The notes below the pieces were generated by a model. That model saw nothing but the letters and a program-made list of their open reading frames with translations, was not told the DNA's origin and did not search any database. A program made the translations under genes and the position numbers. Below are positions 1-64,000 of a DNA stretch of 64,000 nt, piece by piece. Location: NCBI GenBank assembly GCA_020891255.1, contig BQFW01000004.1, positions 124,001 to 188,000 on the forward strand, written 5' to 3'. Source of the DNA: Entomortierella parvispora E1425 (lineage: Eukaryota; Fungi; Mortierellomycota). How positions within the stretch are numbered: position 1 is the stretch's first letter; the number at the start of each line of letters is the position of its first letter.

Positions 1-1700
1 TCCACTTGGTACTCTTTATCCCAGATCGTAAAGAACAGCTTGTCGTCCTCAGATCGGACAGAGATGGTCTCGTAAAGAGGATGAGTGTAACGACCCTCGA
101 AAGCGCTCAAAGGAAGGGTCATGGGCTTGTCGGCCATTCGTTCCGGAAGGTGCTTTCCGACGCCCAAACCAATGTAAAGGTCAGTTTCCTCCTGGACATC
201 TTTCACAGAGGCCTCGATCCAATCGTAGGTCTTTGGGAGATCCAAAAGCGCGTCCGCAATCATGTAAAGGAGGCGGGACCCAAGTTGGACCGGCAACCGG
301 TTGATGAGAGTGGCAACGACCAAGTCCGAATCTGGCATTATCCCCAGATAAGAGGTGACTCCTGCCAATCCTCCATCTAGTTTCCCCACGGTATGAAAAT
401 GTTATGAAATCAGGACCTGCTTGTTCTTTCGCTTCCCTGAAAAAAAAAAAAAAAAAAAAAAAAAACTTACCATGCCAGTACAACGGCTGTCCCTTATAAG
501 AGTCAACGGTCCATCCAAGACCATAAGCCATGAAGGGAGAAAACCCTGTGGGCCGTTTGGAGCTCAAGTCCATGATGGTGTGTGGTTTCAAGACTTGCTC
601 GACGCTTGCCTTGTCCAAGACCTGTTTACCGTCCAATTGTCCCAGGTCCAAGACCGTCTTGCCCCATCGGACCAGATCCAGCACATTGGAATACATGCTC
701 CCGGCCGCCGCCAAGCGAGTGTAGTCTTCTGATTGCACAATCCGCGTAAACTCGCCCCTTTGAGCGGCCTCAAACGACTCTGTCTCAAAGGGTTGCGTAT
801 GATTCGCAAGAGTCCACCTCTCGTCCGCGGTAAAGCCAGAGTTGTGGAGTCCCAGGGGTTCCAGAACCTTTTGCCGGACAAGGTCCTCATATGGCATACC
901 CGCCACCCTCGCGCCCGCCTCGCCCGCGACGGTGTACATGGCGTTGTTGTAAATGGTCTTGGCGCCAAGCTTTGAAGGCTGATCGGAAAATCGCAGTCGC
1001 GACAAAAGCTCATTCAAAGGAGCCTTGCTGCACAAAAAAGGAACACTCACTTCTCCAGGCACGCCCTGCAACGAAAAAACAATTGGTTGTGAGCATTCGA
1101 TTCGAAAAAAAAATAATGTTGAATGTTGAAGTAAGGTTTTGGGGCTCCGAGAGGCGAGAGGGGGCAGAAGGGTTTAGAGGGATTACCGTTCGATGGGAGA
1201 GGAGGTCGGCAAGGGTCACTTGAGAAGTCAAGACAGGGTCCTTAAGCGCAAACTCTGGGAGATAGGTCGAGATGGGAGTGGTGTCCCAGTCCATCTTGCC
1301 CTCCGCGACCAATTGGGCCAAAGCCATGGCCGTGAAGGACTTTGTGACGGAGGCAATGGGTGACAATGTCTACATAGAAGCATCCAAAACGAAAAGAAAA
1401 AAAAAAAAGCACAAAGTTAATCCTCCCATCCCTGCATTTGCCTGGCTCGCTCTCCCTATCTCTCTCTCTTCCCCTTTTCTTTACCTCTGGTGTGAACGGA
1501 TCATTCTTTTCGTTTCGCTTGCCAAACCCCTCGGCAAAGATCAGCTCGTTCTTGTGAAGAACAGCGATGCTCATGCCTGGAACGCCACATTGAATCCTGG
1601 CCTTGTCGATCAAGGCTGGCAAATCCGACCAGAAAGTCGATCGGTTGATTCTAGTTGGTGCCGCTGTGGCGGCACTTCTCAGGAGGAGGGATGGAAACAT
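1..1700 (-). CDS. Class C beta-lactamase/penicillin-binding-protein-like serine hydrolase, 3' end outside window; exons 1700-1485, 1369-1187, 1065-471, 376-<1
   Basis: Spliced translation gives S-x-x-K (SVTK), LLSHRTG, Y-x-N (YNN) and WHDGG motifs of the AmpC-like family. All three introns are GT-AG and phase-compatible. Confidence 0.9.
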
Positions 1701-2387
1701 TTTTTTTTTGTTTTAATGAAGGAGAGGAAAGAGAGATCAAAGTGGGAATGAAAGAAAGAAGCAAAAAAAAAAAAAAACTGAAAAAGGCGAAAAACGATGG
1801 AAAAGGAGAGCACCCTTCGCCCTGCCTCGAGGCTGATTTCTGGCGTTGGCCGGATCAGACAGAAACGGTAGACAACTTGCACACGTTACACAGACCACGC
1901 CACTTGCAACAAAAACCCGTAGGACTCTTCACCACAGATCACTCTCAAGAGGAACAGCATGGGCCATGGAGGATATTTTAAAAGTATCTTGTCATCTTTG
2001 TGTATTTGTTTGGGCTTTAAGTATACTACATGATCATCCAGGGGCGGCATTTTTGATGACCGTCCCTCAGAGAACCAACAAAAGGAACCGTGGGGGGCTA
2101 TATGTCGTATTAGGAGTAAGGAGAAAGAACAACAAAAAAGGACTATGTATGAAAGAAAAACTCCTTGGCGTTCCCAAGCAAAAAAAAGAAAAAAAGATCA
2201 AAAATAACAAAACGCTATTAGTTGCTACAAAAGGGGAATTGACCGCAGAACGATCGCTGCAGCGGGCACTCGTATGGGTATGATATTTAACAAAAGGGAG
2301 TGAACAGCAAAAGACAGCAAGAAACAAAAAAAAAGGTATAGACAAAAGAAGGTGGAAAAAAAGAGAACAGAGGGGTATACAAATAAT

Positions 2388-5300
2388 TTAAAAGACTGGG
2401 CCAACCTCTGCCTTGGACAAGGGCTGAATCGAGGCTCGAATCTCCTCATGCTCCTGCAATGTGGGCGAGTTGGTGGCGGCTGTCAAAGTCGACGTCGTCG
2501 ACGAAGCTGTCGAAGCTGCAGAGGACGAAGAGTTGGAAGACCAATTGCGTTCACCCTGTGCTTGCGAGTCCTCTCCAGCTCCCGACGCTGCCTCTGCTGC
2601 AGCGGCTGCGGCCGAGGCAGACATCATCGTCATGAGGCCATCGACCGAGGGTCGGTGTCGCATGCGGTCACTGGGGCCCTTCCCCTGACTCTGTTGCTGA
2701 ATGCTGGTCATCATACTCCCACCGGCTGGTGCCAAAACATGGGGTGCATGGTGACCCATGCTGCTGCTGCTGCGGGTGGCCATTACACGAGCCTGACTGG
2801 CCTGTGTGTGGTTGGAGGCCAAACGTTCATACACATTCGGGTTATCGTCCCATGATCCACTGATTCGGCGAGAGCTGCCGTTGTGATGGTGAGTGTGGTA
2901 ATGGTCCTGAGAAGACGATCCATGAGAAGCATGGTGCGCATGGTGTCCATAGCCAAAGTTCACTTCGGCCGCACTGTGGTTGTGCTGGAAGCCGGGTGAA
3001 ACCATGCCATGCATCATGTTGGTGGCCGTAGGTGTGGTGGTCATCATGCTGGCGGCACCAATACGGCTCAGGGGGCGACCGTTTCCGTTCGGGGTTCTTT
3101 GCACTGCGGCAGCGGCGGCAGCTGCAGCTTGGCTTCCCGGTCCACCGCCATCAGAGAATCGCTTGCCAGTCAATCCAGGGCTGGGAGTGCTGGTACGACG
3201 GGCGTCAAAGCTCTGGCGCTGATGGTTGTTGTTTAGCGGCTGCTGATGACTCTTGGAGTGGCGCAAGGTCTGCTGAGGCGAGTATCCATTAGCGAATCCT
3301 GTCTGGATTGTCAGGGGCACTCCATTGCCAGAGCCAGTGTTGTAGCGAGGTCTGGCAGTTGACTTTGGTCCGACGGAAGGTGAAGAGATGGGAGTCGAGC
3401 TACGCCTTTGAGCAATTGTCTCTGCGGTGTGCTGTCGGCTAGATGCGGTTGTAGCGTACACTCCACGAGGCAAGTTCTGATGTGGATGGGTATGGGAAGC
3501 ATCGCTGTGACCGTTGCCGTTGGTGATGGAAGACAAGCGGTTCATGCTCGAGGAGCTTCGGTGCAACGTACCATTGGGGCCGATACCTTGTCCGCCTGCG
3601 CTGCCTCCACTGCTGCTACCTCCACGACGATGGCCATACATGGACATATTGCCTCGCTGCTTGGTATCGGTACGTTCCAAGGAAGACCTGTGGCTGATGG
3701 CACTGGTGCTGATGGAGCGGCTCAGACGATGAGGGGGCTGAACCGGTTCCGGCGCAGCATCGGCAAGATCTTCAACCACGGAGGGAGGAGGAACGCCTGC
3801 CCATGAGACACGGCGTTCATTGTTGGTCATCAGTATGCGAGAGAATTCACCTCCTGTGCCTCCAACCTTTGGCGATGCCTCCTCAGTCGACTTCATGGCA
3901 TCCTCATACATTTGGTCAAAGATAGTCGAAGCTCGCTTGGCCTTGACATCCAGCACAGCCTCTGCAGCTGAGCCAGGGCGGGGACGAGCGCCGTTGGGGA
4001 GAGGAGTCCACTCGGATTGATCCTGATCCTTGTCAAGATTACCGCGCAAGATGGGTGAAGGGGCCTGGTCGAGCGAATCGCCAAAAGCTGCCAAATTCAA
4101 TCGAGCAACCTCGGCATCGTTCTCATCCTCCTCAGAAGATCCTTCAGCCAAGGCCTTTCCACTGAGATCATCAGAAGACCCACCAAGCTGGCGAAGCTTC
4201 TTCTCCAGACCGTCGCAACGCTTCTCGTATCCAAGAGTAGCACCAACGGCGGCCAGCCTCATGGCTTGCAAAGCGCGCTTGAGCTCATCAATCACCTTCT
4301 CCTGGTTGGCGACCTGGACTTGAAGACCATTCTCATGAGTGCGGACCGTCACCATGTCTTCAAAGAGCATCTCCAAGAACTCGCGGGACTCGTTCAAGTC
4401 CATGGACTTCAGAATGGCAATTGAGGAATCAAAGGCAACAGAGGCACCGGAGCCTGGAGGGAGGCCCATGGCGTCATCGTTCATGCCCTTCTGGATAAGT
4501 CTGGTCATCAACTCTTCCTCGTCGCTGGTGGTGCCATCCTTGCCGTCTTCCTGGCGAGAGCCCTTGTCAATAGTGGTTACGAATCCAAGAGCGGCAGCCT
4601 CGGCCTGGAGGGCACGAATGCGGGCGTTAATGTAGGCCACCTCGGCATCAATCATTGCAAGGCGATCATCCATGTACTGGGGCTCGCTTGCGAAATCCAA
4701 CAAAAGACCACCGTTGTTGAGGGCCTCTTCTTCCTGAGCCAACACGACTCTCTGGCGTTCCTGCTCGAGCTCGCGTTTCTCGGTTCGGAGACGCTCCCTC
4801 TTCTTGAGCATATCCTCCATGACATTAATGGCATGCTGTCCAGAGATGTAGCCGTAGATGGCACGATCGATGACCTGCTTCTTTTGAGCAACCTGAAGGC
4901 GGATTGAGCCAGGACTCTTGTTACTGGCCTTGGGAGTCGGAATCGAGCTCTCATGCTTCTCAGAGGAGCCACCGAAACGAGGGTTCCTCTTGGCTGTCTT
5001 GGTGATACCCTTGGGCGTCTGGGGCTTTTTGAGGAAGCTGTTGACCTTGGCTTGGGGAGAGTTGGGACCGGTTGGGTTAGAACGGTGGAGCATGGCCGAT
5101 GTGCGCTGCTGCTCAATCTCCCTCTCTGCCTTCTTGCGACCATCCAAGGCAGCTCTTTCAGAACGTCGAAGGGCTTGAATCTCGCGGTCGTTGGCTGCAT
5201 TCATCTCCTTGATACGCTCTGCATCTTCCTTCATCCGCTTGATCATTCGCTGCTTCTCGGCCTTCAAAGTCTCCACCGCTACCCGAAGAGCGCGCAGCTG

Positions 5301-8300
5301 ACCCTCAGCCAAGCTGCGTTTCTCGTTGGCGATCTTGGAAACTTCAGCGTACTTGTGCTGCAGATCTGACAGTTCAGAGATGAGTTGCTTAATCTTGGTC
5401 TCATACTTCATCTTGACGGAGCCAGGGATCTGTGGGATAAAAATATGCAAAATGTTAGATTCCGCGATGGAAAGAAACAAAGAAGGTAAATGTTTCCTGT
5501 CATCCGTCGAAAATACTTGCCTTATTTTCGCGTTCGCGATCCGCCTCTGCCTCTCGGATTCGATCTTCCATGGCACGGATCGCGTCCTCGTATTGGTTTC
5601 GCATGTGGTGATAATCGGCCTCTGCCTTCTCCAGCTGCAGGACGAGCTCTTCCTTCATGGCGATGCCGCTCTGGACCTCATTCAGCATGATATCATAGTT
5701 GGGCTTGTCGGCAGTAGACTTGTTAGAGGCATGTCCGTTCGAAGAAACACTCTGGGCCATGCTTGACAAAGTCACGCGTGCCCGCGCAGGCGCTGCAATC
5801 ACTGAACCAGCAGATCCAAAAGATGAACCAGCATCCGACTCTGGAAGAGCGATGGCGGCGGCCTTTTGCTGCTCGATCGCAGCGGCCAAACGCGCCTGTT
5901 GTTGTTGCTGGGTATCGGAGGGAGAGAGGGGGAGGCTGAAGCGCTGCATGGCCTTCATGGCATTGGCCACAGTCTCGGCAGCCTTTTGCTCGGCTTCCTG
6001 GAACTGGTCCTTGGCTGGAGCAAATGTGTCCTTCCAGGCATTCTCCTTCCAAGATGCGGTGGGCGAAGGCAAGGGAAAGGAGGATCGCATGGGCGAGAGT
6101 GGGTTACCGCCAGAAAGGGCATCTTCCAGGCCAAGCCCAGGGAATCTGGATCGAGAAGAACCAGAGCTCATGGAGGAGACCATAGAATCTCTGCGGCGAA
6201 GAGAGCCCGAGTGGGACCGTCCCTGCACTGGGGATGTACTGTGGGGGTCCAGCAAGTTGAGAATGTCCATGTCCATACCTGCGCCATGCTTCTCAGCCTT
6301 GAGCAACAACAGACCACGGCGGATATCCTCCTTGGCCTTGTCCAATGTCTCGGCAACACCTCCAGATCCGTGTCGGAGAGCCCTGCGACGGCGAGAGAAG
6401 CTGTGGGAGGAGTCTGAACCGTCAGGAAGGCGCTGAAGTGCTGAGGAGGAAGAGGTCGAAGAATAATCCATCAGCTGAGCAGACAAGGGCTGGCTTTCTT
6501 CGGTCTTCAAACTTTGGAACCAAGAGGAAGCTCCTCCTGCTGACAAGACTGGCTCTACCTGGGGAATTGGTGGGCTGGTAGGCAAGTGGGCGGGCTCGAT
6601 TCCAAGGCTGATGGCCGCGGCTCCAAAATCAAAGCGGGAGACCGCTCTGGATGACTGTCTGCTTCTACGCTTTGCCTGACGACCTCTGGGAGGGGAGGTA
6701 GGGCGTTGGGCCTGCTCATCATGCTCTCCGTCCGCATCGTGGTCATCGTCCGACAAAGGCTCGCGTCTCTTAAAGGGGGAAGGTGCCTTTTGACGCGAAG
6801 ATGGGCCGCCAGGTCGGCGACCAAACACTGTATTGGATCGCTGTGAGAGCAAAGTCTGAAGCTCCAGAGCTTGGTCCTCTGCTGCAATCAGGCGATCCTT
6901 GAGTTGCATGACGGTGTGGTGGTAGGTCATCATAATAGGATGTGCTTCGATGTCGGCATCTCCTGTACATTCTCGCTCCACCAAGAGGGTATCACGTTCG
7001 GCCAGCACATCACAGAGCTCAGTGCTGCTCTCTCGCAGACGATCACGAAGACGACTGACCTCGCCTTTGAGCGACCTCAATTCTTCTGCTGCTCGGCGCT
7101 GGTCCAATTGGGTTGCAGGACCGGATCCCATCGCGCGGAATGAGCTGTTCTCCATCTTGAGTCGGTTGATCTCGGCACGAAGTTGAGCAATCTCGGGATT
7201 GTTGGCATCCCTGAAGTCGTGGTTGATAACAACGCGGTTGCGGATGTTTCTGGCTCGGTTGGCGTAAACAAGGGTACTGATGGTCTCGTTGATATCAACG
7301 TCCGCTCCTGATACACAAGCCAACATCAGCGTGGCACTGTTGCCACCCAAAGAATCCTGAAGTAGACGAGTCAGCTTGGAATCACGGTAAGGCACATGGG
7401 ATGACTTGCGAGCTTCATCTCCAAGGGCACTAATGACGTTTCCAAGAGCCAACAATCCAGAGTTGATCGAGATTCCTTCCTTGGCACGATCTCCAACAGC
7501 CCTTGTCCTCTTGAGTCTCTCTGAACCAGCGAGATCTACAAAGTGGAACTTTGATGTCAATTTCTTCAGAGGTCGCTCATGAAGCGTTTTTGCCGTGGGT
7601 ACTTCTTGTTCCTCTTCGCCCTCTGCTGGTGGTTCCTGCTCCTCTGCACGTTGCTGCTTCAAGATGACCGAGAAAATAGCATGTGAACGTGATGAAGTCT
7701 GGTTCATGTCTGTTGAGGCTGTCGTTCTGCAGAGTGATCCTTTTTGCAACCAGCTATCGAATCGAAAGAAAGATTGGAATGAGTACGTTGACTCTTTATG
7801 ATGTCACCCTACGAGTTCGAGTCAAGATACTGACAAAGAGACTTACTCTAGCAGCTCTGGTGCTGATGCGACTTGATGCTCCTTGACTCCTTGCCATGAA
7901 ATACCTCCGAAACCATCCTCACGTACTTGAATGGTATCCTTCCTTGCCCGAGGTTGTGTCTGGAGAAGATCAATGAGCTCTTCATTGTATAATTCCAGAA
8001 ACGAGACGTAGACTTGGTATTCCATTGTTGGATCAGACTCCATCTGGGCATCTAGAAGAGAAAAGATGGCCTGGGCAGCTCTTGGGACAATGGCTGGTAC
8101 CACCAGAAGAAAGGGGTTAGAGAAGGGGTTAGAGCCCGCAATGTGTAATGACGACAGAGCTTTGGGTCGATGTGGGCAAGGGTAAATATAATGATATGAT
8201 CCGTCAACTGTCTTTGTGCAAGATACCTTGATGGTCCGAGTTTCCTTGAAACTGAAGCCCTGTGCCCATGCTGTAAGTCTTTCCACTGCCTGTTTGACTG

Positions 8301-8974
8301 TTGTGAGGAAGAGAAGATGCACTTGGTGAGTAACCCTGCACGGACAGCATGGGAGAAGGGATGACAAAACAAACAAACAACCCTAGGCAACTTACCCGTA
8401 TGCTAGGATCGTTACATTGAATCTGGAAGAGGGGTTCACGGGAAAAAAGGAAAAAAGGGAAAAAAAAGGTGTTCGGAGATTGGATTCGTACACGGGCACA
8501 GGCACAGGCACAGGCGCAAACACAACACAAGGATCCACGGGGACACAAAGAGAAGGGAAAAAAAGGAACAAAGCGTTAGATCCTCTTTCATCTCTGACGT
8601 CCTGGTTCTTCCAATAACTGCAAGAATGACATACCCTTCGATGAACCGCTCCACTAGCTCTTTGGCACACTCATCGTAGACTTGGCGTTGGGTCGACTCT
8701 TCGTCAAAGACATGATCAAAAGTGAAGGACTTGTCCGAGCCAACAATACCGATCTGGGGTTCGTTGGGCACATACGATATACACTCGGAGCAGTTGTTGA
8801 TTTGCTCCTGTAGCGTGAGTGGACGGACGCGAAGTGCGACCCTATCATAGTTGCAGAATAGAAGAGAGGAAGGAAACAACGTCAGAGATCGATGGGGGTC
8901 AGTGCCAGATGCAGTTTGACGCGAAAGAAGGAACGCGTTTGATGTTGTTGGACCTACTTGACAGCTGTGTTCAT
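2388..8974 (-). CDS. Kinesin-4-like (KIF4/KIF21-type) motor protein, ~1,947 aa; exons 8974-8958, 8841-8635, 8422-8396, 8297-8227, 8093-7847, 7753-5521, 5429-2388
   Basis: Motor motifs VALRVRP, P-loop GQTGSGKT, switch I SSRSH, switch II DLAGSE and [20 protein letters not shown] long coiled-coil stalk and disordered tail follow. All junction phases check. The subfamily call is inference from the N-terminal motor and stalk. Confidence 0.92.
5430..5520 (-). other. Non-canonical GC-AG intron (91 nt) in the kinesin gene
   Basis: Donor AAG|GCAAGT, branch-like TCTAAC, acceptor CCCACAG|ATC. Removing it joins ORF 5500..7749 to ORF 2388..5576 in phase 0 (ERENK|IPGSVK). Confidence 0.85.
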
Positions 8975-9388
8975 AATACGGGCAAGGGGGGATCGAAGAG
9001 TCGGCCGAGGCTACCTTGGGCACGATAGGGTGACGATCTGCCAAGGAAGCGGAACAAGGAGAAAAGGCGACGGGGCAATTGATCACTGCTGGAGGAGAGA
9101 GCACACGCGAGGTTCGGCTGGGAGTTGTTTGGTTCCTGAAAGTTGCGAGGGGAGGGCAATGAGCAGTTGGAGAATGAGGGATGACCGAGGGAGGGAGGAG
9201 GGAATTAGAATTAGTGGTAGTGGTAGTGGTAGTGGTAGTATATGATTATTAATGTAATGTACACAGGAAGGTAGTAAGGAGTGTGGGGCGGGAGGAAGAG
9301 AGAAGAGAGGGAAAAGAGGGAAGAGTGACGAAAGAGGGGGGGATAAATAGGAAACTCGATCCTTCGTTCTGTCGTGCAGACAGAAGGG

Positions 9389-9424
<36 letters not shown>

Positions 9425-12400
9425 CAGGAGGAAGAGGGAATGGCTGTGTGTTGTTTGGGTGTGTTGTGTTGTGTTGTGTGTGACCCTGGGAGAGGCAGAA
9501 AGGGGGAAGACTCTCTCTCCTTCCTCCCGTAATCCAGCCCGCTCTTGCGTCCATCCATCCAGCCAGCCAGCCCTTCCTCTCTTGGCGACTCTGTCCCCCC
9601 TCCAGCCAATGCACAGCGTTACAACCACGAAATATGAACGACACACGGGGTGCCTTGGCGATACATAGCTGGGGGAGATGGGAACCCAACTCAACCCGAT
9701 CATTTCCAGCTCAGGCCCGCAGGCCCCTCCCCCTTCTCCCCTTGTGTGCCGTATCCCCGTATCCCCTCTGGAGCCCATCCGTGAACCTCCATTTTTCGGC
9801 TGGGGTGAGGTGGAAGGGGGTTGGATAGTGGACAAGGAGCACACACATATCGATCAGGGCCAAACACCCAGGCGGTGGTTATGGAGGGTATTGGCGTGCA
9901 CAGACTGACCCGTCTCATTCCAGTCCTGATCTCAATGGCATGTCAATATACCCATCCACATGCTCTTCTTTCCCCACAACAAACGAATCCCAATGACAAA
10001 CACCAAATCAACATTCACCCTTTCTGCTGCATAGCAGGAACACAGAGGGACGGGGCAGTGTTTTGTTCCTCCCTTTATGCAGCCACAATTGTGGAGAAGA
10101 ATCGATCTAAGACTGCGAGAAAACAAAAAAGACGGTGGCTGCAGGGAAAAGCTGGACCGTGGACATGTTGACAGCCCTTTGGGGGGGAACACATCTCTTT
10201 TGTTTGTCTTTTGTCGTGCCCTCACCCTTCTTTTCGATATTTTTTTTACCCCACAAAGAAAAAAAAGGGGCCAAGGGGGGGAGTAAAAATCTGAAAGAGG
10301 GACCAGCTTTGGTGTCTGCACCCAAAGGGGGAAAAAAAAAAAAAATCGCGTTCCTGGAATAAAATAACGACATGTTGACACTGTAATCGAAGCTGTTGAT
10401 GTCACAAAGCAGATCGACAATGCTTCTTCTGCAAAGAAACGTTGGGGACAGCCAAATAAAAAAATAAAAAAAACAGATGGTACGGAACAACAGGCGACAA
10501 CAAGATGGGGGAGGGGGTAAGTTCAAAACAAAGACAAGGACCAGGACCAGGGCCGATGGGAGGAAATGCACTGGTGCAGAAACAGTGCATCGTGCATTGC
10601 ACAGACGTCTTGTGTGAGTCCTGCATCGCGGGCTGCAGTCTCTTTGCCAAAGGCATAAAAGAAAAAAAAAAGCAGAATGATGCACCTGTATCCAAGCATG
10701 AACCAACCCTGACACAAATTCTGTCAGTCGAGCAACTTCCCGATTCTAATTCTCGGCGTGGCTCTTTTTGATTTAGTGGGAGTGTGGGAGTGTCTCTTTG
10801 TTTGTTTGTTTGTCCCATTGTGTCGTGCATGGCCATGCAACGACGTGGCATGGATTTCCCCCCCACTGTGGAGAAGAATAGAGGAGCAGAAGGAGTGCAT
10901 ATCGTGGGAGGAAAAACAAAAACACAAACAGGCAAAATCCGAAGATTGAGGTGTGGAAGATGTGGAAGATGTGGATGTATGAATGTTCAGTCGACAGACC
11001 ACTCCGTACCTGTCTGATTTGGTCTGAGATCCTGCGGTGGAGGGGATGCAGAGGGAATAAAGGGCCGTTGGCGTGGATAGGTGAAAGAAGGATGGGTGGT
11101 GGCTGGTGAAGAAGTACAGTTGTTAGGTGTGGTTCAACGGTCACGACCAGGGGCGGAAAGGGTACAAGGTATACAAGAATAAGGGGATAGGGGGAGAAAG
11201 CAAAAGAGTTCTGTAGGACAAAACAGAATAAAGATTGATGATGACAGATGACAAGATTGTCAAGATGAGAGAGATGAGAGAGATGAGAGAAAAGAGATGT
11301 CGAGATGAGAGATTGGGGAGGGCTGAAAAAGAGAGACCAAGAGGAAGAGGGGACACAAGGGGAAAACGCGTGAGCAATCTGTCCGTTTCTGTCTCTGTCG
11401 CTTTCTTTCCTTTTTCTTTTTTTCGCCCGTTGATGTTGTGGAGCAAGAAGTCAGAGAGATCAAGGTTCATCGCTTCCCCTCCACTGCAGACGTCCCAAGA
11501 ACCAAACAGGGGCGAAGAAGAAGGAGGAAAGCATGCAATTGGATCGGATGGTCGACTGATGTGTCGCTCGCTGCATGCATCCTCTCATCCTCGTGTGGAG
11601 GAGCGCGTTGCGGGCTGTTCTTTCGTTTCTTTCGTTCGCTCGCCATTCTCTCTTTCCTCTCCTTCTCTGAGTTGCCTTCGCGCGCGCCTCTTGATGACAG
11701 CCCCCTTTTTTTTCTTTCTCTCTGTTCTTTTGCAAGGAATGGAGGGGGGAGGATGAACTGTGCCTCTTCTGTGTAATAATAACCCCCTCCCTTCTCCCCA
11801 ACAAACATCGTCCATGCCGACATGGTTGTGCTCTCTCTCATTCTCCCCACATCCCTAGTCTAGAAAGCCCATGCTACCCCAATGGTATCGGATCTGCAGT
11901 GTCTTGGCCTTCTGGGACAATAAGACAGGGTCACCAATATATTAATGAAGTGTCACTTGGTCACACACCCTGGGATGTGCTCTTGCTCGCTCTCACTCTT
12001 CAGCATCCAATATATCCATCCATGCATTGCATCGCATCTTGCATCTTCTTCTCTGTGGATCAACGAACTGAAGATGGGCGCTTGGAAAAGAGGCGTCGGT
12101 TCGCGAATACTTTTTTTTTTTTCAAGAAAGATCATGGGGTCTAACAACGTGTTTGCGCGTCTTTATTCCCGCATGTTCTTTCCTTCGGTCAGTTTGTTTT
12201 TGTTCCCCCCACATCATTTTTACCCCCATCTACTCCTCTTTGTTTGCTCACCATCACAGATCGGTCATCATCGTCCTTTGTATTGTTCCTTCAACGGCAT
12301 CATCCGACCCTCACTGAAATGGAAAGCTGGCTATTCGGGGGTCATCGCCTGGACCCTGGAAAAAAAATAGCTATTTCCCTCAAGGGTAGCTCCCACGCCC

Positions 12401-14955
12401 TTTTTCTAGATTTTTTTTGCTTCCATTGCTCCCCTGACTCCCTTACATCCATGAACTGGCTTCTTTCTCCACAAAAGGGTGCCTCCTTCATTCCTGCCAT
12501 ACCCTCCCCTTTTCCCTTTTTTGATCGCACACAACAGCTGACCTGTCTCCACCTCGGCTGCATGGTGTGTGGAGCCGGATGGCGGAGGGTTCAAGTGAAT
12601 GTTTGTGCGTGTGTGTATGTGTGAACAAAAACAAGAAACCCGTCCACGAGAACTTGGTCTGGGAGCATTGGACAGGGTAACTTTGGAGTTTTTTTTGCTC
12701 TGATCCGTGTCTCCCGTTCCCCTTGTGGTCTGTCGCACAAAGCAGAAAAAAAAATAGATCCGTTGCACCATCTTCCACATTTGGACTAACCAATTGGACT
12801 CGCTGCACAAAAAATGGAGATGCCGCGATCTACAAAATCTCAAAGTCTGTATGTACAAGAACGTCCTCCTTTCAGGGACTATCAGGAGAGAGACCATGAT
12901 GTTGTCAAGGCGACGATCCTTCGCACCAAAGCCGGCGCCCTTCCTAATAATCGACCGTGGGAGATATGTCGGTGTCTGTGACACCTTGGACCAAGCCTCT
13001 TGTAACACAACCAACGTACATGTGGACACCAGCAATTGTCAGCCGCAAAGAGTTTGGTCGCCCTTGCAGTCTTTTCGTTTTTTGACCTTGGCTGGACATA
13101 GAATGATCATTCACACAAAAACAGGCTCTAGACCATTTCATGATGGCCACCATTAAAAACTGGTAAATGGCAGCATTGATATGTTTTTTTCACAGGCGTG
13201 TAATCACTTTCCACTCAAGAAGACTTTGGATACGTGAGAACGTAAAGCTGACCATCCCAGCTTTCATCTCCAGTCGCAATGCGAGAGCAAGTGGTCACAT
13301 GATCCAGGCAAATACATAATTTAAGGGTATGAAAACCACGTCGTACTGGGCCTGTCCTGCTGTGGCTCCGTCGCTCAGACTGCAAGTCAGCTTCCAAGAG
13401 CAAGCTGCGATCTATCCAAGTTGCCTGCCTGGGAGAGATTCAATAATGGGCTAGATCGACCGAACGATACTACACAGACAAAACCAATGGTTTACCTTGC
13501 CATCCAGCGGGCAAGACGCGATTTTGGACTTTATTCATATTGCTATCCTGACAATGACTTTTGGATGCAAATTCCTGATGTGCTGTGTGGCTCTCGTTGT
13601 TGCTTTCCAATTTTTGTGCATAGCAATTACTCATGTCCAACGACTTGCCATTGGTCCAGACTCCTTGCCATCCCCCCTATTTGGCCCTGGAGAAGACTTG
13701 ACCACACCAGAAAAATGATTTGACATGGATCGAGTCACCACTGATCGACTGCAACGGCTATTTTTTTGTGCTGCACGCTGTTCTGGCCCCTATCTACGCC
13801 GCATGCAGCAATAACAGACACAAACTAGACGCGACAAAGTGCATGCAGCACCAAGGACGGCCAACGCCGCCGATGGGTGATAACCACACCAGGTGCCTTG
13901 AGCATCATCAGTTCATCTTATTATTCATCTCGGAACAAAATCAGCCGAACCCCTGGGAATTTGAAGACAAAGTGGGCGCAGCATGACAAACCTCACTCCA
14001 GGAAGAGGGACAAGAGAGAGAGGGGGGGGGGGGGAGAGGGAGAGAGACACGACCAAGACCAAAAGGATCACTTCAGGATTTTGGTAACTTCTTTCCTCGT
14101 CATTTTGCTCAGCAATGCTCAGCAATTGAACGAACAAGCAGGCAGGGTGAAGGTTGGGGATGCAAGGACTGGATGGTAATAGGTGGAACAGGGGATGGGG
14201 TGAGGGGTGGATCCAGGAATAAACATGAAAAGCGGATGCAAGCGGCCCAACAACGGTGAGGATCTCGAGCAGGAGGAGCACACGCCACCGAGCACGAATC
14301 GCCACCAAGAAAGGAATCGTTTCGCCGTTCCTTGATTTCTTCTTTCTGCTCCGTCGTATCGTTTGCACCGCTGCCGTTGTCAGGGTGAAAAGGTTAAACT
14401 CGCTGGTCTCTTTGTGTGTCTGAGTCCGAAGATCGGCTAAGTGCTTTGCCTGGATTCGAGTCATGTCCAACGCACTTAGTCCAGTGGATCCTTGGGTTGT
14501 GGCTGTAGACCGCAGGTGCTTGAACAATTGAACATGTTTCTTGCTCCGTCTGCCTTTGGCCGCGCCACTCTCGGCTACATAGTTTGGCTGGCAGCAAAAG
14601 GGCGAAGGGCGAAGGACAAAAAAACATTAAAGTGGCCCAAGACGAAAAGTATAAAAGTATGAGGACGGGGAATTTTTTTTCTCTTTCCCTCCCTCCCACA
14701 ATCGCACGGGCGAAGCACCTCGACAACAACAACATCCCGGCTCTCTTTGCTTTTTGTTTGCTGTCCCCACTTTCTCCATCGCCCCACCCTCCGTTGTCCT
14801 GGGATCTCACCACTCCTGGAGATTCCTTCATTCACTCACCCACCTTCTTGACTCATTCAGTCTCATTTCTTTCCCTCTCTTGCTTGCCTCCTCCCCCCAT
14901 TTAAGCTCGTTGCTCCATCAGCGCAGTGCCCGCCAACTGCAACTCGACCACGCTC

Positions 14956-17900
14956 ATGGCAGACTCGTACCATAAGCACCCCCCAGCTGCCATTGAGACT
15001 GCCAACTGGCTGTCCTACTTCTCATTCAACTGGATCCAGCCTCTGCTGATCAAAGGATGGGTAAGTTTTGGCCCATGACTGCCGTTGTGATTCCGACCGT
15101 TGGGAGAGACGGCAGACTGTTGGTCTCTGTCAAACCCAGGAAAAAAATTCAGAAAAAAGGGGAGACCCCACTTGATCCGATCTGTTGATCTGTTGGGTCG
15201 CTGGCTGTGCTGCGCACCTGTTTCCAATTGAGACGCCTATGATACTAACATCTGCTTCCTCCTCGCTTCCTCCCCTGCCTGCCTGCATCTTTTAGAGCCA
15301 ACCCATTGTCGAGATTGACCTGGACCAGCTCTCCAGGAACGACCACGTCAAGAGACTTACTGATCGACTTCTCCAAGAATGGACACGCGAGGTTGAGAAG
15401 AAACAGGCCAAGGCCAAGGCCACAGGGAAGGCCGCTGAACGCCCCAGCCTGTACCTCGTCCTCTTTCGCTGCTTCGGACTCTATTACAGTCTGTCGCTCT
15501 TTACCGGAGTCCTTGAGTCTGTCTGCAAGATCAGTGAAGCCATCCTCATGGGCTATGTTATCCGCTTCTTTGACAATACAGACATCCCCACGAGTCAGGG
15601 CATGACCTATGCAGTTGCCCTCTTCCTCGTCACTCTATTCCACGGCACCATGCATCATCACTACTTTTTCCCCACAATGCGAACAGGAATGTGGGTCCGT
15701 CAGAGTTTAATCTCGCTCATGTACCGAAAGTGTTTAACTCTTTCCACCTCAAGCTCAATTGCGACCGGCACTGTCGTCAATCTCATTTCTAATGGTAGGT
15801 TATCCTCTTTGTGTCAATTGATGAACTTGTCGACTTGACGTGAAACTAGCCTTTCTAATACTTCTTTTCCCTTTCGCCTCTATTTGCTATCATTAGATGT
15901 CCAACCTTTTGAGAACGCGACCCCCTTCATGCTCTATGCCCTGATTGGACCTGTCGAGATGGCCTTTGTAATGTATTTCCTGTGGAAAGAGATCGAGGTT
16001 GCCTGCCTGTCTGGATTGCTGGTCTTTGCCATCTTGATGCCAGTCCAGACATTCTTTTCTCGTCACTTCGCCACCATTCGAGGCAAGACTGTCAATGCCC
16101 GTGACGAACGTATCCGTACCCTCTCAGACGTCTTTTCCGGCATTGAGCTCGTCAAGCTCTGCGCTTGGGAGGTCCCCTTCCAAGAAAAAATCCTCATGCT
16201 CCGATCGATCGAGCTGGGTTACATCTGGAAGGCCAACATGATGCGTGCCAGTAACATGGCAATCTACTTCTTCTTCCAGCCCCTGATTGCCCTGTTTGTC
16301 TTTGTCACATATTGGCTTCAGGGAAAGACGTTGACGCCGGACAAGGTCTTTGTGTCGCTCACCTTGTTCAATGTGATGCGTCTGACCATGACGTCGTTCT
16401 TCCCTAAGGCCCTCGAGACGATTGCAGAGACCAGAGTCTCTGTCCGCCGTATCACCGACTTCATGCTCTTGCCTGAACTCATTGGAATTGAGAATGAATT
16501 CAAGACTGTGGAGGTGGATGACCTCAAGGAGAATGAAAAGATTGCCGCCAGCAAACTGTTGGACCCCTCTGTCTTGTTGGAAATGAGAGACGCCTCTTTC
16601 TCTTGGACAGTCACCTCGATTGGATCCAGCACGGCTCCAGAACCATCCTCCAAGGAGAAAGAACGCAAGTCTGAACTTGAATTGGCCCAAGAGGACAGCA
16701 GCGACAGCGACAACTTGACCATACACAGCCCCAAGAAGGCGATCCTCAACAATATCACCATGACTTTGCGTAAGGACGATCTGCTGGCGGTTGTTGGACC
16801 TGTCGGATGTGGAAAGTCGAGCTTCTGTATGGCGCTCCTTCAGGAAATGCCTTTGGTATCTGGATCGTTTGTCCTCGCGCATCAGGAAACCCAACGCGTC
16901 AGGATGTCTTACTCTGCTCAATCCCCATGGATCTTCGCCGGAACTATTCGAAGCAACATCTTGTTTGGATCGCAATTTGATCAAGCGCGCTATGACAGGG
17001 TCATCAAGGCCTGTGAGCTGACACGCGATCTCTCTTTGTTCCCCGAAGGAGATGACACCATCATTGGAGAAAAGGGAGTTACTTTGAGTGGTGGCCAGCG
17101 CGCCCGTGTATCGCTTGCCAGGGCCGCATACAGAGAATCGGATGTGTATATCCTGGACGACCCCTTGTCGGCTGTGGATCCCAAGGTTGGCCGTGCCCTC
17201 TTCGAGAACTGCATCAATGGACTGTTGAAGGACAAAGCTCGTATTTTGGTCACCCATCAACTTCAATACATCAAGGATTGCGAGAACGTCATTGTTCTGG
17301 AGCAAGGACAAGTTACCCATACTGGACGCGTGGACGATGTCATGCAAGAGGAAGTCGAGGTGGAAAAGTTGGTCGGCGATGGCGATTCTATCAGGAGCAT
17401 CAAGAAGCGCGCCAAATTTGTGGATGTGCTTCGCGAGTTTGCCAAGAAGGCGCCTGAAGCTACAGAGGATGAGGAAACTGTGGCGATCTTGAAAGCAGAG
17501 GAGTTGAACCAACCTATCCCTGAGGAAGTCCTGAAGCGTGTCAAGTCTCGCGCTGAGAGCGCAAAGGCTGAAGACGATGGTGATGTACCTGAGAAGAACC
17601 TGACCGTTGAAGAGGTGGCTAAGGGCGATACACCTGTGAAAGTTTACTATGACTTTTTCCGCCTTGGATCGACTCCCTTCCGACTCTGCTTGGCGGTCTT
17701 GTCATTGTCAGCCGCTCAAGCGATCAGTGTTTCAGGCGATTTCTTCCTGTCGAACTGGTCACAACTTTCAGAGACGGAGCAGAAGCGGTCTTATTACCCT
17801 ACGGTCTTTGGCGTCTATTGTCTCTCGACAGTGATCATGACGTTGATTCGTTCTTTCCTCTTCTTCTACTGCGTATCGGAAAGTTCGAAAAGTATCTTTA

Positions 17901-19525
17901 AGGCGATGCTGAACGCTTTGCTCAAGACTGGTATCGATTTCTTCCACGCCAACCCGCACGGCCGTGTCTTGAACCGATTCTCCAAGGACATGGCCAACTG
18001 CGACGAGCTGTTGCCGTATACCTTCTTTGATACAACTCAAATCGTGTTCATGTTGTTTGGATCGATTGTGGTCGTCTGCATCGTCAATTTATGGATCGTC
18101 ATTTCAATTCCATTCCTTATCGGTGGATTCATTGCATTGCGCGCAGTTTATCTCCGAACCAGTCGACAGGTCAAGCGTATCGACGGTCAGACTCGTTCCC
18201 CCATTTATTCTCAGCTCTCCGAGACTTTGGATGGATTGACATCTGTCCGTGCTTTTGGTGCTGGGGATCGCTTCATGGCACGTTTTGTAGATGCTCAAGA
18301 GGCCAACGGTCGTGCTTTCTTTGCGTACTTGATTTGCGCGCGTTGGCTGGGCTTCCGCCTTGACGCTCTCTCGGCTTTGTTTTTGGGCGTGACCGCCATT
18401 GCCTGTGTTGCTGTCAGGGATTCCCAAGAAGCCGCCTTGGTCGGACTGGCGCTCAGCTATGTCACTCAGCTCTCTGGAGAACTACAGTGGGCCGTCAGAC
18501 AGAGTGTCGAGGCTGCCATCTTAATGGTCTCTGTCGAACGTATGATGGAATACGCCAATGTGAAGCCTGAAGAGTCAGGTCGCCATCTCTTGAACCCAGA
18601 CGGGACCAGTGTTGTTCCTAACGGTTGGCCCATGGAAGCCAAGGTCACCTTCACGAACATGTCCTTGACCTACCCTCGCGGCGACGGTCCTGTCCTCAAG
18701 AACATCTCATTGGACTTTAGGGCTGGAGAGAAGATTGCCATCGTAGGTAGAACTGGAGCTGGCAAGTCAAGTCTGATTGGAGCTATCTTCCGACTTGTCG
18801 AAACCACAACCGGAAACCCTGCGCACAGAGGAGGAATTATAATTGATGGAATCGACATTAGCAAGATTGGTATGCACGATTTGCGTTCCAAGATGGCCAT
18901 TATTCCACAAGAGCCCTTCTTGTTCAGAGGCACACTTCGATTCAACCTCGACCCCACAGATCAACATCAGGATGCAGACATCTGGGCAGCCCTGGAGGCT
19001 GCGGAGCTCAAGCGACTCGTAGAGTCTTTGGAGGGCGGGTTGGATGCCGTTGTGGACGACAATGGCAAGAATTTCAGTATTGGTGAACGCCAATTGCTCT
19101 CTTTGGCACGCGCGGTGCTCAGACGGTCCAAGATCATTGTCATGGACGAAGCAACAGCGAACGTGGATTTGCAGTCGGATCGTATGATCCAAAAGGCGAT
19201 TCATAACCAGTTCAAGGACGCGACAGTGTTCACTATTGCCCATCGTCTCAACACTGTCATTGAAGGATACGATCGGATCCTGGTCTTGGATCAGGGTCAG
19301 GTCATGGAGTTTGACGATCCTTGGGTCCTCTTGAGCTGCCCCCCTGGAGAGGTTACACCTGCTGATGGATTGGGTGCCTTGGGACCAACACCTGGAGGTG
19401 GTCGCGGATGGCTGAGGAGGATGGTCGCAGACACCGGCGCAGAGAACGAGGCCATGCTGCGACAGGTTGCGAAGGAGCAGTGGGAGCGTCGCAACCCAGG
19501 CGCGGCCCCTCTTCCTAGCTTGTAA
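14956..19525 (+). CDS. ABCC (MRP4-like, no TMD0) ABC transporter, copy A, ~1,410 aa; exons 14956-15060, 15296-15794, 15897-19525
   Basis: N-terminal lasso motif (AxWLSYFSFNW) and TMD1-NBD1-TMD2-NBD2 layout. NBD1 has GPVGCGKSS, LSGGQ and VYILDD; NBD2 has GRTGAGKSS, degenerate FSIGE and IIVMDE. Confidence 0.95.
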
Positions 19526-19687
19526 TTACAAATATTTATATCTTTTTGCATACCATTTGTCCCCCGCCATACTTCTTCCTACCCTGTCTCGCCCAGCATC
19601 AACTACACCATAATAAACACGAATCATGCCAAAGGAAAAAACTTCACTTTGTCCTTGACCGGCACCGCTGCAGCGCGGAGAAGTGCA

Positions 19688-19706
19688 TCACGTGCGACTG
19701 ACGTAA
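19688..19706 (+). promoter_or_regulatory. TCACGTG E-box and adjacent TGACGTAA (CRE-like) element about 300 bp upstream of TOP1
   Basis: Exact motifs at 19688-19694 and 19699-19706 in the short ABCC-A/TOP1 intergenic region. Function is not demonstrated. Confidence 0.3.
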
Positions 19707-19988
19707 CAGAACTTTTTGTGGCTTTGCCGCCGCCTATTTTTGCGCGGTGTTTTTGGGGAGGGCGAAAAAATTGAAGTCGTCGAATCGGAGGACTTTGGTT
19801 TTTTTGCGTATTTCACTGCCTCCTTTTTTTCTCTCTTCTCTTCTTTCCTTTCTTTTCATTCACCCTCACTTTGTTGATTCACATTCACTCTCGCATTCCC
19901 GCTCTTCTCCCCATTCCATTCCCCTCTCGCTCCTTTCACTTCTCCCGCTTGCATTCACACATATCGCTCCTGTCCACCTATCAACGCA

Positions 19989-22900
19989 ATGTCCGACTCT
20001 GAAGACATGCCCCTTGCCATTCGCAAGAAGAACGCCAACAATTCGAGTGGTAAGTAAACACTTGGCCAACCCCCCCCCCCCAGCCCACTTGTACTGACGG
20101 CAGCAGTACCCAGGACGGATGTTTGGCTCCCCCCTATCCAACTTCCAGCCCTTCACACTTCAAGGATAGGTCATGGCCACCCTTTTCCTCACTGCCGATC
20201 TGGTTGTACACACAGATACACACCTTTAAAATAACGCGAAAAGAGCTGTGAACAACCACAAAAAAGCGCGTTTCTGTAGTGTGCACTGTTCCGACTTCTG
20301 TTTTTCTTCTTTTTTTTTCTCTCTCTCTCTCTCTTTCTTTTTTCTTTCTGGTTCTTTGATGGCAACGCTCATCGGAGGATAGTTGGCAAGATCAGAAATG
20401 TGGACCTGTTTATTGTTTGTTCGGAGGGATAAGACTGCAACATGTGTGGTGTTTGCTGAGGAGAGAAAGAGGGAGGGAGTGAGTGAGGGAAATTGCTGTC
20501 GATGATTAAGGAATGGGGTGAATAACAGTAAAACACCACGTCTGACGACCAAGGGGAAAGACGACCACAGCTTCTTTGTTGACGACGACCAACCTTTTTT
20601 TGTGCAATTGTTTCGATCCACGCGGGCATTTGCAACTAAAGTGGTGCAGGGTCTGCAGTCCGTTGTGGAGAGAGTGACGGGGGACTGGAGTGGGGCAAAC
20701 GGGGTGAAGGCACAAAATCAGAGAACGTGGATATATCGTATGTGAGCGGCATGCTTGATCGATATGGTGGCAAAAATAGACCATCTCCACCCACTGGACA
20801 TGGGTGAATGGAGCGCCATTGGGGGGAGGGGAGATGGATTCAATGGCCACATGCAAAAGCATAATGACGATCTGTACTAACGACATCATCTTTTCTTCGT
20901 GTGTCGGCTAGACCACAGCGACAGCGACTCTGACGTCCCCCTCGGCAAGCGCAAAAGATCTGCAGCACGCCAAGTTATCAAGGACGATGATGAGGACGAT
21001 GAAAGCATCCAGAACAGTGGCAGCGACTCGGACAAGCCTCTCGTCAAGCGCACACGCCCTGCCGTCAGAAGGAAAACCTACCAGGAGGACGACGACAGTG
21101 ACGACGATGATGATGGCGACTACAACTCCAACCACAAAAACGGATCGGCATCTAAAAAGTCAAAAGACTCCAACTCCTCGGACTCGGATGTGGCTCTAGC
21201 AAAGAGGAAACCCACCACCAACGGGAATGGTGACGCAAAACGCACCAAGAGTGCCCCAAAATACAAAGAGGAATCCTCCGACTCTGATTCGGAAATGCCC
21301 TTGGTACGGAAACAAGTCGATCGTGCCGCTTCAGCCCGCTTTGACTTGACATGTCCCCATTTCTGATGTGGCCTCATCTAACGGAGTTTGTTTTTTTTTT
21401 CATTGCAACAGGCGAAGAAGGCTTCTGCCAAGAAGGAGGCTCCTGCCAAGAAGGCTGCCGCCAAAGTCAAGGTAGAATCTGGCTCATCTAAAACGAGCAA
21501 GTCAACTAGCAAGTCAACTAGCAATGGAAAGACCGCCACCTCGAAGAGTCGCGTCAAGAGTGAGCCTGAATCCGACACAAAGCCCAAGAAGCCCAAGAAG
21601 GAAGAAGAGGAGGAGGAGGACTTGAACGCTTGGTGGCTGAACCAGAACGAAAACGAGGACGACAGTGTAAAGTGGACGTCCCTCCATCACAACGGCGTCT
21701 TTTTCCCCCCTGAGTACATCCCTCATGGTGTCAAGATGAAGTATGAAGGTAAACCCAACCCTCCCTGAGTTTGCTGCAAATCAAAGTCTCTTCTGGTTAT
21801 CCCATTTGGCCTAGAATCTGACTGTGTGATTCTCTCTATTGTAGGCAAGGCCATTACGCTTGCTCCTGAGGTAGAGGAGGTCGCCTCCTTTTTCGGAGCC
21901 ATGTTGCACACTGAGCATGCTGAGAACCCAACCTTCCGGGAAAACTTCTTTAAGGACTTTTCAAAGCTTGCTAAGCGTCACAAGACTGTAAGGGCACCCC
22001 CTGTCAACATTTATAGTCGATTGCAATTGCGATCATGATCGGGTTTACATGGATGATACTCATTGGAGACCCCTCCTCATTTTGAATTATTAGGTCCCTG
22101 AGATCAAGTCCTTTTCCAAGTGCGACTTCACGCCCATGTATGAGTACTTCCAGGCTGAGAGAGAGATGAAGAAGAGCATGACTAAGGAGCAGAAGCAGTC
22201 TTTGAAGGAAGAAAAGTTGGCGCTGGAGGAGCAATACGGTATCTGTTATTTGGATGGACGCAAGGAGAAGGTCGGAAACTTCCGCATCGAACCTCCAGGT
22301 CTCTTCCGCGGTCGCGGAAAGCATCCCAAGACTGGTTGCCTCAAGGTATATTTTCTTGGATCGTATATGTGTAATCATTACGGCATTCATTGACGGACGA
22401 AAATACCAACTATTTTTTTTTTCCGTTTATAGCTTCGTGTCCAACCTGAGCAAGTGACTCTCAATTTGAGTAAGGATGCCCCTGTTCCCAAGGCGCCTGC
22501 TGGTCACAAGTGGGCCAAGATTGTTCACGACGACACAAAGACATGGTTGGCGACTTGGAAGGAAAACGTCAATGACTCGACCAAGTACGTCTTCTTGGCC
22601 GCTGGCAGTTCCTTGAAGGGTCAGTCCGATATGAAGAAGTTTGAGGTGGCTCGTCGTCTCAAGGGAGAGATTGAAGGAATCCGTCGTGGATACATGGCGG
22701 ATCTCAAGGACAAGAAGATGTTTATCCGTCAGCGTGCCACGGCAATGTACTTGATCGATCGATTGGCGCTCAGAGCCGGAAATGAGAAGGGCGAGGACGA
22801 GGCCGATACTGTGGGCTGCTGCTCCCTTCGATATGAGCATGTGACGCTGGAGAAGCCCGACATCATGCATCTCGACTTTTTGGGTAAGGATTCGATCCGA

Positions 22901-24040
22901 TTCCAGAAGGACATGAAGGTCGACGAGCAGGTCTTCAAGAACATTCGTCTCTTCAAGCGCGAGCCCGCTCAGGAAGGAGATGAACTCTTTGATCGCCTCA
23001 AGGTAACGCAAGTCGTTTTCCTTTTTTTTTTTTCTTTTCCGTTGTGAGGACTTGACTTGGTACTGACTTTTTTGGAATCTTCATGTTTTAGACCTCGGAG
23101 CTGAACAAGCATCTTCAGAATCTCATGCCCGGTCTTACTGCCAAGGTGTTCCGTACCTACAACGCTTCCTTCACTTTCCAGGATCAGTTGCAAAAGCTGA
23201 CCCCCGCCGACGGCACTGTAGCTGAAAAGCTCTTGGCTTACAACCGTGCCAACCGCGAAGTCGCCATTTTGTGTAACCATCAAAGGGCTGTCAGCAAGGG
23301 CCACGCTGGTCAAATGGAAAAGATTCAGGACAAGGTAAAGACGAACATCCCTCTTTTGGGAGGCATCTCCTACGTTATTTTAAGATTTTTGGAATGCTCC
23401 TTTTTTGCATACATACATGTATTCATTCTCTCTCTTTTTTTTTTTTTTTTTTTTTTTGTGGTAGATCCGCGCCCTCAAGTACCAAAAGTACAAGCTGAAG
23501 CGTACGATTTTGACGCTGGAGCCAAAGTTGAAGAAGAAGCGTCCTGAGTTTTTGGAGCCCGAGTCAGATCTGGAGGACAGCTGGATGGACGAGTATGAGG
23601 TTCAGCTGATGGCCAAGGAGAAGGAGAAGGTGACGCTGAAATGGGAGAAGGAGAACCAAAGGCGTAAGGAGAACAAGGAGAAGCCCCAGACAGAGAAGGA
23701 GTTGAAGGACATGTTGAAGGAGGTCGATGCCCGGGCCAAGGAATTGGCCAAGGAGCGGAAATCTGGAAATGTCCCTGGTGCCCGAGGCGCCACGGTCGAG
23801 AAGTGCGAGGCCCAACTCTTGAAGTTGGACGAGCGCATTGCGGCGACGCGCACGGCCATGACGGACAAGGATGAGAACAAGCAGACGGCCTTGGGAACGT
23901 CCAAGATCAACTACATTGACCCTCGTATCTCTACGGCCTGGTGTCAAAAGTACGATGTGCCTCTGGAAAAGATCTTTACAAAGATCTTGCGTGACAAGTT
24001 TAAGTGGGCCATGACCGTGGATCCTGACTGGGAGTTTTAA
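19989..24040 (+). CDS. TOP1: DNA topoisomerase I (type IB); exons 19989-20049, 20912-21303, 21412-21748, 21845-21987, 22094-22345, 22433-23002, 23092-23334, 23465-24040
   Basis: [48 protein letters not shown] and the catalytic GTSKINY motif. Lys/Ser/Asp-rich N-terminus. All GT-AG junctions are in phase. Confidence 0.97.
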
Positions 24041-24319
24041 AAAGAATGAAAAAAAAACAAACTCGGAGACATCCTATCGACATAGACAAGGGAGTTTTTC
24101 TTTTTCGTATTGAGTCCTCTCTTGCTCGTTTCAAGAAGAAAAAAAAATACGTACATCCTTACACCATCCATACAGCAACATGCATTCCGTCCTTCACACG
24201 CGTGAACAATGAAGGCCTTTGCCATATGAAAATAAAAATTGAGAAAGACTCTTTATTGAGAACTACAATAACTCATTCTACACTTCACTACCTGTCCATG
24301 GTTCGAACCGAGTCTGCAT

Positions 24320-27300
24320 CTACGGAGCAGGACCTCCACGCTGCTGGTATTGCTGCTGAGGTGGGTACTGCTGCTGCTGCTGATGTTGGAACTGGCCACT
24401 TTGTTGACGAGGGATTCCAAACTCGTCGAGGTCTGCAGAGGTATCATCAGAGTCATAAAACTCCTGAGTGGTTAGTGTTTTCTTGACCCAGATGATTGTC
24501 TCGCCATCGTGGACTTGTGGCAATGGGCCTGAGTAGCCAGCAGGGGTCTCGGTCACTGTGGTCGTGGCATTTGAAGAGACTTGGGCCTGGTTGACTGAGT
24601 AGGATGTCGACTGATGGGTGGTCGAGGCATCCATGCTTCCTGGAGTTTGGACCGAAGCATGAATTGGGGTCGTAGTTGTAGTTTGAACTGGGACGCTACC
24701 ACTGATCTGAGACCCAGGAGTGGTCGTGGTCGTGGTCCAAGTCCTATAGCCAGTCGTTGTTGTGCCAGTGGAGGGTTGCTGGGCGTGACCTTGCTGCTGA
24801 ACGGGCTGGTGGATCTGCTGCTGCGACTCTGCTTGTGGTGCGTAGTTCAAAGCGAGAGATGCTGCGACCGTTGGTGCAGATACATGTTGCTGGGGTTGAG
24901 CATGCGACTGCTGGTGAATCTGCTGCTGCTGCTGCTGCTGTTGAGATTGAGCGTGCGACTGCTGATTGATTTGTTGCTGTTGCTGCTGGGGTTGAACATG
25001 CGACTGGTGGTGGACCTGTTGCTGGGGCTGCTGGGGCTGAGCATTCGACTGCTGGGGGACCTGCTGCTGTTGCTGCTGGGGCTGAGCATCCGACAGCTGG
25101 TGGATCTGATGCTGCTGCTGCTGTTGCTGAGGTTGAGCACTCAACTGCTGGTGCTGATGATGGTGCTGACCTTGTGGGGAGGCTGGGTGAGCATCGTGAT
25201 ATTGCTGTGCATGCTCTCCGTATCCTTGAGAGGCAAGAGCAGAAGCCGAACCGATGCCAGAGAAAGCAGCGCCATGAGTCGATGGAACAGCTGACGATGG
25301 CTGGGGCTGGCCATAGCTGGAGACGCTCTGACTCGGCTGAGTAACATTATGAGTTGTTACAGGAGCTGTCGCGTGTACCTGAGTAGCGGTTGATGATACG
25401 TGTTGCTGCTGTTGTTGCTGCTGTTTCTCCATATGAAGCATATGACTGGTGCCGAGCGAGACCTCAGGCCCTAGAGGAAGAACTGAGATGGATTCCAACT
25501 TCCTATTCAAGATGGTGCCGCCAGCTGTGCTGTGCCCAACTGAGGTACCAGCGGGTGAGTCGTGGTGTTCTTGGGGGTGTTCAGGTACCAAGCCAGTCAT
25601 ATCTCGAAGATTGTGATCGCCGAGATGCACGCCAGCAACCGAACTCATAGCCATTGGAGCGTGCGACTGTGATGGAACATGACTGACTGGGGCATGGCTG
25701 GCAGGGGCATGACTCTGAGATGGGCCAGAAGTCTCTTCATGCTCTGTAGAGTGCAAGGAGAAGGTATCATTGTCGGTAGTTCATGTCAGTGACCAGAGAG
25801 GGGTAATCGTTTACAAATATCAAAAATGACATATCCACTTACGGCCGTAGTAAGCATCTCCACGATGATGACCAAGGTTCATGGGTACTGGCATTGCGCG
25901 TGCTGAGGAATTGGGCGCGTGGGTTGAGATGTGGGTGGACCCAGTTTCTAAGAGTTTTACAGCAATCACACAGGAATGGATACAGTTAATACGAGCACTC
26001 TACAAAAAAAAGATTGGATCTTCAACTTACGGCCGTAGTACGACTCCCCACGTGGACTGTAGGTGTCACCGTGAGGAACAGGAGCAGGAGCGTGCGTGTG
26101 TGACTGATTCTGTGGTTGCTGGTGCTGGTGCTGAGGCTGGTGATGTGGCTGGCGATGTGGCTGGTGCTGCTGGGCATGGTGCTGCGACTCTGGCAAAAGG
26201 TCGGCCATATGAGGGAGGTGAACATTACCGAGCATGGCTCTAACGCCTACAACACCAGAAGCAATCGCGGCAGCCGCACTCTCGGCTACAGTTTCAGCCA
26301 TCTCTGCCGCAGATTCGGCCATCGCCACGGCCGTTTCTGTGATGGTCGGGTGCAAATCATGATGTGGGTGCAATTCTGAAGCCTGAACCTCGCGTGCATC
26401 AACTACGTGCGAAGGATGGGCGGGATTCTGGTGAGGATGACCCTCATCCGAACGAGGGTAGGAGCCATCTTCCTCTGGATACAATCCTAGTTTGGCTTGT
26501 GGGTGCTTCAATCCAACGGCCTTGGAGTGGTTGTAAGAGTGTTCACGAGCTTGGTGAATTGGGGCAGCATGCTGAGAGTGAGGAACGTAGACTGCTGCAG
26601 AGGTATGGGGAGCGGCATGTTGATCGCCGCGATGCAATGACCGAGAACCTCCCTGTCCTGATAATGTTGAACCGACGGGCAGCTCAGTGACATTCATGAC
26701 GCTCTTTGGATGATCTGGGTTCTCATGGTGAGAAACTTCCCCTCGAGAATAATACTCGGACTCTTCGGGATAGAGTCCTGCATGACTCTTGGTCATCGAG
26801 GAAGAATGGACCGCGTGAGGCTGAGGTGCCACTGGACGGCTGCGTCTGCCACTTTGCTGAGGCACCACTGCGAGGGTGGGTGCGCTCAAGTGAGCTGCAT
26901 GCACTCGGCGCTGCGTCTGATGATGTTGCTGCTGCTCATGATGGTCATAGTGCTGCTGCTGTTCACGCTGGTCATACCGCTGTTGCTGGTGCTGCTGGTC
27001 ATAGCGCTGCTGCTGATGCTGCTGGTCATAGCGCTGTTGCTGGTGCTGCTGGTCATAGCGCTGTTGATGGTACTGCTGGTCATAGCGCTGTTGCTGATAC
27101 TGCTGGTCATGGCGCTGTCGCTGATTCTGCTGGTCATAGCGCTGTTGCTGGTACTGCTGGTCATAACGCTGTTGCTGGTGCTGCCGCCCATGTTGGCTGT
27201 GGTGCTGCTCAGAGTTGCTGGGATACTGCTGTGACTGGTCGTGTCGGAACAGACGAGAGGATAACTGATGATATCCCACACCAGCAGAGTCTTCATGAGC

Positions 27301-30300
27301 GTATCCAGAGCTTGAGCCTTGGTGAGGGAGAGACATTGGTGAAGAATCTGCGTAAGAGCTGATGTGGCGAGAACCACGCGAAGCATGAGAGTCATGAGCC
27401 CCCTGGTGACGCGAAGGATGATAAGGGATCTCAATGACATCCATGTAAGAGTGAGGGTAGCTTGGGTTCTCATGCTCAACAGGACCACCGCGGGGATAGG
27501 AGGGATCTTCCTCAGGGAACAACGTCAAGTCGGCACTAGGACGCTTCAAGGTCACTGCTTTCGAGCGTCCATGCTGCAAAGAGTGTCCAGCTGCAGAAGA
27601 GTGACCATGAGCCGAGGCATTGCGGCTATGAGCTTTGCTCTCGTCGTATATAGCATGGGCTACCAAGGATGGCACGTGCAAAGTAGCCCCGACGATAGAA
27701 TGGACACCGTTCAAGGCAGTTCCAGCCAAGGGTAGACCTTTGGATGAACTCTGCTGCGAATAGGATGCAGGTTCGACAAATAACTCATTCAGGTGAAAAT
27801 CGGGAGTAGAATCAGGTCGACTTCCAAAGGCAGATCGCACAGTGTCAGTCGTACTTAAGCGACGAGGAGCCTCACGAGAAATGGATTGTCCTTTCTCCCT
27901 CTTCGCCTCCTTCTTCATTTGCCTGTTGTTTGGTGTGTTGACATGACCAGAGTGAGAATGGACTCCATGTTGAGGGTTGTGATTCTCGACAGAGGCGTGG
28001 TGGTGATACAGATGGTCCTCGTTCTCGCGATGAACAATTGCAGCCGTCATGTAAGGGTTGACATGCTGGCGCAGAGGTGTGACACTAGAGTGCACTGGAC
28101 CGGTGTTTCCGAGAGAAGAACCGGATCCTTGCGACGAGTACGGATAAGACGCAGTATGCAAACCACCAGCATGCGAACCCTGCATATCTGGCATTGGTGG
28201 ATGGGTTGGCTCCTCATGGGGTCTTCCTAAGACTTGATGCGATCGCTCTTGATAAGAATCCTCGTGCAATGGAGCACGACCCAAAGGAGCCTGTTTGCGC
28301 CTCGAGTTGATATGAATGGAGGAAACTGGAGTGGAAGGGCCTGAGGCGTGACTAAGATGGCCTTCAGCTCTGGCGGCCTCTCTCATCTCGGATATGGAAA
28401 TTCCTGGAGGTTGATGAGTGCCGGCGCTTGAGGTTGGGGAATGGTACGCTTTGTGGATGGTCTCGTAGTGCATAGTCGTGTGCTCAACTCGGTCATGCTG
28501 AGCCTGAGCACGAGAGACAGCGGCATGGTAAACAGGGATATGTCGAGTAGAGCTTTCAGCGGCAACGGCACCAAAGGGGACGCCGCCATTCTCGTCCTCG
28601 AGATACTCGATCCGCCCTGTGTACCTGCTGTCTCGAGGAGGCTGATCGATACCAATTGTATTCTCCTGAGCCCTCTCCACATAGTCATCTGAGAGATAAC
28701 TCAAGTGAGAAATCTTCGATCCACCACTGCGGGATTGAGGGTAACCCGAATGGGAGTGACCATGGGTTTTGTGGATGAACTTTGAGGCGTCAAACACGTA
28801 TCCCTATTACACAATCGTTATTTGGTTAGAAGATTACTCAAGTGGGGGGTTTTTTTTCAGTTTTCGCCTCGGAACTTACATTGAAGTCGTCCTTTTGAGG
28901 ATGAGAAGACCTCGAGAAACTAGTCTTGCTTCCATGATGGACGTGACTCTCGTCATGGTCACTGCAGTAGTCATCGTCGCATCGGTGGCGATGGTGATCA
29001 TGATGATCTGCAGCATCCTGCTCATAACGGTAATGCTGTAGCTTGGTCTCATAACGAGCAGGAACATCATGGGCATGCCCAGAGATGGCCATTCTGTGGC
29101 TGCCATTTGTGCCGTGGTCGTCCTGTCCATGAGTTCCAATATGTCCAGTGAACGTGCATTGATGGCTATTACTCTCCCCTCCACCTGCCTGTTCGCCGAC
29201 ATAGAGAGCCCCAAGATTAAGTTCGGGTGAACCTGAAGAATCTTGGCGGTGAGATGCACGGATCACATTATGTCGTGGATGCGTTGGCGCGTGTCGTTGA
29301 TGACTTTGATGTGGCTGAGAGCGACTCTGATTCGATGCACGGTTTGATGAACGGTTCTAGACACAAAGAATGATTTCGTTAGACGTTTTCGCGGTTTGCC
29401 AGCTCTATCCACATGCAACATGTACTCACCAGACTCTGCCCTTGACGGTGACCAGTATGCTTGACGGCCTCTGCATATGTAAAGGAGCCAAAATGGCTGG
29501 ATCCTGGGGCTTTATCGAAAAATGCCCCAATGTTCAACTGAGGCGAATCGGACTCGTACTGCGATGCATCTCCACGAGCCCAACCTTGACTGGAAGAATG
29601 AGCGGGCTGCCCATAATGAACGTGACTCTCATCATGATCGCTGCAATACTCATCGTCGCATTGGTGGCGATGATGGTTGTGGTGGTCAGTTGGGTCATGT
29701 TCATAATGACGGTGCGAGATCTTGTAGCGATCACGATGATCTGGAACGGCAATGGCATGATGACCGTGAGAGTCTCCCCGGTGTATATTCAGTACGTGTT
29801 GGTCGACTTCAACATTTCGTTGTTGCTGAGGCATATGGTAGTACAAGTTGTTGCTGTCGTAGTTTGCACCATGAGGATAGGGGTGTCCTTTGGCATCGTA
29901 GCCCAGTTGCTTTTCATGTACAGGGTGATGATGCGCATGAGGATCTTCATTCTCGCGTATGTCAATGTCATAGTCAAAGTGCTTTTCTGCCGGTCGAAGA
30001 CTATGAGCGGGCTTGTGACCATGGTGACCAACGCTTCTGTCCTTGTGCTCGTGTGCGTCCTCATGTTGGGCTGGCTCATGTCCACTATGGGCACGGTTGC
30101 CTGTGCGCTCCGTCTCAGTGGAGAGCGATCCAAGGTTCATTTCGGGAGAGTGATCATGGTGGTCCGCTGGGTCCTGACTGTGATGGTCATGGGTGATTTT
30201 GTAAGAGTCTCGGTTGTCTGGCACATCAATGGCATGATGACCATGGGAATTTCCTCGCATCTTGTTATGCAGCTGCTCTTCCCTATGGAGCGAGTCCTCG

Positions 30301-33300
30301 TCGTACTCATACGACTCCGACTCTTGTTGGTGCGATTTCGATCTGCTTGGAGTCTCTTTGAACAGTGGTCCAAGATTCAACTCTGTAGAATCGGTCGAGG
30401 CACGGGAGTGCTGAGAACGAACATGATGAAGGATAATAAACGCGTAAATATCAATAGGACCTATCAATTTTAGATGCTAGAAGACAATTGATGCAACATA
30501 CCTTCGCAGGAGTGCCATGATGGTCGTTCTTCACAGCAGCGGAATAGGTGAAGGCCTTAGATACCGAATGTGGTGCTGTGGCCTTGTGTGGAATCCATCT
30601 CGATTGCCTGTTCTCTTGGAAGACAGAACCCAGACTCACATCTGGAGACCTCTGTGATGCATGAGAGTGACGCGATTGCAAGTCGAATCTCTGAGCCTGG
30701 GTGCTGTATGTCATTCGACCACGCCCGCCTTGGATGCCTTGAGGGTAATGGATATGGCTGTCATCATGGTCACTGCAATCTTCATCGTCACACTGGTGAC
30801 GGTGGTGATCATGATGATCGGTAGGATCATGATCGTAATGATGATGGGCAATCTTGTAATGGTCTCTATTATCAGGAACAGCAATAGCATGATGGCCACG
30901 ATCGGGATGTGCAGCTTGTTGATGGGTCTTGTTGGGCTCGACAGAATGTGAAACAAGAGCCTTTGGCGCTGGGCTAACTTTCGAAGAATACTCGTGGCTG
31001 ACATGACGGGCCGCGTGTGAAGCGTGATGATGAGCATGAACATCTTCGCTTTCGCGCAAGTTTGTGTCATAATCCCAATGCTTGTCGACAGGAGCCGGTG
31101 CATAGGCAGGCTTGTGGCCACGGTGACCCACACTTCTGTTCAAATGCTGATTGTGCTCGTCCTCCTCGTCATGATGCATCAGCCGCTGCGAGTGAGCTGA
31201 TCTTGCTGGGGCTTGAGAATGGTGGGTGCCAGTAGGATGGACCAGATGGGCTGGCGCACTGAGTGGATCAACGTGGTGCTGCTGAGAAGAGGCCTTCTGG
31301 CTCTTCTTTCCTGGGCCACCTGAAGAATCCATATCGGTGAACAAGGTACCCTGGCTCAACTCCTCTCGGCGTGCGTGATGAGCATGGACGGCAGCGTGCG
31401 ACTTGTGAATAGCAGTGTGTTGCTGTTGATGGTGCTGCCGCTGCTGCCGCTGCTGCTGCTTGGCCTTGGTGGCGTGAACACTGACATGGTGGTGGTGCGA
31501 AGACTCGTAGTCAGGATGCTCGGAGCGCGCCATATCGTCAAACTGGTGAGTCGGTTTATGGCCGCGGTGACCGAGACTTCGATCCAAGTGCTCGCGGTGC
31601 TCGCCATCTTGATGGTGGTACATACCTCGTCCTCCCTTCGAATTTGTAGATGAAGGCGGATTGAGGAGAAGAGATCCCAAGTTCATAAAAGGCGCGTTGA
31701 AATGATCTTCATGTGGTGAGAACTCATTATCCGAGTCGAAAACATCATCAAACAGGGCGGACTCTCGGCGCCTTTGACTTCCACCGCTGCTCGCCTTCTG
31801 ATCGTACTGGTGGCCCTGAAGAGTGGGAGGAGTAGCAGATCCATGCTTCTGCTGCTCAGAGTGCGCCATATCGCCAAACTGGTAAGTCGGTTTATGGCCG
31901 CGGTGACCGACACCTCGATCCAAGTGCTCGCGATGCCTGTCATCTTCATGGTGGTACATACCTCGTCCTCCCTTCGAATATATAGATGAAGGCGAATTGA
32001 GGAGAAGAGATCCCAAATTCATAAAAGGCGCGTTGAAATGATTTTCATGTGGTGAGAACTCATGATCCGAGTCGAAAACATCATCAAACAGGGCGGACTC
32101 TCGGCGCCTTTGACTTCCACCGCTGCTCGCCTTCTGATCGTACTGGTGGCCCTGAAGAGTGGCATGAGTAGCAGACCCATGCTTCTGCTGTGTAGCTGGA
32201 TGAATCGAGTGGGCTGGGGCATTGAAGGCGCCATTGTGATGGCTGCTAGCGCGTGCACTGAATTGTTTCTTGCTGGCATTCAGCTCTGGGGATTCCTCAC
32301 GAGTGTGACGAGCGTGAGTCGATCGAAGAATGGCACGCCGATGATGCTCTGGGGCTGCAGCTAGATGACGATGGGGCGACACATATCCTTCGGGATGGAA
32401 GTGCTGGTGACTACCGTCATGGTCGGTACAATATTCATCATCACATTGGTGTCTGTGATGATTATGATGGTCCCAAGGCTCGCCATGCTCGTAATGTTTG
32501 ATTTTGACCGGTCGGTGTGCAGGAACAGCAATTGCATGATGTCCATGTGAATTTCCTCGTCTCTTGTTGACCAAATGTTGCTCCAAATGTCGCTGTTCTA
32601 CCTCCATATCCAGGTGCTGGTCAACATGGTAGTGGCCTTGATTTTTCCTTCCCTTCTGCTCCTTGAGCATGACTTCCAGATGAAGAGCCGGGAAGTTTTT
32701 AGCAGGATGAGAATGCTTGGGGTGAAAAGCGGCTTCGTGACCTTGAGAATTCCTGTGGGTGGGGACGTGGACTCGATCATGTTCTCTGCTTTGGATGAGA
32801 TGTGCTGCCTTCGCAGCGGTTGTTTGAGAACCTGAACCGTGCGACTTTGCTCCACTACCAGATGCTGAGGCGTGTTGACTCACAGAATGAATCAAGTGGG
32901 CAGGAGCACTGAATGGCTCGGCCTCATGGGAGGCATGGCTTAGGGAAGACTTGGCCGACTTCTGCTTGGATGCCTTTTGGGTCCCATTTTGAGTCTCTGC
33001 AAAGAGAGACCCGGCTTCAAGTTCTGGAGATGCGGTCCTGACATTGCCTTGCGAGTGCTTGATAGCCGTAGGTCGATCGGAAGATTCTGCCATTGAGCTG
33101 GTCTTGCCGCCTTTGCCTTGAACTTGCCAGCTGTCGTAGGCGCCCGTGGATTTGTGCGTTTGAGCCGAGTAGATCAGGACAGGATGGTGGAATTCATGTT
33201 GATGGTGAATAGGCTCCTTTTGTCCGGCATTTGCGCTACTTTGCCTGGGCTTTGAAGCCTGGCTGCCAGTAGGCTCCTTGGATAACTGGTCCAAGTGCAT

Positions 33301-35036
33301 CTCTGGGGTTGCCATGCCAGACGTGTGATGAGGATGGCTGGCATGGACAGCTGCATGGGACTTGTGGATCGCAGACTGAGATTGATGTATACCATGAGAA
33401 TAGCTGCTGGTCTTATCAGAGAGATGCTCGTGGCTATCGTCATGGTCACTGCAGTAGTCATTGTCGCACTGGTGACGATGATGATCGTGGTGGTCGGTTG
33501 GATCGTGTTCATAGTGATGATGATGGATCTTGTAATGGTCTCGGTTATGAGGCACGGCATGGGCATGGCCCTCCAAGGCGCGATGACTGTGGCTCTGCTG
33601 TCCTTGATGGGAGATACGGGTGCGCTTCTTTTTTCCGCTCACAATTGACCAACCTTGATCGTCATCCGTCAAAAGATGTGAGCCGCCATGGTCCTTGTGT
33701 GATGAAGAGCCAGCAGGATGGGTGAGATGAGCAGGGGTGTTGAAAGGATCGGCGAGATGCTGGGAAGCGGCCTTCTGACTCTTCTTTCCTGAGCCACCTG
33801 AAGGATTCATATCGATGCCCAAGGTACCCGGGTTCAACTCTGGCGACTCTTCTCGGCGAGCGTGATGAGCATGGATGGCAGCGTGCGACTTGTGAACATC
33901 ACTGTATTGCTGCTGCTGGTTGTTTTGCTGTTGATACTGCTGTTGTTGATACTGCTGTTGTTGATACTGTTGCTGCTGCTGGTGCTGAGGTTTGGCCTTG
34001 GCGGAATGAACACTGACATGGTGGCTGTGCGAAGAGTCGTAGTCAGAATGCTCAGAGTGCGCCATATCGTCAACCTGGTGAGCCGGTTGATGTACGCGGC
34101 GGCCAACACTTTGGTCCAAGTGCTCGTGGTGCTCGTCATCCTCATCATAATGCACCGGCCGCTGAGAACGAGGTGATCTTGGGGCCTGAGTTTGATGCCA
34201 TCCAGCCTGATGAATCAAATGAACAGGGGCGTTGAAAGTGTCGACAACGTGGCGATGTTTCGATGCTGAGGTAGTCTTCATAGCAGATGCGCGTCCTGAA
34301 CTGGCGGAGGGAGTGTCGGGGAACAGAGTGCCCAAGTTGAGTTCGGACGAGTAATCGCGCTCATAGTTCTGAGATGATCTCACTGCTGAATGTCTAGCGT
34401 GCACTGGAGTTTGGTGCTGCTGCTGCTGCTGACGATGATGATGAGAATGCTGACCGGCATTATAGAGATGTTCATGGCTATCGTCATGATCACTGCAGTC
34501 TTCGTCATCGCATTGGTGGCGATGATGGTCATGGTGATCCGTCGGGTCGTGCTCGTAGTGTTGGTGTGCAATCTTGTACGAGTCTCTGTTGTCAGGGACA
34601 GCGCGTGCATGGTGTCCGTGGGAGTCTACTGAGTTCGATGAGGCTCCGCGCGATGCCTGTGACAACGGCAACTTGGCAGTCGAGTGCGATTCCTTGAGAT
34701 GGGCGTTTGCACCATGAGTCTGAAGAGCTGGGGCGTTGAAAGGTTGAGCAGAGCGAATGGTGTCCTTCTGTCCCGCATTTCCCCCACGCTGCTCCATGTT
34801 TGAAGACCGGCCGCTGTTAGGCTCAATAAACAACTGGTCCAAATGCCTCTCGGGGGTGGCAACTCCTGAGGTGTGGTGGACATGGCCAGCCGCGTGAATA
34901 TGAGATCCACCACGTTTCTGGCGAACTGTCGGCTTTGCAAAGAAGGATGGGTTGATGTCAAAGGTGGATGAACTGCGAGTATAGGCAATGGGCACCAGTA
35001 GTTTAGTCTCTGTTTGCCTTTTCTTCTCCCCATTGG

Positions 35037-35067
<31 letters not shown>

Positions 35068-36040
35068 CTGTCCGAATGAGAATGCGATGGTCCAGAATAA
35101 TGAAAAGACTCGGAGTGGTACGAAGACTCGGAGTGCCTGCTGGTAGAGAGATTCTGATGCAAATTCTTTTGGCCATGAACTCCATAGCTTGCAGACGAGG
35201 AACTATATGAAGCGATCATTAGTCCCATAGTCCCATGCAACAAACTGTTTCTGTTTCTTTCAAAGGATAAAGCACTTACGAGGCTCTATGGGCGCCACTG
35301 GCTGACGACGATGCTCCGGATTGCATTTTCGAATGAACACTATCATTCAAAACAATGGTGATTAAATACAGTATAATACCAAGACATGCCAAGAGACTGC
35401 ATAAATAGATATACGCTTCACTTACGACTTTGTATGCGAGGTCAAGGGCTGGAAATCTTCGTCACGGTAAACAAACTCCTTGGGCTGAGCGTGGGACTCG
35501 GCATGGGTGTCTGAACTGCCACCAAATTCAAGGACAGTCGTGGAGGAGTTGCGGCGACCACCCATCGAGCTAAAGATAGTCAACGAGGGTCGGTTGATCC
35601 CAACATGCACACGATGATCTAGGTGCTGATGCAGATGGTTGATTGGCCCTTCGTTTTTCCTGCCAGCGACGATCTCTTGGACGACAACTTTGTCTACAAA
35701 TCGATTATTTTTTTGTTCAAAAAGATGAAGGTTAAGAACATGAGCGAGAACGCTCTATGTTGAAGTCAACTGGCCAAGGTTCCATACCAAGAGGGAGATC
35801 AAACTCGGTTCCATCGACCGAAACGGCTTTCACTGGCGCTTTGGAGCTCTTCGGCTTACCGCCACCAAACTCTTCGGAGGCGACTCGGAACTCGTAGCGT
35901 TCGTCAGGTCGCACAGCGACAACGCGCATGGCGGTTGCCCCGGCAACGACAAACCCCTGGGTTGAGTCCATGGCAGAATCGTCATCGCCTCTCGACCGCC
36001 CACGGGAAGACTTTTTGGCGTCGTTGGTGTTGCTATTCAT
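24320..36040 (-). CDS. Giant His/Gln/Ser-rich modular repeat protein of unknown function, ~3,648 aa; exons 36040-35788, 35693-35426, 35339-35280, 35202-35068, 34972-30502, 30410-29430, 29356-28880, 28803-26031, 25947-25843, 25743-24320
   Basis: Nine GT-AG introns, mostly with recognisable branch-like motifs, join the separate ORFs without a frame break (10,947 nt = 3,649 codons including stop). The same repeat modules recur across exons. Confidence 0.8.
26943..27185 (-). repeat. 27-bp coding minisatellite, about 9 units, encoding Q(H/Y)QQQRYDQ
   Basis: GGTCAT recurs on the + strand every 27 nt from 26943 to 27159. Confidence 0.9.
31523..32194 (-). repeat. Direct tandem duplication of a 336-bp (112-aa) unit inside the giant gene
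   Basis: Matching strings at offset 336 (for example ATCGTACTGG at 31801 and 32137). The protein repeats SGGSQRRRESALFDDVFDSD...FNAPFMNLGSLLLN twice. Confidence 0.9.
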
Positions 36041-36511
36041 AGCTTGGCTTTCTTGTCGATTGAGTGGGACTATTTACAAGGAATATTTACAAAGGATGCG
36101 CACAGAGATGCAACCAGCTGGATTGGCATATGATGCGGGCAGAAGGGAGATAACTAGAGCAAGAGTACGTGAAAAAGAGTAGGGATAGGTTTTTGAAGCA
36201 GAGGAAGGGACAGCAACGCAACGTGGAAGAGAACAGACGGTGGTGATGTGAAGAGCAGAAAGAGAGGAGCGCGCGTGGTGAGCATGAGGAGAAAAAAAAA
36301 AAAAAAAATCTAGGGCTGTGAGTTCCAATTGGCTGTAGAACGTGTCAGGGCGAAGATTGGGTGGGACGGGTGACTGCTATTGACGGGTGGTGACTGCGTA
36401 TTTTTTTTGTTTCTTTTTTCTTTTTTTTGGATGAAGACAGACACCCTTGCAACAGCAGGCAGGCAAAAGGCGCCAGGACAGAGAGAGACCGCAAAAGAAA
36501 AGAGACAAAGG

Positions 36512-36539
36512 GTGCCACAGTGCCACAGTGCCACAGTGC
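36512..36539. repeat. (GTGCCACA)x3.5 tandem array in the divergent promoter between the giant gene and the PHD gene
   Basis: Directly visible as GTGCCACAGTGCCACAGTGCCACAGTGC. Confidence 0.8.
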
Positions 36540-36917
36540 GACAGGCAGAAGAACGTCCCCTTCGGGCCCATGCATGCATTCATTCATTCTCTCCCTTTCA
36601 CACCCTGCCTCTCTGCATCCTGCTTCCCCCTTCCGTTAATCTCCCGTTGCATCCAGCCGCCGTGCACAAGAGTGAATCACTCGCACTTCCCCTTTGACCA
36701 CTCTTTTACTTCCCTCACCTTCTCCTCCTGCGGCAACTTCACCTTCTCCCCGTACCTCGTTTCCTCTTCACCCACCCGTTCCCATAGCGCCGCGCGGCCT
36801 ATCGTTCTCCTCGGCACATCCCATCTGCCTCGCCGGAACCCACCTTTCTCCGCCAACCACTGTCTATTGTGAAAACGGGGAACCCGCAGCGACATACCTC
36901 CAGTTCAGAGTAGAGGC

Positions 36918-37771
36918 ATGTTGAGCTCAGACTCGGGATCGTCTGACCTCTCCGATGCCGCGTCCTTGTCCTCGGACAACTCCTTAGGCTCTGGTTCTGA
37001 GGATGACCACCGCACTGTGAAGGTCAAGATGAGGACTCAGGCGTCTTCTTCTATTCCTCCAAAGACCTCTACCTCTGCGCCATTAGGGGCTAAGCAACAG
37101 GCCACTCGGACTGCCCGGGGCCACTCCTTTTCCTCCTCAGACTCGGGCGATTCGAGCGATCCTAGCTCCTCTGACCTCGACGACGATGAGAACGGTGGAC
37201 ATGGAAAGAGACCTCCAAATCACCTTCGCGCCAGTAAAAAATACCCCTCTACAAAAAGCAAGGACAAAAAAGACAAGCGGGCACAGGTTCAGCCTCCAGG
37301 AAACGCCCCTATATCGCTCTCAGCCTCTCAGCCAGTTTACTCGCAAGATATCATAACAGCCACCACGTCAGCCATTGCCTCCCGAGGCATTTCCACTCCT
37401 AGCCGCGGCCGTGGTCGTGGCCGTGGAAGGGCGCCTTTGGCTGGCCATGGATCGCGCAAGTACGACGCATCTGGTGCAACCGTGATCGACTTTGAGGACT
37501 CCTCTCAACAGGACATCCCCCCTTTAAACTCGACTGTATCTACACAACAGACAACGACAGCTCCCGCCACTCCAGCACGCAGCAAGAAGGAACAGTCGAT
37601 TGAAAGAACCAAGACAGCCAAGCCTTCAAAAGCAGGCACCAGTAAACCTAAAGCAGGAGCTCGCAAAGCTGGTCGACCCAAAACTGTCTCCAAAGACGTG
37701 TACTGCATATGCCGAGGGCCTTACGATGGTGTTGAGTTTATGATTGCTTGCGACCGATGCGAAGGTACAAA

Positions 37772-37807
<36 letters not shown>

Positions 37808-40800
37808 TGAGAACATCTTTGCTGGCCTTACTTACCCTCTCGTTGTTGACCTTGGAATAGAATGGTTTCATGGACGCTGCATTGGGATGAAACCTCAGGA
37901 CGCAAAGAAGAGCAACCATTACTTTTGCGATACCTGTCAACGTATTCGCCAGATGCTTGGCGTCAGCACAGCGCCCCAGGAAGTTGCTAAACCTCTGAAA
38001 GCCAAATCTCGCAGCAAAAAATCTGAGGAGAAACGGATCGAGAGACAGGAGATGGTTGTGGTGGATTTGAGCGATGACGACCCGATTATGGCATCGCCCC
38101 TTCTACGCCAGGACATACAAGGATCCACGGTCGACGTTATAAACCCTGGATTCGAACAGGGCCATCATGTAGTAGCAACAGAACCCACACCTGGCGTCAC
38201 CCTGTCTACACACAAGCAAACCAAACCCAATGATAAAGCCTCTAAGCGTAAAGGCATTCCTCAGGAGCCAAACCCATACCCCCCGACGCCAGTCTATGGG
38301 ATTGCTCCTGCGATTCCAAGCGTTATCACTGTCACTGCTGCCGCCACCGCCGCTCATAGAATCAATACTGGTGAGTTTGACGGCATGGTTAATGAGGTCA
38401 AAATGAATAGTATCTACAAGCTTGCATGCTAACATTCAAAAATCATCTAGCCACCCCATCTTTAGACGATGAGGACGAAGAAGATGTATGCCCAGTTTGT
38501 GAAGACGAGTGTACCTGCAACACAGGCGGAAATTCAGTTCAGCAGATTGCCTCCACAACGCCGTTGGTTGACAACTCGCCCGGGTTTAGCGCGATCAAAG
38601 TACCTTTTCAGCCTAATCGTGGATCTAAAGAACCGACCTCCATTTACACCCAAGAGAACTACCGGATAATGAGCGAGGACGAAGGCGTTCCCGAAGGGGC
38701 TCAACCATTGGCAAACGACACTTTCCACACGTCCTACAAGAACCCAATGTCCATTCCACGAAGACCATCGATCCTTCGTCGTGGTGGAAAAGGAATTGGA
38801 AAGGCTCCGCATCTGATGCAAGCCGTCAAAGGACAAAGCCGAGGCAAGAGTCTTAAGGGTGGAAAGGCCTCCATGCACTTCTATCAGCAATCGCTCTCCA
38901 CGTCGAGTTCGGAAATGTCGGACGCGCTCAGCGACGAGGACGAGGACGAGGACGACAGGGACAGAGAGCTTCAAAATGAGCCGCTGCCTGAGGCACCTCG
39001 CGTGAAATACGATCGAGAGAAAGAAAACATTCCCGCAGATGGCCACGTGACCCTGAGCTCATCCAGCTCTCAGAGCGATTCTGAGGAGGAGAGGACAGCC
39101 GCACCCCGGCAGAGAACAAAAAACGAACTGGGCTCCCTCGACATCATCAGGATTCGCACGCCTATTGGATCACCCTCGACTTCCACGGCGCCCCTCAGTG
39201 TTGAAGTAAAAGTTGAAACCAAGAAGCGTGGGCCCGGTCGACCCAAGAAGCTCAAGGACGCGCTCGTTGTCAGTAGAGAGGACGAGCAGGCTCTCTATAC
39301 GCCAGCCGTGATTGCCTCCAGGAAAAGCGCCTCTAGCCACAAGCATGGACCCAATAGATCTGAGGCCGCGTCCACCATCATTATCGAATCAGATTTTCCT
39401 TTCATCGCTTATGATCCTGAAGTTGCTGAAGACGTCAAGGCACTGAATAGAACAACCAGTGACGAATCGGACGCAGACGTCTCCACGCCATCGGACGCCA
39501 CCGGCGCACGACCAGTACTAGCAGTGAGCCACGAGGATATCTTTGGCGATGGAGATTTTAGTGATGAACTCAGTGGCGACCTGAGTGACATTCTTAGTGA
39601 AGATTTGGATGATCTCTCGGATGATGGCCTTGACTTTACCAGCAGCGATGAAGAGGACGAGACAAGCAGCAGTAGCAGCCCTCGGGAGTTTCACTATTCA
39701 GAGATGGAAGAGCAGGACGAGTCCCTGGTGGACTCGGACTCTTCTGAAAACTCTGTGAGTTCGGAAAGCTCTGGATCTTCTGATCTTGATTCAGACTCGG
39801 AACTGGAACCCTACCCTCAGGAATTTTCAGATGAGGATCAGGAACTGTATGAATTCGAGGTCGAGGGCGAAGAAGATCTGATCGACGATGAGGAGCTCAT
39901 TCGATTGGCTGAACAGGAGAGGCATTTTCTCTCGAAAGCACAGGGCCTGCACGAGGATTTCAGTGACGAAGAATCTGACCCAGGTCGCAATCCATTTGAG
40001 AGCTCCGAATCAGAACACGAAAAGGATGAGCACGAGTTTGATGGCGACGAGGATGAATACTCTGACGAGTTTTACGACAACGAGTATTCTGATGATGAAT
40101 TTGGGGACCTTACTGAGGCCGAAATCCTTGAGCAATTCCGAGGATCCCAGGCGGACCTAGCGCTCATGATGATCCCTCCAGAGCAACAGGAGCAACTCTT
40201 ACTTCTTCAACACTATGAAGAAACCCATCGACTTCACCAGCAACTCCAGCAACAGCCTTTGATTCATCAGCAGGAGTCCAGTCTTGATCACCAAGGATTT
40301 CACCCTCATAATGGCAGTCATATCGACGGCGTCCTTGCCGCCCCCGATATGATGCAGTCCTTTGATATGAATGTGCCTGATCTGGATGCAGTTTCTCAGC
40401 AATTGGCCGCATCGCTCGCTAATAGTATTGCTAGCAGTATGGCTGGCAGCATGGCTCAGTCCCAGAACGGATCATTTCTGACCTCAGCTACAGACGGTCA
40501 GGGTATTGAGGGCGACGCTTCACAGTCATCTTTGGGAGCTTCTGGGAGCAACAGCAACACTATTGGGCTTGTGGACAGTGTTTCACCAATCTCAGCATCT
40601 TCGACATCACCTTCATCCTCAGCTCAGGCTTGGACCACCCCCGCGTCGCTTACACCTACAGATTCGTCTGTGACAGGTTCAGCAACAATCCCCACCCCAG
40701 CGAATACTCCAACACCCCCAGGCACCGTTGCGGGAACTTCGCCTTCTATACCGACCTTGATAGAAAACGTGGCTCCAGGCAGTGCTTTGACAGCTGAAGA

Positions 40801-42551
40801 TCAATCGTTACCTGTGAACCCGCCTCAGCTGGCTACTACTGGCTCAGGATCATACAAAGAGGCTGCTCAAAGAGCATTTGCCGGACTTCCTGTCCAAATC
40901 AATACACAGCTGACTGAGCCCTCTTCAGTGAACAACTCGAATGACGGTGCTACGCGAGCAGACGAGGTGATTCCCAGTGGCGATACAACCGACGAAGCAT
41001 CGCCTACCATGCATGGCGGTGAGTTCCGGAAGAGACAGAATGAACAACTTCTGAGCCGCGATGTAAGTTTCTTCAGGTGTTTACGTGACAGCAAGTTATG
41101 AAACGGAAAGTATTATCCTGCTAACCCAGCCACTCCTGGAAATGCGATAGGTTGTTATGAGCCATGGAAAAAGACGCAGGCTGTCTTTAGCTGTTCAGTC
41201 AAGACAGGATTCAAAGATCTTACCAGCAGCTACCTCTGGACCTTCCTCTATGACTGCCTCCGAAACTGACACCGCGAATGTGCGCGATGCTTTGGCAGAG
41301 ATGAACGCCTCCATGAGTGGGTACGACTTTTCAAAGCCCACGATGCCTTTTGTCGACCCTGCCGCGCGGATCATCATGTCCCCACCTACTGTTCGCTCCA
41401 GGAAGTTCAGCTTAAAGGGAAAGGAGGCCATGCACGCGTCCGACTACATGCCCATGGACGACCTTTTAGACACATCTGCTCTATATGGCAGATCATCTTC
41501 TCGGTCTCCTTCACCTGAAAGATCTGAAATCAGCAAGGCTGATGAAACAGAAATGTCCCAATCTGCACTTAAGGACCTCCACCGTTGGGAAAGAGTCCCT
41601 ATCGGCACTTTCCGGAAGAGTCGAAGACCCAGTTCTCCTTACGTGGGCCTTCAGGGCGCTCTCAAATTTGGAAATGTCACCATGCCTGCGACGCTTCTCG
41701 CCAACCACCAACAACATCAACACCAGCTCGCGCAGGAATCGCATCGTCTCCAGAGAAAGTCTGGAGGGTTACGAAAATACCGACCTTCATCATCGACATC
41801 CGACATCATGTCCAGTGGGATCGGGCGCTATACACTCCCAGTGGATAGTTCAGGAGATCGTTATAGCCTTGCACATTTCAAGCAGCAACATCTCAGAACA
41901 CGATCGACCAATGTATCTGCCATGGCACAAACACCTCCGAGTGCTCTTGCGGGCATGACTATGGAGGGCTTGGCGGGATTCGGATCTCCTGATGGTCTGA
42001 TGAAGGCGCCTCTTTCTTATAATCGCGCTTTCATTATCGGTGACAAACCTTCTGCGAGTCGTGGTTCTGGGCTGACCTCTGGTCGCCGACGACACAGAAG
42101 CAAGAATTCTTCTGCACGCTCAGGACACCGTCTTTCTCAGACCGATACAACCAACACCGGCTTGGGAATTGGACTTGACCGCGACGGAGGTGGGGATGTG
42201 GGTAAAGGGCAGCGGGATGTTATGACCGACTCCTCACAATTACCGTCCTCGGCCTGTCCGACGCCATTGCACTCGCCCCTGTTCAGTGCTACACGTACAG
42301 AAGATAGAGTTCACCACCAGACTTCAGGAGAAGCCATTGACCCCGAATCTTCTGCCACTAAACTGGTGCTGAGAAAATCAAGCATGCCTCGCCCTGAAGA
42401 GTCCCTGGTGCCTCATTTCGAGCTGGACATTGCCAAGGAAATGGAAGGTTTTCATGACCGTCTGTTGGCGAAGAAGGCGGCGATGGAAGACGAATCAGCC
42501 CACTCCAGTCAGCTCGCGGATGGTGACCAAGTCGCTGAAAGCGAACTCTAG
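36918..42551 (+). CDS. PHD-finger / AT-hook / acidic nuclear protein, ~1,789 aa; exons 36918-37764, 37861-38370, 38451-41062, 41151-42551
   Basis: Spliced PHD finger YCIC...MIACDRCEEWFHGRC...YFCDTC (C4HC3). AT-hook-like RGRGRGR, AGRPK and RGPGRPKK, long Asp/Glu/Ser tracts and a CPVCEDECTC motif. Phases check. Confidence 0.85.
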
Positions 42552-44821
42552 ACTGAGAGCCTATAAGTCATGCTTTTCTTTTTTTTTCTTTTTTTGTGTT
42601 TTTATTTTGTTGTTAAGATTGGTCAGATCAGTTTATTTTTGTCTCTTAGTCCTCAACCTTCATATCCTCTTTGTAAAATATTCCCTCTCCTCTTGCATAC
42701 CGACCTTTTCCTTCCAACCGCCTTTCGTATATATCTTTTTTCATCAATCATTCCCAGTATTCTCCATTTGCATCTCTTTTGGCGTCTGCCTCCAGACGTT
42801 TTGTATCATAGACACCCTTAATAAAGCATCATTCATTTCCATTCAATCCAGCAACTCGGTTCCACTTTTTTCAATGAAAAAATGTTGAAAAAAAACGTGT
42901 CAATATCAAGGTTTCATCATTGGCTCCATAGAACAACCTTGTTCAGGGCCAGCTCTGCTGGGTTATCTTGAAGTGGACTCTGACCGTGACAAGCCAGATA
43001 GTATATAATTCGCTGATGAGGAACTCCCCACTTTGGCTGTCGGGTTTCAATTGTGAATGGTTTGGGGCCCAACGTTAAAATTGAGAGTAAAAAAAAACAA
43101 AAAAAACAAAAAAAACAAAAAAAAAAAAAAAGTTGGTACTCCTGTCGGCTCGGAGAAGATCCATTTTCAAGGGCAATTGATCAAAGCTGGGGGAGAGCTG
43201 AGTGCACAGGGAAGTGCTGGGATGAGCAAGAAACAAGGGAAGATGGAGGGGTCTGAGGGGGTGGACAATGGATTAAAGTTTGAGTTGTCAACAATCCCAG
43301 ATTAGAAGACGACGTCTTCTTCCTTCCCCTCTCCTCTCTGCCTCCCTCATCCCCTCCCCTTCTCTTCTCTTCTCTTCGTCGTTGTCTTCTTCTTCCTCGG
43401 CAAAGGACCCGGTATCCATGAAGAAACTAAAGCGGAAGACAAGAAAGGAGATGAGGAGAAATATAAAAAAAAAGTCCCCCCCCCCCCAACCGTTTACAAC
43501 AAAGAAATAGTCTTTTCGTACCGGCAATGGCGTCAGCACTCTGCTGACTTCGTAAAACTGCTGGAGAAGGCACATACACACACAAAAAAAGATTCTCGCA
43601 AGGCGCACGATTTTTTTCTTTCTTTGGTGAACAGACTGTCACCAGAACAGTAATTGACTTGAGCAGTGGGGTGATTGGTCATTGCCGATAGAGGTGGGTG
43701 CGGATCAAATTCTGGGCGGGGCAACCCCTGGCTGTTGTCCTTGCCGTCTTTGCCGTCCCTGCGGGACGAAATTCGCTTTAGGACGTCCATTCGCGGGAAA
43801 CTCCCACCCTTCATATTTTTGCTATTGTCCACTCTTTCCATAACAAACTATTTGCCCACGACCGTCGATCTGTCGATCGATTTTTGATCCTACTTGCAGG
43901 GGAATCCTCTGATGACGACAGTGCCGCTAGTAGATATTGAGGCATCAATGACGAACCACGGTAAACTTTCTGAACCCCTGGCATTGTTGATCCCAACTGC
44001 CAATCATCCGCAGGCCTAGCGGCCTGACGTTCGTCAAAATGTGGCCATAGACTTCGCCCGACCGACCGACGGTACATGCATCAGTACACCACCTGCATAC
44101 AGTTAAGTGCTCTGTGCACCTTTTTTTTTTTTTTTTTTTTTTGGTTCTTTTCGTTTTCTTTCTCACACTGGGACAAATCTTGATCATTCAATCATTCATT
44201 CTCTCTTTTACTTTCTTTTTCTCCCTTTTTCCGCACCAGTGATATGCTCCCCTCCCTTCCCTTACTTTCCTTTCAATTGTACCCTCGTTTTATCTGATGC
44301 ATGCACTCTTCTCCGTTCGTGCCTTCTTTCTTGGATTGCTCTTCTCCACAGTGCAGCTGCCAACTGCAAGAGCAATTCAGTCAGGGGAAAGAGTCCAGGG
44401 TGATTTAATGATTGGCGGATGTGGCTGTCGCTGTAGGGACCAGACCCATATTGACTTTTCAGCCCCCAAGATAGGACATCATTCTGTTCGGGTTTGAGCA
44501 ACCCATTGTTCTACTTTTTTTCCTCTCTCTTTCTCTCTCTCTCTTTCTCTCTCCTTTTCTTTACTCTTTGTTGTTACTTCTCTTTGTACCTCCTGTCACA
44601 ATCCTCCCTATTCTTCCGCCTTGCCTTTTGTCATTCTTTCGTACTCTCCTCCTCTCTCTCTCTCTCTCTCTCTCTCTCCTTCCACAGTTTAAAAAAACAC
44701 TCCGGCCGCGCCTGTTGATCCTTTATTTTGCCTCAGTAACTCCACATCCACACCGGCCACCATAGCAAAAACAGAAAAACGATTGACTTTTTAGAGACAC
44801 TAAAAAAGTTGACCGCAGAAT

Positions 44822-44957
44822 ATGGAGATGCAAATGGACCTCGGAAATACGAGGGTGGGCGCTTCGACCGACGATCCTTTAGAGGAGCACACATCAAATG
44901 CTCGTACCCTGGAGTCGGCTCCACCAGGTTCGATCTTCATTCACTGCAAGAAGACAG

Positions 44958-44995
<38 letters not shown>

Positions 44996-46241
44996 CCATG
45001 ATCCAAAGGGTCTAAAAGAAAATTCTTTGTGTGTTGTCCCTTACGTCCAAATGACCCACTGGCCACGTCCTGACGTTCCCTCCCTTCCCCTCACACACAC
45101 TGCTTCTTTTTCTCTTTTTCTCTCTCTTGCTCGCTCTCTTTTTCTTTCTCTAACTCTCTTTCTCTCTCCTTCACCTTTCTTCCTTCTTTCCCCTCGTAAT
45201 TCCTTTCCTCCCCACTCACCATCTTTCACTCTTTAAATTTTGTCAAAACCCTTTGATCCTTTGCAGCTAACGCTTTGACGCGTGATCCTCCGGCCAAAGG
45301 CAAGAAGCGAACGTAAGTTGAGCCTCTTCGGCTATGGTTATTTTGCTTCATCGCTCCATCTTGTTTTGACCCTTTTGTATTTTCCTCGGGGACGGAGAAA
45401 GTTGGGAGGAGAGATAAAAGAAAAGACCGCCGTGCAATGCCGATCCCCCTGTCCAGCTCAGTGTGGTTCGAGGAGTTAAGGAATCACAATATCTTCTTTC
45501 CTGTACTTTGGTGAAGATCCAGTTCTTATTGTACACCTCTGAATATGAAGTGGGAATACATTACCCTCCCTTTTCTCCCGCATCTAATCCTTTTTTGTCT
45601 TGGTATCCGTCCATCCCACTACTCTTTCCAGTCGTTTCCTTGACTCCCAACGCACGATCCCACATCGCGTATCCTCCCTCTTCCTCCGTCTCCCTCCCAC
45701 CCCCCACAATCCTTCTTGCACCTCCCGCACTACTTGCCATTTTTCAACAAGCCTGCCTTCCCTGATGCCTCTCTCTCTGTCTCTCTCTGTCTCTCTTTCT
45801 CTCTCTCTCTCTCTCTGTCTCCCCCTCTCCTATTCTCACTTCCGTCGGCCCCTAGTTCGGCAAGATCAACGCCTCGCGTCAAACATGTCAAACAATTGGA
45901 GAATGAGCAACAACGGCGACTATTCATCAACAACAAGATTTGGGAACTTGGTGATCTCTTGCCAAATATCCCGGCCAAGGCGCGATTTGACAAGGCCGGG
46001 AACAAGAAGCCTCTGACAAAGATTCTGATCTTGGGACGCGCCATTGAATTTGTTTTGTATGCAAAGGCTAATTTCCCGGCTATTCTATTGCACTACAAAC
46101 GCGAAATGGATATTGAACAGATGGAAGAGGACGATTCCAAGGGAGATTCTAGCTCCTCTATTGTTGGTGAACAAAGACAGGGTGGTCTAGACCTTCATGA
46201 TCCGCCAACACAGCAGCAGCAACAACAACAACAACCTCGGG

Positions 46242-46300
<59 letters not shown>

Positions 46301-47849
46301 AAGGCAAAAAAGAAAACTTGTCGTCCAAAAGCACCATCGCCGCCCACACAACCACATGTTGCGGCTCCCTCTGTGTCTCCTTTCCCACAGTCGGGCTCAC
46401 CGTCCCATATACCCTCTCCTGAGTCTTTGTTGTCAAGGAATCAGGTGCCAGCCAGCAGGATGGAAGAAACGGAGAGAGGCGTGGACGAGACGACGGTGAA
46501 TAAAAAAAAGGCGAGAAAATCAGTGGAGTTGTTGCGGGTAGGCTCCGACAGAGATATCCCAAGAGGCGGCAGTGGATCCAAGGTCGCCAGTGGGTCCTGT
46601 TCACCTTCACCCTCCAATAGTCAAGCTACGCGACCCTCCCCTTCCTTGTCGCTTTCACCTGCACTTCATCCAAGTGTTCGAGTGCCAAGGTGCTCCGCTT
46701 CACTGGCACTTCTTGGAGATCAGAATAGGATTGATCCGGGACTGCAATCTACCGCGGTGAATGTTCAGGACATACCGCCTTGGATGACAATGGATAACAC
46801 AACCACCTGTAAGAAGTGCCGCCGCTGGGAAGAAACAAGGCGGTTCTTATTCAACGATTGAATCCGTTCTGACTTTAATTTTTTTTTTTTTTTTTTTTGA
46901 TATCTTGTAAACTTCAGCCTCAACTCCTTGTCAAACCCCTCCGATTTGGCAGCCCTTGGAGACAATGGAAATCACTTCTGAATACCAATTCAGGACTGGC
47001 CTTCCAGTTTGCGGATCTAACAAGAGGGCTAGCTGCGATAATAGCTCGATGGGAATTGGATCTCCGGGAGGAGGAGGAGGAGGAGCAGGAGCAGGAGGAA
47101 TAGTGGGACAACTGCGAACGAACGAGACTATTTTCGGGAGTGACAGCAGTGACATTAGCAGTGGAGATCATGAACAGTTCCTTTACAGCAAAAGTAACCC
47201 CTCAGGACCCATGCTCATCGGGGATGCTCGGCCAATTCAATTGAGCTCGGCTCCCACCCCTATATCAAATATCTCAACCATGGCAATACACCAACACCAT
47301 CATTACCCCCACCTCACGACGACGATGGGCCTCTCGAGCCAGCCGAGCCAGCAGCGACCGTCGATGCCCATGGGGCGTGGCTATACCTTTGACGGGGTCA
47401 TATCTTCGATCCCAATGAGGAATGTGAGCAACAACGCGTCCTTGACGCAGCTTGTCGACGTCGACCCCAGCCAACTGGACAAGCCCCACTCTTTTGCACC
47501 AGTTTTTAGTCCACTTGCAGGAATCCCCCCCTCGACTCAGCGACAAGGAATGCAGGCCATCGTTCTACCTTCGTCCACTCCTTTCCCCTTTCAGCAGCAC
47601 CAGCAGCATCCACAACAGCAGCAGCAGCAACTGCACCCGCAACAACTGCACCATCGGCCACCACCGCATGTACATCAAGGACCGTACCAACATTATCAGC
47701 TGCAACATGTCCAACTCCAACAAACTGAATTTGCATTGCAAACGCCGACGGAGATAAGTCCATCTGATATGAATTTTCAGTACATGGTGCAGATCCAGAA
47801 CCAGCTTGGACTGCAACACCACCACCAACAGCAGCAACAGCAGCAGCAA

Positions 47850-47881
<32 letters not shown>

Positions 47882-48029
47882 ACAGCAGCAACAGCAGCAA
47901 CAGCAGCAACATCCGCCGCAGATCCAGGCCCAACTGCAAGCGCCCCGTTTTGCTGGAGCTGTGACCCACCAGCATCAGAACGCGTTGTTTCAGCCCGACC
48001 CGCGGGCGGTAGACGATAAAGACATGTAA
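44822..48029 (+). CDS. bHLH transcription factor with polyQ tracts, ~730 aa; probable exons 44822-44903, 45267-45312, 45856-46808, 46918-48029
   Basis: ENEQQRRLFINNKIWELGDLLP...KPLTKILILGRAIEFV fits the bHLH fold. The first two exons are less certain because the GTACCC donor is weak. Confidence 0.75.
46211..46300 (+). repeat. (CAA/CAG)n polyglutamine microsatellite in the bHLH gene
   Basis: Direct sequence. Confidence 0.9.
47826..47909 (+). repeat. (CAG/CAA)n tract encoding about 28 Gln in the bHLH gene
   Basis: Direct sequence. Confidence 0.9.
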
Positions 48030-48791
48030 ACACGCACCTTGGAGACCATTGCGCCTGTCGCGCTTGTCCCGCGCCTAAAAAAGGACTGCAGAGGTGGTTT
48101 TTTTTTTTTTGCTCCACTTTTTTTTTTTTTTTTTTTTGAAAATGGACGATATTCCTTTTCAGACGCTGTTCCCCCTCCGCTTCCACTGTTGTTGCCCCGT
48201 GTCCCTCCTCGCAATTCGCATCATGTTTTGACCGACGGTCCCATTGATCATTGTCGCATCCTATCTTTGCTCTTCCATGCACCCACCCCCAATGACCCGC
48301 CATTCTCCATGCAATGGACCCATCTCCAGTCAATGATTAATTATGATTGAATGGAGAACATGGGCCAGTGTCACTCATCCACAATGCCGGCACACAATTT
48401 AATTCACCAATTTTGACCATGGTACCGACGCCTCGGGTGCGGACAATTACGAGAGCCAATGATGCAGCCCGCGCGCCTGCGACCCTGCAGCCAGGATCAG
48501 AACAAGCGGACGTCGAAAGAAGGTGTAGCGAAGTGCCGACTGGACCCTTTGGACTTTTGGTTGTCCTTCTATCCCTCTTTTGTCTCTTACCGGCACACAC
48601 CGCAGAAACAGACCGGCTGCCCTTCTAGACGCCATTTGGAGATGATGGCGACCACCGCTCCAATGGACTTCATTCCCTTGTCCATCTTGGCTTAAAAGAG
48701 GACCGCTGCTCCCCTTTCCGGTTGCGCCTCCTCTCTCCACTCCCACTCGATTCCCATCCCAACTATCTCACGACTCTCGTACCTAAAAATC

Positions 48792-51700
48792 ATGATTGAT
48801 ACAAAACACCCTCCTGCCGCTATCGAGCAGGCGGGCTTGTTTTCCTACATCACCTTCAACTGGATCCAACCTCTCCTACTTTACGGACGGGTACAGTGCT
48901 GTCGTCGTCGTTCTCGGCTCTGAACGTATTACAAGCTGAGCCCATCGTCCTCCTCTCTAACACCCTCTTCTACTCCCCTTCTTCCTCCCCACTGCATCGA
49001 AACAGAAACATACTCTGACCGAAAATGATCTGCAACGACTTTCCGAGAACGACCGCATTCAGCGCCTCTCAGATCTAATCATCAAGGAGTGGACCAGCGA
49101 GGTCCACAAAAAGAAGGCGCAGGCCCGCGCAACGGGACAAACGATGAAGCGGCCCAGCCTCTACAGGGTCCTTTGGCGATGCTTTGGTCTCTATGCGCTG
49201 GCTCCCTGTGCGGTGGGCGTGAGCGAGAGTGTCTGCAAGATTAGTGAGGCTGTTTTGCTAGGGTAACGCTTTTTTCTAGACTGGCTTGCTCACTTGCTCG
49301 TTTGGGTCACTCGCCGCTAACACAGCGCTCTCATCTTGATAGGTATGTAATCCGCTTCTTTGATACACCCTCCATGACTATGGGCCAGGGCATGGGCTAC
49401 GCTGTCGGACTCTTTCTAGTCACGCTCGTACATGGCATTCTCCACCATCACAACTACTTTCACACACTCCGTATCGGAACCTGGACCCGTCAGAGTCTGA
49501 TCTCGCTCATGTACCGCAAGTGCCTCACCCTTTCGACCTCCAGCTCCATCTCGACAGGAACTGTAGTCAATTTGATCTCCAACGGTATGATACTATCCTT
49601 TTGTCGCAAGAGCCCATGGCCCTTCAAGGGTCAACTAGATCTGTTTTCAGCCATCCTAATGACACAGTCCCGACTTTCCTTCAATAGACGTGCAACCTTT
49701 TGAAAACTGTGCGCCTCTGGGCATGTTTATCATTCTTGGACCCTTGGAATCTATTGCAGTGATGTACTTTCTCTGGAAGGAACTGGAGGAGGCTTGCTTG
49801 GCCGGACTTTTGGCCCTTGTTCTCCTGATGCCAATCCAAGCCTTCTTCTCCCGCAAGTTTGCCACGGTCCGAACCAAGACAGTACATGCACGAGATGAAC
49901 GCATTCGGACACTCTCGGATGTCTTCTCGGGGATAGAGCTGGTAAAGCTCTGTGCATGGGAGGTGCCGTTTCAGGAGAAGATCATGATGCTTCGGTCGAT
50001 TGAGGTCCGACATATCTGGACAGCAAACTCGATGAGAGCTGTGAATCTTTCGATCTACTTCTTTTTCCAGCCTTTGATTGCCCTGTTTGCGTTTGTAACC
50101 TTTTGGTTGCAGGGCAAGACATTGACGCCGGACAAGGTCTTTGTCTCCTTGACCTTGTTCAATATCATTCGACAGACCATGACCTCCTTCTTTCCAAGGG
50201 CCCTGGAGACGTTCGCAGAGGTCCGTGTGTCGACTAAACGGATCACGGAATTCTTGCTGCTCCCGGAATTGAAGAGCCTGGAGGAGGAGGAGGAGGAGGA
50301 GGAGGTGGAGGAGGAGGTGGAGGAGGAGGAGGAGGAGGAGGAGGAGGAGGAGGAGGAGGAGGAGGAAAACGACAACGAAATTGATGGGTCAGGACCGACC
50401 GCATTGCAGGGAGATTCGCAGTCGACAGTTGGCTTGGGACAAGGAATGAACAAGAATCCACAGGACCTGCCAGATATTGTGGTAGAGATGAAGGACGCGT
50501 CGTTCTCGTGGACTGTTGCGACAGAAGAAAAGAACGAGATCTTTGAAATGTCTGCCAAAGAGAGGAAGAAAGCAGAAGAGGAAAGGCAAATTCTGAAAAT
50601 GAAGGCCAAACATTTGCCAGAGGAGAACGCCATAGAAGACTCTGAAGGACCTGGCTCGGATTCACCAAAGAAGGCGATTCTCAACAACATCACGATGACC
50701 CTCCACAGGACAGAGCTTTTGGCAATTGTTGGGCCAGTGGGCTGCGGAAAATCAAGCTTTTGCATGGCGCTTTTGAGAGAAATGCCCTTGATCTCAGGGT
50801 CCATGGTCCAGGCCAGCCATCAGGACCGTCTTTTAGGATCTAAAGGTCGGCCCTTGACAATGTCCTATTCTGCTCAGTCGCCCTGGATCTTTGCAGGAAC
50901 AATTCGGACCAATATCCTCTTCGGATCCAACTTTGACCAGGAACGCTACAATCAGGTTATCAAGGCCTGTGAGTTGACGCGCGATCTTTCCCTATTCCCA
51001 CAAGGGGATGACACCATCATTGGAGAAAAGGGAGTTACCCTGAGTGGAGGTCAGCGCGCCCGTGTATCGCTTGCCAGAGCCGCGTACAGAGAATCAGATG
51101 TGTATATCTTGGACGATCCCTTGTCGGCTGTGGATCCCAAGGTCGGCCGTGCCCTGTTCGAGAACTGCATCAATGGACTGCTAAAGGACAAGGCTCGCAT
51201 TCTGGTCACCCATCAACTTCAGTACATCAAGGATTGCGAAAATGTCATTGTCCTGGAACAAGGACAGGTTACCCATACTGGACGTGTGGACGATGTCATG
51301 CAAGAGGAAGTCGAAGTGGAAACCACCGTTGGCGATAGCGTGTCTGCCAAAAGTATCAAGATCAGAGCTAAATTTGTGGATGTTCTCCGCGAGTTTGCAA
51401 AGAAGGCACCAGACACTGTCGAGGAGACAGAATCCGTTGTGGTCGCGCAGGAAGCAATCGAGTCTGTGCAGGACACGGCTCTCTTGGATGCTCAGGCGGC
51501 GGACCCAGCCACGGATGATCGGGCCAGCGTGATGGAGAAAAACCTCACGACTGAAGAAGTTCAGGAGGGCGAGACGTCGATGAAAGCCTACATTGAGTTT
51601 TTCAGGATCGGGTCGCCCTGGTCCAAATTGATCCTGACCATGTTTTGCCTGTCAGCCGCTCAGGCAATTATGGTCGGCGGCGACTTCTTCTTAACCAAAT

Positions 51701-53571
51701 GGTCCGGTCTAGTGGATGAGGCGGAGCAAAGGCGCTCGTACTACCCGACAGCCTTTGCAATGTACGTCCTTGGGACGATGATCATGACAGTGATCCGGTC
51801 ATACCTCTTCTTTGACTGCGTGACCTCAAGCGCACGGAATATCTTTGCGGCGATGCTGGATGCCTTGATGAGGACTGGAATTGACTTTTTCCATGCCAAC
51901 CCTCACGGACGAGTCCTGAATCGATTCTCCAAGGACATGGCAACCTGTGACGAACTGCTGCCGAATGTGTTTTTTGACACGATCCAGGTCGGGTTCATGT
52001 TGTTGGGATCGATGGTGACAGTCTGCATTGTGAACCCTTGGATCATTATTGCGATTCCATTCATCATGGGCGGGTTTATTGCGCTGCGAGCAGTGTACAT
52101 CAAGTCGAGTCGGCAGGTGAAACGCATAGACAGTCAATCACGATCGCCGATTTATTCTCACTTGTCTGAGACGTTGGATGGACTTAGTTCTGTCAGAGCT
52201 TACGGAGTCGCGGACACATTCATGGAGGAGCAAATCAAGACACAGGAAGATAACGGCCGTGCGTTCTTTATCTATCTGGCAATGGCTCGCTGGCTGGTGA
52301 GTGATCTTCTCTTGACCTTTTTGTCCCTGCCCGCATCAGTGCCGGACCTTTGTCTTTTGGCAGGCGGTAATTAACCTCCATTTTTACCTTTTTTTTTTCC
52401 TAAATGCTATTAGGGATATCGCTTGGATGCGGTATCCGCCGTATTTTTGGGTGTCACGGCGATATCGTGTGTGGCAGCTCGGGATTCTCAGCAAGCCTCT
52501 CGCGCCGGTTTGGCCATGTCTTCCATTATTGGCCTCTCGGGGGAACTTCAATGGGCCATTCGAATGAGTGTTGAGGCCGCCATCTTGATGGTCTCTGTCG
52601 AACGTATGATGGAATACGCCAATGTGAAGCCTGAAGAGTCAGGTCGCCATCTCTTGAACCCAGACGGGACCAGTATTGTTCCCAACGGTTGGCCTATGGA
52701 AGCCAAGGTCACCTTCACGGACATGTCCCTGACTTATCCCCGCGGTGACGGTCCCGTCCTCAGGAATATCTCACTGGACTTTAGGGCTGGAGAGAAGATT
52801 GCAATCGTAGGCAGAACTGGAGCTGGCAAGTCAAGTTTGATTGGCGCACTTTTCAGACTGGTCGAGACCATGACTGGCAACCCTGCACATAGAGGAGGAG
52901 TTATAATTGATGGAATCGACATTAGCAAGATTGGTATGCACGATTTGCGTTCCAAGATGGCCATTATTCCACAAGAACCCTTCTTGTTCAGAGGCACACT
53001 TCGATTCAACCTCGACCCCACAGATCAACATCAGGATGCAGACATCTGGGCAGCCCTGGAGGCTGCGGAGCTCAAGCGACTCGTAGAGTCTTTGGAGGGC
53101 GGATTGGATGCCGTTGTGGACGACAATGGCAAGAATTTCAGTATTGGTGAACGCCAATTGCTCTCTTTGGCACGCGCGGTGCTCAGACGGTCCAAGATCA
53201 TTGTCATGGACGAAGCAACAGCGAACGTGGATTTGCAGTCGGATCGTATGATCCAAAAGGCGATTCATAACCAGTTCAAGGACGCGACAGTGTTCACCAT
53301 TGCCCATCGTCTTAACACTGTCATTGAAGGATACGATCGGATCCTGGTCTTGGATCAGGGTCAGGTCATGGAGTTTGACGATCCTTGGGTCCTCTTGAGC
53401 TGCCCGCCCGGCGAGGTTACACCTGCTGATGGATTGGGTGCCTTGGGACCAACAGCTGGAGGTGGTCGCGGATGGCTGAGGAGGATGGTCGCGGACACCG
53501 GCGCAGAGAACGAGGCCATGCTTCGACGGGTCGCGAAGGAGCAGTGGGATCGTCGTAACCCTTCAAACTAA
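48792..53571 (+). CDS. ABCC (MRP4-like) ABC transporter, copy B, ~1,454 aa; exons 48792-48890, 49006-49262, 49343-49584, 49688-52296, 52414-53571
   Basis: Same domain layout and Walker/signature motifs as copy A. Four GT-AG introns, all in phase. Confidence 0.93.
50281..50367 (+). repeat. (GAG)n tract encoding E8-V-E3-V-E16 in ABCC copy B
   Basis: Direct sequence; absent at the equivalent position of copy A. Confidence 0.9.
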
Positions 53572-54060
53572 TATTATAAATAACATTTAGTATCGAAGGA
53601 TTATCAGCCATCGCCACGATCGAGAATGTAATTTGAGGTTTGTTTTATTGACTTTGAAGAAAAAAAAGAATGGGAACCAAATGGAAGCAGAATTACTGAA
53701 AAATTCAAGTGCAACTATTGTTGCCTGTGTGAGTATGTGAGTGTGTGTGTGGTCATTTGGTTGTCATAACAGTTCAGGTTTTTTCGTTAAAAGTCATGAT
53801 GCGTGTGTTGTGCGTATAAGCGTGTAAGCGTGTGTAGTTGAAGATGTTGCCATTCTTCTGCAGGGCAATACCTTCATGTTCCCCTCCATTTGCCTTTCTT
53901 CCCTCCTCTCCTCCCCCCAAGTTGCGCTGACAGAAAGCAGACAACCCAAAAAAAAATGTACAGTGTCGAGGGAAGACGAAGTTGCGCGGTCGAGAAAAGA
54001 GTCAGTCGAAGAGGACAGGGTCTTTTGAGGATCCCATGTTGTTGTGTCTCCTTTTTTTTT

Positions 54061-57003
54061 TTACTCGTCGCGTTCCTCGGGACTTTCCTCGCCATTGACC
54101 TTAATGGAAGGGCTGATAGGCGCGACCGACGAAAGAGGCGATGGGGGGTTCAAAGAAGAGGCGCTTGCCAAGCCACCGGTCGAGGCCGAGACCGAAGCGG
54201 ACGACAAAGTCGTGGTCGTGTTGGCAGACAGATCCTTCTTCTTGTTTTTGGGGATCACGATCTGGGTCGGGTAAACGACAGCGGTCAACTTCTTTTTGCT
54301 GTCCTTGTTCTGACTCTGACGGATGCCAAAATCGTCCGCGAACGAGTCCAGAGAAGGCAACTCCAGGGCAGCTGCTGTGGCAGAAGCTGCATTTGAACCC
54401 GCCGCGGGGGTAGGAGCTGCAGGGGCCATGACCTGGACGCCATAAGCACTCGTGAAGCTCGCACTGCGACCTTGTCGGGAGCCGTTGGGCAAAGCCATGC
54501 CCTGCATGTTCATCCCGCCCAGACTTCCTTTCCGGACTTGACTGTATCCATTAGGGGGAGGGGCCATCAAGGATCCAGCTCTCGATCGGAATGGGGTGTT
54601 GAGTCCGTTCGGGTCTTCTTCATCCTCGGGACTGTCTGGATATTCATCGTCCTCGCCCTCTTCATCCGTGATCAGGTTGGCATCGTTCTCATCTGTGCTC
54701 GTGTTGGAGGGTGCGTAGGTGGCGCGCTGCAAATGTTGATGGTAAGGCGAAGCATGAAGAGGTCCTTGTCTCGGAGAGATTCCTGCATAGGGACCCATCG
54801 AAGGTGAATGTGGAGCACCATACATCGACATGTGTCCGGCAGGATGCAATCCGGGTGAGGGGAGAGGAACCAGGTAACCAGAGCCCGAGTTGGCTCTAGA
54901 TCGCATTGCCATGGCCATCATGGGGGAAGGTGGACACATGCCATTATCAAAGACCATTGATACCTGTCGCCGACCACCCTGTGCCGATTGGTTTGAGAAT
55001 CGACGCTCGCGGCTAAAAGGTGGAGGTGGAGGTGGAGGGTTCTCGGCAATGAGTCGTTTCCGGAGCACCTCTCCGAACGAGAACTTGACATCAGCCAAGG
55101 ACTCGCCCTTTTGAGGCAGGTGCAGAACAGCATCCAACCCAATCAAGAGCTCCTGTTGAAGCAATGAAGAGGCCATGCAGCCAAAGTTCATGGCAGCGGG
55201 ATCTGTAGGAGAGTCAAAGAGCAATGGTCCGGGCTTGCCATAGATTCTGAAAGCTTCGCTGGTTCCCAGGAGGAGCTTTGTACGCTCGACGGCGTTGGGG
55301 ACTTGGATCATACAGAACATGGATCGGCCCGTTGGAAGAAGAGCCTGAAGATCCCGGGCCATGGCCGAGGGAGGGGAAGGGCTACTGAAGAATCCCTTTC
55401 GAGGTGAGGACAAGTTCTCGCGCTGGAGGACCACATCACCCTCAAGCTTGATCGTCAAGGATCCCTCTTCATCCACCTTGCTATCCTTGGACGAGTTCAA
55501 GGAGGAACGACTAGGGCAGACTGCGTAGGCCTGACTGACGTTGTACATTGACACGAAAGGTCGCTTGGACTTTGGTCCTTCATAGAAATGGATCTGACCA
55601 CGAATGGGCGTAGCCTGGAGGACCTTGCCCTGCTTCTTCTTCTTGATCTCTTCTCCTCCACGCTGATCGGAGACCACGACCCAGAGTCTCAACCACTCCT
55701 CTCCAGCCCAGAATCTGACGCGCAGCATGCCCTCATGCTTGACGGGTCCTTCGATCGACGCTGCGACTTGATCCCGGAACTTTGGTCGACGCAAAAGGGT
55801 CGATGTGTAAATCTCTTGAAGACGAGAGCATTCATAACAACTCAATCGGATGGCGCAGACCCAATCCTGGCAGGTCGATCCGACTTCTGGTGCACCCAGA
55901 CTCAACTGCTGCACGGGCTGGAACACGGCCTTGTTGGCCCCCATCCAGTTGATCGTGAACGTACCTCCGTTCGGGCCCTCCTGCATCTCGACTCGGGCCT
56001 CTTCCATGTTCATCTCCTCGGCCACGCCTCCGGATCCACTGGCACCAGGCATGGGCACGATCCGGAGTGTGCGTCCGACGAGTTCGACGTTGTAGGCCGC
56101 CCATTGCTGTCCATGCAGCTTAAAACCATCCAGTCCGCATTCTGCCTTCTTTTGCAGCTGACCCTTGATATAGACTTTTCCAAAATACACGTCAAACTGC
56201 TTCAAAACGGATTCCGTGTCCGAGGTCTGTCCCAGAGGTGCGCCTCTGAAACCAGGCGAGGCTCTGGGTCCAAGTGCAGGGGAGGAAGGTGCAGGAGCCA
56301 AGCCTCCTTGGAGACTGGCCACGGAATTTTTGCGAGAGGAGGGAGTCCAAGTACCAGGCAAGGGCAGAGAATTGGAGGACCCTTGACGCGGAGTCATGGT
56401 GAGATGAGGAGTGAGCGAAGGGGAGGAATGGCCAGGGGTCAGCAAAGGTCCGTGCCTGGGCGAAGCTGTTCCAGGATGCTGCATCCATGGCTGCTGGACG
56501 GAAAGAGAGCTCACGGGGGAATCACAGGTCGAGAGAGGAGAGTGCGCAAAGCCGGCAGAGTTGGGCCCAGAGCCTACCGTCCTGGAGGCCAGAGACGGGA
56601 TCTGCAATGGATTTGGTACACCAGCTCTCATTCTGCTCTCCATGGGACGCTGCTGTTGCTGCTGTTGCTGCTGTTGCTGTGAGTTCTGTCGGTTCTCCGT
56701 GAAAAGTGCCTGTTGAGGGGGCGGTGATCTGGACTGGTGTGGGTCAGTGCTTGGTCTCGAATGCAGGTTGGCAGGTGGTGGCGACGGATAGCTGATGCCA
56801 GACGAAGAACGCGAGGTCAGACTAGCGGGAATGGAGGCTGGAGATCCAATCCCGAGTCCTTCGACCGCGGCATCGATCCCATTCCTGTCTTCTGAATCCG
56901 AGTGGTGAGGGGTGGTGTTGCCAGCTCTCTTGCCGTCGACAGGCAAAGCGGGCAAGAGCGAGGACGGCAGTGAGTGCTGTTGCTGTTGCTTTTGATCCAT
57001 CAT
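54061..57003 (-). CDS. Skg3/Caf120-like PH-domain protein, 980 aa
   Basis: W..AIRLS.YE...LQEIYT..LL, RVRFWAGEEW.R.WVVVS and IRGQIHFYE blocks resemble the Skg3/Caf120 family as I recall it. Flanks are disordered and Ser/Pro-rich. A 3' intron cannot be excluded. Confidence 0.7.
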   Translation of the reverse strand: MMDQKQQQQHSLPSSLLPALPVDGKRAGNTTPHHSDSEDRNGIDAAVEGLGIGSPASIPASLTSRSSSGISYPSPPPANLHSRPSTDPHQSRSPPPQQALFTENRQNSQQQQQQQQQQRPMESRMRAGVPNPLQIPSLASRTVGSGPNSAGFAHSPLSTCDSPVSSLSVQQPWMQHPGTASPRHGPLLTPGHSSPSLTPHLTMTPRQGSSNSLPLPGTWTPSSRKNSVASLQGGLAPAPSSPALGPRASPGFRGAPLGQTSDTESVLKQFDVYFGKVYIKGQLQKKAECGLDGFKLHGQQWAAYNVELVGRTLRIVPMPGASGSGGVAEEMNMEEARVEMQEGPNGGTFTINWMGANKAVFQPVQQLSLGAPEVGSTCQDWVCAIRLSCYECSRLQEIYTSTLLRRPKFRDQVAASIEGPVKHEGMLRVRFWAGEEWLRLWVVVSDQRGGEEIKKKKQGKVLQATPIRGQIHFYEGPKSKRPFVSMYNVSQAYAVCPSRSSLNSSKDSKVDEEGSLTIKLEGDVVLQRENLSSPRKGFFSSPSPPSAMARDLQALLPTGRSMFCMIQVPNAVERTKLLLGTSEAFRIYGKPGPLLFDSPTDPAAMNFGCMASSLLQQELLIGLDAVLHLPQKGESLADVKFSFGEVLRKRLIAENPPPPPPPFSRERRFSNQSAQGGRRQVSMVFDNGMCPPSPMMAMAMRSRANSGSGYLVPLPSPGLHPAGHMSMYGAPHSPSMGPYAGISPRQGPLHASPYHQHLQRATYAPSNTSTDENDANLITDEEGEDDEYPDSPEDEEDPNGLNTPFRSRAGSLMAPPPNGYSQVRKGSLGGMNMQGMALPNGSRQGRSASFTSAYGVQVMAPAAPTPAAGSNAASATAAALELPSLDSFADDFGIRQSQNKDSKKKLTAVVYPTQIVIPKNKKKDLSANTTTTLSSASVSASTGGLASASSLNPPSPLSSVAPISPSIKVNGEESPEERDE

Positions 57004-57020
57004 TTCTCCCGAGCGCCATT

Positions 57021-57822
57021 CTAAAAAACGGAAACGACCATGGAAACAAGTTCAGTGTCAGTCAGTCAGTCAGAGCATAGAACAAAAGTCAAAGCTTGTG
57101 GTATTAAACTGAATACAGGGTCGAGACATTCAATCGGGACCCCAATTGATTACGAAAGAGACCATGGTTCCCTGACTTACCGGTGTGGATATCGACTGCT
57201 GCCATTGTGGTGGTTATGGTGGTGGTGGTGATGGCGGTCGTGAGAGTGGGTGCCAGCTGCAGGATGTACGGTGTATATGTATAAGTGTGTTTCGACACAG
57301 GTGATGGGTAAATGCCGGGGCCAAGGGGGGGAAGCAGGGATGGACGACGCCGAACGGCAAATTAAAAAGAGCCCCTAGGACGTTTGTTTATGTGAGGATG
57401 TGCGCGTCTGAGCCGTGTAAACAAGAAACGTTGGTGGATCGATCGGAGGAGACGGGTGGAAAAAAAAAGGAAAGAGGGAAGAGGTGGTGGAGGGGTCGTT
57501 AGAGAGGAGAGTCTTATGGGGCGTTAATGCATTCCTTGTTGAAGAGATATTGTTCATTCAGTCATGGGCAAGCGTTCATTCCATCGGTCCATTCACGCGT
57601 TCATGGAAGGAAAGATGGGTGGAGGAAGGACTAACAATAGCAAAACAAAACGTGGGCGAGCAAGAGACGAGCGAGGAGGAAAGAAGGAAACAAAGAGAGA
57701 GGGGAGCGAAAAGACTCACAACTTGCTGTTGTCGAATGTTGGCTGATTGTGAATGGGGCATCTCTTTCCCGCTGTTGCTCTCGAGATGCACAGCAAGGAA
57801 CAGACAAGCAGTCGGGACTCAC
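57021..57822 (-). other. Probable 5'-leader intron (~800 nt) of the Skg3/Caf120-like gene
   Basis: Donor AAG|GTGAGT at 57822, repeated ACTGAC branch-like motifs near 57060-57075, and TTTTAG acceptor ending 17 nt before the ATG. Confidence 0.55.
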
Positions 57823-58090
57823 CTTTGTGTTTTGCTGCAGTGTCTGGGAACGACGGCGCAATTGAAGGTACAAGGAACAACGGGGCGCAATCAATGAGGA
57901 AACGGGGGCAACTGCGAGGCAAGAAAGTGAAAGAGAGAGAGGGATGGCGAGGTGTGTTGTTTGCCGAGGAAGGATCAAGTACGGAAATGAGTGGTGCAGG
58001 AGGCTGCCAAGTGCTCGACTCGGACAAGGGAGCGGGATGTGTGAGCGAAGAGAAGAGCGAGAGTGAAGGTGCGGGAAAGAAAGAGAGCGC

Positions 58091-58092
<2 letters not shown>

Positions 58093-58141
<49 letters not shown>

Positions 58142-58166
58142 GAGAGAGAGAGAGAGAGAGAGAGAG
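58093..58166. repeat. (GA/TC)n microsatellite, likely in the promoter or leader of the Skg3-like gene
   Basis: Direct sequence. Similar GA/CT tracts occur near 9390-9425, 44650-44680 and 45770-45820. Confidence 0.9.
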
Positions 58167-61100
58167 AAGAAGGAGGGCAATGGGACAGAAGAGCAAGATA
58201 GTAAAGAGAAGAAGAGAAGAAGGAAAAAGAGAAAGAGCAGAGGAGAGAACACGTCCAGGCGTCGTTGTTTAGTTGTTCCTTCTGCTCCTACTCTCCGTCG
58301 TTCCGTGCCTTCCATCCGTTCGCTGTTCTATTTCCTTATTTCTCATTGTTGCAATAATAAAACTTGACTTCATGAACCATGTCCTTCGGTCGTCCTTCTC
58401 TCGCCGCTCCATCTGTGCCCAACCGCCGTGCCGACCTTTGGGTCCACTGTTATCTGTGGCGTGTGGAGAGCAACGCATGCTCTTGTGGCTCTCACCCATC
58501 GCTGTGGTTGTCTTGGTCTTGGTTAAGAATGGATGAATAAATGAATGATTTGAGAGTGCTCCTCTCCTTCACTCATTCCTTACTTCTTTTCCGCCTTTTC
58601 TTCCTTCTTTCGTTTCTTCACCCTGCTGCAGTCTCTTTCTTGCAACTTGCTTTGCTCTTTGTCTTTTCTCACAATTCACACCAATCCGCACGTCCTCCTC
58701 TCCCCACCTTTCTCTCGTGTGTACGATCGAGCGTCTGTGCTACCAAGGATACTGCCTTTATTTTTAGGGCACGAAAGTAAAAATATCGCCATGGCTGACC
58801 TGACGACCATGATCGTGCGTCCGTGATTTCTACCATCCTCAGGTTGGGTGACAAAACTCGACTGGGAGTTGCAAAAAAAACGCGACCGCTAGGTCCCCCC
58901 CCCGTCACCTCCTTCACTAGACCGCCTCCTCCAGAGCCCCGGGGCCTTCGCCTCCTTTCTAATCAGTGTGTCATCCTCGACGAGATCCCTCCCCTTTCTT
59001 TGGTTCTCGAAGGGAGACTCTTTTGGTTCCTGGGCGAATAGCTCCAGCTATTGTCATCACCACCAGGTCTTGATGCCAGAGCCCTTGCTTCGCCCTTGGA
59101 CTCCCTCGTCTCCTGGCTCTTCTCCTCTTCCTCCTTCCTCCCTTTTTGTTTGCAGGGAACAAATATTAATATATCGTACTCTTGTCGACAATCCACGGTC
59201 CAGGATAAATTGGTTTCAATAATTCACTCTTGGTACCCAGGTGCATGGTCCTGACATGCGTCTGTTGTGCGTACGTTGTCTCCTTCCCATCACAAAGTCT
59301 TGCTAACATGGACAGCAGTCCTAACGAACCTATAAATAATGACGCATACTTTAACGGACTCCATGCAGCAACCAACAGCATCACACGAGTTGGAGCACCC
59401 GACCGGCAATCACGCACCGAGCCCTCGTCCGCTTGGATTTCAGAATGTGAAAAAAGGAAGGTCTTACCACGGCGACGCTCAAGCTAGCAGGGAAAAGGGG
59501 TTTATCCCGATCTAAATAAGATCGGCGCCAGAGGGGAATGAGGGGAATGAGCACCTGTTTTCGTGGCTCAACTTTGTCCGTAATTAATGAACCGTAAATC
59601 CATAATTGCAATCAAGCAGGCGAGCAGTCCGACGCCGAGAAACCGTGTTGGACCTTAGTCGCTTACGTGGATGAGCTATCTTCCTTCGAACTCGATATGT
59701 TCCTTGCTCCAAATGCCAAAAGCTGGGATTGATCTTTTTTATAGCTATCTCCAAGGACTGTACCGATCGACCTTTGCTCTCATCTGGATACAAGACTGGG
59801 TAACGAGAGAAGTCGGGGAACCCGGGATCATGTCGCCTCATAAACACCTCGGATCATCTGCAATTGCTACAGGTATTCGGAAGAAAGAAGATATCCACCT
59901 CAATTGATCCTTACTCTTCAAACAGGCCCTGTCCTACTGACAAACATAGGCGAGCGCCCTCTTGTTGTTTTATTCTCTTAATCTGTGACCACCCTCTTCA
60001 ATGCAATAATGTTCTAATCATCTCTGCCAGTATCGCCTCGTCCTGCGCCTGCCATTTAGGTTTGAACATTGCTACTTCTCTGCAGCTCGTATATTCACTA
60101 GTCTGCCCCACTCGCTCGAATCTAGCGTAACTTCCATCTTGGACTTTACTGCCCTCAGTGGCAACACTCAGTGGCAGCCACTCTGCACTTTGTCAGAGAA
60201 TACGTCGATGATACTGTGCGTGTGGCGCCCACCCTGCTTCGTTTGCGCATATCTTACTCTCTCTCTCTCTCTCTCTGTTGACCTGCAGGACTCCAGATGC
60301 CGGCAAGATGATTTTTTTTTTTTGTCGTAGTCAACTGACACTCATTTGACGTTTTACTCAGTTGCCACCAATAATAGTTAGAAATCTCTCGATGTTTGCT
60401 TGCGAATGATGGCGATCGCCACTTTCCAGGGGGACAATGGTCGAAGAATTACAGCCAAAAACTACAGTATTGTGCGATCCACAGTCTGAGAGATAAAAAT
60501 TGGTGGCGTAATGTGGTTTCTCTGCACAGGTCTCAATCGTGCTGGATGCGATTGGATCGAACGCTGCCAATGGTGCACGAGGGCATTCGGTCCCTTGCTT
60601 CGGCCTCTCGTCCGTTTGTTTTTTTTATTAGCTTGCCCTGACCCTGTGTAAAAAAAGTGAAAAAAAAACAATGTTCAGGGATCAATGGTCCAATCCCAAA
60701 AAAAATAAAAAAAATAAGGGCGGACAAACATCATGGCATTTAAAGAGAAGCATGCCGAAGACATTCGCCCACCGTCACTGTCTGTGCGTTCCAATCCCAT
60801 GGCCGCGTGTCAGTGAGTACCTTGCCAGCCAAGAGATAACAAAATAGACAAAAAAAATGAGGCCATTTCGCCCTCGATCCACACAACAAAAGGACAAACA
60901 AATCAACAAGCGGAAAAGTTTTTTTTTTTTTTTTCTTATTTCATTCTTTGGTTCGGCACCATCTCTCCACTCTCTCCACCCTCTCTTTCTCTTCAACGCA
61001 GTGCCTGTCTACCTCGAACCTTTTACCTCACCATCCTCTCCTCTCCCCTCTTGCACTCCACCTTTCATCGATCACACAGTGAGTGCCGCACCGACGACAA

Positions 61101-61197
61101 TCCAGTCTGTGTTACGACAGCATCACGGATTGATTAACCCCTTGGTGCCTGTTTTTTCTTTTCTTTGTCTCTTCTCTTATCAGCCATACCCTGACAA

Positions 61198-63288
61198 ATG
61201 CCTGCTTTGATCGGCCTTCCTGGCACCCAAAGTGCTGGATCGGGATCGACCACAACCAAGACAGCACTTCAGCTCAAGAAGCAACAGCAGCAGGAACAGC
61301 AACTCCCTCTGCCTTCCTTGACCTTCAATTGCACCTCGCCCTTTGATCTGCCAGAGCTCTGCGACCAGATCGCAGCCTACCTTGATCTGCAAACACTCAC
61401 TGTCGTGGTCAGGGTCTGTTCGCAGTGGTACGGGTGCTGGATCCGACATCTCTGGCGCAAGGTCCAAGTCTCCACTTCCGTGGGCTCACTGAACTACCAC
61501 AACGTGGAGATGCAACGGGCTTTCGGTCGAATGGGTGGCTCCATTCGCCATTTGGAATGGATGCATCAGTCCAATGACCTTTTCTCCGAACATCTGTTGA
61601 AGGCCATGGACCTCTCGGGGCTGAACACAGAGACACTGTTGCTGTCCAACTGGACCAAGGCGTTGGAAGCCTCAACTCTCGATCGATTTGTTCACTCTTC
61701 TGCACCAAGACTGAAGGTGCTGCAACTCCACAACATCGCCGCTGTTCGAGGCGATCTGATCAAGGTCGCTGCGACGTCGCTGCCCAACTTGCGGCACTTC
61801 AGCTTGACCATGGCTGAGCCAGAATCCTCGCACAGCCACTCCCGTCAGCGATCCGGGGTCTCTACCCCGACAACTACCTCCGCCTCCAGCAGCGGCACAA
61901 GTACTCCAGCGATGGTCACAGAGTTGGCGGAGTTTAGTGGAGAATCGACCTCGGCTGAATCGCTAATGACTTTACTGGATGCCTGTCCAAAGCTGCGTGC
62001 GCTGGTCCTCCAGGACGTGCGAACCCCTCTGCTCACCCTCACAGCGACCGAGGATAATGAAGACTCGAACGAAGAAGACATCCGCTCAGAGCCACCACAG
62101 ACCCCCTTTTTTCGGCCGATGCAGTACCTTACCTCGATCAACTTGCACGCCACCACACTTTCCGGTTTGACTCTTTCCGGACTTTTTTCTCGTTGTCCTC
62201 AACTTGCCAAGTTAGATTTGGGTCAGGACTCGGCACTCTTCCTCTCGGGATTTCATTTGGACTCGAAACTGGTCATGAAGTCGCTCTCGGTTCTCCACAT
62301 GGGCCAGTGTCACTTTCTGGACGGCGCCGGATTCAAGGAGATCATGAAAGCTTCGCCCAGTTTGAGAATGGTCGACATCTCGCAGTCGAGCGTGGATGAT
62401 GCGGCTCTGGCGGTTCTGGGACGACAATGTCAAGAGATCACCGATCTGAACTTGGATAAGTGCACTCATATAACGGACCAAGGTGTGCGAGACATGCTCT
62501 CCCATAGCAAAACTTCCGCTGCTGGCTCTACGACGACCCAGGAACAGCAGCCACAAGAACCGTACAGAAACTACAACTTGCAGAGCCTGTCCATTGCTGG
62601 GTGTACAGAACTGACAGGCCAGGGCATCCACCACATCCTGATGACCTGTGCCAGACTGAGAACTCTTGACTTTCAACAACCCGAGATCATGCCCGAGGCT
62701 CTCTTCCCCCATACCCTAGAGACTGTTGATGAGGATGAAGTCCCAACAAATCAGACCCAGGGACAGGAACAGGATCAAATCGAGTCTCTGGCCAGTTCAG
62801 AGGTGACCCCTGTCCACCAGGAGACAACTTCATCAACAACTGCTCCATTATACCCAGGAAGCCTCCCAGCCTCCATTGTTCTCGCAACAGGATTGGAATC
62901 CGCCCTCGAATTATCAGATAATGAGGCCACCGCCGCCGCTGCTCCTTGGGCGTGTAGTGAAAGTTTGGAGCTTCTCAGCATCAAGCGCCTGAACACCATC
63001 AACCCCAGTCAGACCCAGTTCTTGAACGCTCGCCTTCGAGAGTTGTCCCATCTTAAGGTCCTGCACATTGGAGGCAGTCAGTTGGAACTGTCGGTCCTGC
63101 TTGGACTGAGCCACCGACTGGAACATCTCTACATTGACGATCTGGCGCGTGAAGTCGATTTGAAAGATGTCCAATGGTTAGTCGATCAAACGCCAAAGCT
63201 AACGCGCTTGTGGTGCCGCCAGTTGATTCGGCACTCAGAGCCGTGGAAGATGCTCCGAGGCGCGAGAAAACAACTCAAGTTGTGGTAG
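61198..63288 (+). CDS. F-box / leucine-rich-repeat (RNI-like) protein, 696 aa, single exon
   Basis: F-box FDLPELCDQIAAYLD...VRVCSQW followed by LRRs (L..LDL..C..ITD.GV, LQSLSIAGC..LTGQGI). Confidence 0.85.
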   Translation: MPALIGLPGTQSAGSGSTTTKTALQLKKQQQQEQQLPLPSLTFNCTSPFDLPELCDQIAAYLDLQTLTVVVRVCSQWYGCWIRHLWRKVQVSTSVGSLNYHNVEMQRAFGRMGGSIRHLEWMHQSNDLFSEHLLKAMDLSGLNTETLLLSNWTKALEASTLDRFVHSSAPRLKVLQLHNIAAVRGDLIKVAATSLPNLRHFSLTMAEPESSHSHSRQRSGVSTPTTTSASSSGTSTPAMVTELAEFSGESTSAESLMTLLDACPKLRALVLQDVRTPLLTLTATEDNEDSNEEDIRSEPPQTPFFRPMQYLTSINLHATTLSGLTLSGLFSRCPQLAKLDLGQDSALFLSGFHLDSKLVMKSLSVLHMGQCHFLDGAGFKEIMKASPSLRMVDISQSSVDDAALAVLGRQCQEITDLNLDKCTHITDQGVRDMLSHSKTSAAGSTTTQEQQPQEPYRNYNLQSLSIAGCTELTGQGIHHILMTCARLRTLDFQQPEIMPEALFPHTLETVDEDEVPTNQTQGQEQDQIESLASSEVTPVHQETTSSTTAPLYPGSLPASIVLATGLESALELSDNEATAAAAPWACSESLELLSIKRLNTINPSQTQFLNARLRELSHLKVLHIGGSQLELSVLLGLSHRLEHLYIDDLAREVDLKDVQWLVDQTPKLTRLWCRQLIRHSEPWKMLRGARKQLKLW

Positions 63289-63712
63289 TTCAGGATGCCC
63301 GAAATCACCCCTCCCCTGCTCACATCTCCCTCACTTTCTGATTAGAAAGCGCACACACCCTGTCCCTCCCCCCACTTTTTTTCATATATCATAGACGCGT
63401 ACAGATTTTTGCATCAACAATATAGACATATAGACCATAATGGAAGTGGTTTACCCGAACTTGTGTAGCAAGATGTATACCTTCTCCCTTTCATCCGCAG
63501 GCAATGGCAAGTCAGTGACGAGCTCAAGCTCCTTTTGCCTCCTAGTTCCGGGCAAATCAATGCGATGCATGATGAAGACTCAAAAAGACCCCGGTTTTTT
63601 TTTCCCTCCGTTCACACTTTTTCTATTCCTTTCTTCACTCTTTCCACGCTCTCTTCAGCATTCAATCAGGCGTAACTTTCCCATCAAACCTCTCAAGAAA
63701 ACTCGAGAAAAC

Positions 63713-64000
63713 ATGATTTTCAAGATTCTCTGTCTTTGCGCAGGCTCGGTCGGCTATGTCGCATCCAATTTCCAACCACGTACATCAACAACAAAATCCA
63801 AGCAAGTGGATAAGGCCAAGGATGAGGGCCTACTTATTCGCATAGTCATTCACGTTCTTTCAATCATGGCGACCGTCCACGCCTTGGGAACCGTGGTTTA
63901 TATCTTGCTGATGATCTATACCAACGGCCATTCTGGAAAGAATCCTAGTCTCTCCATAACCGGCAACAAGGATGTGGATGTCGCCCTTTGGCAGCTCATC
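63713..64000 (+). CDS. 5' part of a probable membrane protein (possibly ICMT/PEMT-like methyltransferase), truncated by the window end
   Basis: Stop-free 96-codon frame from ATG 63713 (MIFKILCLCAGSVGYVASNFQPR...) with two hydrophobic segments. The family assignment is only a guess. Confidence 0.45.
   Translation, partial: MIFKILCLCAGSVGYVASNFQPRTSTTKSKQVDKAKDEGLLIRIVIHVLSIMATVHALGTVVYILLMIYTNGHSGKNPSLSITGNKDVDVALWQLI

Follow-up and report, generated by a model that had tools for sequence, protein, structure and literature searches.

Gene structure of EMPS_02652

The window, a 64,000-nt stretch of Entomortierella parvispora DNA, contained at 24320..36040 what was, judging by its sequence, one intact gene of ten exons, EMPS_02652. 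This assignment was based on the gene model, its identity to a public protein, and syntenic flanks. The gene and all of its features described below were on the minus strand. When rebuilt from the raw sequence, it ran from an ATG at 36040 to a stop codon at 24320-24322, and its joined coding sequence of 10,947 nt had one terminal stop only and encoded 3,648 aa (406 kDa). The nine introns (94, 86, 77, 95, 91, 73, 76, 83, and 99 nt) all kept the phase, with donors of the type GT(A/G)(A/T)G- or GTATTT and AG acceptors in nine of nine cases. An earlier sequence-only reading had proposed ten exons joined through nine phase-consistent GT-AG introns into a 10.9-kb coding sequence for about 3,650 residues, and the rebuilt model, free of internal stops, bore this out.

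The beginning of the protein was encoded by exon 1 (35788..36040, aa 1-85), exon 2 (35426..35693, aa 85-174), and the short exons 3 (35280..35339, 60 nt) and 4 (35068..35202, 135 nt), the latter followed by intron 4 (34973-35067) with a 28-nt homopolymer tract at 35037-35064. The main His-rich modular region was located in exon 5 (30502..34972; 4,471 nt, aa 240-1729), whose 1,490 stop-free codons in DNA of 52% GC would be far beyond chance given the frequency of stop codons. Exon 6 (29430..30410, aa 1730-2056) and exon 7 (28880..29356, aa 2057-2215) carried further modules. Exon 8 (26031..28803, aa 2216-3140) had a different set of motifs, exon 9 (25843..25947, 105 nt) shared with it a ..YYG ahead of the donor, and exon 10 (24320..25743, aa 3176-3648) encoded a Gln-rich tail.

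The gene had been described as hidden. In fact, it was already public, since the rebuilt model was identical at all 3,648 residues to GenBank GJJ70303.1 (UniProt A0A9P3H5U5), titled "hypothetical protein EMPS_02652" from E. parvispora. The public model was produced by AUGUSTUS supplied with an RNA-seq-derived cDNA file; the RNA-seq data set of this species is DRA013164 (PMC8759367). Searches for sequencing runs listed DNA runs and no RNA run. In the present work, splicing was deduced from sequence logic, identity with the public AUGUSTUS model, and comparison with orthologues.

The repeated His/Asp/Cys module

The protein contained six complete copies of a module of ~50 aa and a seventh, truncated one. 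The consensus was RGNSHGHHAIAVP...DHHxHHRHQCDxxxCSDHDxSHxH, or at full length RGNSHGHHAIAVPxxRxxKIxHxxxxxxPTDHHxHHRHQCDxxxCSDHDxSHxH. The copies were located by regular expressions and an HMM, while a self-BLAST of the protein for repeats returned the identity match only. Four of them were in exon 5, namely copy 1 (34441..34626, aa 355-416), copy 2 (33403..33588, aa 701-762), copy 3 (32383..32559, aa 1044-1102), and copy 4 (30739..30909, aa 1594-1650). Exon 6 contained the truncated module, which had no Cys pair (30150-30257), as well as copy 6 (29592-29780), and exon 7 contained copy 7 (28916-29098).

In 31 copies of the module, drawn from several genera, the columns H9, D33, H35, H37, C42, D43, and H50 were invariant, and the nearly invariant columns included H34, H40, C47, D49, H54, and H56. 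The module also had fixed residues that were not potential ligands (A-x-A-V-P, K-I, and R-H-Q). Cys was rare in the protein (13 of 3,648 residues, 0.36%), and 12 of these 13 were taken by the C-x4-C pairs of the modules; the same proportion, 12 of 13, was found in Gryganskiella. In the Linnemannia/Mortierella subtype of the module, Q-P-H-D-E-x-C stood in place of Q-C-D-D-E-x-C, and this exchange of a Cys for an adjacent His fitted metal ligands rather than a disulfide. On these grounds, the repeated module would probably bind metal. In the ESM Atlas, the module gave weak rows of the bacterial Ni/Co-regulator type with a score of 0.52, which played no part in this proposal.

In the module tree, copy 3 paired with a Gryganskiella copy (P0001:1110-1174) with support of 97/89. 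Some copies were orthologous between genera and had therefore been kept individually. On the other hand, the family members P0021 (Mortierella alpina) and P0025-P0028 had no match to the module, and for this reason it may not be essential to the function of the family.

Other motifs and repeats along the chain

The modules were interleaved with shorter motifs. Exon 5 combined its four C-x4-C modules with ELNLG, FNAPAH, and EHLDRSVGH motifs, and the types located in the protein were the C-x4-C module, S-P-E-L-N-L-G-x-L-F, F-N-A-P-A-H-L, E-H-L-D-R-S-V-G-H-R-G-H, H-K-S-H-A-A-V-H, and N-E-D-x-H-A-H-H-H, which bore out the interleaved motif types of the earlier reading. By reasoning only, PAM2, the LD-motif, the clathrin-box, and DPF were rejected as assignments for ELNLGxLF and FNAPAHL because the register or key residues did not fit. 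Exon 5 also contained a tandem duplication of 336 nt (31517..32190; two 112-aa units, 94% alike), at which contigs assembled from short reads were broken in both DNA runs.

Conserved motifs preceded the modular region, namely MRVVAVRPDERYEFRVASEEFGGG in exon 1 (35858-35929) and both PINHLHQHL..PSLTIFSSMGGRR (35551-35646) and PKEFVYRDEDFQPL (35443-35484) in exon 2. The C-terminal half of the protein had a second motif set. In exon 8, we found a basic cluster (27889-27927), the motif LNELFVEP, a hydrophobic helix motif GVHSIVGATLHVPSLVAHAIY (27646-27714), the HSKAVTLK..LFPEEDPSYPR..ENPxHP blocks (27415-27630), an array of nine 27-nt units encoding QQQRYDQQH (26942-27184), and an Ala-rich helix motif (26212-26352). 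Gln made up 20% of exons 9-10, and exon 10 contained a 45-nt array of 5.3 units (24888-25131), Thr runs, and the conserved C-terminal motif DGETIIWVKKTLTTQEFYDSDD..DLDEF (24419-24508).

Composition and predicted disorder

The hand count of about 13% His held for the entire protein, which was composed of 12.7% His (465 residues), 12.1% Ser, 9.7% Gln, and 8.3% Ala; nine further long ORFs in the window had 1.1-3.7% His. The highest 19-residue hydropathy window was only 1.46, and therefore no convincing transmembrane helix was predicted. Similarly, the N-terminus MNSNTNDAKKSSRGRSRGDDD was polar and charged and lacked a hydrophobic core, so that by inspection the sequence had no signal peptide. We inferred from these features that the protein was intracellular.

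Pfam gave nothing above noise for all exons, four orthologues, and six sub-regions with E up to 10 (fn3 0.076, Peptidase_C24 0.015-0.17, Ustilago_mating 0.12), and for aa 1-240 it returned zero families even at E = 10. PDB sequence and profile searches had no match for the module or the N-terminus, and FAM155A, which came up for the whole protein at E 0.7, was rejected as noise. AlphaFold was applied to two conserved regions. The pLDDT was 46 for aa 2340-2720 (four sequences) and 59 for the module (31 aligned copies), in which secondary structure was absent. The ESM Atlas look-alikes of the C-terminal part were all disordered, and order-promoting residues amounted to only 17.5% of the protein. 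Low pLDDT, few order-promoting residues, and the empty Pfam and PDB searches together suggested that the chain was probably largely disordered. Overall, the description of a single, very His-rich, modular gene product that was intracellular by its sequence features and had no signal peptide, transmembrane helix, or recognised domain agreed with these results, and profile searches assigned it to no characterised family, with Pfam scans at noise level only.

The N-terminal region provided part of the evidence for a nuclear alternative, which we considered unlikely. Under this explanation, the protein would be a Gln/His-rich disordered scaffold or co-regulator, its modules would be zinc-stabilised mini-domains binding proteins or nucleic acids, and its His/Gln tracts and basic clusters would target it to nuclear bodies or chromatin. 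Human His-repeat proteins are linked to nuclear speckles, and EMPS_02652 had long poly-Gln arrays, a KKKRTR stretch, and a conserved basic cluster NRQMKKEAKREKG that was predicted to be helical. Moreover, the language-model look-alikes of aa 1-240 all belonged to Tudor/Agenet-type clusters. However, the Atlas score of this candidate (aa 25-95) was 0.56 against a lead threshold of 0.9, and the N-terminus had no match in Pfam and PDB profile searches. Half of the candidate segment was absent in Podila, where the 28 aa that would complete a five-stranded, Tudor-like barrel were missing from both the protein and the DNA of the orthologue. A DNA-binding or chromatin domain was not found.

Relatives and conservation of the locus

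When 1.84 billion representative proteins were searched exhaustively, with one sequence rather than a profile as the query, 18 relatives were identified. Those bearing an organism name were all from Mortierellaceae and all titled hypothetical, and judging by these sequences the family was found only in Mortierellaceae. A second protein search with the C-terminal half added only one further Podila protein, probably because Gln-rich words dominated. Among the named homologues were KAG0047749.1 (Gryganskiella cystojenkinii), KAG0028443.1 (Podila clonocystis), and KAG0347701.1 (Podila humilis), none of them characterised; the Gryganskiella protein was 50-60% identical to EMPS_02652. We found no paper on EMPS_02652 or its family in the literature.

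The homologues had the same flanking genes, the N-terminal motifs, two to eight modules, the YPEE/ENPxHP blocks, and the C-terminal motif. The order was shared as well, from the N-terminal MRVxAxR..EFRVA through the modules and the YPEE/ENPxHP blocks to the C-terminal ETxxWxK..DLDEF, and two full-length Podila orthologues (P0005 and P0020) carried the N-terminal, module, YPEE, and C-terminal motifs within one protein. His accounted for 10-16% of most long relatives across genera. With 3,648 aa, EMPS_02652 was the longest family member seen, whereas the others reached at most 2,514 aa, had many partial models from draft assemblies, and differed in module number and subtype.

EMPS_02652 was located between TOP1 and a PHD-finger gene, an orthologous position to that of its relatives; the TOP1 flank was shared in a Podila locus (L002) and the PHD flank in a Gryganskiella locus (L001). 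The position of intron 1 was conserved in both of these loci. The junction at intron 5 (after aa 1728/1729) was conserved in Gryganskiella, and a Gryganskiella fragment (P0016) aligned over the exon 7/8 junction. Upstream, the alignment with Gryganskiella shared the first exon of the neighbouring gene and a short TTTGTAAATATT stretch, and no other interpretable shared element.

A second isolate was ~5-6% diverged. Its exon indels (-6; -8 with -1; -2 with -1; -6; +6) were net in-frame only, and intron 5 had indels of +2 and -2. In exon 6, non-synonymous changes outnumbered synonymous ones (27 to 13 among the 40 substitutions listed), and constraint outside the motifs was weak.

These comparisons made it highly improbable that the locus held several genes side by side, a pseudogene in decay, or a product of faulty annotation rather than one functional gene. 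It is true that junctions 8 and 9 had no orthologue support and that many orthologue annotations were fragments. However, there were zero in-frame stops over the coding sequence, the diverged isolate kept the reading frame, the C-terminal motif ended single-gene Podila models, the conserved flanks left no room for additional genes, and the public model had drawn on the RNA-seq-derived cDNA file.

The same conservation pattern could also suggest a hub of short linear motifs without a specific metal role. In that case, ELNLGxLF, FNAPAHL, YPEE..YPR, and the C-terminal acidic motif would bind partners, and the His richness would be a by-product of repeat expansion. Many short motifs were indeed conserved across genera between fast-evolving linkers, and tandem duplications were recent. 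We nevertheless considered this quite unlikely since the element with the highest conservation had its most conserved columns dominated by His, Cys, and Asp, Cys was nearly confined to the C-x4-C pair, and the high His content was maintained in most long relatives across genera.

A possible metal- and pH-responsive function

The computed pI of EMPS_02652 was 6.71, and its computed net charge changed from -48 at pH 7.2 to +36 at pH 6.5 and +160 at pH 6.0. A metal- or pH-responsive role would fit the module columns, the Cys pairs, the pI, and this charge flip. Our main proposal, to which we would give a probability of about 40%, was that EMPS_02652 is a pH-responsive, metal-binding multivalent scaffold or buffer inside the cell, the metal probably being zinc. 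Each module would chelate a divalent transition metal, most likely Zn2+, via its invariant His, Cys, and Asp residues; the C-x4-C-x2-H-x3-H site and the DHHxHxxH cluster could bind two or three ions per module, which might fold or cross-link solely with metal bound. Mild acidification would turn the chain of 465 His and pI 6.7 from net negative to strongly positive. The protein could then serve as a high-capacity, multivalent intracellular buffer or scaffold sensing metal and pH, while its Gln-rich tail and other short motifs may recruit partners or drive self-association.

A bolder version of this proposal was possible but doubtful. In this version, the module would be a folding unit of a new kind that depends on metal. 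Its ligand positions would be ~9 His, 2 Cys, and 3 Asp, set in a fixed frame of non-ligand residues, and each 400-kDa disordered chain would carry six to eight such units. The protein would then be a lineage-specific giant buffer of zinc or another transition metal, whose metal- and pH-triggered cross-linking organises the coenocytic cytoplasm of Mortierellaceae. Several observations spoke against metal binding. Pfam and the PDB offered no match of the module to a known family of metal-binding proteins, its ligand spacing was unlike any classical zinc finger, AlphaFold left it unfolded, and the promoter did not contain the yeast-type zinc-responsive element ACCYTNAAGGT. Moreover, His-rich tracts have non-metal roles too.

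Comparison with known systems

Searches of Pfam, the PDB, and the exhaustive protein set revealed no similarity of EMPS_02652 to any characterised protein, including SPA, Leashin, and gellin. In general design, it resembled profilaggrin and other S100-fused-type proteins of vertebrate skin, which are giant (~4,000 aa), His-rich (~10%), repeat-built, disordered, and intracellular. In contrast to profilaggrin, it had no S100/EF-hand head (Pfam, aa 1-240), no homology, and another repeat design, and filaggrin is not known to have a conserved Cys pair. Histidine-rich Ca-binding protein (HRC), histidine-rich glycoprotein, and the His stretches of bacterial Hpn/HypB contain tandem units of His and acidic residues with a high capacity for divalent cations, and their local strings were similar to HRGH and DHHDHH of EMPS_02652. 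However, EMPS_02652 was far larger and not homologous, and its module had fixed non-ligand residues. HRC in particular is characterised by an ER/SR signal peptide and acidic/His tandem repeats, while EMPS_02652 had no signal peptide and unrelated repeats.

C2H2 zinc fingers and metallothioneins likewise use Cys and His side chains, the probable Zn ligands of the module, and fungal metallothioneins also repeat metal sites along one chain. Unlike the C2H2 pattern C-x2-4-C-x12-H-x3-5-H, the spacing in the module was C-x4-C-x2-H-x3-H, and there was no Pfam zf-C2H2 match. Metallothioneins are small, form metal-thiolate clusters, and typically have above 15% Cys, whereas EMPS_02652 had 13 Cys in 3,648 aa and no Pfam match to them.

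Gellin, SPA proteins, and Leashin are very large cytoplasmic proteins of fungi with aggregation as the proposed mode of action, and SPA proteins and Leashin are also largely disordered. A coenocytic fungus needs fast sealing, and EMPS_02652 might analogously plug wounds or septa by gelling or aggregating once a broken hypha exposes its cytoplasm to the pH or metal of the surroundings, which we regarded as decidedly improbable. Composition was the one line of support for the condensate or wound-plug idea, as the protein was very large, disordered, Gln-rich, and switchable in charge near neutral pH. SPA and Leashin, which are characterised by a septal-pore location or by tethering Woronin bodies, belong to Pezizomycotina, fungi with Woronin bodies, and Pfam, PDB, and exhaustive protein searches detected no homology to them or to gellin. 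Gellin reportedly consists of tandem beta-trefoil domains. A giant protein that gels is already known from Mucoromycetes, where gellin, a folded protein, acts through shear-induced unfolding (PMC10873517). In contrast, a folded domain was neither detected nor predicted in EMPS_02652, which had no Pfam domain and, in the two regions modelled, a pLDDT of 46-59 with almost no secondary structure.

Implications

Few soil fungi are commoner than Mortierellaceae, which also serve in industrial lipid production. The 406-kDa EMPS_02652 was among their largest proteins and had no name, domain, or paper. The analysis confirmed its model, which was already public, delimited its family, and mapped the parts worth testing; its practical value was modest. 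If the module does not bind metal, the protein would still illustrate cleanly how a giant disordered protein restricted to one lineage can keep its short motifs while its other parts evolve fast. If it does, the module would represent a new family of metal sites and could find use as a metal-binding tag that is genetically encoded, and the proposed metal- and pH-responsive scaffold, if true, would point to a so far unknown form of zinc buffering or pH sensing in coenocytic hyphae.

Gene model and public record

Between 24320 and 36073 of the window, the minus strand carried the seven longest stop-free stretches (at least 100 codons) of EMPS_02652, the histidine-rich gene at 24320-36040. Exon junctions were read from the sequence and then fixed by script. 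The model rebuilt from the raw sequence had ten exons and nine introns of 73-99 nt, all with GT...AG ends and with GT(A/G)(A/T)G- or GTATTT donors, and the joined CDS of 10,947 nt had one stop, the terminal one, and encoded 3,648 aa. The product contained 12.7% His, 12.1% Ser, 9.7% Gln and 0.36% Cys; in nine other long ORFs within the window His made up 1.1-3.7%. Inspection of the sequence found no hydrophobic N-terminus, and no stretch of the protein reached transmembrane grade (the top 19-mer hydropathy was 1.46). Thus, the sequence-only reading, which had described one very His-rich CDS of ten exons joined over nine GT-AG introns, with no signal peptide or transmembrane helix, was correct in its numbers and its description of the gene.

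It had also called the gene hidden, which it was not, because a word-index search that started from the closest orthologue recovered a public, already annotated 3,648-aa protein (GJJ70303.1; UniProt A0A9P3H5U5) that was identical to our model at every residue. According to the genome paper of E. parvispora (PMC8759367), gene calling used AUGUSTUS with a cDNA file as input, whose transcriptional sequences came from RNA-seq reads that HISAT had mapped. Literature searches under the accession numbers and for His-rich proteins of Mortierella and Mucoromycota returned nothing relevant, and the annotation came without a name, a domain or a study.

Several sequence features lay within the gene. A 28-nt homopolymer in intron 4 (35037-35064; plus-strand A, transcribed as T) was a point where short-read contigs from both DNA runs stopped. 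Contigs from both runs were also broken at a tandem duplication of 2 x 336 nt, 94% identical, inside exon 5 (31517-32190). At a CAG/CAA (poly-Gln) array (33862-34055), contig depth leapt to about 1,400-2,000x in both runs; this simple repeat is also present in numerous contigs belonging to other parts of the genome. A 367-codon ATG ORF antisense to exon 6 (29370-30473, plus strand) was most likely a mirror ORF arising from compositional skew in the coding strand rather than a gene.

Conservation of the locus and limits of the family

Synteny was checked by tblastx of the window against two orthologous loci. Downstream of EMPS_02652 lay a convergent topoisomerase I gene (21625-24040, plus strand), with 80-95% protein identity to the TOP1 at the same position in Podila clonocystis. 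Upstream lay a divergent multi-exon gene (37284-42512, plus strand), the orthologue of the PHD-finger protein in the same arrangement beside the Gryganskiella cystojenkinii orthologue; its three long ORFs (36918-37775, 38426-41101 and 41157-42551) had no Pfam match individually. Elsewhere the window held a kinesin with a KIF21A-like domain over two long ORFs (2388-7749, minus strand; Kinesin motor E 1e-53), two ABC transporter genes (ABC_membrane and ABC_tran; 15884-19525 and 49690-52374, both plus strand) less than 35 kb apart, a protein with a fungal PH-like domain (PF25381; 54061-57003, minus strand) and an F-box/LRR protein (61198-63288, plus strand).

The full-length Podila orthologues, P0005 and P0020, were single-gene models with the N-terminal motifs, modules, middle blocks and C-terminal motif in the same order. 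Intron 1 had the same position in both orthologous loci, the exon 5/6 junction fell at the same residue in Gryganskiella, and the alignment of a Gryganskiella fragment (P0016) ran straight through the exon 7/8 junction; junctions 8 and 9 were without such orthologue support, and a search for RNA runs listed none. A 28-aa segment that crosses the exon 1/2 junction of EMPS_02652, VKAVSVDGTEFDLPLDKVVVQEIVAGRK, was absent from the Podila orthologue (461-974 of its locus against window 35426-36040), whose intron still lay at the corresponding position. By these comparisons EMPS_02652 is one gene, conserved in place, and it was very improbable that the region held anything other than a single gene.

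A second isolate with the same species label was represented by contigs that differed from the window at about 5-6% of positions. Its exon indels were net multiples of three only (-6; -8 and -1; -2 and -1; -6; +6), and the sole intron covered had indels of +2 and -2. The 40 listed substitutions, all in exon 6, comprised 13 synonymous and 27 non-synonymous changes (codon positions 12/9/19) with zero new stops. The reading frame is maintained, yet constraint on most of the sequence is weak.

When 1.84 billion representative proteins were searched by phmmer with aa 240-1439 as the query, only 18 matches had E below 0.001. Those with organism labels were hypothetical in every case and all from Mortierellaceae (Gryganskiella, Podila, Linnemannia, Mortierella, Haplosporangium and Entomortierella); three further matches, with no organism label, came from metagenome or Logan assemblies. 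Further relatives from word-index searches belonged to the same genera, including M. alpina. No domain had been recognised at first sight, and this held among known Pfam and PDB families; four orthologues had no Pfam match either. Judged by these searches, EMPS_02652 genuinely belongs to just one family, which is unnamed and uncharacterised and does not extend beyond Mortierellaceae.

Architecture of the protein

The N-terminus (aa 1-239) had three short conserved motifs, MRVxAxRP..EFRVAxxEYGGG, PxNHLHQHL..PSLTVFSSMGGRR and PKEFVYR(D/E)EDFQPL. In the module region (aa 240-2215; His 15.1%), four elements formed a loose super-repeat: SPELNLGxLF, a Lys-rich linker leading into (D/E)PFNAPAHLxHP, HxEHLDRSVGHRGHKPxH, and a module of about 50 aa. 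The distinct motif set of the C-terminal half consisted of a conserved basic helix, LNELFVEP, GLGGIRxLVGAALHVPAMVAHALY, three HSKAVxLK..LYPEEDxSYPR..ENPAHP blocks, an Ala-rich helix and Gln-rich arrays, and the C-terminus carried ETIxWxK..TTxDFY..DD..DLDEF. The interleaved motif types proposed earlier were present.

An HMM trained on 31 copies of the module located seven in EMPS_02652, six of them full and one truncated, and 1-8 in most relatives. In the module-copy tree, at least one pair was orthologous between genera (support 97/89); other copies were recent duplicates within species. AlphaFold gave the module a pLDDT of 59 and no secondary structure, and aa 2340-2720 a pLDDT of 46 with three short helices. 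Order-promoting residues made up 17.5% of the whole chain, which is best described, on these predictions, as intrinsically disordered with embedded motifs.

Proposed function

Across the 31 copies, H9, D33, H35, H37, C42, D43 and H50 were invariant, and A10, A12, P14, K21, H34, R39, H40, Q41, C47, D49, S53, H54 and H56 nearly so. Six C-x4-C pairs accounted for 12 of the 13 Cys residues (likewise 12 of 13 in Gryganskiella), and a Linnemannia/Mortierella subtype, RHQPHDExCGEHHD, had a neighbouring His in place of one Cys. The element under the hardest selection was thus a His/Cys/Asp cluster held in a fixed frame. Since Cys was nearly confined to this cluster and a Cys-to-His exchange was tolerated in one subtype, the pattern would be a metal-ligand signature rather than a disulfide or mere compositional bias. 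The C-x4-C-x2-H-x3-H set could supply one tetrahedral site, while the DHHxHxxH cluster and the head His residues might supply one or two more. That EMPS_02652 was a hub of motifs with no metal role was doubtful.

The computed pI was 6.71 and the computed net charge moved from -48 at pH 7.2 to +160 at pH 6.0, so the behaviour of the chain must shift strongly across the physiological pH range. Because of this shift and the putative metal-ligand module, we favoured, at a probability of about 0.4, a multivalent scaffold or buffer inside the cell, which would bind metal (probably Zn2+) and respond to pH. A nuclear Gln/His-rich scaffold was unlikely, though the likeliest of the alternatives; a Tudor lead for the N-terminus gained no support from Pfam and PDB profile searches or from the Podila orthologue. 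Slightly less probable even than the motif hub was a wound or septal plug, as homology to such proteins was not found and gellin depends on folded domains that unfold (PMC10873517).

By behaviour, the closest proteins were filaggrin-like His-rich giants, His/acidic cation binders of the HRC and HRG types, and disordered pore proteins of fungi, but EMPS_02652 failed the defining features of each, where testable. Its anatomy was solid and the gene already public; its function is inferred. EMPS_02652 is one of the His-rich, repeat-built disordered proteins, set apart by a module with no counterpart among known families in Pfam or PDB.

Follow-up and report, generated by a model that had tools for sequence, protein, structure and literature searches.

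Histidine-rich glycoprotein, with its GHHPH repeats, and Plasmodium HRP2, with its AHHAHHAAD repeats, bind Zn2+ or haem via repeated His. A locus of Entomortierella parvispora, within a 64,000-nucleotide stretch of DNA that was analysed as a whole (the window), encodes a module that likewise forms repeated His-rich units with no stable fold and shares similar local strings (G-H-H-A-H-A, G-H-R-G-H-K-P). Whereas the repeats of the two known proteins are contiguous, secreted, defined by composition and only 5-9 residues long, the module spans 52-58 residues, keeps certain non-His positions constant, carries a Cys pair and is separated from the next copy by a spacer of 150-500 residues. Profile, PDB and Pfam searches gave no homology between them. 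Very high His content with a few Cys and acidic residues is also found in Hpn, Hpn-like and the His-rich tails of HypB, UreE and SlyD, and the analogy of a low-structure, multi-ion binder applies. These bacterial proteins are small and poorly conserved in pattern, whereas the module is eukaryotic, conserved in its positions and repeated within a protein of 3,648 aa; no homology was detected by profile or Pfam.

The sarcoplasmic reticulum histidine-rich Ca-binding protein offers a third likeness, being a long disordered protein in which a basic His run followed by an acidic stretch (in the module, H-H-R-H and D-D-E-D ... D-H-D-D) is repeated. In contrast to the module, it is lumenal, binds Ca via its acidic runs and has no counterpart of the Cys pair or of the A-x-A-V-P half; the module family has no Pfam match. 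Two Cys and two His within ∼11 residues, potentially forming one tetrahedral site, recall small zinc knuckles and C2H2 fingers, but the spacing differs, there is no hydrophobic core, predicted secondary structure or profile match, and 37 of the 97 family-wide instances have another residue in place of the first Cys. Plant dehydrins and His-rich LEA proteins, in which His-rich stretches are reported as metal-binding, are disordered and carry recurrent conserved short segments. This likeness is architectural only; they are much smaller, are built from K, Y and S segments and have no homology to the host protein.

The host gene and its module array

Six complete modules were located by pattern search of the minus-strand translation, which also contains one partial module, and all belong to one single gene rather than to separate units. 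The features are as follows, with module coordinates including flanks.

36040 to 24320, minus strand: 10-exon host gene (ATG at 36040, stop at 24322-24320; CDS of 10,947 nt; protein of 3,648 aa)
36040-35788, 35693-35426, 35339-35280, 35202-35068 and 34972-30502, minus strand: exons 1-5
30410-29430, 29356-28880, 28803-26031, 25947-25843 and 25743-24320, minus strand: exons 6-10
34459..34632, minus strand: Module 1, aa 353-410, complete with C-x4-C, profile score 94.8 bits
33415..33588, minus strand: Module 2, aa 701-758, complete with C-x4-C, profile score 88.2 bits
32392..32565, minus strand: Module 3, aa 1042-1099, complete
31517..32190, minus strand: two tandem in-frame copies of a spacer unit (2 x 336 nt) that are 94% identical, a recent duplication
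30739..30912, minus strand: Module 4, aa 1593-1650, complete; the counterpart stretch in Gryganskiella is degenerate
30144..30257, minus strand: truncated module, aa 1781-1818, retaining the N-terminal half and D-H-H-D-H
29607..29780, minus strand: Module 5, aa 1940-1997, complete, in exon 6, profile score 99.0 bits
28928..29101, minus strand: Module 6, aa 2142-2199, complete, in exon 7, the most divergent copy

The nine introns are each 73-99 nt and all GT-AG, and the joined exons form a single open frame with a lone stop at the end. Alignments showed orthologs to be collinear with the host protein from N to C terminus. The clean spliced frame and this collinearity rule out several small genes in place of one.

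Inspection of the host protein, which is single-copy in E. parvispora, revealed a His content of 12.7% and, from charge and hydropathy, predicted disorder. Neither a transmembrane segment nor a signal peptide nor any hydrophobic stretch is present, the 19-residue Kyte-Doolittle window reaching at most 1.46. The lack of the latter two ruled out a Kex2-processed repeat precursor, which had been considered on account of K-R-R-G before several modules. The modules lie in the central part and account for 9.5% of the length, and 12 of the 13 Cys of the whole protein fall in module pairs (binomial P = 6.7e-12). At least four further short motifs recur: S-P-E-L-N-L-G-x-L-F, P-F-N-A-P-A-H-L-I-H, H-L-x-R-S-V-G-H-R-G-H-K-P and Y-T-Y-A-E-A-V. 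The duplicated 336-nt spacer unit encodes 112 aa with F-N-A-P, N-L-G-S-L and G-H-R-G-H-K-P motifs and without a module. Modeling of the N-terminal region with AlphaFold2 yielded no fold (pLDDT 50), and when the first 190 residues of the closest ortholog were compared with the ESM Atlas, the best look-alike scored 0.59, below the meaningful level. The host protein is an undescribed giant scaffold, predicted to be disordered, with at least five repeated short-motif classes, notable whatever its relation to metals.

Each of the six copies scored 81-99 bits against the profile. Identity to the first copy ranged across them from 53 to 78%, and 22 columns, among them the two Cys, D-H-H-x-H-H-R-H and C-x-D-H-D, did not vary at all. 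With flanks (56-58 residues), a copy contains 13-18 His, 2 Cys and 8-15 Asp plus Glu. The profile scores and the confinement of Cys place the six-copy pattern far beyond chance. An initial annotation of this DNA had listed six copies and a Cys-less partial; all were recovered where it had placed them, on the minus strand, which it had left out. In the truncated module, the Cys-bearing half has been deleted, so that an S-P-E-M-N-L-G motif follows at once; in Gryganskiella, the corresponding module is whole.

Conservation, age and distribution of the module

Because two-fold codons dominate the modules and pS exceeded 0.75, Nei-Gojobori dS was not computable, and synonymous codon differences were counted instead. 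Synonymous choice differed at 51% of the same-amino-acid codons between copies, and nucleotide identity was 55-70%. Saturation of synonymous sites alongside 22 invariant residues implies that the copies are old and that the module is under purifying selection. In comparison with the Gryganskiella ortholog, identity was 60% in the modules versus 44% in the rest of the protein. These values agree with the earlier view of a real unit under selection in which the motif persists while spacers diverge. Modules 3 and 6 resembled the modules at the same position in orthologs more than they did their paralogs: the E-P-W signature of Module 3 recurs at that position in Gryganskiella and in Mortierella sp. 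AD094, and the nearest kin of Module 6 are the last modules of the proteins P0013 and P0014 rather than copies in the same protein. Modules 1, 2, 4 and 5 were more alike within the species than to their Gryganskiella counterparts.

A database search with a profile of the six copies, as the initial annotation had proposed, retrieved only 19 matching proteins out of 1.84 billion; all named ones were from Mortierellaceae, and all 19 were the same Mortierellaceae protein. Protein and module thus both appear, from the sequences searched, to be found only in this family. Collinear N- and C-terminal motifs and conserved neighbours define an unnamed orthologous group of giant His-rich proteins, to which alignments and synteny assign the host protein, and which includes BGZ83_007250, BGZ81_007619, BGZ95_001717, EC968_004908 and others. 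The shared N-terminal motifs are M-R-V..S-E-F-R-V-A..G-G and P-K-E-F-V-Y-R-E-E-D-F-Q-P-L, and those at the C terminus are H-S-K-A-V-T-L-K, L-Y-P-E-E..Y-P-R and G-E-T-I-x-W-x-K. The motif is kept in at least five genera, and genera differ in how many modules they carry, from 0 to 8; zero were found in the syntenic Mortierella alpina ortholog, which implies that the array is dispensable for the core role of the protein.

The neighbours of the host gene in the window include an ABCC transporter, topoisomerase I, a PHD-type gene and a bHLH gene. In Gryganskiella, a PHD-domain gene lies upstream of the ortholog, and the window has a PHD-like ORF in the corresponding place; M. alpina and the window both have Top1 and the ABCC transporter on the downstream side. 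A metal-gene cluster was rejected, as the synteny is conserved yet the neighbours give no specific metal link. A literature search covering Mortierella, fungal disordered His-rich zinc-linked proteins and the host species found neither module nor protein, and returned only desaturase His-boxes, general reviews and a genome announcement (PMC8759367).

The family-wide core reads G-H-H-A-x-A-V-P-x-H-R ... K ... P-x-D-H-H-N/D-H-x-R-H-Q-C-D-x-E-x-C-x-D-H-x-x-S-H-x-H. Among 97 instances, the best-kept residues were H5 (92), A6, A8, V9, P10, D29 (92), H31 (95), H33 (94), R35 and Q37. The mean content of 79 complete instances over 52 positions was 12.6 His, 1.7 Cys and 8.9 Asp plus Glu. Retention of the Cys was lower, at 60 of 97 for the first and 71 of 97 for the second. 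The C-x4-C that had been called invariant is so in the six host copies, in Entomortierella, in Gryganskiella and in most Podila copies, but not across the family, the pair being gone from many Linnemannia and Mortierella copies; the expectation that the Cys would be conserved in orthologs was therefore borne out only in part.

Structure prediction and comparison with known families

Pfam searches with the large exons, a single module and 86 module instances gave no family at E<0.1, the matches at E>=0.1 being chance hits to unrelated models. A sequence profile search of the PDB returned zero chains at E<=10, and the best ESM Atlas look-alike of the module scored 0.75, below the meaningful level. 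AlphaFold2, supplied with an 86-sequence alignment, predicted neither a fold nor secondary structure for the module (pLDDT 61, pTM 0.15). An intermediate pLDDT without secondary structure is the expectation for a conditionally folding segment. By Pfam, PDB and profile searches, the module matches no described family.

Superficially, a Cys pair with nearby His resembles a CCHH or CCHC finger, and the His-rich-then-acidic layout is like that of the sarcoplasmic Ca-binding repeats. That the module is a diverged member of the zinc finger, metallothionein or histidine-rich calcium-binding families is nevertheless barely credible, given the empty Pfam and PDB searches and the restriction of all 19 profile matches to one Mortierellaceae protein. 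The order H-x-C-x4-C-x2-H fits neither a C2H2 finger (C-x2-4-C-x12-H-x3-5-H, beta-beta-alpha), since the His stands 2 rather than 12 residues past the second Cys, nor a CCHC knuckle (C-x2-C-x4-H-x4-C). Metallothioneins are small, with ∼15-30% Cys in C-x-C or C-x-x-C clusters and few or no His. By contrast, 3.4% of the module is Cys (2 of 58 residues), it contains 13-18 His, and its host has 3,648 aa. No match to the Pfam Hist_rich_Ca-bd repeat model, on which membership would depend, was obtained. The absence of any known Pfam or solved-structure match, together with spacing and composition, upholds the earlier description of the module as unlike classical zinc fingers or metallothioneins. With His at or above ∼25% of the unit, the module has the composition of the His-rich metal-binding repeats, a functional class and not a homology family, and would be a candidate member.

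Putative metal coordination and alternative explanations

The preferred mechanism is a putative one, which composition and conservation make plausible: that each module coordinates divalent transition-metal ions, most plausibly of the zinc type, and that the 6-8 units act as a metal buffer or metal-switched scaffold. We consider this an even prospect. A compact site would be formed by H36, C38, C43 and H46 (H-x-C-x4-C-x2-H), and flanking His/Asp clusters (D-H-H-x-H-H, S-H-x-H, G-H-H) would take additional ions. The module would be disordered alone, ordering or cross-linking only on metal binding, and the six to eight units would supply the multivalency of the buffer or switch. Counted in favour of this model were the confinement of Cys to module pairs, the gene model and composition, the saturated synonymous sites, the excess of module identity over the rest of the protein, the retention of H31, H33, D29 and H5, the mean His, Cys and acidic content, the proximity of Modules 3 and 6 to their positional orthologs, the intermediate pLDDT without secondary structure, and the His that often adjoins a lost first Cys. 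Counted against it were the loss of the Cys pair in many Linnemannia and Mortierella copies, the failure of AlphaFold2 to find a fold with 86 sequences and the module-free M. alpina ortholog, and these same three results weaken the original reading of the locus. Any peptide with ∼25% His binds Zn, Ni or Cu in vitro, so little is shown by composition alone. A metal-dependent mini-domain of a new kind, in which a multi-ion His/Cys/Asp cluster folds or cross-links only when loaded and the protein serves as a Mortierellaceae-specific metal-switchable scaffold or high-capacity cytosolic zinc/copper store tunable by copy number, is speculative and must be judged unlikely.

The non-ligand residues A6, A8, V9, P10, R35, Q37 and K17 are kept as strongly as the His. 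Such conservation speaks for a partner protein or an enzyme that recognises the module, and against chelation as the whole explanation. The module could accordingly be a composite short linear docking or modification motif that needs no metal, its His conferring pH-dependent binding or scaffold condensation. The A-x-A-V-P, R-H-Q and K positions, the stringing of at least five recurrent short-motif classes in disordered sequence, the missing fold of module and N-terminal region, the dispensability of Cys in many instances and the absence of the entire array from M. alpina are all consistent with docking. Nevertheless, no partner is known, and a ligand density of 12.6 His and 8.9 acidic residues per 52 positions, with a near-invariant D-x-H-x-H and a Cys pair comprising almost all Cys of the protein, is far above that usual for such motifs; on balance, docking is possible but on the unlikely side. 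Neutral low-complexity His/Asp expansion, in which functionless copies are alike through recent duplication or gene conversion, would suit a gene that does grow by tandem duplication, a module number of 0 to 8 and the closeness of Modules 1, 2, 4 and 5 to each other. It is largely refuted, and very improbable, because the copies are old, with about half of the same-residue codons differing, and yet hold 22 residues invariant, because the same motif occurs in at least five genera and because modules are better conserved than the remaining protein.

If defined metal binding were true, the module would add to the eukaryotic repertoire a type of site that is dominated by His yet fixed in its positions, with zinc knuckles on one side of it and compositional poly-His binders on the other. 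A natural experiment would then also be at hand: among closely related soil fungi that can be cultured, one syntenic gene has anywhere from 0 to 8 copies, and copy number could be compared with metal tolerance, ionome or stress phenotypes. The protein is conserved in Mortierellaceae, which are abundant soil fungi with industrial lipid use. If metal were bound merely as by any poly-His peptide, the finding would shrink to a lineage-specific repeat of unassigned role.

A His just after the first-Cys position was present in 21 instances, 20 of which lacked the first Cys (P-H in 14, S-H in 4, L-H in 1 and F-H in 1, with C-H in the remaining 1). Copies without the first Cys thus usually have His as the next residue, which would fit a ligand swap. 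Replacement of Cys by Pro together with that of the neighbouring Asp by His was probably a single inherited event and not repeated covariation.

A giant gene carrying six module copies

A search of the minus-strand translation with the pattern H-[RK]-H-x-C-x4-C-x2-H-D returned six matches, each behind a His/Asp-rich stretch. These copies and a Cys-less partial one lie where the initial annotation had placed them, on the minus strand, which it had left unstated.

Module copies in the window (modules 1-6 with flanks, from the pattern search)
34459-34632, minus, module 1
33415-33588, minus, module 2
32392-32565, minus, module 3, with an E-P-W signature
30739-30912, minus, module 4
29607-29780, minus, module 5
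28928-29101, minus, module 6
30144-30257, minus, truncated Cys-less copy

Alignment of the six copies revealed 53-78% identity to the first and 22 invariant columns, including both Cys residues, D-H-H-x-H-H-R-H, and C-x-D-H-D. Each copy contains 13-18 His, 2 Cys, and 8-15 acidic residues.

The copies are spread over four different open frames connected by canonical fungal introns (GTAAGT/GTATGT/GTGAGT...YAG, 73-99 nt). In silico splicing of ten exons, beginning with the ATG at 36040 and ending with the stop codon at 24322-24320, yielded an open frame of 10,947 nt, interrupted by no stop before the terminal one, and a predicted product of 3,648 aa, a model that rests on the clean frame and on collinear orthologs. 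His accounts for 12.7% of the protein, Ser for 12.1%, and Gln for 9.7%, and only 17.5% of its residues are hydrophobic. Relative to the charge-hydropathy boundary, it falls on the side of natively unfolded proteins (0.364 vs 0.421). Given that all 19-residue windows have Kyte-Doolittle values ≤1.46, it contains no transmembrane segment or signal peptide. The module pairs supply 12 of its 13 Cys residues within 9.5% of its length (P = 6.7e-12).

Further short motifs are repeated in the protein, namely S-P-E-L-N-L-G-x-L-F, P-F-N-A-P-A-H-L-I-H, H-L-x-R-S-V-G-H-R-G-H-K-P, Y-T-Y-A-E-A-V, and L-Y-P-E-E-x-x-Y-P-R. At 31517-32190 (minus), exon 5 contains two tandem 336-nt copies, 94% identical, an in-frame duplication of a 112-aa unit with F-N-A-P, N-L-G-S-L, and G-H-R-G-H-K-P motifs; unit duplication is thus still enlarging the central region of the gene. 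Within exon 8, a 27-nt repeat occurs nine times at 26942-27184 (minus, 88% matches), giving an array of the nonapeptide Q-Q-R-Y-D-Q-Q-x-Q in the C-terminal half of the protein. Intron 4 contains, at 35037-35064 and immediately behind its GT donor, 28 consecutive A residues on the plus strand, which are T on the gene strand. The conserved stretch W-x-[IVL]-V-x-x-K-K-[KR]-R at aa ~680-692 (window ~33600-33650, minus), also present in Gryganskiella and Podila, resembles a putative nuclear localization signal.

Conservation and turnover of the module in Mortierellaceae

Because codons for the same amino acid differ between the six copies in 51% of cases, approximately the saturation value for two-fold codons, and nucleotide identity is 55-70%, the copies are old, their likeness not being maintained by recent duplication or conversion. 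Between the window and the Gryganskiella ortholog, identity is 60% in the modules and 44% over the remaining aligned protein. Together with the saturated synonymous differences and the 22 invariant columns, this bears out the earlier suggestion that the motif is under selection. Modules 3 and 6 resemble the modules at corresponding positions in other genera more closely than they do their own paralogs; modules 1, 2, 4, and 5 show greater similarity within the species and may therefore reflect some older homogenization or shared constraint. Turnover is also evident, as the truncated copy has a complete Gryganskiella counterpart and the Gryganskiella stretch matching module 4 is degenerate.

The profile search that the initial annotation had proposed, using the six copies, matched only 19 of 1.84 billion representative proteins at E≤1e-3, the named ones all from the Mortierellaceae genera Gryganskiella, Podila, Linnemannia, or Mortierella. 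Homologues of the central and C-terminal exons are likewise all unannotated Mortierellaceae "hypothetical proteins" with no Pfam domain on record. Matches within one genome are fragments of one gene, split across contigs or adjacent gene models, and the gene thus appears to be single-copy.

Across 97 module instances from 26 proteins, the best-kept positions were H5 (92), A6 (81), A8 (85), V9 (80), P10 (93), K17 (79), D29 (92), H31 (95), H33 (94), R35 (87), H36 (81), and Q37 (89). The C-x4-C pair, described earlier as invariant, is so in all six window copies but not across the family, where 60 of the 97 instances retain the first Cys and 71 the second. Linnemannia and several Mortierella species have a derived type, F-R-H-Q-P-H-D-E-N-C-G-E-H-H-D, in which Pro replaces the first Cys and the adjacent residue becomes His. 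The first Cys is absent from 20 of the 21 instances with this His, which would fit a Cys-to-His ligand swap, although loss and gain are probably one inherited event. In other copies, both Cys residues are gone.

The syntenic M. alpina ortholog, P0152 (1,227 aa, full-length), contains no module, and none was found in any frame of the surrounding 16.7 kb by a scan that recovers all six at the Gryganskiella locus. Given this absence and a copy number of 0 to 8 across the family, the array is a lineage-variable accessory feature rather than the protein's core. At residues ~190-215, where other genera have modules, P0152 carries an eight-His run followed by K-H-D-D-D and H-H-R-H, which could be a remnant of, or functional substitute for, the array. 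In P0005 from Linnemannia exigua (residues ~1040-1900), the module, Y-T-Y-A-E-A-V, and G-H-H-G-H-H-P recur with a regular ~200-residue period, a higher-order super-repeat of much greater regularity than the window's protein shows.

Possible roles of the module

The initial annotation regarded the repeat as a candidate new one, and unlike classical zinc fingers or metallothioneins. No Pfam family matched the exons, the module itself, or a single one of 86 instances; no PDB chain matched at E≤10, and the ESM Atlas gave no informative neighbours. The H-x-C-x4-C-x2-H spacing fits neither a C2H2 finger nor a CCHC knuckle, and 3.4% Cys rules out a metallothionein-like unit. The module is previously undescribed; that it belongs to a known family of finger, metallothionein, or Ca-binding type is largely excluded and is the least probable of the explanations weighed here. 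Scarcely more credible, and also largely excluded, is neutral expansion of His/Asp-rich sequence.

These analyses establish an old, selected, family-restricted module with ligand residues at very high density, housed in a giant protein for which disorder is predicted. The preferred reading, to which we give an even chance, is that the module would coordinate metal, because of its His/Asp density and positional conservation, the fact that almost every Cys belongs to one fixed pair, and the possible Cys-to-His replacement. H36, C38, C43, and H46 would form a small site flanked by His/Asp clusters, with the module disordered in the metal-free state. Metal binding is a reasonable interpretation of composition and conservation, weakened by the incomplete retention of the Cys pair, by the absence of the module from M. 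alpina, and by the lack of a predicted fold: AlphaFold2 with the 86-sequence alignment gave pLDDT 61 and pTM 0.15, the module proper being devoid of secondary structure, and the most conserved N-terminal region gave pLDDT 50 and no fold. The main rival, possible but distinctly less probable, casts the module as a composite motif for docking or modification, carried by a multivalent scaffold, with His residues conferring pH dependence; non-ligand residues are as strongly conserved, the module Cys can be lost, and the entire array is missing in M. alpina. The remaining probability falls to functions other than those considered.

Genomic neighbourhood

Neighbouring features in the window
15884-19525 and 22454-23047, plus, ABCC4-like transporter and topoisomerase I
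36918-37775, plus, divergent ORF next to the giant gene, with a C-terminal Cys/His pattern
45716-46861, plus, ORF with a helix-loop-helix DNA-binding domain (Pfam HLH, E = 1.2e-6)

The Entomortierella parvispora genome has been announced (PMC8759367). The ABCC-transporter ORF matches a protein of this species at 100% identity. Topoisomerase I and an ABCC transporter lie downstream of the M. alpina ortholog as in the window, and a PHD-domain gene lies upstream of the Gryganskiella ortholog, both supporting orthology by synteny. The order His-rich gene, Top1, ABCC recurs at the M. alpina locus, and the ABCC and His-rich genes share a contig in Gryganskiella, Podila clonocystis, P. humilis, and Mortierella sp. 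AD031; this neighbourhood is conserved synteny, with no functional link implied. The ORF piece at 36918-37775 had no Pfam match and ends in what looks like a PHD-finger-like Cys/His pattern interrupted by an intron; the Gryganskiella gene in the equivalent position has PF00628 (PHD).
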